From the NCBI GenBank assembly GCA_965285935.1, contig OZ260664.1:54932001-54996000 (forward strand): 64,000 nucleotides of DNA, given 5' to 3'. Positions 1 to 64,000 of the stretch are shown piece after piece; position 1 is the first letter of the stretch, and each line of letters starts with the position of its first letter. The notes under the pieces are model-generated. The model was not told the origin of the DNA. It was given only the letters and a program-made list of their open reading frames with translations, and did not search any database. Both the position numbers and the translations under genes were made by a program. The stretch comes from Ophelia neglecta (Eukaryota).

Positions 1-109
1 TCAGAGATAGAAATATGTGCTAATGGTGAATACACACACTAATAACATGTGAACAAGTGATCAAAGACTATTGAGAAACTTGGTACATGCTAATCCTCCT
101 ATTAAAATG

Positions 110-283
110 CAGTGAAACCTTTGAATTGAGACCACCCAAGGGTAAAATATTGGTTTGATTATGGAAGTGGTCTGATTGGACAGGTTATTTAACAAAGACA
201 GTGCATACTAGAGTCTTCATATTAGTGGTCTGCAATGACAGGTGGTCTGAATACAGAGGTGGTCTTTAAGGCAGGTTTTACTG
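110..283. mobile_element. MITE of about 175 bp (Tc1/mariner/pogo-type terminal inverted repeats)
   Basis: Left end CAGTGAAACCTttgaattgAGACCACC versus reverse complement of right end CAGTAAAACCTgccttaaAGACCACC. TA follows the right end. GTGGTCT sub-repeats occur internally. Confidence 0.65.
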
Positions 284-509
284 TAATAATATTATTTTAA
301 ACCATGAATACAGTTACTGTTTTTATTTTGTATTTTGTTCTCAAGTGGTCTACTAATCACTGTACAGATACTGAAGAGGAGACAAAATGGTGGAACAATA
401 CCCTAATAAATTGCTCAAACCTGTCCATTCGTACATCATAGTACCCAGTTTTCAGAGTTTTAAAGAGGATTATATATTATTTACAGTTGACCAAACTGTC
501 TTGGCTAAC

Positions 510-693
510 CTAGCTTGCCGGCGCTGTGGTTCCACTTGTTGACGGCGTAGTTGTGGTTACACGTGATGGTGATGACGGCAGGGGTGGGGACAGCGGGGTG
601 TGTGTTAGCTGATATGTGTGTCACTGGCGAGTTGGACAGAAATTTCATTATCATACACACATCGTCCTGGACTGTGGTGAACATCATTGGAGA
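510..693 (-). CDS. Nbea: Neurobeachin exon, BEACH-to-WD40 region (SPMMFTTVQDDVCMIMKFLSNSPVTHISANTHPAVPTPAVITITCNHNYAVNKWNHSAGKL)
   Basis: Acceptor tttccag|. The SNSPVTH..ANT.P and AVN.W motifs match NBEA. The donor is taken as TAG|gttagc (phase 1); a GC donor 9 nt earlier (G|gcaagc, exon end 519) is also possible. The gene continues beyond position 1. Confidence 0.88.
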
Positions 694-1006
694 CTGGAAA
701 TAGTAGATACCAAATATATTGCTGCCTCAAATGAATATGAACAAGGAGCGCCTGCTATCATACAAATAAGGAGCTTCGTGTATCGTACTAAGTACTATGA
801 CTATCGGAAATCTCGTCACTTTTTTAACAAATATTTTAAAATTCTTTCTTCCTCGAATGGACTTGCGCATTTAATATTTTTCTAAGATCTGGTGATTTTG
901 GCAGTAAAAGTATTTGCAAAAATAAAGGTTTTCTTGAGCTTCTGCATGACAACTGTTAAAAACTCGTTAATGAGGAGAAGTAGATTGCTTGTTAAACTTT
1001 TCATAC

Positions 1007-1096
1007 TATGTGCATTGGTGAGCTTCTAGGGGGATGTGGCTCCGTCAACAGCTGGCTAGGAGTCTGACCAAAACTTCTAATCTGGTTCTCAAGGGC
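1007..1096 (-). CDS. Nbea: Neurobeachin exon, end of the BEACH domain ([30 protein letters not shown])
   Basis: Acceptor tcacag| and donor ATA|gtatga; 90 nt, phase 0 to 0. FGQTP.QL...PHPPR motif. Confidence 0.96.
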
Positions 1097-1300
1097 CTGT
1101 GACCAAATAATTAGACGTAGGAACAAATTACAAATATGGAACAGATGGACACTTTTGCAAACTGAAAACAATCAGTAGATGTTCCACCAGAGATAAAATT
1201 CTTATTAATATCCTGTGTAAAAGTTATTCAATACATTATGTGACAGATTGTATGACAATAGATTATATTTTAATTCTATTTGAGTGGTTATCCAGAGTCA

Positions 1301-1483
<183 letters not shown>

Positions 1484-1959
1484 TTATAAAATAATCTCTC
1501 TCTTTATATGCTTCTATTCTATAGTTCACAGTGGCGAGTTATATACCGTTTCTAATTGTGGCCCTACAAACTACATTGTGTCTAAAATCACAGTCAGTTT
1601 GACACCCCTTCTTATGCATCCCACATGAGAAGTCTATTTTCAAAGCAGGATATATTAACACTTTCCATTCACTTCATTTGATATCAACTTTTTGCCCAAA
1701 AATATTGTATACAAATTTTGGCAAAAAATAAGCCAACTAACTGAGCAACAAACAAAAACACCCAAAGTCAGAAAGACATGATGACAAATGATCCTTCAAA
1801 TAACAAAACACACACATTACAATATTATGATTTTGTAAAACCAAAATATGTGATATCAATACTATTTACTACTGTATATTGAATCGAATGTGTATCATTT
1901 GTGATTTACTCTAATCACTAGAGATCTGCTGTATATTGAGTTGATGTCATGTAATTTAC

Positions 1960-2112
1960 CATTCTGTTCAGCCTAACAAAGTCTTCGGGTGACTTGGCCC
2001 ATTTGGGTAACATCACATCGGCAATGTCCGTCCCATCCTCATTAGATCCTAGCTGGTAGGTATTGGCATTGGTAAAAAAGTCAGGAAGGTAAAAAAACTC
2101 TGGAATCAACTC
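1960..2112 (-). CDS. Nbea: Neurobeachin exon, BEACH domain (ELIPEFFYLPDFFTNANTYQLGSNEDGTDIADVMLPKWAKSPEDFVRLNRM)
   Basis: Acceptor atttcag| and donor ATG|gtaaat; 153 nt, phase 0 to 0. ELIPEFFY and LP.WA motifs. Confidence 0.97.
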
Positions 2113-2310
2113 CTGAAATGTATATAAAAAATGTTAAAAAATGTATATATAAATGTTAAAACAGCCAATAGTTAATCTGAATAGACAAATGTGAAAATGA
2201 ACTAAAATATAATAAATATAGGGCCAAATATAAATCATTCAGGTAAAAACAAGAGATAAAAGCTTCAAGATAAATTTTAAAAAAACAATATGCGACAGGA
2301 GCCCACAAAC

Positions 2311-2430
2311 CTTGACATCAGATGTGTCTCTCTGGCAGTTTTTCCATGCTTGTGCAACAGAATGGAAGGTTCTGTTGGCATGATCAAACTTACCACCCTG
2401 GAGGTTCAGGAAAAAGGTGGTGAAGGGCTC
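2311..2430 (-). CDS. Nbea: Neurobeachin exon, BEACH domain ([40 protein letters not shown])
   Basis: Acceptor ttcctag| and donor AAG|gtttgt; 120 nt, phase 0 to 0. [10 protein letters not shown] motif. Confidence 0.96.
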
Positions 2431-2726
2431 CTAGGAACGAAAAATAAACCATGATAAAGAACAGAGCACAGAACCATGTTGCTAGATACATATTCAATAT
2501 TCTAATGCTATATCACAACCTTTTTCTTGTTTTTCACCTACTTAGCAATGTCTCATTTTGGTCTCCATGAAATTAAACATGTTTGTTATATGCTACTTAA
2601 ATGGTTTAAAACCAGAGAGTAATTGTTTAATAATAGTTTAATGTTGGCAGAAATTGACATACACATGTTTACTTATAATATGTACAATAACAGATCATTA
2701 ATAAGATTTAATGTTTGAGTACTGAC

Positions 2727-2867
2727 CATTCTGACCAGCCAGTTGAGTGTGAATGCTGCAGTAGAATAATGAGTTCCATAGTGGAACGGAGGGATTTGAT
2801 CATTATCCCAGCTTGCATAGCGGTCCTCAAAAAAGGCTTTCCTGGTCGGATTAAGGGCTCCTACAGG
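2727..2867 (-). CDS. Nbea: Neurobeachin exon, BEACH domain ([47 protein letters not shown])
   Basis: Acceptor aattttag| and donor ATG|gtcagt; 141 nt, phase 0 to 0. HYGTHYS motif. Confidence 0.96.
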
Positions 2868-3220
2868 CTAAAATTATAAAGTTATACATCCTTTAACAAT
2901 CCAAAAATGCTGAAATGTTTATTTTTTCCCAAATTTTGCCAAACTATTCTAAAAATTGACAAAAAGACAGATACTAGACACCCATGCTGCAGTGAACATC
3001 GAAATCATATCATATATTATATTAGATATTTCAAAAATAATTTGCTATTAATTTGTATGCTGAGAAGTTACTTCCCTCCACATCAGAGGTAATTTGGTTT
3101 CACAAAGCCGGTTCCATGGCTGTTGACAGCAGGGAGAGCAAGGTGAAGAGGATATTACCTCTGCTACACATGGACAAAAAAGACCAAATAAAAGCTAAAA
3201 AATATTTGTAATTTATATCA

Positions 3221-3535
<315 letters not shown>

Positions 3536-3649
3536 TTACGAATTAATTAATTTTCCTAAAATGAATAACAGAACATTTTTGATAAAGTTAGTTACTAGGT
3601 ATAATATTATAAAATATTATTATGGTTAAAGTTCTAAATGCTGACTGAC

Positions 3650-3752
3650 CTGGTCTGAGGCAGGCCATACTTGACGCCTACTCCTACTCGCGGTAAGGCG
3701 TTGACTACCTTCTTGACGGTGGCATGATCGGGGAAGGCAAACATAACGGCAG
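3650..3752 (-). CDS. Nbea: Neurobeachin exon, end of the PH domain ([35 protein letters not shown])
   Basis: Acceptor gtttttag| and donor AG|gtcagt; 103 nt, phase 1 to 2. Conserved VKKVV..LPRVGVG..YGLPQ. Confidence 0.95.
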
Positions 3753-4099
3753 CTAAAAACAATTATTTAATCTATAAAAACAGAAGTAGTGCATGTAGCA
3801 GAGGCTTTTCTATTACACCTCTTTCTGTTATTACAGTTAGTTATTACAGTTAGATAAAATATTATGACCATTCAACTGTTATATGAAGATGCCTGATCAA
3901 AGAATATCAAAATGACAACTAAATTCCATTGAAGTAATAAAATCATGCCATTGATATGAATTAACAAGAGGAATATAGTTAAAATAGTCAGTAACTTGTA
4001 GAAAAGATGCTGGCTTCTAACATTTGCTGATGTCAAACACTACTGGCAGTAGTAACTGCCACTATACAGAAAATCCTTTCGCCAGGTGGCGGTACTTAC

Positions 4100-4217
4100 T
4101 TCTGCTGGCCATGAAGATTTCCACGCCAACATTTTGAAGAAGATATCGCCGAGTGAAGATTGCACGGATCTCATTGAAATGCCATTTGCCATGGAGATGG
4201 TCAATATACTGCAACAC
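4100..4217 (-). CDS. Nbea: Neurobeachin exon, PH domain ([39 protein letters not shown])
   Basis: Acceptor ttttcttccag| and donor A|gtaagt; 118 nt, phase 0 to 1. Contains the conserved LHGKW...RRYLLQN motif. Confidence 0.96.
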
Positions 4218-6528
4218 CTGGAAGAAAACAATAACAAATGAAACGATTTTATAATTATCCTGCAATTCACGTGTTGATTCACACAGTTTATTACGCTGGA
4301 CTAGGCCCAACGGATATAATAGTCAGTCAAAGTGGCAAGCAATTTCACAAAACATATGGGTCAGAAAAGGGAAGATTCAAAACACTCAAATTCAGACTTC
4401 ATCTCAGACGTGTTCACTTTTCGACTAATATATATCGGTAAACTTTTCAGTAAAATTTCATAGCAAAATCTGGTCCTGGTATACATTTTTGGCCAGCTCG
4501 CTCAAAGCTATGTCGAGTAGAGGCCTTCCGATGAGAATATGAACCCCACATCGCGAGTGCATTGAGTAACTTATCTGTTTCTACCTGATCAATCTTTTTC
4601 CCTGCCATGCAAAAGAATTCAGAAGCATGCTGAACATACCCAACATGAAATAGGCTTGGTGATACCAACAAACGGAATATATTTGGGAAAATATGGAGCG
4701 TAGAACTCAGCAGCTCCACTTCTGAATTAGTTATGTAGCTTATTGTAATGTCGGGAAAAAAACAATTATTTGATTCAACTTAATGCCTTATTTGCCTGTT
4801 TTATACAAGACACTTGCCGGTTGGTGTTTGTCCGTCAATCTAACTTTCACACGAGTAGTTTATCTATCACTGACTTCATCTATCGTATGATTTATGGCCA
4901 AGATGTTTGCAATTGTGAGACAATCGTGGTGAAAGTTACACCAATTTGTCTGACATTAACAGATGTGTTACTGCAGGCTTGTCAACAAAAGAAGGCGAAA
5001 CTTCTGTATATGCTAATGAAGAAAATGTGGACCCGACTGAAAATGGGAATAACTGACACATTTGTTAGTAATAATCACCAACTACATTATATTTAGGTTG
5101 GCTCCTAAAACAAAGAAGTCTTTATTGATATTTGAGATGAAAGATGCATGTTCAGAATATTTTTTTTGCAATTGATAAATGACGCAATAATGGTAGATTT
5201 TCTGAGATTTGTTAGAGATGCGTTGACACATGGAGGTCTTGAGGAACAATTACTGCCCCAGGCCACGGCTAGGAAGTACACGGGCTGGGGAGTTCCGTAG
5301 TGGCCTGTACCATCAGGGTGACGGCCTCTAGATGTTCTGCCGGCGACATCGACGATATACATGTAGGCTTATACGGAGAAGTGAAACCGATAATCTTGTA
5401 AGGCATCAATCGAATTTTTAAGAAGTACTTAAAATTTAAATAGGTAAGGACCAGATGATCGCTGTTTTATGGATATCTTGCTGCCTCGAAGGAATTTCAA
5501 ATGTTCATATGAGAGCCTTACAACCTATTTCGACCTCAATCAACAATTTCCCACGTGGCTAAATGAATAAATGGTTGTGCGGCACACGCTGTACCATACA
5601 GAATACAAAATGTACAACATGGCGTACCGGTATGTCGGAATAGTCCGCAATGTAACTGGATTTTGATTTTTTTGGGTGGGGACGGGCGAGGGAGGGGGGG
5701 GGGGTTAACAACGAAGCACCACGTGGGTAATTTTGGTGTCTTTAGTGCACACGCAGGGTGCACCAGTCAATGTTACTGGAGGATTATGCCTACACTTAGG
5801 GATACATCTGACATTGGGAAATACAAATGTAGGACTTTCAAGATTCCCGAGATAAAGAAAAGTTAACTTCATTCAATGCATGGGCAATATTTCAATTATT
5901 TTTTTTAAATATAAACGAATGAGTGTAAAGTTATATGCAATGTAGGCCCAAGAGTATAGGCCTATACGATGGTGCACACTGTCTGGTATTTACAATCATA
6001 ATTTGGGTTGAATATGGCAAAAGCTGGATCTGTGTGCATGCAAATAAAGGAGCTATACGCAGGCGCATAGGAGTACATGTATATAAGCTCAAATACCTAA
6101 TAAGTGATGTATTTAGTATTTTCAAATCGGAGATCCGCCCTTCTCTGGCAGTGTATACCTTAGTCGTAGCTATAACACTATATAAGTCTAGTATATATAC
6201 CTACATGTCACACCTTTATTACAGGTGCTTATTTCGGCACGGGTAATTGACTTTTAAACATGTTTTATTTACCAACTAATGTCGAACATTAATATTAATA
6301 GCAGAATAATTTCAGCTAAATTCACACACAAGAGTAACCTCCACCTACTAACTCGACTGATTGCCACATGAACCACCATATAATTATACATAGCCTCGCT
6401 ACACACCATTTGATGAGAAAGTACGAAAGATCCTAAGAGTTTGACAGTAGAGGTTAAGGGCTTAGCTTTAACAGCCTTTAGCCTAACATATATACAGGTC
6501 CGGCAAGTCCAGACTCAGGCGCTCGTCA

Positions 6529-6549
6529 GGGGGGGGGGGGGGGGGGGGG
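6529..6549 (+). repeat. G21 homopolymer
   Basis: 21 consecutive G. Confidence 0.9.
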
Positions 6550-9104
6550 AAGCAGAGCGTGGCCGAGAGAAGGCGCCGGCAGCAGACAACCATTCCTGGA
6601 TTGTGACAACTCTGGCATCCCAGATCAAAACAATCTCCCTCGTATCTGTCTCAGATCGCCAACAATTTAACCACATCAGGAAGCGATAACATCGTTGGTA
6701 TGTCTCTGTATACGTAAATATAGGCTCATTTATCTTCCCAAGGCACCATTTATCGTCTTTGATAGAGGAGTGAAGAAAGACAGGCGGTCTCATCAGTGGT
6801 CACTGGTACAGCTGCAGGAAGCTAAGGATTCTGGGTCGAGTTTTCCTTACATTTACCCAGACGATTTCCTGTTTTTCTTTTGTTCATTTCTTTCTCCTAC
6901 AATGGGAATGCTTGTCATGTTTGCAGACAATCAGACGACAGCAAATTTCAGTTCAGGTAAAAGTGATATGCCGCTTATAACAAAAGCTAGCGGGGCCTAT
7001 ATGGCGGTTGAAGGAATGAGGGAAGTTTGGTGTTTTCCCCAAGACGGCTGTTGTTTCGGGAGAACGGAATAAGGTAACCGGACACCATTCGTTTTTAAGG
7101 AAACACACAAGGTTTTGATAAGGGGTCGAGCTAGGTGAGAGTGGCGTTGTCAAGATTGTTTGGTTAGCTTTCAAATAATCTCTTCATCCTGCTTTCTCCA
7201 AACAAGGTTCTTTGTCTAGCTTCCATATTGGGGTTGACCTTATATACTTGTCAGGAGAGACTGAACCAATCACGACCAACCGATAAACACTACAGGTAAC
7301 CCCATACTGCCATTAACCCCGTCTAATACAGCAAGAGAGGTGTTGAAAACGCTGACAAATGGATGGCTGAAAAGCGGGTTTAGCCTAGCCTAGGTGCTTA
7401 TTTCCCATTCAGAGCGCTCTTGATAAATTCTGGCTTGTCATGCAAGGGTTTGTGTGGTGAGGTTGATTTATTTGTTGTAAGCATTCATTAGGCGGTGTAA
7501 TTTGTTTTCAGCCCTTGGCTGATGAATTGTCCAGGTAATTCTAGAGTTTGCGGGTCCTTTCACTGGTGGTAAACACAGGTTTTTAAGTCTATTGTAACGC
7601 TGTCCTTCTCGAGCAAACGGGCAGCCAAATGGGAGATTTACATTGACACCATGACTTGCAATGCCCTACACGATGTCTCCTTAAGGTATGAAACAGTAGA
7701 CCAAATGTCTCCAGAAATTTCCTTGAACAGTTTAGCTTAAAATGAATGTACTTCAACGAAATGCTTTCTATGACCGTGGGGCATATTGACAATAGGCCTG
7801 TATAGTACCCGAGCAAATATACAAGTGAAATAAGATAATTTGAGCTGAAAAACAGTTTCCATAATTTTTACTAACGCAAAACTTATTGTTTATGGTATCT
7901 TACTGCAGATAGGAAACAGCGCGATATATATATATGTATATATATGTGGTTATCAGATTCGAGGTAAGCCCTGCAGGGAGATATAGGCCTATATGCAAAG
8001 CAGTTTGTTAACAACTCTATCATGGCAGTAACCTGCATTTACGCCGGAGTCCGCGTTGACTCGGGCTACCCCCTCCCCCTGTCCCTCCCCCAAGCGATAG
8101 ACGGTCGCCGGGGTTGTGGGGGAAATCATCTACCACAACGATGAATGGCACATAAACACCCAGATAAACTAGGCGATGGTCATTTACTGCCAAAGTAAGC
8201 TTAATAAACCTTAATAACAATGGATTGCAGTACCTACTTTAATCACCTATTATCGCCCCGTCGGACCACATTTCATTACAGGTGTTATTGTCCGCCAAGC
8301 ACAAAGTCAATTGCCTCGGGCTTCCCTGGTGGGGGTATTATTAAAACCCCATTCATCTATCGGCCGTGAAAATACCATTTTCCCTGGCTTATCTGATGAG
8401 ACACTGACTGTTGAGACGTTGGAACGGGAGTCAGCCTTTAATTTCGTTTCTGTCGCAGGAACAATGCTAGGCATCGGTCGGTTTTACCTGGGCCAAGTCA
8501 TATTCTGTTTATTCCACTCTTGAGATAAGGTGACATCGGAGACAGGTACGACAAGAGGCAATGACACCCCTTCCAATGAGAAGGAGAGATAAAACTCAGC
8601 CCCTCACCTGACGGGGAAATCTAATACCAAACTACATACATTAACCACAAGAGGCACCAACTTGAGACTGTAACACTCACCTTCGCTAGCAATTATACAA
8701 GTCTTAAGTGAATATTAAACACTGGCTCTTGTCGATAATTACCCTCAAACAGCCGGAGACGATAGCCATTTGAGACGTAAAACAGCGATTCTCCTCTAGA
8801 TAGAAGTAAATTGCTAGAATAATAGCAAGACATCAGCCGATTGCAGTGATTTAAACAGAAACTTATACCAGGCAAAGGCAACGTCACCCACCTCTGCATG
8901 CTTCCTTGTACCAGTACAAGAAAAAAAAAGATACTGTTACATCCTTTTCTGGGTTCAGTATTGCAATAAAATTTGGAACTAACACGTTTTTAAGCCTTTA
9001 TATATTATATATTCAATAATGTGACTAAAACGTTAGAAGAATATTTGTGTGTGATATTCAGAATGGCCTAAAAGTTTTGATTGGACTACTCTTGGTCAAC
9101 GAAA

Positions 9105-9358
9105 TCTCCAACCTATCCAGCCCCCTATTTAGCTTCAATCGTCACTCTAAATTTCCAACCTCCATGTAGCCCTCTAAAGCTCTCTCCCTCTCAAAAGCTC
9201 CCATCTTTCCTAGCACTATAAATCTCTAACCTTCCTATAGCCATCTAAAGCTCCAAACTTCCTAGCCCTCTACGTCCCTAACATTCATAGATCCCTCGTC
9301 TTCTAAAGCTCCAACCTTCCTATTCATATGTATAACACTCTAAAGTATCCAACTTCTC
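9105..9358. repeat. Degenerate C-rich tandem repeat (core CTCTAAAGCTCCAACCTTCCTA, period about 25-30 bp)
   Basis: Recurrent ctctaaagctcc and aaccttccta words; G is scarce on the plus strand. Confidence 0.7.
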
Positions 9359-12300
9359 AGACAATGAGAGTGGGCAAGAGAGGGGACTAGCCTGTAGGTA
9401 TACATGTATATTTCTATACTTCACAGCTCGAATACGCAGAAACAATAAGAAAACAGGCAAGGAAGTCATTTGCTAACAAGGTATGAGCCATAGATCTTCC
9501 TCAGTGTGGTTTACTATTGTCATTTTTACCAAAGAAACGCGTCTGAATGGATTAAGCCACGAGGAGCAGGTGCGTGCCTCAAATAACAGAAACATTGCTC
9601 AATTGGAGGACGGGATAATTGACATCTGAGAGGCAATAGGCACAATTAGAAAATTAATCAACAACAACCGGCCATTGATGTTGCAGGCCCTGCTCTGTGA
9701 TTTATTGGTAATCAGGAGTCTGATCGCCACAGTGCATTATGGGTGCTACACACGAAAACACATGTCACCAAGCTTAGTCACAAAGCTTGAAATTGCGGAA
9801 CCCTTGAGATCGGTGTGCGCGTTGCAGAACGCGAAAGCTATCAAGTTTTTTGCCCCCTAAGTATCTTTTTTTATGTGAATACAAATCAATGTGTTTCATT
9901 CCCGTTGTTCCATATAATATTATCATTAATTATCATATTATGTGTGTAGTTTCAATTTAAACCAAATAACTGTCAATATTAAGTGATTTCTAGTGATTTT
10001 CAATGTATAATGCATGTCATATGTGGTATGCTCTTATAGAAACCATGAAACTTTCATAATGTTACCATGCAAATAAACATATCAAATCACAAGTTACCAT
10101 GATTCGTTCATGCACAGTGGCACCTTCTCTTTCTATAATATTTTCTCACACATAAAATTTTGTTGCTAAATCACAGGTGACAAGCTTTTTTGCAGGAATT
10201 TGTGTACCAGTTCCACAGCCGACCTCCATGAGCTATACAGGACTGGCTGCAGAGCTATAGGATACCTGAATGTCACCCCTTAGGTGGGAAGTTCGAGGCA
10301 AAATAACGAGGCAGCCACTTTGCACCATGGTAACACGTGATCCATGAAGCACCGAGACATTCACAATACTTCTTGCCGTCTTGATGAAAGACCTTTAATG
10401 CATATCATTCCTACAATAATAAAAATTTTCAACGTGAATTTTTCATCACTTGTAGTTTTCGGTCGTGACATTTATTAATGGAGGTATATTCTCTGACCGT
10501 CTATTTAAAGAGGAAATCATCACTCGGTTATCTCAATTATTTTCGTCCATCAGCACGTTAGTGCCATCCCCTGTCGGTGATATTTGATAGCGTGAGATGC
10601 TACTATGTCTATCTGGAGCGTGAGGCTAGGTGCAATGCCCGGGGGCGTGCCATATGGTGGCCCATTCGGTGACAAGCCCCTCGTCCCTGCTCATGGCTTT
10701 CTAATGGACCCCGGAGACTTGCCACAATGGCGCCCTAACACCCAGTACTCTTGTTCTAGACAATAGGAGATAATTACTGCGCAGTTAGCCGGCTTCCCGT
10801 ATTCTGGTCTTCACAATTCCGTGGCTGTGCTCTCCAACGACTGTAGCAAATAGTCCATTTATACATGGATAGACAAAAACCAATTAATAACTAGAAATGA
10901 ACGGTGCTGCACCCTATCGGCCGCTATATGATATATTTGTCTACACACAAAAAAAATTATTTAATAAAGGCAAATGAAGGAAAAGAATATAGTGAGAAAC
11001 GTGCCAAGTATTATATATAGATATAGTAAAGCCGTCTGACTCCGGATGGGGGTTCTATCTATGCCTTCCTAATTCATTATGATGGTAGCTGAGTTACATG
11101 ACTGCTGGTGGAACATTGGTGGTCCGATTGCAGCGTGCTGTGATAAAAAAAAATCGAGATTATTTCAACGAGTCATGTTTAATCATTTGGCCGGGTCGAA
11201 GACGACCCATTCTTCAATCAACGTGAGACTCCTCGCTCGGATTGGGTGGTCTCGCCCCACGTATACGCGGTTCCACAACAGGAATATGAAGCTGTAGTTT
11301 TCACACTGGTTTACAAATCAGATGCGTGCCGCAGTCACAGGAAATTAATGTAAAACATGAAGACATGTGAACATTCCATGGCCAACGTGCTACATCACAG
11401 AAATGCAAATTGAGATGGTCTATGTTCAGTACTGCCATGTTGAGAGAAACGGCGCCACCGGCAACGATTACACAGGCAATACAAGGGCAATGTCATAGGG
11501 AGCAGTGATTGAGGAGGGGTCAACAACGCACACAGGGCAGAATAAACAGATAATCTACACAACTGGAGGTAGACAGACTGGTAATTTGGGCTGTTTGATT
11601 TGGAATGCGAGGGAGCTTACACATTATGAATGCGACCATTATGGCAAGGGACATCATATAATATGGCAAAAAAAACTATTGCATGACCGAATACACTATG
11701 TATTCACGAATAAAATTTGTCAATTCGGTTGACATGACCTTTAGCTTGGGATGCATTTTAGTCTTTGAGACGCTGTTCCCTTTGCATGTTTCTAAAATAA
11801 TATTAGCACAATTCCGGCGCTCTCTGTGGTGTGGTTTCCGAGTTCCTAAATCAGTGACATTGATTCTGCCATTACGCATGACTGGTAATGGGGGGAGGGC
11901 ATCTTATAGGTCATCAAAACCTTCATTAATCTGGGAGAAAATGACATTTATTACGGAGAAGTGACTTCTACTGCACTCTCAAATATACTGGCCGGAGAGG
12001 GGGCACTTTTCATAAATATCCACGACGAGTGCTGTTCCTCTTACGCGTGACAAAGCCATTGGTAGGGCAAAAGACTGGGTCTGCCATCGCGTGTGACAAG
12101 GAGATCGATCAGCCGGAGCTCCCAAGCCTGAGTAGGATTGCCGGCTTCCGCTCGCTGCAGACAAGACGGCCCAATTAGCCGAGCTTCAACCACCCGGAGG
12201 ACGTAATTCCTATTTATTGTCGCCTGTAACAAATGGACACGTTATTCAAACTGACAGCTCTGTGATCCATTGCTGCACTGACGAGATTTCAAGCATTGTG

Positions 12301-15300
12301 CTGTTCTGGCTGCAGAATAAGGGAAGCGCCAGTCGAACTATGTGGCACGGACTGACGGTGACCTTGGCTGACACGGAGGAAGACCTGCCCTTCTTTTTAA
12401 GCTACAGGAAAGAAGGCGCCAGGAGCAATGCCAATAAGGAACCAATATCAATGTAAAAATAGGTCACTTGCCGCCAAAACCGACGCTTGGAAATGTATAT
12501 TAATCAGTTCTAAATGACCTGCTACACTCTCAGCCCCTCACTGCTCCAAAGCTGTCAGCTTGAGATAAATGTTTGATGACGATGTGTAACACGAGTAAAA
12601 TTTATCATTTTGCATGCATGCACAAGTTTATGTGGCCCGATCTGGGCGGGCAGCCAGTTTAATATTTCCGAGAAAGAATTGTAGGAATCTTAAAGTTGGT
12701 AATTCTAGTCAGCAGTCTTGCGGACCTCACAGATGTGTGTTTATCTTCTAATTTTCTGCATGGCTGCCCACTGGATCTGGCACGCCAGTCAGCGACTAGG
12801 CACATGCTGGCAGAGCGACAGGGCCCTGCGGGCGACTCGCGCTTCCAGGAATCTGCCCGTCGGGCATTGATAGGGTGGCGCCCACCGTGTCCAATTGAGC
12901 ACAAGGAACTGATTAGATGTACCTATTACTTCCTGTACGATTAAAGGCCAAGGTCAGAATTACTCTCAACTAGAAAGAGAGCAGCTTGGTGATGAATCAG
13001 GAGTACAGTACGACCAGCCAACTGCTCAAAGCCACAGTGTATACCCTTAATCCCTCTTTGTTGCTAGTCTTGCATTGGCTCAGAGTTATAACACAGGTGT
13101 TACAATTTTCACAAGCCCACTGTGTTTACCTGCGAGGATATATAAGGAATCCTATAAATGCGAACATTTACCTAATTATCACACCAGCTATACTAGTAGC
13201 TCATTTCAAGCACCTGATAACCGGTGATATAAGAGGAGTACTTCAAAAAAGTCGGTTAGGCCTATACCGTGTCATTTTAACGCACTAGTCTGGCACCGAT
13301 GAATTGCCAACAAATAACCTATTTTCAGTGGGCCTATACTTTATTTTGTGCTTGGTCAGATATGTTACTTAATCCATACCTATGCGACCCCTCCCCGCTC
13401 ACCCCCCCCCCCCCCTCACCCGCCCCGTCCACTTCCTAGCATGTCACACCCTTGAAAAGTCCCTGGAAAACAATGTGGTCCAAGCAAGCATTTTTTGACA
13501 AAAGCGACCCGCCTGCTTCCTTACTGCAAGGAGCAAACAGCTTTTCTAGACCGAAAAGTCCCTCAGAACTGGCTAGGCCCTTTTCAAACATGTCCAAGTT
13601 GGTTAAGATAGTTTCAGCAAGCGATGCATATGAATTAATAATATTTTGAATTAATGTCCAGTGACCATGCAGTAAGCAATTACACATACTGACTGGTACG
13701 AACGCTGTACTAAGTAAAGAAAGTCTATATACGATGAGAAATGAGGGAGCAGATTATGAAGGGGGCAGGCCGGGAGTGCAGGGCTATGCAGGTCGCCCTA
13801 CTATTGGACAAGTACACTTGTGCACTGCATGTTTTGTGCATCCCATGAATTATATGTATTGGAGAGAAGAAGATAAAGGTATCGGCTCGGACTGCATGGC
13901 AGACAGTGTAATGCTATGGTGCATATGTTGTTACCACGCCCTGTTATAGCCAAACCTCGACCGACAGTGGCCCCTTGAGCATTGTATGGTGTGAATACAT
14001 ATTGGCAAATGAGTCTAAAAATGATGTCCTTTGGCCTTTATGTTTGCCCAAGTTTACACACCATAGACATCTATTGCTGTAATTCCGAATCCCGTAATGT
14101 TCAGGATTTCCGTTCTCTAACAAACTCATGACAAGCCGGCCGACCACCGGATGTAATTGTCTACACGTACATCAGCAAGCCGAGTAAAAAAACATACAGG
14201 TGCTGAAAGTCCCGGAAAAAGTGCTGGAAGTGGTTTGCTCGTTACGCCTATAGGCCAAAGGCAGGTAATAAGCGGGCCCAGCCGGACCTGCTGGGGTGGT
14301 AATGGAAGCCAGCCGACTGGGGTAGTTGTGTCGTGAACGATGAAACGCGGCTCGCTAAGGATCAGCGCCGCTGAGGGAATCAAAGGAGCGTTTACAGGCG
14401 ATTACTGAGCCCAGCCCTTGGCGCACGGCTTTATTATTGAGTTGTCGAGTGAAGTCGTTGGCAGTCACCTGGGCTAATTAACGGCGTTATAATCATTTAC
14501 CCGTTCTCGGCTCCAGCGAGGAGGCTCCCGGTCAGATTTTTGTTCGGTATGGCACTCGTCAGTCCTCGCAGTCTTGAATTATACCGAGGAGAGCAGTAGG
14601 AAAACGCCTCCGACACTGTCTAGTCTGCCCCTACAACAACCGAGGAGAATACACACATAAATTACAACAATAAACCCACTAGTCATACCATCAAAGCCCG
14701 TTTGATCAAGTTGTTGTTATCCTATTTCCAGTAGTTTTAATGGCAGCGATCGCCCTTTCGTTTTTTGACGTGTCATTTCCAGGCCGGGGTAGCACTCAGC
14801 GAATCAATCTGAGTCGCCGACAAGCAGCAGCGAAAAGCGCTTGATCATTATCACGTCGTGGGTTATCGCTTCTTATTTTCCTAAATCATTCAATCAGGGG
14901 GCCCAATTACCAACAGTAGACTGTAACATCGAATTACGGCAGGTCGGGGGCCGCGCTTTGACGGGACTCGCCCGTACGGCTTGGTGCCAGCCAGGATCCC
15001 CGACACATGTTTCGGCGCGGGCCCAGCTGGTTCTCATCAGGTCTGGCGGTAAGGGGAGAGCGAGACTTGCCGACTGGAGTGCCACCAAGGACCTCCATGT
15101 CGCGCCCTCGGATATTTCTACGTCAGCGAGCGTTTTTGATATCCCGACGTCGATGACGGACGGGTAATTGTAAATTGACGGACGCCGAAAAGCCCGCGAC
15201 ACCGAGCCTCCCGGTTATTAAAGTCTCGACTGCCGCCCAAACTCACTGAGAATCGCGTCGAGAGAAATATCGCGCGAAAGATTCCAAAATATGTCTTGCT

Positions 15301-18300
15301 ATCTCGTATACAGTTAAAATATTTCTCTGTCAGGGGGGAAATATTGCTAAAAAAATCAATCCGTTACTTGCAGTAGCCTATCTATTTTTAAAACTCTTCA
15401 TACTCTTTGGTCGATAAACCTATAAATATAGGGGAAGGGTGGAAAAAAAGGAAGTTTGTGGCCAAGGAATTTAAGCGTTTTGATTTCTCTAATCCATATC
15501 ATGTATGCATATTAATGGGCGTTGTTTATCGGACAAGCTGAATCGTTGGCTGCAAAACAGCTTGCCTGATAGCCCGGCAAGGTGGCATATACCTGGATAT
15601 TAATTCGCCCTGACCCGCCCAACAGCGATAAGTCTGACATGGTGTTTCACAAATTTATCTTAGAGCGTCCGGGAGGAATTTATTGGCGGCGTGAGGTCCC
15701 GTGCAAAAAGCCGGGTATATGCCTCCCCTACAGACCCGAAATGACGTGAAGGCCCTTCCGATGTCAGCAGCGCATTCCCTCTAATAACCGCCCCGTGAAA
15801 GCCAAGATAACTGTATTATAAACGGCCCCGGGAGTCTTGGCAGGCGGGCACGAAGGATGCTGTCTTGTGGCGGCTGCAGCCGCCCTCAAGCACAGCATCC
15901 TCGGCGTGCTCCCCTGCCTACTGAAGCCCATTTTATAGCTCGGCTTCCATGGGGGCTAAGGAAGCCGGGTATTTGGACATCTCCGCCAGGGGTTGTCTCC
16001 CACCCATGATACCCGTGATTTATGTATCAAATACCAGCCCAGCCTGGCGAGAGAGATTGGCTATTAAATGGCACCTGTAATCCATTCTGATATGAAAAGA
16101 GTATCGGTAACTGGGAGTGCCTCTCCAAATAACCCGGCTGTATGTGATTTAAGTCGAGGCTGTACTGAAGCTGCCATGTTATATCGCCTGACTCGGCTAA
16201 CTTCACAGGAATTGAGGAGTTGGACCCATCAAGTTGTACCCTGGTGCGGTAAGGCCCGCCCGTTAATAGCCCTGTCAGCAGGCCCGAAATCAATACAGAT
16301 ATTTTCTGCTAATTCATCAGATATCTAAACCTCTTATCTATCGAGTTGATGACACCAATAATACACATCATAATTCCGGTGACGATAAGCGCGGTCAGAT
16401 GCCTATTATACTGAAGGTGTCGGGATATCCAGGAAACTAATTTGACAATCTATAGGGCAAGATCTCATCTTCTTACTTACTGTCAACAATTCCACCATTA
16501 AATATGAGTTCCAGATGCAGAATATTCATTTTCATATAATATAATCTAATCTTCTCAACAATGGGTGTAAAAAACCTCACAAATTTGTGTGAAACAATTT
16601 ATCCACACATACATATAGAAAACAAGTTCACTGTATTTTGGTTACAGATATCCCTGATGAAGAGATCATTGCAGCAATAGCAGCGGAGAAGACATCTTAT
16701 CTGACATCTACAAGACATAACAATTAATATATTACGTATATCTATTTTGGCATTTACCCTCCCTCTGTCGGTGTATATTAATGTACAGCCCGGAAGTCGA
16801 AAGAGATTAGACTTTAGGTACGAAAGTGAGGAGCTCTGAGGCCCTGAGGGCCCGTCAAGGCCCCCTGAAGAGCCCCACCCTCCTGGAGGACCGTCGATCC
16901 TGTCTGCCCTAGCCCTGACCGAAATGTCACATCTCTCTGAAGACATAAAACTGAGAACAGAGCTTTAGAGTGGACACCGCCTCACTTTAGCTCCTCGAGG
17001 GTAAGTTTTACTGGTTAATGGGACCCAGGATAATGGGCTCAAACATCTGGAAGCAATGGCTTTTTGGTATGAAACAGTATCCGAGAACAGTCAGAGACGA
17101 ATCCCTCTATTTCAACAGCACAAAGGTGGTAAATGATCTGGCCACATCTACAGATAGGCTTTGGAAAGCCAGTTCCGGGACTGATCAAACATTTCAACCA
17201 CATTTCACACCTGACCTCTAGACTTGACCTCCACTGCTTACAATTTACTCTGCTCCCGAGGCGGATACAGCCATTGCTAAAACAATATAAAATGCTTCAT
17301 GGAATGGCCATTAAAATCATCAGAGACCAGATATGTTTCTGTCTCGTCTTTCAGCTATAGCTTAGCTGTCTTAATCTCCTCACTTTGGTGGTGTTTCATT
17401 TGACAATGTATATAGGTATCATTGAGTGCTGTCAGCCAGCTTAACTTCGTAACCTTTCTATAGGAGATAGTCAGTGGTGTTTTGAATAGTCATTTGAAAC
17501 GCAAAATACTCACCTATGGTTCTTATTATAAGCCCATGGCAGGTGGCTGAAAAACAGTGACCCTTCCCATAGGCCTAAATATATAGGCCTACTAGGTTAT
17601 AAGCCCAATAAAACCCAAATAAACTCAAACAGGCCAGAGATAAACAGCCTCCCTCAAACAGAGAAAACTAAAATTGGCATGTAAGGCCATCATGTGAAAC
17701 CCCAGGAACCGGTCAAAGACACCCGCAGATATCATCACAGAGGTTTATCTTCTTAATCGGTTTATGAAAGCACCCCGGGGGTAATAGCTACTAAGAATAC
17801 AGAGAATACATGGATTTCGGGTCTATTCAGCCAATATTTTCACTAACCCTAAACGTCACAACCAGGTTCACGGCCGACTTAACCCACGACCAACCATTAC
17901 CTTATCAATTTGATGGACTTAAGACTAAACAAAGCCCGGCAGACGAGGGGGGCAGACGACAGTCTTTCACAAAGGTAAATATAATGGCGTTAATGATGTC
18001 TGGTCAAAGACTCTCACCAGGACCTCGTACAATACCAAGGCCTCTATCTTGGCTTCCATCTCCCAGCTCAGCAGGGTAACCCAACAGCTGTCCTTTGTCG
18101 TCTTATTACAGACAAACAACCGTAGAACAAACGGCAAGGTTTTTAACAGCGAGACACGCTGGTAGGTTAATTATTGGGTAATAATCAGCCACCAAGAGAA
18201 ACCTTCGCTTTTTACCTTCCATGACTAGCTGTATAGTCCGATTTCCGGCTGATGCGGAAACGAGAATTTCAATATAATCTTCTCTTTGTGTGAATAAGGA

Positions 18301-20744
18301 ATCAATTTAAAGGGGTTTAATTGGCATAATAAGAATAGGTCCACTGAAACAACCAGGGCTATTTATACTATTACTTTCGGGAAGAAGTGGGTGTAGAAAA
18401 TATACAATTTCATCTACGCCAGTGAACAATGAAGATGATGAATGAATAGTGTATACTTAGATTTTTGTCTCCGAGACCATATATGGACTGTACTCAAGTT
18501 ACAAATAACATCAGGAGAGCTCAACGGGGCTTATTAGGCCTAATATATCTCAGCTGCTTACAAAAGAGGCCTATTACTATTAAAGTTCGTCCTGACAGTC
18601 GATAGTATGCCGAGAAGAGAGACTGTCACGGAATTTCGTGTCAATTTCAGAAGACGTGTGCACACGTCACCAGTGCTCGCAATTTGCCTACGTCTCGCGT
18701 GGCTCACAGCTGAGTTATATAAGTGTATAGGCTGCCTAACTCTACTCTGATCATCATACAACTGCTACCGAAATGTGTTAAAGTTGTGACAGACGAGATA
18801 AAAACAATCTCACTTTCAATTTGAGATTCTCACGTTATTATATGGGGAAGCTATAGCAAGAGATTCGATACGTTTACAATTTTTAGAGCCATTTTTAAAC
18901 ATAGAATTTCCTGGGGGTTAGTTGATAAACACGATCAGAGTGCCTGTATCTGCACGGTGTATTTAGCCAGGGTCGCCGTGTATCGAGTACCCAGCCTCAG
19001 GGATCGTATTCGCGTTTGTGACTACGGAGTCAGATACATTGGCGACACCTCAATTATTTCCGCTAGCCGGGCATTATGGGGCTATTAGTGCGGGCTGGCT
19101 GCCGACAGGCCCATAATGTAACGCAGCACCTACTTCAAAGTCTGGGAAACTCGCATATACCTAGTACTGAATAGGGTGCTGTGAATTATTTCCTAAATTT
19201 AAGAGTAATTTTAGGCTATTAAAACGGGTCTATGACCTTCAGTGGCTAAATGAAAAGACGGGAAATTTAACAGAATATAATTACTTTTTTTTTTAAATAT
19301 TACCGGCGTCAGACAGCTGTTATGGCTCCAGCCATCCTACACGGCTCCAATCAACCGCTATGTATGTATCATCGACATTCACAGGCAGCTAGAACTGTTA
19401 ACCCAATTCTATGCCCTTGTTCACAAAAACGTTAAAGTACTGGGTTTACTGAATGTGACTGCACGACTCCCAGGGCTGACTTTCTGCTCCGCAAGTCTGG
19501 GACCAGGCTAGATATTTTTCTTGTGGACGTTTTTGGATGTCAGTAGTTCAGGTTACCCCCGGTTAATCCGATGATAGACGGCCTGGTGACAAGCCTAAGT
19601 GACCGGTGGCTAAGGTTGTCTAATCCCCCGTGACACTGATCTGGCTCCCGTGGGGACGGGGAACCTTCCCGCGGAGAGGTAGTCAGGCACGGGAGGAGGC
19701 CGGGTCGTCCTGGGTACTATACCCGGTATATCATATAATGTTACTCCAGGGAGCACCTGGCCCTTGTCAACAGACAAGCGGGAGCTTTGATAACCATCTA
19801 TATTAAAGCCATACATTCACTTCCAATATCGGTAACGCTCCATACCCATAAAGATCTGGTTTGGAACTCAAATTCCGTCCAGCTAGGGATTGTACCGAAC
19901 ATAAAAATAATCACCCCACTCGGTTCAACAATTATGCAAATTAAATATTCATCCTATTTTTGTTCAACAATAACGCAGAATTGAAAAAGTAAACACGGAG
20001 CCTGCAGGCTTTCCCCTAGGGCCTATCAATCTGGGCTTAGGCATATATCTTACTAGTAAGGGGTCCGGGGCTAAACAAATGTAAGTATCTGCATGGGTCA
20101 TGCTTCACCAAATTCCAGGTATCTCTCTGATCGACATGTTATTTTCTCGGCAGTGCCTCGCATTTCGATCGCCTCCATGCTCCAGGTTTTATTTTGCCAA
20201 CAAAACATAGGTATTTTACTGCGAAAACGCACCTTTGTTCTGGCATGAGATGTCTGAATTTTGAATGTTTATGAATGTGTTCTGTTTTTATGGGGGTAAA
20301 TTGGTCCCGTCTGACAAGTTGTCTGCATTTTGAAATTATCTGCGTCGCGTCAGTTATTTTCTGTATACAATCTGCGCTTTGATTGCAGCAGCATTTGACC
20401 CGTTTTCCCATTAATAATTCAGTAAGCCCATTAAAAAACATTAGAAATAATATTATGTGTTGCTTTTTATATGGTTACAAAATACCATTATTGATTAGTA
20501 AGTTCATCCCCGAATGAACTCCTTATACACAGATACATTCCCGTAAATTAAACTCCTGTTTGTAAATCACCGATTATGGCCTGCGAATCAATTTCCAATC
20601 TGTTTTGCTCCACTCTGTCTTGATAAATGGCCATTGAGGTAATTGAAAACTGCAAGATATATTTTACAATTGAAAACATGTTAAAAGAGAAACTCTGAGC
20701 ACTCGATCTGCCAAAATCTCTTGTTGCCAACGTTGAGACATAGA

Positions 20745-21160
20745 GCACTGCGACAAGTTTCATTGAAATCGGATGAGAAATGCGACCACAATGGACTGTT
20801 ATTAACCAACGCAACCGATCACATAAAACACGTACGGAGAGAGGGCGGAGGGGATGCGGGGTTGGGGAAACAACCATTTTTAGCTGTTAACAAGAGACAC
20901 ACTATCGAAACCGGTCACATAAAACACGGGCACAAGCGAGGGAAGATATATGCGATCATAATAGGAGGTTAACAACAAATATATAGATCCAACCGGTCAC
21001 ATAAAGCACGTAGGGCGGAGGGGTGGGTGGGTTGGGCGGGGGCCGATACATCAAGAGCACAGAGGTCATCTACCGTCGGGTACATCAAGAACATGGTCTT
21101 ATTCCCTCGGACTCATTAATCGCAAAGTGGTCAGATTCCATTGGACACATCAAGAGCACA
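20745..21160 (+). repeat. Triplicated module AACCGRTCACATAAARCACG (about 20813, 20909, 20991) plus ACATCAAGA x3; probably a decayed interspersed repeat
   Basis: Direct repeats are visible. They are preceded by AAGTTTCATTGAAATCGG, which resembles the core of Helitron/Helentron-derived short repeats of invertebrates (family assignment is inference). Confidence 0.5.
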
Positions 21161-21233
21161 CGAAAACACAGTATTCACATTTCCTGCTGCCCATTATATT
21201 CGTCAACAGAGCTGTGAAGTCACATACTTTGAA

Positions 21234-21675
21234 TCCCTTTTTGTTCTAACATTCCTTCACCTTCACCTTCCGTTATACCTATAACCTTCACCCTCCACCT
21301 TAAACCTTCCCCTTCAACCTGAACCCTCCCTCCCCTTCAACCTTCACCTTCACCTTAAGCCTTCACCTTAAACCTTCAACTTAAACCTTCAACTTAAACC
21401 TTCACCTTTCTTCCCCTTCACCTTAAACATTCACCTTCACCTTCAACCTTCACCTTCAACCTTCACCTTAAACCTTCACCTTCAACCTTCCCCTTAAAGC
21501 TAGAACATTCACCTTCCTTCACTTTCATATAACGCTGCAAATACACAGTACAAATGATCTGTCGAATAAAGTATACGAAATAAGATAGGATAGGGCCTAA
21601 TGCTGTCGTCTTAAGACCTAGCTGTCGAACTTTGACAAATTTCTTCGCCGTGGAAACTCCACGGGCCACTGCTAG
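21234..21675 (+). mobile_element. Non-autonomous Helitron-like remnant with an internal (CCTTCA)n microsatellite
   Basis: 3' signature: hairpin CCGTGGA-aac-TCCACGG (21648-21664), then CTAG (21672-21675) followed by T. The 5' end (A|TC at 21234) is tentative. Confidence 0.5.
21253..21527. repeat. Degenerate (CCTTCA/CCTTAAA)n simple repeat
   Basis: About 275 bp of ACCTTC, ACCTTAA and ACCTTCA units; strongly pyrimidine-biased on the plus strand. Confidence 0.9.
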
Positions 21676-24600
21676 TATGCTATGCGTATATCAAGGAAGG
21701 GTCTATAGAGGGCCTTGGCTTGTACATAGTTCTACCTTTCCGTTAATGACAAGCTTTCAAAATATTAAAAGCAGACTATCCCCAAGTTTCTGAGGACAGA
21801 TTCGGGTTTTAAACCAACTCGTGCCTCATCTCTCCCCATTTCAAACTGCTCACGTACAGAGACTCGAGAGATTTTGGTCAATAGTGCAGCACTCTGTCCT
21901 ATAATTAAAAATCTACAGATTCGATTAACATTGGAGAACCATTAGATTAATATGCATTGGCATATGCCACTGTCCCTTTGTTAAGAACAGTCGGGTGGCC
22001 AACAAAGCGCAATATGCTGGAACCAATCGAATAATGGGGAAAATAAATAGAATTATTGGAAATTATGTCTCATGGTGTCGTGCAAATGGCATGGCAAGAG
22101 CACGACTGGGAGTTAGCAAATGGACATTTAGTAGGACATCTCTTGGAACACGAGAGGAGGCAATCACGAATTAGAGGCTAAATTCCTAATAGAATTGTCC
22201 ACCCTCCAAAACCGATACGTGAGCCAGCAAATAACAAGGCAGCTCTCTAGGGCTTAGCACCGAAACAAAATGAACATGGTGAACTCAGCCGACAGGCGTG
22301 TGCGAACAGACTGGGCTCCTATAGCTATACAAGTCATCAGCACGGTTCTCCCCAGAGCTTTAGCAGCCATTTTGCTGCTTTTCATATAACATTATTAATT
22401 ATTTACGAGTGGCTTGCTTCCTTCACGTTCTTTATTCCCGACAAGCAAAGCATGCCAAGTGATTTGACTCAGCGAAGTCAAGCGCTACATTATATTGTCT
22501 GCACCGTCTGTCTCTTTCTTCGCCCAAAACAAATATTTTATCTCATTTCTAAAGCACATTGCCCAGAAGCTGAGACGTAGTCTATCAAAGACTCGTATGT
22601 ATAAGTAACTGTCAAGTTGTAGGTTTTCTTGAGGTACGTCGGCCCAAATGTGTCCTGACAGTCCATTGCTGACAACATGATGCTTTGGCAGCGGTCGTCG
22701 CCAGCACACAATGGAAGGTGATTTGGTTAAAACAATAATATACTTTATCCCAGCCTGGTGGATTGTGTTTATTCCAAAAAAGCACAAGGGAAACATTTAC
22801 AATAGTAAATACAATATGAACTTTGCGACAATTAAACCGCATTCATCATTGTCAAGGAAATGGGTCACGCGTTGTTTTACCTCGCATCATACACCTATAG
22901 ATATAAATTATTGTTTTATACATAAAACAATTTCATATTGTGTAAAATGAAATATGTCGGGTGTAACATAAACTGTCTGTCAAGACAAGGCCACGGGGAC
23001 ATAAATGATGAGATGGCTGACAAAGGACGGCGGCATGTGGCCATCGTATGGTGGCTGACCACCCAGTCAAGCCGAACCATTTATAGAGATCTTAATCCCA
23101 ATCTTTGACTGGCCCACCAATGGATTAGCCAGTGCTTATCCCCCCGACTCCCAGTCCATCCCCGGGGAGGGCCAGGGTCATCCAGACCGCCCCACACACA
23201 CCACCCACTGACAATAATAAAATGATCATTTTCCACGCCATCGCTTTTCTAATCATTCGTCTTGAATAGACCGGGAATCCTCGAGTTAGGGAATTCGTGT
23301 GGACGATGTATTAGCACGACAAATGACCCGTTACTGACTACAATTATTGGACAAACATGGCACATTAGCCATCAGCGCAGCTGGTACCATCTTCATGCAA
23401 AAATAAATTGACTACTGCAAATGGTGTAGGAAGATCTCGATGAGCTCATGGGTTCAAGGCGAACCTCCTGTAGATACTTCAAATGGTGATGGCTTCCCCG
23501 CATAGACACGCCCATGAAAAGCTTTGACTATTATTATATAATAATTATGACTGTAAGTCGAGTGTAAACTTTATTAATAGTAGAGTTAATAGCTTCAAGG
23601 AGTCTCAATGAGTCTGTCATCAAAACTACAATTCGTGCTAATGTCATGGGGCATCATTTTGTACATTTAAATATCATAAAATTCATCTTGGCTTTCGTAA
23701 CGACGTTAGCCATTGTTATCAAGGTAACCGGGTATTTCTATCGGCGACGCCATCATATTGAAACTCTATATGCATCTAATTGGTGTTGTCTTCACAAATT
23801 TAGCCATTTGACGTCTGTAAAGAACGCTGTAGTAATATATTGTAACCCTTTTAGTGGGGTCGTTATAAAAAGCCACTGCGAGAGAATGCCAGCCCTAATG
23901 GAATCTCGCCCGGCTTGGTATCTTTGAGTATATATACAAGGAGACCTGGCGATTGTGTCTGTCTTTGATGGCACATCACTAACATAGTCTGGCTGTTAAT
24001 GAAATCCGTCATTTTTGGCACCTTTAGACCCCGGAGGTGTAAATTTGCCAGTCTGGCGTTTGGCCGTGTGTAAATGATTCCTTTTAGAGGCTGGCGGGCG
24101 GGAGGATTGGCGGGCCAGCATGCTTCACCCCGGCGCCAGCACAAACCTAGTCTACCAACCTTATCACCTGACCCTGTCAGTTCAAATGGAGGCAAACTAA
24201 CAAGACTATTCACCCCGAACCCTCGCTTCTTGATCATGCCAAGTCTCGCAGGCAAGACAGGGGTATAGGGCCATCAACCCATTGAAAGCCGAAACCTTTT
24301 AATTTTACATAAAATCTCTTCAAATGAACCCAACCGCCGGCAAATAAATTGCCAAGGGGTCTAGACGACGTTGGCGATACCCAGATAGCATTCAACTGTA
24401 GGTATCGTATGTATTCCTTTCCTAAACCAAACTAGTCCCAAAGAACTGAGATCGCTATCCCAGCAATTTACACTGTGATAGTAATAAAAAAAACTTGGCA
24501 TACATTTGTCAAATAAACTATACCTGTTGTCTGCAGTTTTTATCAATCAACGTTTTATTCTTTCATGGGCTCTGCCATAGGTATGTCGCCAGTAATATGA

Positions 24601-27600
24601 TATTACGGTATTTATGACTCGGTGGCATAATAATTAACTTGCTGACAATGTGATTAAGTCGACAGTTTATGAAACTTCCCCTGATAGTTGTCAATAAATA
24701 ATTATTATCTGATAGGCAATTATCAGAATACATAATTCATCCATTGGTGTTTAATGATAAACACATGATCACAGCATATGATGCCAAATGGTGTTTTTAA
24801 GTGTGGGAAAACTCTTAAAGAACAGACAACACCGAGTGTACATTGTATCTAAGTGACAGACATACATTCATATTTGAAACTAAATAGCCATGCTGGGAGG
24901 TGTCTGATTAATATTCGAGAAAGTTTGGTAGAAATAAGTACAGGCGCCAAATGGCCTATAGGCCTACCCTGTATAATTTGGCTTAGGAGAGGTTTCGAAT
25001 CACGAAGCGTTGAGGAAAATACGCTTTCAAGAGGGATTTTTCCTTTGTACGTTAATGGCCGGAGGGTTCCGACATTTCAGAGGCTTTACTGTCATTAAGC
25101 ACAATATCATTAGAAGGAGGGATCATCGGATTTCTCCGCAGTCACCAGTCACAAGCCTGATGACTTTTGTCAGCTCCCTGAGTCTCCTTCCAGGACACAA
25201 AGAAGTCAACCCCCAAAGGTGCAGATTACCATTGTGCAGGAATAATGTAAAGAAACCTATTGGGAGAATGTGCCATAGTGAAAACAAATGGACTTCAGTA
25301 ATGTGACTAATTAAGAGATATCAATTTTCTAGCTTGCAGCCAGCTTAACGTTATTGATGCAAGTCAAAGAACAAAAAGATAAAGCCTATCCAGCATTGAC
25401 GTTTTTACATTGTTTTAGGTACATAACACCAAGGTTCTGCACTCATCAATTGCCAAATTAGCCAAAACGCGCTCCATTGATATTTTTTTAAAAAGTAACT
25501 ATTCATTGCATGGTGTTGTTCCTCTGTTCTCAATGGAAACACCATACGTTTGGCGTCTTCTATTTGGAGAAAAATGTCTCCCTGCACGTTTGAAATTTGA
25601 AAGTTTCTTAATCACCATTAATGTAATCATTAACACTGCAGTTTTCTGTTATTAGCTCTTCTAATAATTGCACTGCAGAGACGAGCTCCAACATCTTGCC
25701 AGCCCATTCATCAGGTCTGAAGGAGGCCCCAGACAACACGTGATGAAGGTCAGGTAAACGGTACACTTGCGAGAGATATACACCCCAGCTAGCACACATA
25801 TCAGGCAGCCCTAGCTTTATTTTAGCAGACTTTTACCAGGAACGATTAAGGCTCATTTCCTTAATGAATATCCATTAACTGGGACATGTTTGTAGATAAC
25901 GCTGGCCAGAGAGCTATCTGTTCACTCGGTTCTGGCAGCCTGTGAAAATCACCACAGCCCGATGTATTCAGTTCGTTAATGGTTAAACTTGCTTGAGCGC
26001 TGACAGAAGCCGCGAAGTGCACTTTATATATAGAAACACTCGGCAATAAAACAAAGCCAAGAAATGACAGGTTTTTCCTTCTACGCCCCTTCTTTGTAGG
26101 TATTCCAACGTCTTATCAGCAACCCGACTCCTCAACTTGATTCCCCGCAGGTGCTGTCAGACAACCCCTATCTTTTCCTGGACAAAACCACCAATAAATC
26201 CAGGCAGGCTACCTCGATATCAGCGCTATGTCTATCCTACATATCATTCAAAAAGAAACTAGGATAAAATGTCTATCATGTGGCAACACTGGAGGACATA
26301 ATGTGGGAGAACAAAGCACGGCAATGCAATCTCATCATCCTTATATCAGAGTTCGAACAACACAGAAGTGCAATTCGTTAGTAATAGCCACCAAAATGTA
26401 CACGAACGTAGAAAACACGATAGGAAAAAAATACTGTCGTGTTTGGAGAGTAAACCAAGGCTCCGAGTGGGGCCTAGGCCGACAAAAACCAGACCCAACT
26501 AATGAAATTAAAGCCGCGCCAGTCCGGCAGTTAGCTGTCGCCGGTCTGTACCCAATCGGAGCACATCAGTAGCGCAAACCGCATCGTCCCCTCCTAAATG
26601 GGCTATTATTCCTCTATTAAACTAACCAGTCAGCGGTGGGGTGTATTAACCCTCAGAAATGAAAAGTAAATATTGACATAGTGCGAGCGACACGGACAGG
26701 AGGCGAGTTTTTCGTCACCCTTGCCTGCCCCCGGCTCACCAGTTTGAGTGACAGCGGCGTCGGAAGCCGAAAGCCGACACTGTTTGATGTTGCATGCTGT
26801 TTGCTTTGCTAAGTGTTATGTGTCAATAAAAATAGTAGGCTGTGGCCAAGGCCGAAAAATGTTGGCTTCACTCATCGGTCTCGCGCACACAAACACGATG
26901 GCCACCGTTGAAAGATACATGGGCAGGTTCCTTCAATAAAGATACCGTAATGATGGACTAACATAAATTCCGTCCATCAGATCCCCATCAGTAAATGTTT
27001 CATCCTGTCTTGAAACGCCATTCTACAGCCACTATATAACTCAAAATGCGCAGTCTAGACATACGTGCACAAGGTTTGATAGCAGGTTCCTAAATTTGAT
27101 ACTATTTTGACACAATGTGACTAAGTAGGTCATGGTCAGGACAGATGAGGGGATCATTCCTGAACAGCCGCCATCAAGAGCAGAAGACGCCGCTGGGAGT
27201 GATAAAGAACCCCATCGGAGTCGTTTAACACCTCGGTGTTTGCAGAGCAATTCGCGCCTCTTTAGCCTTAGTTTACATTGCTAACACAAGGTAAACAAAG
27301 GCCGACCGTCGAGTCAATTGGTTTTGACAGAGAAGCTCCATATTGTTGGGATGGTAAACACCGGTCGGTATAATCAGCCTGTGAGCCTGTTGACAACATG
27401 GTCAATCTCTGATATTGAGTACCCAGCACATAGCGCGATGGCGCCTGGGCTGTGGTTTTCTTTTCCATTGGAAACGCCCAAGCATCTATATGAGTTTAAT
27501 CAACAACGGGAGAATATTATGTACTGCGTTATGGCTAGGGATAATGTAAACATGTGAACAGGGGTCACAATAAAACGGCAATTTTAAACCAGTTATGTGT

Positions 27601-27779
27601 ATGTAGCGGCAGACTGCTTGAAACCAAAAGGGACAAGGAGAATCTCCTGGGTGTTGGGCTTGTTTTCACCTTATGTAGTGTTTGATAGCCGTTTTGTTGT
27701 AAATGATTGTAATGAGACGGCGGTCGAGTTCCTGCGGAGAGGCCCGAGGTTTGCTGCTACCCGACCTTTGCCATCCCGG

Positions 27780-28000
27780 TGCGGTGAGCCAATGGATCGC
27801 GGACTCGAGGCGGGGCCTAGTTCGGGCTAAATGTCGGTTGCCAAAATGAATATCTTCTCACCGGCGAATCGCGAGTGCCGTGGAACAGTAGCGATTCGGC
27901 TATAGGCGCAGACTTGGGACTGATAACGCCCTCCACCTCAGATTGGCAGTGCCCGCCACTCGCCGCTTCCCTAGCTCGCTACGTTAATAATATATGCCAA
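27780..28000 (+). promoter_or_regulatory. GC-rich upstream promoter-like segment with CCAAT (27789), GC box GAGGCGGGGC (27807), ATTGG (27942) and GCCCGCC (27950)
   Basis: Motif cluster in a CpG-dense stretch 0.7-0.9 kb upstream of the mab-21 ATG. Confidence 0.4.
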
Positions 28001-28330
28001 CAAGTCAGAGTCGATGAGGCCTACGTTCAGAGTGGTGGATGGGAGAGGGCCTTGCACAACGTTGGCGCACATTCCAAGAAGTATTTGTCGAGGTGGACTA
28101 ACAGCGAACCCTCATTCCTGCTTCCCGTAGCAGACTAGACCCCTTTCTCCCGCGGGCCATCCCAGCCCCCCCTATTCCCTGTTCTGCCGGCCACACTCTG
28201 CGGAAGTAGCCTTGTACTGAACACTGCCCGGTGTGCCTGCATACCGCATCACGGATCGTCGATACCCAGCACCGCCGCGCGAGGAGTTAATAATTGAAAT
28301 GAAAAACAGCATCGGACTACTACTGTGATC

Positions 28331-28415
28331 ATTGGCTTGAAACGGTTTGTGCTGCTTGATGTATGGAACTATAGGAGCATTATAAACACGGAACTGACTC
28401 CTGTGTAACTTATCG
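28331..28415 (+). promoter_or_regulatory. Candidate proximal mab-21 promoter: inverted CCAAT (ATTGG 28331-28335) and TATAAA (28381-28386)
   Basis: The spacing is typical of CCAAT/TATA promoters. No ATG occurs between 28366 and the start codon at 28724, as expected of a 5' UTR. Confidence 0.45.
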
Positions 28416-28723
28416 TATTCTACAAAACGTTGGTCATCGTCCACAGCTGGCCGCAGCAGAAGAGCCAGAACTATATCCCACAATACTTTGGATAGCTCCT
28501 CCTAAAACAAGACTTTTTGTGTGAAATTAGCGTGGACTCCTGATTAACTTTCTGAAGAGGCGGCATCGAGAGCGCCAGCTGCGCGTGTAACTGTGCCGGA
28601 ATTCGCAGCTGATCCCAGGCAAGTACTGGTCTGGTTTCCTTCTAGACGTGACAATCCCGACATAGAATTTTATCTTATTTCTGTGCTTGAACTGTAAAAC
28701 ATTTCCACGCCAATTCTTCCAAG

Positions 28724-29217
28724 ATGATGGCCGCACAGAGCAAGCTGTTATTCCAGCTCAACAAGTACTACAACGAGCGTGTCCACGCCAGAAAAAGTGG
28801 AGTAGGCAAAGCCATCCGAGAGGTGTGCAAGGTAGTACAGGACGTTCTCAAGGAGGTGGAAGTTCAGGAGCCCCGCTTTATTTCAAGCCTTTCGGATGTC
28901 AACGGACGTTTTGAGGGACTACAAGTCATCAGTCCCACAGAGTTCGAAGTTATTCTATACCTCAATCAGATGGGCGTCTTCAATTTCGTCGACGACGGAG
29001 CCATTCCTGGATGTGCAGTCCTTAAACTCAGTGACGGGCGAAAGCGTTCCATGTCTCTTTGGGTAGAATTTATCACGGCCTCCGGTTACTTGTCCGCCCG
29101 GAAAATTCGCTCCCGGTTTCAGACCCTCGTAGCCCAAGCTGTTGACAAATGTAGCTTTCGAGACACGGTCAAAATGATTGCCGATACCACTGAGGTTAAG
29201 TTGAGAATCCGGGAGAG
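28724..29217 (+). CDS. mab-21: mab-21 (MAB21L1/MAB21L2 orthologue) coding exon 1, residues 1-165
   Basis: MMAAQSKLLFQLNKYYNE...VLKEVEVQEPRFISSL...SLWVEFITASGYLSARKIRSRFQTLVAQAVDKC is close to vertebrate MAB21L1/2. Start context ccaagATGATGG; donor AG|gtgagc (phase 2). Confidence 0.97.
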
Positions 29218-30113
29218 GTGAGCATCAATGAGTTTTGGTTCTATTAGCCTATAGCCTACAGTGATGTTTTAGGGCGTGAAATAAACACCACTGAGGCTTT
29301 ACATAAAACATAAGTAGGGGGTGATCAATTTGAAAATACATGTACACAGTAGATTGTTAAATATGACAACAAATATATCAGCGGCTAACAGCGGGATGAG
29401 GTGACACACTCGGCTAACATCCGCACGATATTTACAACACATCTGATAATAGGGCTAGAGGTACGTATGGCAAAATGAATTCCACCTCAAGATGTCCTTA
29501 TTATAGGCCTATGAGCTGGCAAGCAAGATGCTAAATGCTTGTAAACCCTGCACTAGATAGGATACCTAACAACATATATGCATGGTGGGTAAAAAAATAT
29601 ATACATATATAATAAGCATTGATTAAGGGTCCATAGTCGCCACAAAAACATGCCTTTGGCGTTTTCGAAACCTGTCTCATCAACTTGAGTTATGATTTGC
29701 AGTCATTATTCAACCAAAGTTTGCAACAAATGCGATTGTGAGCTATGAGTGAGCTCTAGGTAATATATCGCTCATTTAGACAGTGTCATTGTATTGGGTC
29801 AATAGGGGTAGACCCCCTGCCGATCAAAATTGAAACAATCTATTGCTGTATTCTGAATGCTAGCTAAAGAGTTGGTAATATATAACCACAAACCAAGAGA
29901 CTTTCCCCATATTACCTATATAGACCTATAGCAAGCTGAATCCAGTTTCAGAAGTCCAAGTTTAATATAACAGTTGTCATATTTGAGACATATTTAGCTC
30001 ATTTATCTCTGCCCTCCCTGACACCAGACTAGTGGAGCCGCCCTACCGATCTCCCTAGACTATACACAACAATTTAGTGAGCTTTTTAAAATAAAGAATG
30101 TTGTCCATTTCAG
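29218..30113 (+). other. 896-bp phase-2 intron within the mab-21 coding sequence (inside the Arg165 codon)
   Basis: GTGAGC...TTTCAG; removing it restores the KLRIRE-R-FVVQITP junction. Confidence 0.93.
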
Positions 30114-30699
30114 GTTTGTAGTACAGATCACCCCGTCGTTTAAGTGCGGGGGTGTGTGGCCTCGGAGTGCCGCCCACTGGCCTATACCCCACATCCCTTG
30201 GCCAAACCCCAACCTGGTAGCCGAGATTAAGACCGAAGGCTTTGACCTGCTCAGCAGGGACAGCATCTACATGAAGGACAAGCAGTCGGCGGCAGAGGGC
30301 GACGCCTGGGTTATCAGTTTTTATTTGGCCGAGAACATGCTGCTCCAGGGCGGCTGTCGGCGGAGGTGTCTATCCATACTGAAAACCCTCCGCGACAAGC
30401 ACCTGGACGTCCCCGGCAAGCCCATCGAGAACTATCATCTCAAAACACTGCTCTTGTACGAATGTGAGAAGCATCCGCGCGAAATCGAATGGGACGAGAC
30501 CTGTTTGGGGGACAGAATCAACGGCATTCTGCTCCAGCTGATCTCCTGCATGCAGAATCGTCGCTGCCCTCATTACTTTTTACCTAACCTAGATCTGTTC
30601 AAGGGAAAGTCGGGCTCAGCCATGGACAACGCGGCCAAGCAGGCGTGGAGGATACTTCGGGAACTGCTTACCAACTCCAGGAGTCTGGAGAAATTGTAG
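30114..30699 (+). CDS. mab-21: mab-21 coding exon 2, residues 165-359 plus stop (RFVVQITPSFKCGGVWPRSAAHWPIPHIPWP...LTNSRSLEKL)
   Basis: Acceptor tccatttcag|G. The two exons total 494+586 = 1080 nt, i.e. 359 aa plus TAG, the same length as human MAB21L1/2. The C-terminal SLEKL is conserved. Confidence 0.97.
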
Positions 30700-31595
30700 G
30701 AAATTTATGTCATGGCGCACAGCGTTCTTCTAACCTTCAATATGCTGTATGGATATTTATTAGCTGTCTACTTTCCTGAAAAAACTGCATGTTCACCATT
30801 AGAGCATGAGGACACAGCACACTTCGGTGTGTGATAAACTAAGGTTCACAATCAATGACTCGAGCAGTAGTCAGGAACAGAATGAATGTTGAGATTTTGC
30901 AGCAAAAACTGGACATGTAATTTTAATGTATGTGAATCTATCTATATATTGTGTGCGAGTGTTCGTCAGCATTGGTCTCGTTTATGATCGCCTATCAGCA
31001 GTTGTGGATAAATGTGTTTAGGTGGTTAATAATATGTTTAGTGTGCCTTGTGGTGCTTCTGTCAGAAGGTAAAGTAACTTTTCGTATATTTATGTGTGTA
31101 TCCTTCCCACAAAAGACAGACTCCCCTACACAAGTATATAGTCCACATATGCGTCTTGAGCAGTCACGGACTCGGTGACCTCCGAATACTCAAATAGTCT
31201 GAGCTACGAGGTGAAGATATCAAATAGTGACCCACCAACTGACCACAACCATTTTAGTTTGACATAGCAATTCGAGTAGGTTGAGGTGTGTCTTAGATCG
31301 CCTCTATTTATCATTCCCAGCTCAAATCATCGAGATGTTTGACTAAATAGTCGGGTCTGTTGGTCTCATTACGGCTCGGCCCACGGTGCTTTGGCGTCCC
31401 CGACTCGCCTACATCGTGCTCTGGACTGGGTTCGTGGCACGGTCGGACCATCAACTGCCCTGGCCGGCCAGTCATCAGGCAGTAAGCCGAGAGACTCGCA
31501 ATACTTATCACAAATGGAGCACATCCTGCGAACGAGGCGATAAACTATACTCTCATATCATGTGTCTCCCTCTTTATTAGATGCATATGTATATT

Positions 31596-31642
31596 TGTAA
31601 ATAAAACTTGCAAAACTAGATTCATTTCACGTCTGTCGTTTC
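31596..31642 (+). terminator. Candidate mab-21 polyadenylation site: TGTA plus AATAAA (31600-31605), CA near 31624, then a GT/T-rich downstream element
   Basis: First AATAAA I found after the stop codon; it implies a 3' UTR of about 0.9 kb. Confidence 0.55.
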
Positions 31643-32300
31643 AAAACAGGGGCCACCGCCATCTGAGGTCGGCGGGAAATTGAGCTAACGGTGGGGACTA
31701 TCTAAAACCATGGCTGTGTTTGAGTTATACAGATATATATATAGCATTATAACGTAAAGTTGAAATACAAGAGGTACAAGGGCCAGAACTGCGCTCTTAC
31801 TTCAAATAAACAATGTTGCCGAGCTTATTTGTGTAGCTATTTAATCCATAACAGAGCGAGCGGTTCTCCAGATGTGCTGGATGTCTACCATGTTAATCAC
31901 ACAAACATATGTCACGTCGTTCGGCCATTTTGTCGACAAGTGAGGTGAACGCTCTTGTCCTTCACGCCTATTATCGCTAACACGTGCCTAGTGCCACCCT
32001 ACGACCCTAATGGATTTAACAGTCTAGTATCCACTGTAAATGTCTTAACCAGGGTCTAATTCTCCACTGAATATCTCTGAATATATCACGAGTATATATA
32101 TTATAAATTCATTGTAGATACAAATTCATAGGCCTCAAAACGTAAGGGGTTGGTTTGCGTACTGATGAAACAGAATAATACAATGAGTGGTTGATAATGG
32201 CATGATACCCTGCTCCCAGACGACAACGAGTTACCTGCTCGTAAGATCACTCGCTATATCGTCCTTACTACTCTCACTGTGAGCAGGGTAATAGCATCAC

Positions 32301-32486
32301 GTTCATGACATTACAGATGATAACACAATGAGTGGCCGTTCATGACATTACAGATGATAACACAATGAGTGGCCGTTCATGACATTACAGATGATAACAC
32401 AATGAGTGGCCCTTTCATGACATTACAAATGACAACACATAGATTGGCCCTTCATGGCATTAAATATGATAATACAGTGAGTTGCC
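32301..32486. repeat. 37-bp minisatellite, 3 perfect plus 2 diverged copies (GTTCATGACATTACAGATGATAACACAATGAGTGGCC)
   Basis: Exact copies at 32301, 32338 and 32375; diverged copies at 32412 and 32450. Confidence 0.93.
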
Positions 32487-35400
32487 GCGCCTGGCTTTAC
32501 TGATTTATCGGCCTATCTGAGTCAACAAATGCCCTAATCACCAGTAATTATACCTGAACTAAGGAAACTATATTTGTAGAGATTCCTACTAAATATCAGA
32601 TTATTTGCTAAACGGCTGAAAGTCATTTATCGTCTGCTAGATACCAATAATCGTGACAAGATAGATGCTATCCAAGTTGCAAAAGACAACGGGCGTACAT
32701 AATCATGTTGGCCTATATTACTACGACTAAAAAATACACCAGTAAATGTAATCGAACTTATTAAACGGTATCTGCGTGCTCACCGATACGTTCTAATGGT
32801 GTATCATTCCACCAACCATCAAGGCATTAATAAAATGAGCGCCAATAGCTATATCACGTCATTTATTAATGACGCTGCACTCACCTTAATGGCAAAAATC
32901 TGAAATCCGCACATCAACACCATGTTAACATAATAGACTACATCCCATACTTAAAATGTTGTCCTCATTTGGCCGAAATAATTGCTGGTAAATATTACAA
33001 TCAATATCCATTGGGCATCAATTATGAAGTGAATTCCTAAAAATTGCTCGGAATATAGAGAGGGAATATGACTAGCAAACATAAAAACATATTAAGATTA
33101 CATGTATGAGAGGGATTACATGGTCCCATTCCTTGATTAAATATGCAGAATAAATATATCAAAATTAGTCGTCACGGCATAAAATAAAAAAAATATGGAC
33201 GTCTAAATTCATAGCTATAGTTTGCCTGGAATGTGTGGGTCAATATATATGAAATCAATATAGGAGATATGTAATTCAGTTCAAAATTTCTCCTTAACAT
33301 TAATTTGGGGAATGTATAATTGGTCAAGAACATCTATATATCAGCTTATTTCTGTTCCTGTGAACAGACATGGGACATTCAGCTCATGAGTCAGAGCTTG
33401 GGGAGACCCGGGAAAAACCACCAGGCAGAACAAATGTATTGCGACAACGAAATGAGCAGACCCGCATCTATGAATGTTTAAACAGGATTCACCTAGAGGT
33501 CTAATTGTTATCACAAGAACGCGACATGCATTCCACAGCCACACACTGCATGAAGGCATTCCGATAAAGTTAGAATGTGTGGTTGAATTGATTAATAAAT
33601 AGGCTGTAAATGTGTGTATGGATATAAAAGAAGTCAGGACACTTTGTTGTCGGAAACATTATTACGTTGGGTTAACGAGAAGAAGAAAATGATAAAACAG
33701 CCGAACACGTCTCATACTGATGAACGCATCAAACAAACCATAGATTATATACAAGTACAAATCCGATCTAGAGAGGCAAGGCTTCTTTTTACAAGAATGC
33801 AAACGAATCTTACCATTCTATCAATTAATTAACTTGACAGTGAAGGTAACATTGGCATGCATGGGACTAAGATCTTATAGCTTTGAGAAAAAGCTGGAGG
33901 CCTGAACATGATATAGAGAATGATAACGAGCTAGTAGCGGTTTGAGCGGCGACCTCGAATTTCCGCGAAACTGAGACTAGTTTTAAAATGTTCCAGGTTT
34001 CGGCACTTAACACTGAGACTCTCAATCAGGCCACATTGGCGCAGCTCTTCCAAGGCGTATCCGTTCTCGAGATATTTAGCTTTTGACAGCGCTCTGGCCC
34101 GAGCGAGAGGAAAAACACGCCGAATGTCGGCTCGACGTGGAGTCTCCTTAAGTGTGTTGTCGAAAGGTGCGTCTGAATCGCCGGAAATATCAACATGGCA
34201 TAGATCAGAAGCTTTATAAAACCTCCAGCCTGTAAAATCTACAAGACCCGCCTATACGCGCTGACTCGAGATGTTGTCAAAATCATAAAATTACGAGAAG
34301 GCATTGCCAAAAGAATTTAATGAAAAAACCCAAAGGCAGAATCATGAGCGCTGCATTCAAATAAATAATACAATAATAATATTACATATAAATCAATGAT
34401 ACTTATCAATTTAATTTTATTTGCTGCTTTTTGTAACAAGGTACCATTTTCCATGATAACTCAAATGGCCAAACAGGTGCATCTGAGGTGGTATGACTTA
34501 TGCTTTCAAAGTGTGTGATAACAACGCCCAGGGCTCAAGCCGATCGATTATATAGGAATTAACAGGTTGCTACATTTGGTGTATTCTGATTATAATCATG
34601 GCCATCAATCCTGAAAGAATACGACAAGTACATCGACATCAATGACTGGCAAGAGCAAAATGGGAGTCAAGTGCAAAACGGAAAACAGAGCTATACCCAG
34701 TGGCGTACAACGATAAACATAAGACATGTATACAGCAAACAAGCTACATTCCTATAGACCCATACACAGTGATCAGCAGACATTCGTATATCTTTAGGGC
34801 AATAAATGTTCATAAAATTAATTCAAAAGCAAAACTTTAATTAGAGTAAGGCCCATTAGGCATAAAGCTTTAAACCCACATTTTAAAATATATCACTGTG
34901 AAGGCCTATATTTATATTGTATACGTCTACCTGTAAACGTTTGGCTGGGAAAGTAGATGCAGGGGACCTTGAGCTTTATAATGAGAAAAAAAATCAAATT
35001 TTAACCAAGTCCCCACGCAAAACATCCTTCTCACAAAAATCATAGGCATATTGGTTGGCTTAAGGCGCGATATCATGGTCCAGCATGGCCAGCGGGACGG
35101 GCCCAGCTCGCTCTCATTGTTCATGCATGTCAGCAGTAACAGCTACTGTTCCGTGGAGGCCCAGAATGCCGTTGTTCCTTGCGGTCATCCCTGGGGGAGG
35201 GGGGGGTGTACCGCTGTCGGGGGAAGGCCCCGGCTATCAACGTGAAATAGTCCGGCCGCTCGCCGATGATAATATCTGGTCATTAGTAGATCACCGATAG
35301 TTCTACTCGACCACGCTCCCCACCACTTAAGAAAATGTTTAGATTTCGGTGGCTGCATACACAAACTTTTCGTCATTACATCAAAGCCTCTGGGCCATTA

Positions 35401-38400
35401 TTGGCGACAGAGCCGGTCACAGGCGCTGGTTACAGTCATCCAAGGCACATTAATGGCTTCAAATTGGCTTATCTGTTTAGAAAGAAGCGCCCATGATAGT
35501 TGTGGTCAAATGCAAGTCATGAAGAGGTCATCATCTGGCGGGATGTCCGTGGAGAAAATCGGCAGCCCTGTCAATCTAAAGGGCTTGATAAGCTGGAACT
35601 CTCCAGAATATATCAAAAATTGTTCTATATACATTTCCGCCAGGCTTTCGTGCCAACCAGTCGACTTCTTATGAAAAGTTTGTTTTAATAAATTGAAAGC
35701 TGCATGATAATAGGATGACAGTACGCTATGGTGATTCGGAAAATGAGAGAGTAGGGCATCAACATAATCGGTGTTTACGTTGATTTATGTGCGCAAACCG
35801 TTCATGTATAGACTGGCAGACGTAGAATTACAAGGGGGAAGTACTCTATTTTGACGGCCCAGGCAAAATTTGGGTGGTTTTCTCAGCTATCCTTCCATGG
35901 AGGTAACAAGCGTAATGGCAAACTACACGCAAACCAAGACAGCTAAGCATTACAAAAACTACAAGGAGAAAAAAGATCACATTGTGTAGCTCTATCAATC
36001 AGACCAGGGCTACATAGTATATACGAACATGGCCTGCTGGCCTAAGACTAAAATGTTGAAATTCTGCCTTGCTCATTTTACGTGTTCGAAAGGTTTATGT
36101 TTAGGCTATGCGCATTTGAAAAGAAATAACCATAACAGATGATCTGCGGTGGAAATTTATTTTCCCAACTTGGGTGAAAAGGCGTTTGGTTCTGAATAGT
36201 CTTGGTGTAATTTGACAGATTTTCAGCCATTTTGTCTGTTGTCTCCGTTTTACAAATGGTGGCATGGTTCTGTGTGGACCACGAAGCAGCACTTGTCAAG
36301 GCCTACATGCAGCCAGAAGCTATCCTCGAAGCATCCTAAATGCGCCACAAGGGAGTATTATCTCAATGAGAACCTGCTGAAATATTAATGCCGCCAAAAC
36401 ACGTAACACAAGGGTACCGACGGCGGAATGATACTGAAAACAACAGCCAGACTACAGCAAACGTCCAACCATCCCAGGACAGCGTGTGACACCAGCCCAA
36501 GCATAATATCAGACGGCTACCAAAACAGTGAACAACTAATACCACGGCAATATCAGTCTGAATATTAAATCTACCATAAACACCGCCACCCTGTGGGAAA
36601 ATATTGATGCATCTAGAAAAAGCTTAGGACCTACAGTCCTTGAGCGGTGGTCGATCGCATGACCATGTTCAAGCTAATGTGACAGATTTCATTACAACGC
36701 GCAGCACCAAGGGAGCCGGTTGGACATTTTCTAACATTTTCCAATTTCGCCCCACATTAGCCCGTCAAGACGGGAGGGCGGAGGGCGACGGATGCCGTAT
36801 AGGCATGCACAGCAGGGATAGATCACGCCGTCCCTGGCCACCCGACCAACGGACAACATTATGAAACGCATTATAATCCACGGCCTCTCTCTGGCCAAGT
36901 CATCGTGCATAATAAATCCGACTAATCAGGCATGCCACGCAAAAAGATCATCAAACAACGTCTAGAGACCGGATCCAAATGACTCCCAGCCTGCTTGATA
37001 AATCCCCAAACAAGACTGAAATGATTTCACAAAGATAACACGACCACAGCATGCCATAGGATTATCAATTTTAATCCACTAGTTTTGGATTCCCAGAGAT
37101 GCCTAAATATGGCGGACGTATGACGTGCCTATACACAATTAACAGATATTATTTCAAAGTAGCTAGCAGTTTTTCTTAAATTACTGTATTAACTAGGGCA
37201 AAGGTTATTTTGAAATATTTACCAGATTATTCATTTCCGAATTGATGCAATTTCGCCTTTGTTTTGAAACCCTTCGAATTAATAATAATTTAGAGGATAA
37301 ATGAGGTAAAATTCCCTGCATGGATCTCATTCGTGTACGTGTACGCAATACAGGTAAACCTTCTTCATTTTCACCCGAAAACAACATATAAATAATATAA
37401 TATTCTCAGAGTAATGTATTGATAATGTATCAAATCTCATTTAGATACCTTCTAGCGATGACAGCTTAAAGAAGAAAATGATGAGATGGACCCAGTAGTT
37501 GACATGCCTTGTACTCATCAAATGAGAAGAATATAGAAAACGACTGCCTTGAACAGGTGACATATTGTATATTTATCAAACTGTTGTCGCCGCCATATGA
37601 CAGTAGAGACATCATGAGCTAAAGGCTGAGGTGATGACGGAAAACGGCGGTCTACCTTCTTAGCACCCCGGCGAGGAGCAAATAGGGGGAAACCGATCAA
37701 TTAGCGCCGCCCCGCGGCGAAATAAGAGGGAAACCTAAAACAGAGTCAACGCTTAAAAGACGCCGACACCAATGGCATATACGAAAAATAACTATAAATT
37801 GCTGTCGAAAAGTAAAGGTATTTCAGAAAATAAGTGCTAGGCATAACAAATGATCAAATACCATCGGAGTGCCTGATAATGTCAGTAATCCCGACTTGAA
37901 AACACGGGAAGGGTCTTTTCTGTTACCCTATCCCTAGAGATTGGGGTTTCGAGACGCTGTCTATATTCAACAATTGATCGCCGTTAGCGCGTAATTATGG
38001 CCGAGTTTGACAGTATAATGCGCATCCTTTTCAGCAGGTTAGCGGCGGCTCTCTGTGAAGAATTACTGGCGCGCTGACCGTAAAAAGCCGCGAGTTGGTG
38101 TTTAATAGAACAGTCACTCTCCCACCAAGCCTATGTATGTTTTCAAGGCGAAAGACGCCGTCGAGTCGCCTTACACACAGGCCTGTTTATTGAAATATTA
38201 GTGTTATCGCCCCGATCTACGATAGGTCGGGCACACTGAGATGCCGGGGCGATTCTACCTATGATAAGTCTCCTGCTACAAAAACCTCTCCTCTGCCTCG
38301 CCGTGTAAGGGGGTAACTTCACCGCCCGCCTAAACACTGCCAATATCTGTAAAACTTCATATCAAGAGTTTTATACGTTTTTCGCTTATTACATTTAACG

Positions 38401-39681
38401 CCTAAAAAAGTTTAAAACGTAAATGAACTGGCTACAAGAATAACGTTATCGAGTGTATAGGTCTGATAGGTAGGCCTACGCCCCGTGGCAGCAGCCAGTC
38501 TAAGATCCCAAAGGACAATCCATATACTAACCGACATTTTGAAGATGTTTAGCGATAAACAAAATCAAGCAAAAATAATTGTTATTTTCTAACTTTACTC
38601 CTGAGATTATACCGAGAAGACACTGTTTGAAATCTCCACGTAGCGGGTTTTATCCGCACATATACTTGATTGCTTTGTTATGTAGATTAACAGCTAGACT
38701 AATATATCTACACGTCTAAGTATAATTATAGGTCTTATATAGACACATAATAGGAATATAAAATCATATTTAAGTCCCCATTCACTCCTTTCATAAATGC
38801 AGCTACCCCTGATTCTCAACCCCTCGACAAACTACGCTTAAAAACTGAACATAAAGGTCACCCAGGGGATCATTTATTAAACCAGGTTTCAATGCTCTCT
38901 TCTCGATAACAATAAGGCAATGAAACATGATCTAGACAAATAAACATTCTGGCGGTTTGTCATATACATAAAATATTATTTTGTGCGATTAGAGAACATA
39001 AATTAGGTGCACACTTATTAACGACCCACAGGGCCCGTGGCATGTGAAATCTTTATCAAAAATCTACGCCGATAGGTAAAATTGACGGTTTATATTACCT
39101 ATAGGCTTTGTAAGCAGTAAAAAGAGTGCCCGATTTCTGATAACTGGAATTAGAAAAGCCATTATTTATCTAACAACTGGTGCAGAAACACACAGCAAGT
39201 AAGACGAATCAGTTTCCAGCACTGTGGGTAGATGTCGAGACTATATAGGCATACCTGTGGTGTCTCAATTTGAAGAGGGATAGTTTGAAAATAACTACAA
39301 TGTAAGACGATCCTGAAAATTATTAAAATGCACCTTTCATAGTATTATAATTATAAAATTATAATATTTAATATTTAATAAAGTAGATATATAAATAATA
39401 ACTGGAATGAAAAGAGTAATGAACAAGAAAACGTTGGACATCATTAACCAATTTAGAAACCCTCAATGACCCAGCTTAGGAATGAAGCCCTAACCCACAG
39501 CAAAGATACACAACACTACAGGGACCAGCAGAGCGACGGCATTTTTCAGACAATAATGGATGTAAATTACAATATAACGTAGCTAGTCCTATGTACTCTC
39601 TTACAAGAGCCATAACAATTGTCATACGAGCAACTGCATTTATATCGTTCTGGTTTTCTTGCTTTTCTTGCCCATTTTCTT

Positions 39682-39807
39682 GCTGATCATTCCATAGAAA
39701 AAGCTGATGATTCCATAGAAAAGGCTGATCATTCCAGAATGAAAAGGCTGATCATTCCATAGAAAAGGCTGATTCCAAAGACTGAGCATTCCAAAATTCC
39801 AGAAAAG
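39682..39807. repeat. Minisatellite of about 21 bp (GCTGATCATTCCATAGAAAAG), about 5 decaying copies
   Basis: Tandem copies are directly visible. Confidence 0.85.
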
Positions 39808-42800
39808 AAAGTTAATATATAAAAACTTTGTACCTTTCTCACATATGTATAGGTGTACATATATAACTAATAATATATAGATAGGCCTGCATAATCAAAT
39901 AGTTCACTGTGAGTTAGTATAGTATAGTGTAGTTGGGGGTGCGAAGGAGGTTGGGTGAGGGATAGGAGTTATATTTTAAAATACAAAATGACTCGACGAG
40001 ACCTCAATGTAATAAAAGTGGTTAAAAGAAAAGGACTGGATCGAATTTCTTCCGTGGACTATAGGACATATAGCTTTCTGGCAGAAATAAATATTACATG
40101 AACGCTTTGTTTATTCTTAATAAGTATGTTTAAACTCAATGTAAACCGTCTTTATTTCTGTGACTGGTGAGGTATGGTGCAAACAATAATTGAGGCAAGT
40201 CTGATGTTTAGAAAACCGAGCTTGTGGACGTTATATACGTGCACATGTTCCACTAAGTCCTAGCAGTAGTTACCTCGGTGAACCGAGCTCCGAGAACAGG
40301 GTGATAAATCCCGGACATCAGACCTGATTTATGTAGGCCCGTTTGCCAGCCGATTGGAGAATGGTAGAATGGCGTGAGAGAGAAAAGACGCCAGATTTCA
40401 ACAGACCTCACACATGAGGATATGGCCAGCCCACAATTAATACCGAATCTTCAAAGTCTTAAAATCAAACATGCGTGTATCATCGGGCTGAAGTATCTTT
40501 CCCTTAAAACTTATGTGCATGAAACTAAACAAATCCATGAAAATAAACAGAAATAATTAACGGTCTAAAGCTGTTTAAATAGTCCTGGGACTATAAGTAT
40601 TGAATTTGAATTTAATACATAATAAGACCGACGTATATGTCCCCGCACGTTGCCTGCCTGTCACCAGTTTAACGAATATGAGCATACTCAAAGGATAATT
40701 AAGTACCGCCTTTTGTTGGTACGGTGTATTAAATCAAGACTAAGAAGCAAGACAACTGGCCCAAGACATGCATAACATGCTTGGGTGGCCCTCCCCCTTA
40801 ATGTTTACTGATAGCATATAAGCAGCATATGGGCATACAGGGCACATCAAAAGCAAATTGGGGCGAGGGGGTCTCTAATACTATTGATTTTAACACTATA
40901 TATCACCCATACCAACTCAAACTCGATCACGAGTCGGCTTCATTGCCGGGCTTGATGAGCAGCAGACATCGAAGGAGAAGCAGGCGGCCATTTTGTGCCG
41001 GCAGAAGGAGACCGAAATTTCTTCCCTCGGGCAATCGGGAATTATTTCCACTCCTCCTGCCTAATCGGCGACATAATAAGAGGCCTACGGGCCTTATTAC
41101 ACCCATAAACCCGCTGGTATTCACGACCCCTAGAATCAAGCCGTATTATGTTTCAATTTGTCCCATCTAAGCCGCATGTGGAGACGAAAAATACCGGCCA
41201 TATGGAAATATGCATTCAGTCTGACCTCTGAAAAGCGCCACAATTCAATTTATGCATTAAAAGCACTCGGAATAAATGCCATTTCAGCTTTAAGTACCCC
41301 ACACCCGCCACCGTGAAGTGTGTAAAATGCGGTAACAACGGACAAGAGTAAAGCAAAGTGTTAATTAAAATAATTAATGGCATGTTCGATTTAGCATAAT
41401 GAACGCAGTGTCTGGTGATGAAGGTGATTCGTCATCTTTAAACCGAGCAAATAGCCACGTGATTGCAAACCAACGGCGCTGTTCGTCACTTAGAACACGG
41501 TTACACCAAGACATGTATTCCTAATTGTTGAAAAATCATGTTTGATGTTTAAACCACCCGTAAGGTGTTCTGTCGTCAATGTGCCTCTTTTGTAACAGTT
41601 TGAAATGTTTGTGTTTCTGTGCAAAAAACTGTAAGCTAACAAGGAAGAAATGGAAGGACGTATCAGTCAAGCGCTATTTTCTCAAACGTTGCACATGGAG
41701 TGGTTAATTCGCCGGTTTTCACTTAATATATTTACAATAGTGCGGGATTTAAGAAATTAACCTAAGTGAAAGCAATCATATGCCAAACTGAGAAATATCA
41801 AAGGGCTATTTTGTGAGAATGTGTCAACAAAAGTCTGGATGAGGCGTATTTTGTCGATGACAGCTGTTGATGAAACGTAGAGGAACAATCTGTCCCCGAA
41901 CTTGATAGGGGAACAGACGGCCGAGTCACCCCCGACTGTCATGGAATACCAAAGACGCTCCTAATTATGTGTTTAGGTGGGTTTTCAAAACCTACACCGA
42001 GCATTTTTCAACCAGGATGACGTGTAATTTACTCTTCATCATATTCTTTGATAAGGCCCTGATAAAAGGCCTCCTCTGTATTAGTTACCTTCGCCGATTT
42101 GCTATGCGGCCGAAGGGTGTCATTTGGTAAAGGTGTGAAGAGATAATAACAGGTTTTTAGTTTGATACAGATACAATTACCCCTGCAGATCCCATGCAGA
42201 GAAAACTGAATTAAAAATGTCGTCTGCCGACGCTAAGATGGCGGGAAGTGTCTCTATATCGGGAACCAATCGATATATTCAGTTTTCTAGAAGGTGGTCA
42301 TTCTGCCAAGAAAGCATCTGCGTATTCCGACAGGTCCACACCCCATGTCATGCAAAGGGTAGATCTGTTCTCGCGCTGCCACCCACAGCACCGAATTGAC
42401 GAGATATATTACAACAGTTTGACAGATTCGTGCTAGGGAAAGCTGTTAGAATCTGCCTGCATTATGCAATGGACGTTTTCGAGTAGCCCTGATCTGTAAT
42501 TTAGTGAGTGATATCACTATAGGCAGGGTAATGACGAGACTTGTATACATCTATCACTAGGATGGAGACAGGACGCCATGAGTAACTGGCTGAGGCCCAT
42601 AACCCAGTGATTACTGATCTCACACACGCGCAGCACATCTGCCACAATACAAAAGGTACCAATTGACAAAAATTAGAAAAATCAAGGGATCATAAGGCCT
42701 ATATGCTAGGCTTTTATACATTAATCGTCATTTATATTTAAAAAATCTTATTTTTTCAATTAATGTTAAAAATTGCATAAGGTCAAAAACAAAACCCGTA

Positions 42801-43729
42801 TGGTCTGTTTTGCTTTGGAAACAAAAGGCAGCCAGATGGTCCATTCTTCCTAGGAAAAATAACACCCACTCTCATCAACTTGTTTATTGCCGTCAGATTT
42901 CCACCATCTACGCCCTTACGAAAACCAAATATGGACTTCTAAGACAAGCTACATTATGCTCTTCCCAGCACTGTTATTATATCTTGCCCTTATAAATACC
43001 TTTAAAATAATTTTAATCTTAATTCTACATATGCATCATATTCATGAGTTGGATTTTATTAACATCTGTGCATGAACTGTATGCATTAATTCACTAGTAT
43101 TTGGTTAGTTCACTAGTATTTGTATGAAGTATATGCTAATGTATGTAATTTGTTGTTATTAATTGCCAATAGTTTATTTATTTCAAATTCAGGGGATTTA
43201 ATTGTACGAACACGGCTTGCGGTGTTTTGACTACAGCAGGCCGACAGTAAGAATGTTGATGTAGTGTGGTTGTGTCAGGGAGAACCGTTTGGTGACAGTG
43301 GTTGACGCCAGGGTTCAGCAGACACCGAGGGCGGAGTGAACATCTCGGTGATGACCCGGACCACCGGCCTCGAAGACAACCCTCGAAGGCCCACACGTCA
43401 CAAGTCGGGTGGTTTGCAGCAAAATCGACTAAATACCAAACCGCCACTCCAGTCAGAATTTATGGTCATCGGTCATCTCAAATTCTGATACGCACGGGCA
43501 AGACAAGTTAGTAAACAACTGAATCAATTTTTAAAAAGCAATTTCATACACGCAATCCGTTCACCTTATAAACAAAAGAACCCAACAACAACGATGATCA
43601 CAAAAGTCGGGCACAAGCAGGATGTGAAGGCGCTGTACATACAAGTATATAAATGTGCTATTACAGGGCGGAGGGGGTGGGGTGGACAAATCAAAATGGT
43701 TGGGGGCGGGAGGGGGGGGGTAGAGGTAT

Positions 43730-44010
43730 CCCCTGGGGGTGGGGGCAGTCACCATACATTAGGTAGTACATATGTTGGGAATAATACGTGATGTAGAAAT
43801 TTGACCCCCATTTGGGAAAAATGAAGTCTTTTGACCCCTATATTTAGTCTCAATGTAGACTTTTGACGCAATCATTAGTTATACTGTACAGTTCTGACCC
43901 CTTAAATTTGAGTCTCAATGCAGATTTTGCCCCTTTATTTTTGATTTGATGCGGAACATATATGTCTCCATTTTCAATTTTAAGGAAAGTGCCCCCCCCC
44001 CCCCTCGGGG
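43730..44010. mobile_element. Non-autonomous TIR element of about 280 bp with G/C-run terminal inverted repeats
   Basis: Left CCCCTGGGGGTGGGGGCAGT versus reverse complement of right end CCCCGAGGGGGGGGGGGGGCACT. Internal sub-repeats TGACCCC x3 and AGTCTCAATGYAGA x2. Confidence 0.55.
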
Positions 44011-47000
44011 GTGGCCCTAATTGAAGAATACTTTTGTGATGGAGAAGATGTTGGACGCCAAAGGAGATGGTGGGAGACATATGAACGGTTCAGTAACAGT
44101 TCTGCTGTTCGAACGTCCCGAACAGTCCCGCTGTAAGTGCTTCGATAGCATCGAAAACTGAGAAGGCCATGCAATGGCGACGCGGGGGGATCATTCTTTT
44201 TCTAGGGACCATGTAGTAGCCTAATGGTAGAGGTCTATACCATCTGCGCTTGTGGTAACAAAAGTGACTATATATGCTTTGCGAAAATAACACTTTAATG
44301 AAAGTGCCCACGTCATACTGCTAAAAATGACCACGAACCTGCCATCAATACTTGCAAAAAATGGCAACTTGATTTACCAAATAACCGGAAACGACGACAT
44401 GAGCTTGATAGCGACCATTCTGTAAGAATGAGCCAAGCTTGGACGAGGTAACATAGGCGGCTTGTAACAGTATCCTGAGCCAGGAAATGGCCCTCTTGAC
44501 AAGACAATTTACCAACCGAGCTTGTCACCAGGAAATTAAAAGGAGTTCATATCCGAAAACCCATCCTGATAAATGGTGTAACATTTTCCAATCTGTCAAT
44601 CTGATTGGATATCAGATTGCCGCGAACCTGTTGTGTGCACTGCACCTGCGCAGTGGGGGTCTGACACGGGTCAGGCTGGAAAAACCAAACGACACTGTGA
44701 GGTGGCCGCCCAACAGCGAAATGCCAACCAGCCGATAACCAATTCAATTACTTTATAATTGCTTCCATGAAAATCGAATTTCCTCGCCTCTCTCCTCGTT
44801 AGTCGCTAAATTAATATGTTATTGCCATATAGGTACAGGGGAACAATAGAAATCTTAGATTACATCAAATCAAATAAACACATTTACAAGAAAAAAAATC
44901 AACTATTATAGTACATAATACTGGTTGCTTTTTGTTCATGTAGCCTTGTTACCCTAGCTTTTTCCCATCATTTATATACCATGCAGCATAACATGCTCCT
45001 GGTAATAACAACATTACATGAAAGGCTCCACTCCACAAGCCCTCCGTTTCACAGATATTAGGGGCTGACAATGCAACATAATCAATAGGAAACGCGACAT
45101 AAAGCCGATGGTAAGCACCCTAATTAAAGGCAATTATGTTGTATAAGATTCTGTCTATCGGGTTGATGCGCCAAGACAGGTGGAAATAATCTCTCTCGAG
45201 TGAAGTGGTTGATCTCCAAGATAACTACATAGGTAGGCATCTAAACAGAAAAGATTACTGACCAAAAGATCAAAGGACCAGCAGGGAAAGAGCAGAAATT
45301 CCCAAATGAATGTCCATCGAAAAGAAAGAAACTGAAAACTCCTGAAGTTTTCCTGACATGCGGACCACCACAGGTGGAGATATGATGTTTTTTTCTTAGT
45401 TCAGAACAGAAGTAAAATTCTGCTACAATGTTTGAAGGAAATGGGAGCAAGTGTTGTTATAATTGTCGTATGTGTTTACAACACTTTTATAAACAATAAG
45501 TAATGACTGGAGACATATCACTTCTTAAAAGTATAGTTCCCATTTTTTAAAAGCTATGATATGCGGCTAACCGAGCAGCCTCTGTTTTCTTTTTAACTAT
45601 TTTTGGTCTGTTTTTTCCCGAATGCTGTCATGTTTTGCTGAGGCTTACACCCCCCATCCTCAAGGCTTACAGCCGGAACAAAAGGACTACAATTACAGGA
45701 ACGTGTGTCCACTCTAGTCAAACACCAGTCCACTGGCATCACAGCTGGCTCCCAGCCTCCATACCAACTAGAAGGGCAATAAAATATAGCTTTACCACCG
45801 GCTCTCAGTTTCGCCAGAAGAAACTGCCATTCTTCAAACTAATCTATGCTGAGAGCTAAATGTCATCTTCAGGTGAAATCGGTAGTAAAGCAAAGGCGAT
45901 CCGCGCCATCTTTTTGGCAGCAGCTTTTTAGGCCATCACCAAGAGGAAAATCGGTAATAAATACTAATCTCTGTCGAGAGGGTCGGACATATCAGTGTAC
46001 AACTGTTCTGTTGTAAGAGACAACAACTCACTGTTGTGTGGCTGTGCGGACATTGTCCTGCAGCGTTGGATGACAAAGGAAGCGTCGATGAAATACGGCC
46101 CGGGGGCCGGTGACTGACGGCCCTGGGAATGAGGGAGCGAGGGGGAACCAAATAACTCTCCATAACGTCATTCACAATGGCAAACGAGAATTACGGCCCG
46201 CCAAAATACCTCCCCCGGGGTCCACACCAAATCCAATAACCCGCAACCTTGGCAGAATAACGATCGGTTGCCAGGGTAACGGCGGATGTAGCGGCGAGTA
46301 AGTGATGGGGTAGCTGAGCGGTTGTGACGGACAGAGAAGGTGAAAGCAGGCCTCGGCAACCTCGACCGACCCGGTCCCTCGGGGTAAACCGCGCTTATCT
46401 GGCCGGCGGACTCGTCCGAGTGAAATACGCACCCATACATCCTCTTTGGTTCTGTGCTTTCAAATTCTACAAAATAATATAGGGACTTGCTCATATGTTG
46501 AAGCATTGCGGAACACATCTTCCAGACTTATATTATTCCATGTCTATACAATTTAAGCATGTACACGTGTGTACAATTCCCGTTCTGTGGGCTCATCATA
46601 TACAGCCAGATTCATATAAGCGTTCTTAGTTAAAATGGATGCTTCAGAACGTCGACCATGCCTATATACATTCATTATAGGCAATGCAGCAGAACGTGTT
46701 TCAACTGTTACAGGAAGCACATCATCGAGAACGCCATTTGTTTCCAGACAGACTGAGCCATTACCTATCAAACATTGTTCTGTCTGTTTAATGGGATGGT
46801 CCAGAAGATGGAGCTTAAAATGGTTACAAAGAAAAATTGGTGGCCATCGAATTTGTCTAATGAATTGCACATTTCCCGGCAAAATTATCTAGCCCACGAT
46901 AAAAGCAGATAAATGTGATTAATTATGGCCATTGGGGGCAGCACTACAACGACAAGTCAATAATGGAAGAGCCAGGTCCCTCTAGTTCAATTAACATCCA

Positions 47001-50000
47001 TTTGAAGAGATATTTCACTTCAGTAGTCCATTATGCCGGCGTTTATTGACGACCACATAATTACAAGACAAGGGTCTAATGAAAAGCTCTCCTCCGGTTG
47101 TCTAGCTGGCCTCACAGGCCATATGGACCTATTTCTTTCTCCATACATTCTGTTAATCAAGAAAGAATGGCAAGCTACTTGGCCTATAAGGCAAAGTTAG
47201 GTAATTTCGCGCATAGTTTAAATTTGCGCATCATATATTCGATGGCATTAATTCCTGTATATTATTTAATTCCGCACAGTTTTTAACTTATAGGCGGACA
47301 CTACTACAGGTCAAAACATCGTGCGCGGATTAAGTCTGGCCGGAAAAAAACCGACGCCCAAACTCACCCGACGTCCATACACTTGACGAGAACATGTCGC
47401 CGGACGCCTAAGGGTCTATATGCGGACATTAAAAATGCAATACCAAGAATCGATTCCATCCAATCCTATAAAACCAGGTTTATTCAAGCTGTAAAGTATC
47501 TAATTAATTATGTATGGCACTAGAACTTGCTCGTTAAGTTTTCAACATCCAAGAGTGTTTAATTTATAGGCGAAGCATGTGCACGTAGTTGCAGAAAATG
47601 CCGTATGAATTAATTATATCATTTGAAAGAAAAAGGGGCCTATAGGTCCCAGGCCGAAGTATTGGCTTGTCATCGTTATATAATTTTGAAATAATAGTGG
47701 TAGGCCTATAAACGAGTTGATTTGATGCTATGTTTGTGTTTGTTAGTGTGTGTTAATAAGCCCATCTGTCGAAACAATTTTATTATAGGCCATTATACAA
47801 AGATATATCGGATAAAGAGAGAGTGTGTGTCTAAACAAATCTGAATGGACTTTGCAACACCATTAATATAAACACGTGCATTTTATGCCCAGGTCAGATT
47901 TCAAAGGCCATTGCATTGGTATAGGCTTGAAAAGGCCTACAATACGCTTAAACTGTTGAACGTTTTCCAAAATATGGACCAGTTTTAGGCATATATGGAG
48001 ACCAAATACCCCTGAAGAAGGCTGTACAAGGAGACGCTATAGGGAATAGGCATATACTGGCCTAAAGTATGCGCGTTTTAAACAGGTGCATATGCCCACA
48101 TATAAATACACCTTGGAGAGAGCTTAGCCAAGAGGACTTACGTAGGACATATATAAGAACAGTGTATAGATGTGTTTCAATAAACTTTTTACGGCGTATC
48201 GGGGCTCTGTTTTGCCCCCCGGACCATTGTAGTTTTCCATCTTTGTTATTGTAGTATTGTAGACATAACCATTTGCTTTATCTCAAAATTGTACATGTGG
48301 GAGATTACGGGCTTCTGCGTTTTTAAAAACTGCTAGGCCTATAATGATTCATTGTATAAATTAAATGAGGTTTTAGACGCACCTGTTTTACAACATTCCG
48401 GCTTAAATTATAACATCATGCACATATGCCGTGGGTACCGAATTCATTAAATCACAATATGTTGGACTTCTTTGAAACAATTTGTATTAAATCAAACATC
48501 ACTTTTTAGGTGTCACTATCATCATAGATATGTATAATGTATTCTCTATATCTATGCTATCATGCTACCATAATGGGCGCCTTCTTCGAGGATACAAGTT
48601 GTCTTATAAGTAGCCTAGTTATATTTCAGTAAAGGTGAATGAATTTTGCATTCTAAAATTAGTATTTTAATTCTGAGCCCCTCGGCAAAACAGGGGAAAT
48701 GAATGCGCTATACTCAGACTAAACCCCCCTGCACTCGTCAGTTTAACTTAGATTTGACACGAAGGGACTCCTTTAAAAAAGGCAAGGAAAGAAAAAAGAA
48801 ACTTTAAGAATGCGAAATAAATCTATATGATTAATTGGCGAAGGAAAGAATACCGACAGGTCTCATGTTACAATGACATTTTAAAACGTGAATAGCCCTC
48901 GAGATAAACAGGGATAGATAAACATACTTCCTCTTATTTCACTGTTTTGCCTAGTAAGCAGTGGGGTTTATTTCCCCAAATCATAAGAGGTTTGACGCCA
49001 GGCTAGTTATATGTAATATCTTCAGCGATGAGCACGTGGAAGAGGGTCATAAACGTCAGCCCCTTGGGCATTCCCAAGACAAGATGGCGATCACCCATGC
49101 TGTGGCAATTTCACCAACGCCTGCGGCCAATAGCAAGGTGTCGTCTGCTGGCCAAATCGACACGAATCACCAGATAACGAGGGAAAGCCAGCGGAAACAG
49201 CCCAGAATAAGGCCAAAAAGCAGATAAAACAGAGGCGAAACATCACCAGAATTTCATTAAAAATCAGGAACATGGTAAGAATTTAAACTGAGTACAGTAG
49301 AATGTCTTCTATGGCTGGTTAATACGGCGCGGATGTGCCCCCCCCCCTCCCTCCCCAGCCCCCCAATATCTCACAATCATGTCACGTCAAACTGCATTTC
49401 TCGTAATCGTTTTCCGGCATTTCGAGATATCTTGGAGCATGTGGTTTCCATTGAATAAATGTTCATTTAGGAATTAAAAATAAAACCAAGCAGGTTTGTG
49501 AAGACTTGGGTTCTTAGATGACGGTTTAAGTGCTGCTGGCGCGAGGTTGCTATCAGATGCCGTTAAGAAGAAGACACCGGAGTAGCCATCAGAGATATAA
49601 ATACGTCTGAGTTGTTAGGGAGAGATCATCGAAGTCGACACGTGGCCAGCGCCGGGGTAGGGGTCCCTGGCGACTACGAGATACAATGTTTCTCTGGTTG
49701 AAGGCATACACCATGATTGCGGTCTCCCGCCCCACAGATGGACATTAAAGCAAAACGGTGGCGATTGCTCACCAGTGCTTTTCATTAGCCGGTCAAACAG
49801 TCATATCGAACTACGTCTGACCTGCGTCTTGAAACAGTGCGGTTTTGTGGTCAAGTGGTGCGAACCAGGGTCATCTTTTGCAGTAACTCGGCCTCGTCTG
49901 CATCTAAGGCACTGCATTGGCGCCACCGCGGGTTGACAAGGCCGACAGGCCATGATTTATCTTTGTCCGCAACAGAAGGGGCCTTTATTGGTGGAGCAGA

Positions 50001-53000
50001 TGAGAGACAGTGCGGCGCTTGCCCGGACGATGTGCTCCTCACGGCTCGCCAAGCACCTTCCTACCCCCTCAAAACAACCGGAACACAACAGGAAACGAAA
50101 AGCTCACAATAAGAAATGCACTGCCATATAATAATCACCAGATTGACACCGTAATTACCGCGAAGTTCCTCGCTAATATCTATGGTCATGCTAATGAATT
50201 TCCAGTCACGAATATTAGCACAAACAACACTACACTTAAAAATAAACAGCGGAACAACATCGCTTTAAAGTTTTCTGGTAAATATGGCCATAAACAATGT
50301 AGGAGTAATTGATTCACATACATAACTAAGCATGCCACGATTGAACATGTACAATGATACACCCCTTAATGTCTAAATTACAGCCAAGTTTGAGTCGCCA
50401 TTTATTGAATAAATATGTGTAAATATATACATTATATGAAAAATATTTCCGAAACCGCAGCTTGGTATACAATGTGTAAAGGATAAATTATGGTCCCTTA
50501 AACGCATGGTAGATTTTGACATTTTGACTTTATACTTAAAGTTGATAAATTTATGAGCCTGCATATGGATATTGGATTTGCTACGTAAATCATAGTTTTA
50601 AACGACTATAAAGCTTGTTGACATTGTCAGAAATAGTATATGGGCCTTATAGGATCTCCTATATGACTGTATTGCAGTGTGCTTTTTTATACATACAAAC
50701 TACAAAAATGAAAAACATAAAAAATTAAGTTTGCGTTGAACCTGATTCAAAGTGATTTTCACATAGAAAACTTGGTAAAAGGCATAAAGTATATCGGCCT
50801 ACTTACAAGTAAATAATAACAGTATTTTTTTGCTTCCAAACGTTTATTGCTCTTGTACGTTGCAGAAGACAGATTAGCTCGAGGGTAGATTACCGGGGAC
50901 AGGTGCCCTACTATAGTTATTAATTTTGACGGCCCACACAAGATCGAACTCCCCATGCAGCAAAGAAGTCTCTACTGGTGAAGTCGGCTTTAAATCGCCC
51001 GACATCGTGTTTCGTCACTGCCAGTTCCCATTATCTACCTCGCAAATCTGAGACCAGGAGGCCGACAATTCACCACTACCTGCCTCGGATTCATTACTTA
51101 CTTCTAGGAATCGACCTAAGCCCTCGAGAATTGATCAAGTTTAAATGTGAGTTTACTTAATTCATATTATAGTTCTTATTAGTGTCTGATTCCGGGCAAC
51201 TTCAGTTAATATGACGCTGTTTTTCATTGGCCAATATGCCATGTTTCGCTCGTCCCTTGGAGCGGAATTCATTGGCAAACCTATATCGTCTATGCATTTA
51301 TTCTCGGAAGAAATCCGGCAATTTGTGTATTATTAAAATGGACAACTTATATTCCTATATGATCAAGGTAAAGCCTATAGATCTTCAAATGCTACATGAT
51401 TAGCAAGCGTCTTTAGCCACAGGCACTCGCACTTAGATAAATCTAGGCCTACAGGTCTATGATATAAAAAGAAATTATATCTGTAATGATATGAATACAT
51501 ATTTCAAAACTATGTATAGACTAAGACTATTCTGACCGGCCTATATAACCCTGGAGATACGGCTGAAATACATTTCATGCATTCTAGGAAAAAATGCTTA
51601 AATTCACGGGGAGACAAAATAGGGATGAATGGAATGTTCTTTTTCCATCTCAAAGTTTGAAGTTAGGCTACTTCCCTATAAGGAGTAAAAAGTTTATTCT
51701 TTAAGTCAAGCGTTTAAGCCACATTGCCGAGGAAGTCAACATTTATATGTCCCTCCGACATAGAATAACGTTATAAACCAATCTCACTGAAAGTCTCAAT
51801 AAGCAAGGGACGCAAATCGTCTCCTTAACATAGATAGTCCAAAATCAAGGCTATTTTCTCCAAGAAACTATACAATCACATTTGAAGTGAGTGTCACTTG
51901 TAGTTAGGCCTCTCTATGGTCTACAATCAGACCTTCCATTCTATTTCAGCTGGAGCCGGGGCAGGTGAACCCCGTCTAAGATACAGACGCAGTATATGAC
52001 AGAAGGGACAATGGGCGTATACTTTCTCATTCTCAGTACACAAGGGGACTACACAGAAGGACTATATAGTCTGAGTCCGTAAAGGTATATATATATATCT
52101 ATCATATAAAATGTCCTTCCACAATTTCGTTAGTTGTATTGTAGCATAGGCCTAAATAGGCCTACTCTGTGAATTTTCAACATTCGTACTTGTGCTATAC
52201 CCTGCCCCTGTAGGACCAGTTGTCAGTGTCCGCCATACTCCGCCCACTGCTGCCAGATTGGAGTTTTCATGCAGTGAATAGCTGGGAAGTGAAAATCACT
52301 ATAGGGATGAGAATTTGGACAAGTAAACTTCTTTCTTCGATAATTTATGTCAGCATTTGTGGAGCAATACATCAAAGAGACAGAGGGGAAAGCTCTCAAC
52401 AAATGGTTGTTTACTGCTCCTGTCAAAACAAGCGAGATTTATGTCGTTTTACTCCACGAATAGATTCGTTAATACAGTCTGGCAACTTCAAAGATGACAC
52501 GACCAAAGAAAATGCGCTGTACAAAAACTGTTGCATATTTTTTCAACATAAAGTATTGTCATTATGTACGACCGACCCTGCCTCTGTGCCTGTTTGAAAT
52601 AAAGGTTCAAGGTATGCCATTAACACGAGCTGTATAGAGTCCGTTCATTCACTCCATTGTCAGATGTTCCATTTATCTATAGGCCAATAGGTATAGGCCA
52701 CCAGAAGGTATACATTTAAAAACTACATTTTTCCATTTAAAATGATTTTTAAATCCAATTGAAAACTGGCTGGACGTAATAAATATTGTTTGTAGAGAAC
52801 GTATATTTCAAAGAGAAATTTGGGAGTTTATTTGCGACCAAATTTTGCTAATTCCAGTGCAGCCTGCATAGAGAAATGACGGCTGGCCCACTCACACCTT
52901 TTCACCCCCGTCCACCTGTCCATATCACTGCGCTCTTACTCAAGCTAGTCGACAAACGACTTCTTTTCGAGAGGAAAGCCCGGATTGGATTGCAGATTTG

Positions 53001-56000
53001 TCAAACAATCGTATGAGAAATCGCCTCTTCAACCTTTCTGGGTTCCTTCTCTTGACAAGCTGAAGACGATGGAAGGCCTTCCGAGTGCGGAGCGATTTCA
53101 GATTTCAGCCAGTCTTTCAAAATCACCGAGCGGAACCCGTAACCCGTGATTCCTAGAGAGGGCCTATGTGATCAGTAAGCGCTGATTTCGAGATTCTGTC
53201 TCGTACCACAGGTTTTTTATCAACATTGAATAAAGCTTCAAATACAAATGCCAGTCTAAAGATTTCAACTTTGTTACTGGAAAAGGCTAGAAAATTGATG
53301 ATTTCAAGCTTACTACCAACATATATAGGCCTACACTTCGAAATTAAAATTTATATATATCTATTTTATCAATAACTCGCTTTTTCACTTAATGGTCATG
53401 AATGCCAAAGATAATAACGATTTTCTGCACAAATAAGCATAGCCTTAATACTTAATATTCATAAACTAAACATTGATAAACGTTCTTGAAAAACGCCCAA
53501 GTCGAATGGAACGTTTGAAAAATCGCCAACTTCACTAGAAAACAATTTATTCGTTTGCAATTCAATGACATGTAATACATTACAAATACGGATGGCTCTC
53601 ACCTTCCTTTAAACAGAACACAGTCATATATATCTTCATTGACTTTCGGAAGGGATTCGATTAAGTTAATCAAAATGAACTACAGTTCAAACAATATGGT
53701 AGCCTAAACATGCATATGCTATCATATGTGGTGCGGTTTTCTATTATTACAAGTATAGGCCTATATTCTACCAATAAGTCTCAATTTAGGGCAGCTATGC
53801 CATCTTACTGATCATTTCGAAGTCATCATCATTCTTTTTATGCTATATGTATATCAACGAAAAAATAAATGGCTGTGGCATGTGATCAGACAGGTGCACA
53901 CGTTTATGTGGCACTTAAAAATTATTCGTTGTATTGTATCGGATGACGCAGTAATTCAAACAGAGAGCAGGAGGTTTACAAGCCGGATCAAAATGTTCGA
54001 AACATATTGTCATTTTCATGAAGTGGTTAAGATGGTTAGGGGTTCACGTTATAATCAAATTATAAAGAGCAAGATGTATACATTGTTATTATTTATAATA
54101 TAATTATATTGGTTTGGTTTTATATAACAATTCTATCTACTTAATCTAGGTCCGCGATACATTCTGCCTCTTTTTGCTCAGATGGTATATGGTCTGTTCT
54201 AAATTAAGGGGCCGACATTTTTGTCGTTCATGCTTTTCTTGCGTTTGAGGGCGTGCATCATTTTTTCTGTAAGAGATGCACGGTCAATGTATAGTGCAAC
54301 ACTACTTTGAAGACCTACATAAGGAGCACATTTGTTTAGGCAAAGTTAAGACATTCTCCATATAAATATATTTATGCAAATATATATATATAGGCCTATA
54401 AATTGTAAATTGTAAATTGAAATAAATATGAACTGTGGACAAGCAAGTGTATACCTTATTCTTACAGCCGAGGCACACTTTTCTTAATTGGGCAATCATT
54501 GAAAAACAGTTTTATTCAAACAGGCCTATGGTTTCAGCGAAGTGTGGCTTAACCAAGGTATTGGTGATATTAATGTTTTATATTTCAGCTTTTCGTCAGA
54601 GACCGACTGATTGTTATTGGCGGAAACGGCGCATATATCTAAGATTGTTATAACCAGTGTGTCTTGTATAAACATTCGAATGATCCTTCTTGCTCGGCGC
54701 ACATATATATGACATCCGGTATTAATCTAAGTAACATAATAACACTGGTTTAATTCAGAACATGGTATCGTCGTCTCTATATTAACGTTGTAAACCTCCC
54801 ATATAGATTTGCTCGAGCGGAAACCTGTCGTCTGAACCTAGCTGCCGGATCATTTTCATTTGTGACTGAGTGCTGTTTAATTTCTTGAAATACAAGCAAA
54901 TATATTTCTAGTTAGTTCGTAACTCATCCTAACATGTTCAAATTAATGCAGCGATTAACGTGTTAACACTTAGTAGACAATACCGAATAACCTGTCAATT
55001 TACTTGCCCAAGGCACCAACTATCAGACAATCATATTAACCTCATATTTTTGTAGGCTATTTGCAATTTCTTCACAGTCATTTTTTATTTTTTCCTCTAA
55101 TATCATCTGTTTAATATACACTGTAGCTAGATACAAGCCTATTCAACAGGATGTATTTTCATTCAGTTTAATCAACTTTCCATTTGGTTCTAATTTCCAA
55201 AATTCAATGGTTATCTCTTAATTTGTATCGAGGCTTTACTTTTTTAATAATAAAATTAAGCTTTAGGCCGAGGCCTATATAGAACACGTGATTTAGACAC
55301 AGACAGGTAGCCCTAATTATTAATCCTATAGTGTATCAGGCCTAAACTAGGTGACTTTTGTTATGACAGAAATACACAAAGAATACCCTTACAGCTGGTA
55401 TCAATACTTTTGCCATTTTCTGAGACTGTTTATGTGGATTCGAAACAGATGCATGCATAGGTTGTGACGTCGACGCTCAGATAAATACAAGCTTTATATG
55501 TGTAGAGGATAATTTGTTTAACCTGTATGTTTATTTATTTTAATCGGTTACGAATACAACAAAAAGAAAAATGCACCCTTACATTATACAAAAAATTTTA
55601 CACGACGGCCCAGCGTTGTGCTATAGCGTGTTGTAAGCGTGATATAAGCTGCGTTTTAGCTTGATTTAAGCGTGATGTATATGTCTAACCGTCCAGTGTA
55701 GCGTTGTGTTGGCATCATATATAGCTAGTTTTTTAAAAATGATAAATTAGGCAATCAACGAGAAATCTATAAGCATTGAAAGGTAACGCGTGAAAAAAAT
55801 TGGATTCGTGTTCTTGTACCATAGTGTATAACTGTATAGGCCTAAATAGGAGCGACATTTCGGTGAAAGTCATTTCAGTCTCAAGTATCAAAAAAGAGGT
55901 GAGTAAAGAGGCAAAATTGCTGGGGGCCTGAGTAAAACCCAGTATACAACTCTGTGGAGCCGTCTTAATCAGCCATTAATACTTTTTAATGAAGACACAG

Positions 56001-56319
56001 TTTTCAGGAGAGATAAGCTCGATTAGTTGGAGATGTCGTGCTCAGCCACCGTGAGTTTTTCTCTCCCGGGCAGTCCCCGTGGGTAGGAGAAGGCAAGGCG
56101 TTTGTACACAGTAAAAGAACCAGGACTAGTCCTAGCAGACATTTAGAGGGTGGATCAATCAGGATCGCTCAGATGCACTTTTCGAAGTCGATTTCGCCAA
56201 GAGACGTGAGACACTGGCCAGACGCCCGGTCTGGAGACAGGGTGTATGTGTGAACACGGCGCCGCCGAGCGAGGGAGCAGACGACCGACCGAGCAGCCGA
56301 CACCAACGCGCTCGCGGCC

Positions 56320-56377
56320 CGCCATTTTCCCACAGCGAAGGTCAAAGGGTCAAGAGGAGGTCACGCCGGGTCACGTG
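56320..56377 (+). promoter_or_regulatory. Composite enhancer-like module: YY1/Pho site, Su(H)/CSL site, four RGGTCA nuclear-receptor half-sites (DR2, DR5, DR4) and CACGTG
   Basis: CGCCATTTT-CCCACA-gcga-AGGTCA-aa-GGGTCA-agagg-AGGTCA-cgcc-GGGTCA-CGTG, lying at the end of a CpG-dense patch. Confidence 0.55.
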
Positions 56378-59300
56378 TTCCTGTTACATTTAATAGGAGA
56401 TTTTCAAGTAGTTGTTTAGAACGAGCAATGCCAAAGCCCTTCAATGCTGAAGATTTGTTTGTATCAAGGGCTTAGCGGAGGTGCTGTTCGAGTCTCGAGC
56501 ATTTGTTTGTGGCTCAAATCTGTGTCTCTACACTGGCTGTACGGTTCACATTTTACTCGGCTCTTACTCATCGAGGAAACACTACAACTATTGATGTAAA
56601 GGACCTATACAAAACACAACATTTATTCAAGCCTTATTAATTTAAACTGCTTTCACAATCATACAGAACCACATCTCACTATACATATGTTCATATTTTG
56701 ACATTTATTTGTTAACTAACAATATAGTTAGCAATGGTACAGATTCTATCAATTGCTGAAACATGTATGTATGTTCATTGAAACTAAAAAAAAAATTGTG
56801 AGAACTTTCAACAAGGAAATGCGGACCAGGAGCGATAGTCTCAGAACCACTTTAGGATTTAAAGTGGCCCTAGCTTGTGGCCTTGGGGGATTACAGAGTC
56901 GATATAAATATATACGTTGGGATATGCTAAGAGCATTTTAAATAACCCAGTCAGTCGCCATTTAATACTCGCGCCAATATGAGAAGACGCATGGTCACTA
57001 TAACTCGACTGACCATGAGTGACACAATTGCTCGATGCTTTGGCACTCAACGGGGCACATGGACACACAGACGGGATAACTCCGACAGAAAGTCATGAAG
57101 TTTCCCCAACTCTGCCAAGAAGCCATTCAGTTACCCCAACTCTCTAATGAAGCCCTGACGTACCCTAAAAATACCCTTATTAATTATAGAAGAATCCATC
57201 AAGATTGGGGACTGCTAATAATGCAATGCAATACGCGCACCTGGAAAAGAGAATCCTCGCGTTTCCCCAAATTGCCCATAGAATATTCATAGCAGCTAAA
57301 ATTTCTGAATCTGAATATTGACAATATCTGAGCAGGGTATACATGAGTTTCATTCGCTCACACCATGCGTACAACAGCAAATGGATAAGACTTGGTACAC
57401 CTGCATATTTACAAAAAAAAAACAAGCGATTGATGCCAGTGCACCACCAATTATAATAGCATATTTACAGTAACCCTAAACCGCGACCAAACAGGAGGTT
57501 GCCTCTTAATACAAAACATATCCTATGCCTATTATTTAGATCTATCTAGTAATCGTTGAAAAAAGTAAACATAACAATAGGTCTGTTTGGGATAAAACTG
57601 CTGATATGACACAAAAATAATGTCTATAAATTTAGTGCTTACATGTAAAGGGCAGGGCATCAAACGACGGCGGAAATTTGAAGCTTTTTTCCTTTTGATC
57701 GTAAGTCACATTTCAAGCCGGATGATACACAAATCCTTTTTGGCCGACTCTAATCACCAGTGTATACATGTAAAATACATAAAACTCGTAATTTGAAATG
57801 AGAAACGAAGAAAATCACCGATAAATCCTTCATGAGAGCAAGTATAACAAGATGTAACAAGCGTGTAGGGTAGTCGGGACTCAATAAGTCTAACACAAAC
57901 CACATGCTAGGAGCGCCAATAAAACACTCTTGTGTCCCCTTAATCCAAATCAGCACGGCGCCTCTTCTGATGGCTTCCACATAAAAACTCCCCCAGCGTT
58001 AAAAAGTAGCTAGTCTTTTGGGCCACAGGGCGGAAAGAGGCCAGCCCGGCAGAAACACGAGGATTACAGTTACGCGGTGACGTCGCCAAGTAATTGACCA
58101 TCCCCACCTCTCGGGCGTTTGATCTCCGCCATATCACTCTACTTTTCAGCTCTTTTGCGCCACAGAAAGTCGAGTTACGACTGATTTATTCGTTTTTTTT
58201 CCTTGCTGAATTATGGATAAAGGAAAACTTTGTGGGGTCAAGGGGTAGTGAACATTGGAATTTGGAGATGGCGATTAAAGATTGTCACATTTTGGCGTTG
58301 GGTTAAGGGTAGATTATTATGCTGCAGTCTCCTTTTCTCCCTAGCTCACAGCCGACTTAGTAATAGGCCTACCAGACATATAAAATGCAGATATCAACTC
58401 ACTTGACGCATTTCCTGCACACACAAAAAAACAATCACTGGCACCATCCGATTACTTATATTGCTGAATTTCGCCCTTTTTATGTATGACACATTAAATT
58501 TAATTCTCCCAGTTTGTTGAGTCCTTATATTAGATGCATTATGTGTCTTTTGACTGCTATAGTAGTGTCCATTTCAACTAGGTACTAGCAAGAAAGCGTT
58601 TTATGAAAATACTGTAACTCACTTAATTGCCTGTGGACTGTAGGCACAATTCTGGGTGCACACTGACAAGGGAGACAGCAAACAAGAAGGTAGTGTTGAG
58701 ATGCGAGTCTAGCCGAGAGCTAATCCTCTCTGGAGACAGGTTTATCAGGGCTTGGAGTGTACTGATGACATACATGGCCACTTTACCATGGCAATACCCA
58801 TGTATCGAAGTCTGGTCTAAATATGTACACAGCACACTCTCCCAGTCTCAATGCATATATTGTATAGCTACAGCAAACACCAGCCTCCCAGAAAACAAAT
58901 GTGAACCCGATATGAAGCCTGTCATATCTGCAGTAGTACAGTAATTGTGCCCATATATAGCCAGACATGTAAATATACCTATTTTCAAATTGCTCATAGA
59001 TGCATTAATATCACTGACACCACCTATTTTTTTTCTAAATAACTAGTAATGCATTGTTTGCATGAATTACCTTGAGAACAGAATATAAAACAACCAGGCC
59101 TTTACAAATTTACGTAGGTGAAAAGGATGTAAAGTCGGTAGCAGACAAAATCATTACAGGACTCCATCACCACCTGAGATGTGAGCTGTGATGTCAAGCA
59201 TACAGTACAAACTAGGAATCCAGCTTAGATTAATTAATCAATCTAGAGGTATTTACACTTGGAAACAAGTCATAAATAAAGTCCTATTCAGACAGAAGTC

Positions 59301-61224
59301 CGCAGGCTGTGCCTCTCTCTCCTGAGCCCTGATGTACCACTCCATTAGCACACTGACTATGAGTAGGTCCCTGACACATATATTCCACTTAACCTCATAT
59401 TCCTAGTAAGCAATTCATAATTGATTGATCAGTCTATTCCTGAATTCCTGGGCTTTATTTTTAAACATTAAAAATAAACATTATTAAACCATTGAGAAAT
59501 ATGCATCTGTATGAAGTCCCAGGTATGTGATCAAATATTTATCTTAATTTGAGGGAACTAAGCAGAGACACAAGTTACCTGTTGAATCATCAACTCTCAG
59601 TAATTTGGCAATAGTAACCAGACAGTCTATTTTGCAATAAATGAGTAATATCATTTGCCTCTTATATATTTATTTCTTTTTGAAATGTTTTAAAGAATAT
59701 ATTGGCATATTAACAACAATATTGCCATAAAATTCAACTACAGTTTTAACAGTAATTTTATGCTTAGATGGAGTAGATCTTAAGTGAATGCAGGAGAGTT
59801 ATAGATGCACATGTACTGGACATATTCAAATTTCTCTTTGATGATCCCATACATACATAAAATATCAAAGGGTAGGTAAACAACAAAATAAATCCAGAGT
59901 CCCCTAGTAAACCTTGTTAAGGCATTTTTTTATACCTACAAAATATATTGATTATATGCATAATTTTCCCTTGTTGGATGTCATGTTAATTTTACATCTG
60001 AATAATTCAATTCAATAGAATTAAAATTATATCATCTGCAAAAGACCTAATAAGGGCTTAAATGCTTGAATATCTTGGTTAAAATTATACTATTGGCATG
60101 GTATCATACATAATAATAATAATACTAGATCACCCACTATTCAAAGCATGCCCTACCCTCCTTTCCTAATATTCTGTGAGCATATTCTTTTGATGCATGT
60201 AAGCCATTCTATCTTAAGAGCATACATCAATATTGTATGAATTTTCCCACAATAGAGCTCTGCAGAGAAATGCTTTAAACTGGGTTGATTTGTCTTCACT
60301 GGACAAGGCCAGTACATAAATAATGGGAGCTAATGTATTCATCTGAGCGCTGGCTACAAGGGAAGCCATGTTTGATTCCATCGCACCTAGAACATTTATT
60401 TTGAACACACTAAGCACAAAACGGACTGTACTTACCTTACCAATTGTAATAAACATGAAAAATGCTTTATTTATCAAACTTGAGATATTCTGTCAGGTAA
60501 AATTACTAGTCCACTATGATTTGCATGGTATTAATTATGTGATTATCTAACCCAGCTAACGAGAGGAGTGAGAAACAGTCTGTCTAATTGTTTAATCTGA
60601 ATAGACAAAAGGCAAGACAACAACAAATGATAACTCTACAGCATGTAAATCTGTGGTTTGAATATCATAGTTTGATGAACACCAGAAGGTGTCTTATTTG
60701 TATGAATCCATCACCAACAGCCACTACAATGGTGACAGAGCCCTGCAATCTGGCAGACTCTGAAGGCATGCAGGGCCCTCAAGAGTTTAACTAATAGGAG
60801 GCCCTGTCAGAGATTGGATCTTTTTCAGTAATTCTTAGATCACCATGAATTTTAAATGCATGTATATTTAAATAGATACATGCCTTTGTCTAGTAATAAA
60901 CAAATTTACTATAAAAAAATCAAATGTCTGAATTCAATACACTGGGACTGTTTGTCTCCTTTGGACTGGTGCCTTAATTTTCAATTCAACTACAGATATC
61001 GTTTTGTAATGTATAACACACGTGTGATTGTCAGTAGCTGTATCATGTCACAGAGATTATAACCCAGACAATACATTGAAACTGACAATCTGCTTTAAGA
61101 ATAAAACAATGCATAGTTTTATCTGTATGATTTATTCTTAATGCATCTTAAAACTCATCCACTCGTCTACTACTATCAATGGTGGCACCCTCTGGCGAAT
61201 ATGTTGCTTTCTATCTGGTTGATG

Positions 61225-61272
61225 CTACTACTTCAGAATCCTCCCTATAGCTACTACTTCAGAATCCTTCCT
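61225..61272. repeat. 26-bp tandem duplication (CTACTACTTCAGAATCCTYCCT)
   Basis: Two adjacent copies at 61225 and 61251. Confidence 0.8.
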
Positions 61273-62417
61273 GAACTACTAACAGCTTTTGAGTTGGCTC
61301 AGGGTACAGAACACAAGATTCTTTTCAAGCTTAGGCCATGTCAAGTTAATCAGTTCTAGGCATTTTTTTTCTCTCAAGAAAGTGAGGTGAGAGGCTTTTT
61401 CATTTCTCTTAAGGTCAAAAAACAGGTCATCCTTAGTTATTATTTATTTTACACCAGTATCATTAGGTGAGAGCACAGGGTTTTTTCTTTTTTGGCCCAT
61501 GAATTATATAGTGAGGGTTGGAGGAATTTCTTGTTCCACACAAACTATTTTGAGGGGGCTGGTTTTTCTTTTTTGCACAAAGAATACATGGAAATGCTCA
61601 AGCAGATCAAAATAATCGTGTAGTTAGTATTAATAATTTCCCTTTAAGTTGCCATATCCAGTTGGATTGCCTGAAGGCATTTATGACTGTCATATGAAAC
61701 TCTTTATTTTGACATTAACCAGGAAAGTCATCATGCCATTTATTAAATGACTAACACCCAGTTGTCCTTAGAAAAGTAAGAGTAGGTGGTTACACCAAGT
61801 CTGGTGCAGGAAGCGGGCAATATTTTCTACTGTTTGATTTTTATTTGCCCAACCTGGGTCATGCGGATTATTTTTGTTTACACTTTCTTAAGCTGATGAG
61901 GCAGTGGGTGATTTTTTTTAAGCAAAATCATTATAAAAAATATTTCAGTGGCAATTGTGGAAGGAGGCGGGCGCTGCCTGAGTATCAATTTATTAATTTT
62001 AGACAGCCTTAAATAATTATTTGTATATGTCAAGAACCTGCCAAGTATCAAATACTTGAAGACAAACACAGTTATACAGGTCATTATTTGACCAGTGTTT
62101 CACACTGTCGGGACATGATACAGTTTAACACAGTATATAATGTACCTCTGGCTAGGGGGTCACCTTTCTTTTAATTTTTAACATCTGCCTACCACTATGA
62201 CTGAACAAAGAATTTTTTCAAACAGCATATCAACACTAATAATCAAAAGGTGGTGTAAATATCAACAAGTAAGATGTTATACATCTTTTTTTCCTTTAAT
62301 TGTGTTTGATACGAGATGATATATTAATTGTATTATGCAGTCAAAAATATAAAGTAATTCCCCATTACCCTGCGTAAGATATAAAAACCCTACCTTTCTT
62401 AAGGAAAATAAACCTAC

Positions 62418-62557
62418 CTTTGGATCTATTTTCTTATTTTGTTCGTCATCTTCGTCCATTTCGAAGTACATTTCTGTTTTGGTGATGGACATGGTGCCGA
62501 TGACCACGGCTCCGGGAGCTATAAGTTTGGCTGAGGTTGACAGAGCCACAGGGCCGG
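62418..62557 (-). CDS. Nbea: Neurobeachin exon, first half of the BEACH-associated PH domain (TGPVALSTSAKLIAPGAVVIGTMSITKTEMYFEMDEDDEQNKKIDPK)
   Basis: Acceptor ttctgttacag| and donor AAG|gtaggt; 140 nt, phase 1 to 0. Clearly similar to the vertebrate NBEA segment GPVVLSTPAQLIAP...GTLSITTTEIYFEVDED...KKID.K. Confidence 0.95.
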
Positions 62558-63915
62558 CTGTAACAGAACATCAATAGTCACATCATTTATAACCTAGTGA
62601 AAGCTTAGCAAGGCATGTTTCTGCTAAGTGTCCTTTGGTAATTTCTTGTTACATGTATTTCTTATATATATTACATTATATAGGGTACATAGGATATTTT
62701 GCATATTTACATGTATGACTTGAAACAACTCCAAAGGTGAACTGGTTCAGGGTGACTTAGATCTATGGTAAGATTTGTTTCTCGTTATGATTCAATGTCA
62801 TTTTATTTTGTGATTTAGTACTATAATAGTGAAAAATAAGGAAGCCCAAAGACATTTTTGAAGACATAAACTCAGAGGAAAGGAGTAAACAAAACAAGTA
62901 GATATCACTAGTAGATCTAGAGTCAGGGTCAGTCACAAGGCTCAGTGCCATTTTCTCTCCCCATTTTGCTACAGAGGGTTTAAAACATGTTTTTTCTATT
63001 GTGCCTGGAATAAACATTACAATCATGGTTTGGAATTATCATACTGCACAGAAAAAAACACAAGAAATTAAGAGAGTTACATAAAAACTAAAAAGGAGAG
63101 CCCCCTCCCCCTCATGTATGTGTGAGTTGCTAATCAAAATAAATGTGACATTAGCAAAATTGATTTATATGGCTGAGCTCTAGACTGAAAATAAACAAAC
63201 AGTGTGACTTGAGGACACAACACTTATAACTCTTTATAAGATACTACTTTACTTAACCATTTAATCAACCTAGTATTATTAAATAAGTGAAGCTACAGTG
63301 ATGACAAAAGCAAAAATTATATTTTTCACATGCAATAATAATATTAATTATTTCAGCATGCATACAAAACTTTCCTGTGTCCTTCTCTTGACCAACACCA
63401 ACTTTTCCGCCTAAAATATTTCAACGGCACATAAACTAACAAGGCAAGAATCACCCTCAATATAAACATGTGAACAGTAGTATACCTTGCCCTTAAAAAT
63501 TAAAGCCAACAAACAAAAAGATAAATGTTCAGTGACCCTTTGGACACAGCAGCCTTCTCCAGAGTGGAGTTAGATGTATTAGAGATGCTGACTGTTGACA
63601 GAGCTGATGTCCACAGACTTTCCTGATGATGGTTATTTGAGGTTGTATACAACTTGCTACATTAACTTGTACCAACTGCAGCCTCTTTTAAAGTGCACAG
63701 ATAGAGTTAGGTTGGCTTATAATAATACTGTTTAATATGGTTAGTTTATTAATAAACTAGTAAGGCATACACCAAATTACATAAACTTGTTCATAATATA
63801 AGTTATATAAAGATCATTAGTGAGTACAAAACCAGACCCAAATCTACATGAAAAAAGGCAGCCATTAAAAGAATTATTTGTTTACATATTTGAATTAAAA
63901 CAGATTTCAGCCTAC

Positions 63916-64000
63916 TTGTGAATTCATTGTCCAGTTCCCTCTCGTCGAGTTGAGACAGGTCCTCCTCGCTGGTGTCCTGGGCATGCTGCTGGCCCTTCTG
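63916..64000 (-). CDS. Nbea: Neurobeachin (NBEA/LRBA family) coding exon, truncated by the window edge; acidic linker before the PH domain (QKGQQHAQDTSEEDLSQLDERELDNEFT)
   Basis: Open frame from 64000 ending at donor A|GTAGGC (phase 1). This phase matches the next exon at 62557, giving ...EFT-T-GPVALS. Confidence 0.8.

Follow-up and report, generated by a model that had tools for sequence, protein, structure and literature searches.

A single-copy array of four direct-repeat half-sites in the Nbea intron hosting mab-21 of Ophelia neglecta is a candidate nuclear-receptor element

Most of the window, the 64-kb stretch of Ophelia neglecta DNA analyzed here, is taken up by a single intron of the Nbea/Lrba gene, within which a two-exon mab-21 gene is nested (Table 1). 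Among named proteins, the best matches to the Nbea exon came from annelids (88-89%), and by eye the mab-21 sequence also resembles an annelid record. The flanking Nbea gene body is CpG depleted (observed/expected [o/e] ratio, 0.22-0.37), and the 54-kb domain within the intron that has retained its CpG dinucleotides ends in a sharp step at ~58,322, 4 kb inside the intron. Gene-body methylation is reported to be mosaic in annelids (PMC11292947). As annelids methylate gene bodies in this mosaic fashion and CpG has been retained here, the domain around mab-21 is presumably unmethylated and open, with CpG retention serving as the proxy. In outline, it looks like a methylation-free island within a methylated housekeeping gene.

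Table 1. Coordinates of the features discussed, counted from the first base of the window
Feature	Position	Strand	Remarks
Nbea/Lrba intron, 58.2 kb (58,200 bp)	4218..62417	-	Hosts mab-21; one flanking exon ends at 62418, the next starts at 4217
CpG-retaining domain, o/e 0.80	4500..58322		Inside the Nbea intron; presumably unmethylated
mab-21	28724..30699	+	Two exons, 28724-29217 and 30114-30699; presumed target
Single-copy CpG-rich patch with the array	56001..56500		GC 0.54, CpG o/e 0.99
YY1/Pho-like word CGCCATTTT	56320..56328	+	Minus-strand reading AAAATGGCG
CSL/Su(H)-like word TGTGGGAA	56327..56334	-	Plus-strand reading TTCCCACA
Half-site array, RGGTCA x4	56339..56373	+	DR2 (sites 1-2), DR5 (sites 2-3), DR4 (sites 3-4)
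Half-sites and spacers in order	AGGTCA 56339-44, aa, GGGTCA 56347-52, agagg, AGGTCA 56358-63, cgcc, GGGTCA 56368-73	+
E-box of USF/TFE type GTCACGTG	56370..56377		Shares bases with half-site 4

Five CpG-rich patches were found in the intron, compared with nine in a 1-Mb sample of the genome, and one of the five carries the half-site array. The core of this patch (56150-56380) has a GC content of 0.61 and a CpG o/e of 1.15. The 435 bp surrounding the array contain 32 CpG (o/e, 1.07), 30 of which lie outside the array itself; at least 32 CpG were present in 0.5% of 2,200 windows sampled across the genome and in 19 of 1,068 sliding windows of the intron. The four further patches are located at 14251-15300, 27701-28050, and 46051-46450. 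The one at 27.7-28.0 kb is likely the mab-21 promoter, and the others, which lack RGGTCA, are enhancer candidates. A separate CpG-rich stretch at the edge of the domain (57950-58322) contains GGGCGG (58028), TGACGTC (58078), and GAGATGGCG (58265), and is a better candidate for a boundary or promoter than the array patch.

The original prediction had described four perfect half-sites in a single orientation with spacers of 2, 5, and 4 bp, which matches the sequence base for base, all 24 half-site bases fitting RGGTCA. It had also placed them about 28 kb from the mab-21 start; the distance from the ATG (28724) is 27.6 kb, and the array lies downstream (3') of mab-21, 25.6 kb beyond the stop codon and 6.0 kb from the Nbea donor, within both the intron that hosts mab-21 and its CpG-retaining domain. 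At the sequence level, the array belongs to the direct-repeat nuclear-receptor elements, with at least two RGKTCA words in direct orientation and 0-5 bp apart, and it contains both DR2 and DR5 among the spacings accepted for a RARE (DR1, DR2, or DR5). GGTCACG is present at site 3 as well as at site 4, and these two sites may serve bHLH-ZIP factors instead of receptors. Among the 60 RGGTCA words of the window (35 plus, 25 minus), the array is the sole cluster of more than two. An independent-site model predicts ~2e-6 such arrays per window, and none of 100 dinucleotide shuffles of the window yielded a triple.

No tandem-repeat or window-level repeat call covered the array, and a 301-bp query around it matched only itself in the 762-Mb genome, in a search that passes over words of very high frequency. 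The spacers and flanks are unrelated to one another, confirming the earlier statement that this is not a simple tandem repeat. Membership in a multi-copy repeat, which had been named in advance as fatal to the proposal, was looked for, and the array proved to be single copy and non-tandem. A tandem or dispersed repeat was therefore rejected as its identity, as the units are neither arranged head to tail nor present in multiple genomic copies. Contigs from three runs of one sample cover 54950-56689, with 10-12 differing letters each.

The expectation that the array is exceptional as such did not survive comparison with the whole genome, where many other four-site arrays occur. Triple RGGTCA matches numbered 1,411, versus 271 for a reversed-word control, and of the 30 triple loci examined by eye, which came from the initial 10 Mb of a single contig, most were minisatellites or dispersed repeats. 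Four-site arrays, counted for two of the five possible first spacings, were likewise in excess of the control when starting with DR2 (27 versus 9) or DR5 (167 versus 48); one sub-pattern of the array was rarer than its control (14 versus 34). Since RGGTCA arrays are frequent genome-wide and mostly located in repeats, shuffled sequence is the wrong null model and overstates the surprise of this array. In 100 evenly spread 10-kb samples (0.86 Mb left after masking of tandem repeats), 10 perfect DR1-5 pairs were observed versus 2.3 expected (4.4-fold; rank 10 of 672 words). This corresponds to ~12 per Mb, or ~0.7 per 58 kb, outside tandem repeats, and an isolated DR2 or DR5 beside a gene therefore carries little meaning in this genome.

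These counts give weight to a neutral explanation, in which the genome often produces GGTCA arrays through short duplications, satellites, and CpG decay, and one of them landed or decayed in a CpG-rich patch whose function, if any, is independent of the array. RGGTCA is denser in CpG-poor DNA (1.55 versus 0.97 per kb) and RGGTCG is rarer there (0.13 versus 0.58 per kb), which fits a contribution from CpG decay; the array can also be read as AGGTCA-n-GGGTCA twice. Furthermore, array loci are not enriched in CpG-rich DNA: 5 of 53 other loci reached 20 CpG per 435 bp, against a background of 9.4%. However, decay should be weak in the CpG-retaining DNA where this array resides, and every half-site base fits the consensus while spacers and flanks are unrelated. 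The array also lies mid-chromosome, whereas most of the listed four-site arrays are found in the distal, repeat-rich arms.

A closer comparison was possible with the 27 DR2-started four-site matches, which were merged into 19 loci (8 overlapping matches dropped), 12 of them covered by called tandem repeats. The array was the only CpG-rich locus of the 19; the next one had 16 CpG and an o/e of 0.62. Identity among the flanks of its four sites was 0.30, versus 0.32 +/- 0.09 for unrelated sites, and no other GGTCA was present within 250 bp. Flanks were equally unrelated at three other four-site loci, and three other loci had no GGTCA nearby; the array alone combined both properties. It therefore carries no trace of slippage. 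None of the 53 further array loci reached 32 CpG. Nevertheless, a single case in the top 0.5% for CpG among ~70 examined loci has a chance probability of ~0.3 without any selection, and given this value and the lack of CpG enrichment at the other loci, the evidence for a function of the array is real but modest. On balance, we regard a neutral origin as unlikely but as a serious contender.

Several observations on the GGTCA words of this genome were made along the way. GGTCA words on one strand form the basis of many minisatellites and dispersed repeats that are unrelated to one another and often lie in distal chromosome arms. Receptor binding, mutation bias, or repeat turnover may account for this; our searches of the literature on GGTCA-rich satellites and repeats in invertebrates found nothing relevant. 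One dispersed repeat family (L327, L333, L345; 1400-1600) combines a TATA-like word with a DR5-DR4 triple and an octamer-like ATGCAAAT, one after the other; this family could be a mobile element whose promoter responds to receptors. At G000:C12:62.5-64.4 Mb, 38 copies of the DR2 15-mer form a single cluster, and the 11 copies inspected share, by eye, a context resembling an ankyrin-repeat coding exon in a large tandem gene family. At locus L086 (about 1470-2100), a perfect DR1 is found directly upstream of an ATG opening at least 200 codons, at a rise in CpG, and is a likely receptor site in a promoter or 5' UTR.

Three further words touch the array, which we take to be sites of YY1/Pho (CGCCATTTT), CSL/Su(H) (TGTGGGAA), and a USF/TFE-type E-box factor (GTCACGTG). 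The CSL-like word, TTCCCACA on the plus strand (56327-34), overlaps the YY1-like word by 2 bases, and CACGTG at 56372-77 overlaps half-site 4. Each is common in the 64-kb window, with 6 occurrences of CGCCATNTT/AANATGGCG, 7 of GTGGGAA-type words, and 15 of CACGTG, and the three words together are suggestive, with none strong alone. CSL-type YRTGRGAA words occur 13 times in the window, and the patch holds one CSL-like word, with no second, paired CSL site seen there. Notch input to the patch is therefore weakly supported, and the original suggestion that the element integrates Notch signals, which goes back to one common 8-mer, was not sustained.

In a cnidarian, YY1 motifs have been tied to promoter-like intragenic sites (PMC13345969). 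Genome-wide, YY1-like words within 30 bases of RGGTCA numbered 705 and 629 in the two orientations, showing no orientation bias, and ~590 such neighbors would be expected by chance from the separate word densities, which is near the observed numbers. The combination of a YY1-like word with a direct repeat gave 50 genome matches versus 3 for the control, and 21 of the 50 came from two repeat families. A promoter class defined by this combination was rejected in view of these families, the missing orientation bias, and the few loci that appeared promoter-like by eye among 30 inspected.

These results bear on a second alternative, namely, that the patch is not a mab-21 enhancer but a promoter-like or boundary element, in which the YY1, USF-type E-box, and receptor sites would start an internal transcript (such as a non-coding RNA or a short isoform of Nbea) or help to keep the gene-body methylation of Nbea from crossing the edge of the unmethylated domain. 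The array lies just 2 kb inside the CpG step at ~58,322, and YY1 motifs are reported to mark unmethylated promoters in two annelids (PMC11292947). In addition, in many Nbea/Lrba protein records from animals a short private N-terminus immediately precedes the exon coming after the mab-21 intron, and on the Nbea strand the YY1-like word, read as AAAATGGCG, provides an ATG that opens a 56-codon frame. However, no good in-frame donor follows this ATG (scores of 2.3 and 0.4, compared with at least 5.4 for 17 of 18 training donors, on a rough matrix), and an alternative first exon in the patch would have to splice with such weak donors to the phase-0 acceptor at 4217. CpG is not depleted behind the patch, unlike at a constitutive promoter, the second CpG-rich stretch at 58.0-58.3 kb is nearer to the step, and there is no YY1-RGGTCA grammar genome-wide. 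Taken together, we consider a promoter or boundary role unlikely.

The short private N-termini, which were seen in Nbea/Lrba records from an annelid, an octopus, a fish, a bird, and a spider, hint at isoforms started inside the mab-21 intron, and some of them are possibly annotation artefacts. Comparison of the short N-termini of 44 records with the intron gave chance-level matches only, among the matches listed; a match of 7 residues at 61680-61660 (E, 0.28), which starts a frame of 16 codons, was attributed to chance. The GC-rich patch with its 56-codon minus-strand frame might suggest a hidden exon or structured RNA; this reading is barely credible and was largely refuted, as the patch has no ORF of 100 codons, the intron has no Nbea protein match, no Rfam match at E<=1 was found in 54.5-59.5 kb, and folding is weaker than in shuffles (z, +1.27).

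The genome encodes candidate cognate receptors. Searching it for zinc-finger exons yielded 72 matches, of which 30 were fetched and four were compared with solved structures at the level of the DNA-binding exon; the best PDB matches of these four were RAR, TR, RXR, and COUP-TF1. Further zinc-finger exons are, by our own recognition, presumably HNF4-, TR2/4-, and ERR-like. The RAR-like and TR-like exons are situated 39 kb apart on opposite strands (G000:C9:51.147 and 51.186 Mb), and what we take to be an NR4A-like exon lies at 50.95 Mb, ~200 kb from them; linkage of RAR and TR is known in vertebrates.

The original prediction had assigned receptors to the individual spacers. Platynereis RAR/RXR is reported to bind DR2, a binding for which DR1 and DR5 compete and DR4 does so to a marginal extent only (PMC5821490), a result restated in bioRxiv 2025.03.09.642214. 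As human receptor heterodimers have been described as binding most spacings (PMC6555819) and the annelid RAR/RXR is reported as marginal on DR4 (PMC5821490), the spacers do not name the receptor, and this assignment was abandoned.

The best reading of the array, to which we assign a probability of roughly one half, is that of a composite nuclear-receptor element acting on mab-21. What was retained from the original prediction is a distal cis-element of mab-21 bound by receptors: the array is single copy, lies in the host intron and in the CpG-retaining domain within a top-ranked CpG patch, does not resemble slippage, and has candidate receptors encoded in the same genome. What was given up is the exceptional array, the naming of receptors, and the Notch component. 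In this form, the patch would be a distant enhancer or silencer of mab-21; receptor binding, mab-21 rather than Nbea as the target, and the sign of the effect are all points that we infer. Two dimers could fit together, on the DR2 of sites 1-2 and the DR4 of sites 3-4, and one dimer on the DR5 of sites 2-3 would block both. As a DR5 dimer would exclude the DR2 and DR4 dimers, the array would act as a competition hub, at which a repressing orphan receptor of the COUP-TF or TR2-4 type would compete with RXR heterodimers (RAR on DR2 or DR5, TR on DR4) and so set the output. The YY1- and E-box-type words would help to hold the patch open, and Notch input would be possible but not required.

A more specific version would make mab-21 the target of a direct hormone switch, in which RAR/RXR on the DR5 and two dimers (TR/RXR or COUP-TF) on the DR2 and the DR4 would exclude each other. 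YY1, CSL, and an E-box factor would be bound next to them, and the element would also help to keep the 54-kb methylation-free island open within a methylated housekeeping gene. We regard this version as a long shot. If true, the array would represent a rare spiralian example of a natural target element of RAR/TR.

RAR and RXR of annelids bind direct repeats and control neuron differentiation. In our literature search, no genomic element targeted by annelid RAR/RXR was found, nor was any connection between a receptor and mab-21 of an invertebrate. A single-copy array of four half-sites in 35 bp, near a conserved neural and sensory developmental gene, offers a cheap and sharp test case, set in a clean CpG-retaining domain that has now been mapped around the nested mab-21. 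Because RGGTCA arrays abound in the repeats of this genome, any one of them is worth less when it is found in isolation. As judged from its sequence, the array is a clean and testable candidate, weakened by the high genomic background.

The nested arrangement itself varies among the animals that could be compared. The orthologous Nbea exon was recovered in 9 metagenome contigs (73-81% identity), and in 7 of them the matching intron spans only 0.26-1.0 kb; the next exon was not found in the other 2. An intron of this length is too short for mab-21, and nesting is therefore absent at that intron in the animals represented by those 7 contigs. No non-coding matches beyond chance were found between the 9 contigs and the Nbea intron.

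Both intronic enhancers of Mab21 and composite elements made of direct repeats are already known, and the array would add a worm example to them. With the GGTCA-rich satellites and dispersed repeats of its own genome it shares same-strand RGGTCA words at 1-5 bp spacing; however, most of these repeats are poor in CpG and occur in tandem or in multiple copies, whereas the array is single copy, non-tandem, and CpG-rich. Intronic enhancers of Mab21 genes nested in Lrba/Nbea were reportedly described by Tsang et al. in 2009. In the mouse, RAR/RXR regions are reported often to carry more than two half-sites, as possible multi-receptor hubs shared with COUP-TF (Chatagnon et al. 2015, PMC4446430). The array resembles these composite elements in its overlapping direct repeats with shared half-sites, in the proposed hub, and in the proposed competition by COUP-TF; in contrast, the mouse elements, as that paper presents them, were defined by ChIP in cells and often include DR0, whereas the worm array is DR2-DR5-DR4, all perfect, and defined by sequence. 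Likewise, DR2 and DR5 are among the elements bound by Platynereis RAR/RXR in vitro (Handberg-Thorsager et al. 2018, PMC5821490); the available text of that study describes consensus probes, on which DR4 competes marginally, and no genomic target element, whereas the worm array is genomic and includes a DR4. A parallel in position is an element in the lrba intron of Xenopus, which is reported to control mab21l2 and not lrba (PMC11511899). Like the array, this vertebrate element is non-coding and located in the intron of the host gene, tens of kilobases from the nested mab-21 gene. As described there (PMC11511899), CE14 is upstream, conserved, and OTX2-bound, whereas the worm array is downstream and of the receptor type.
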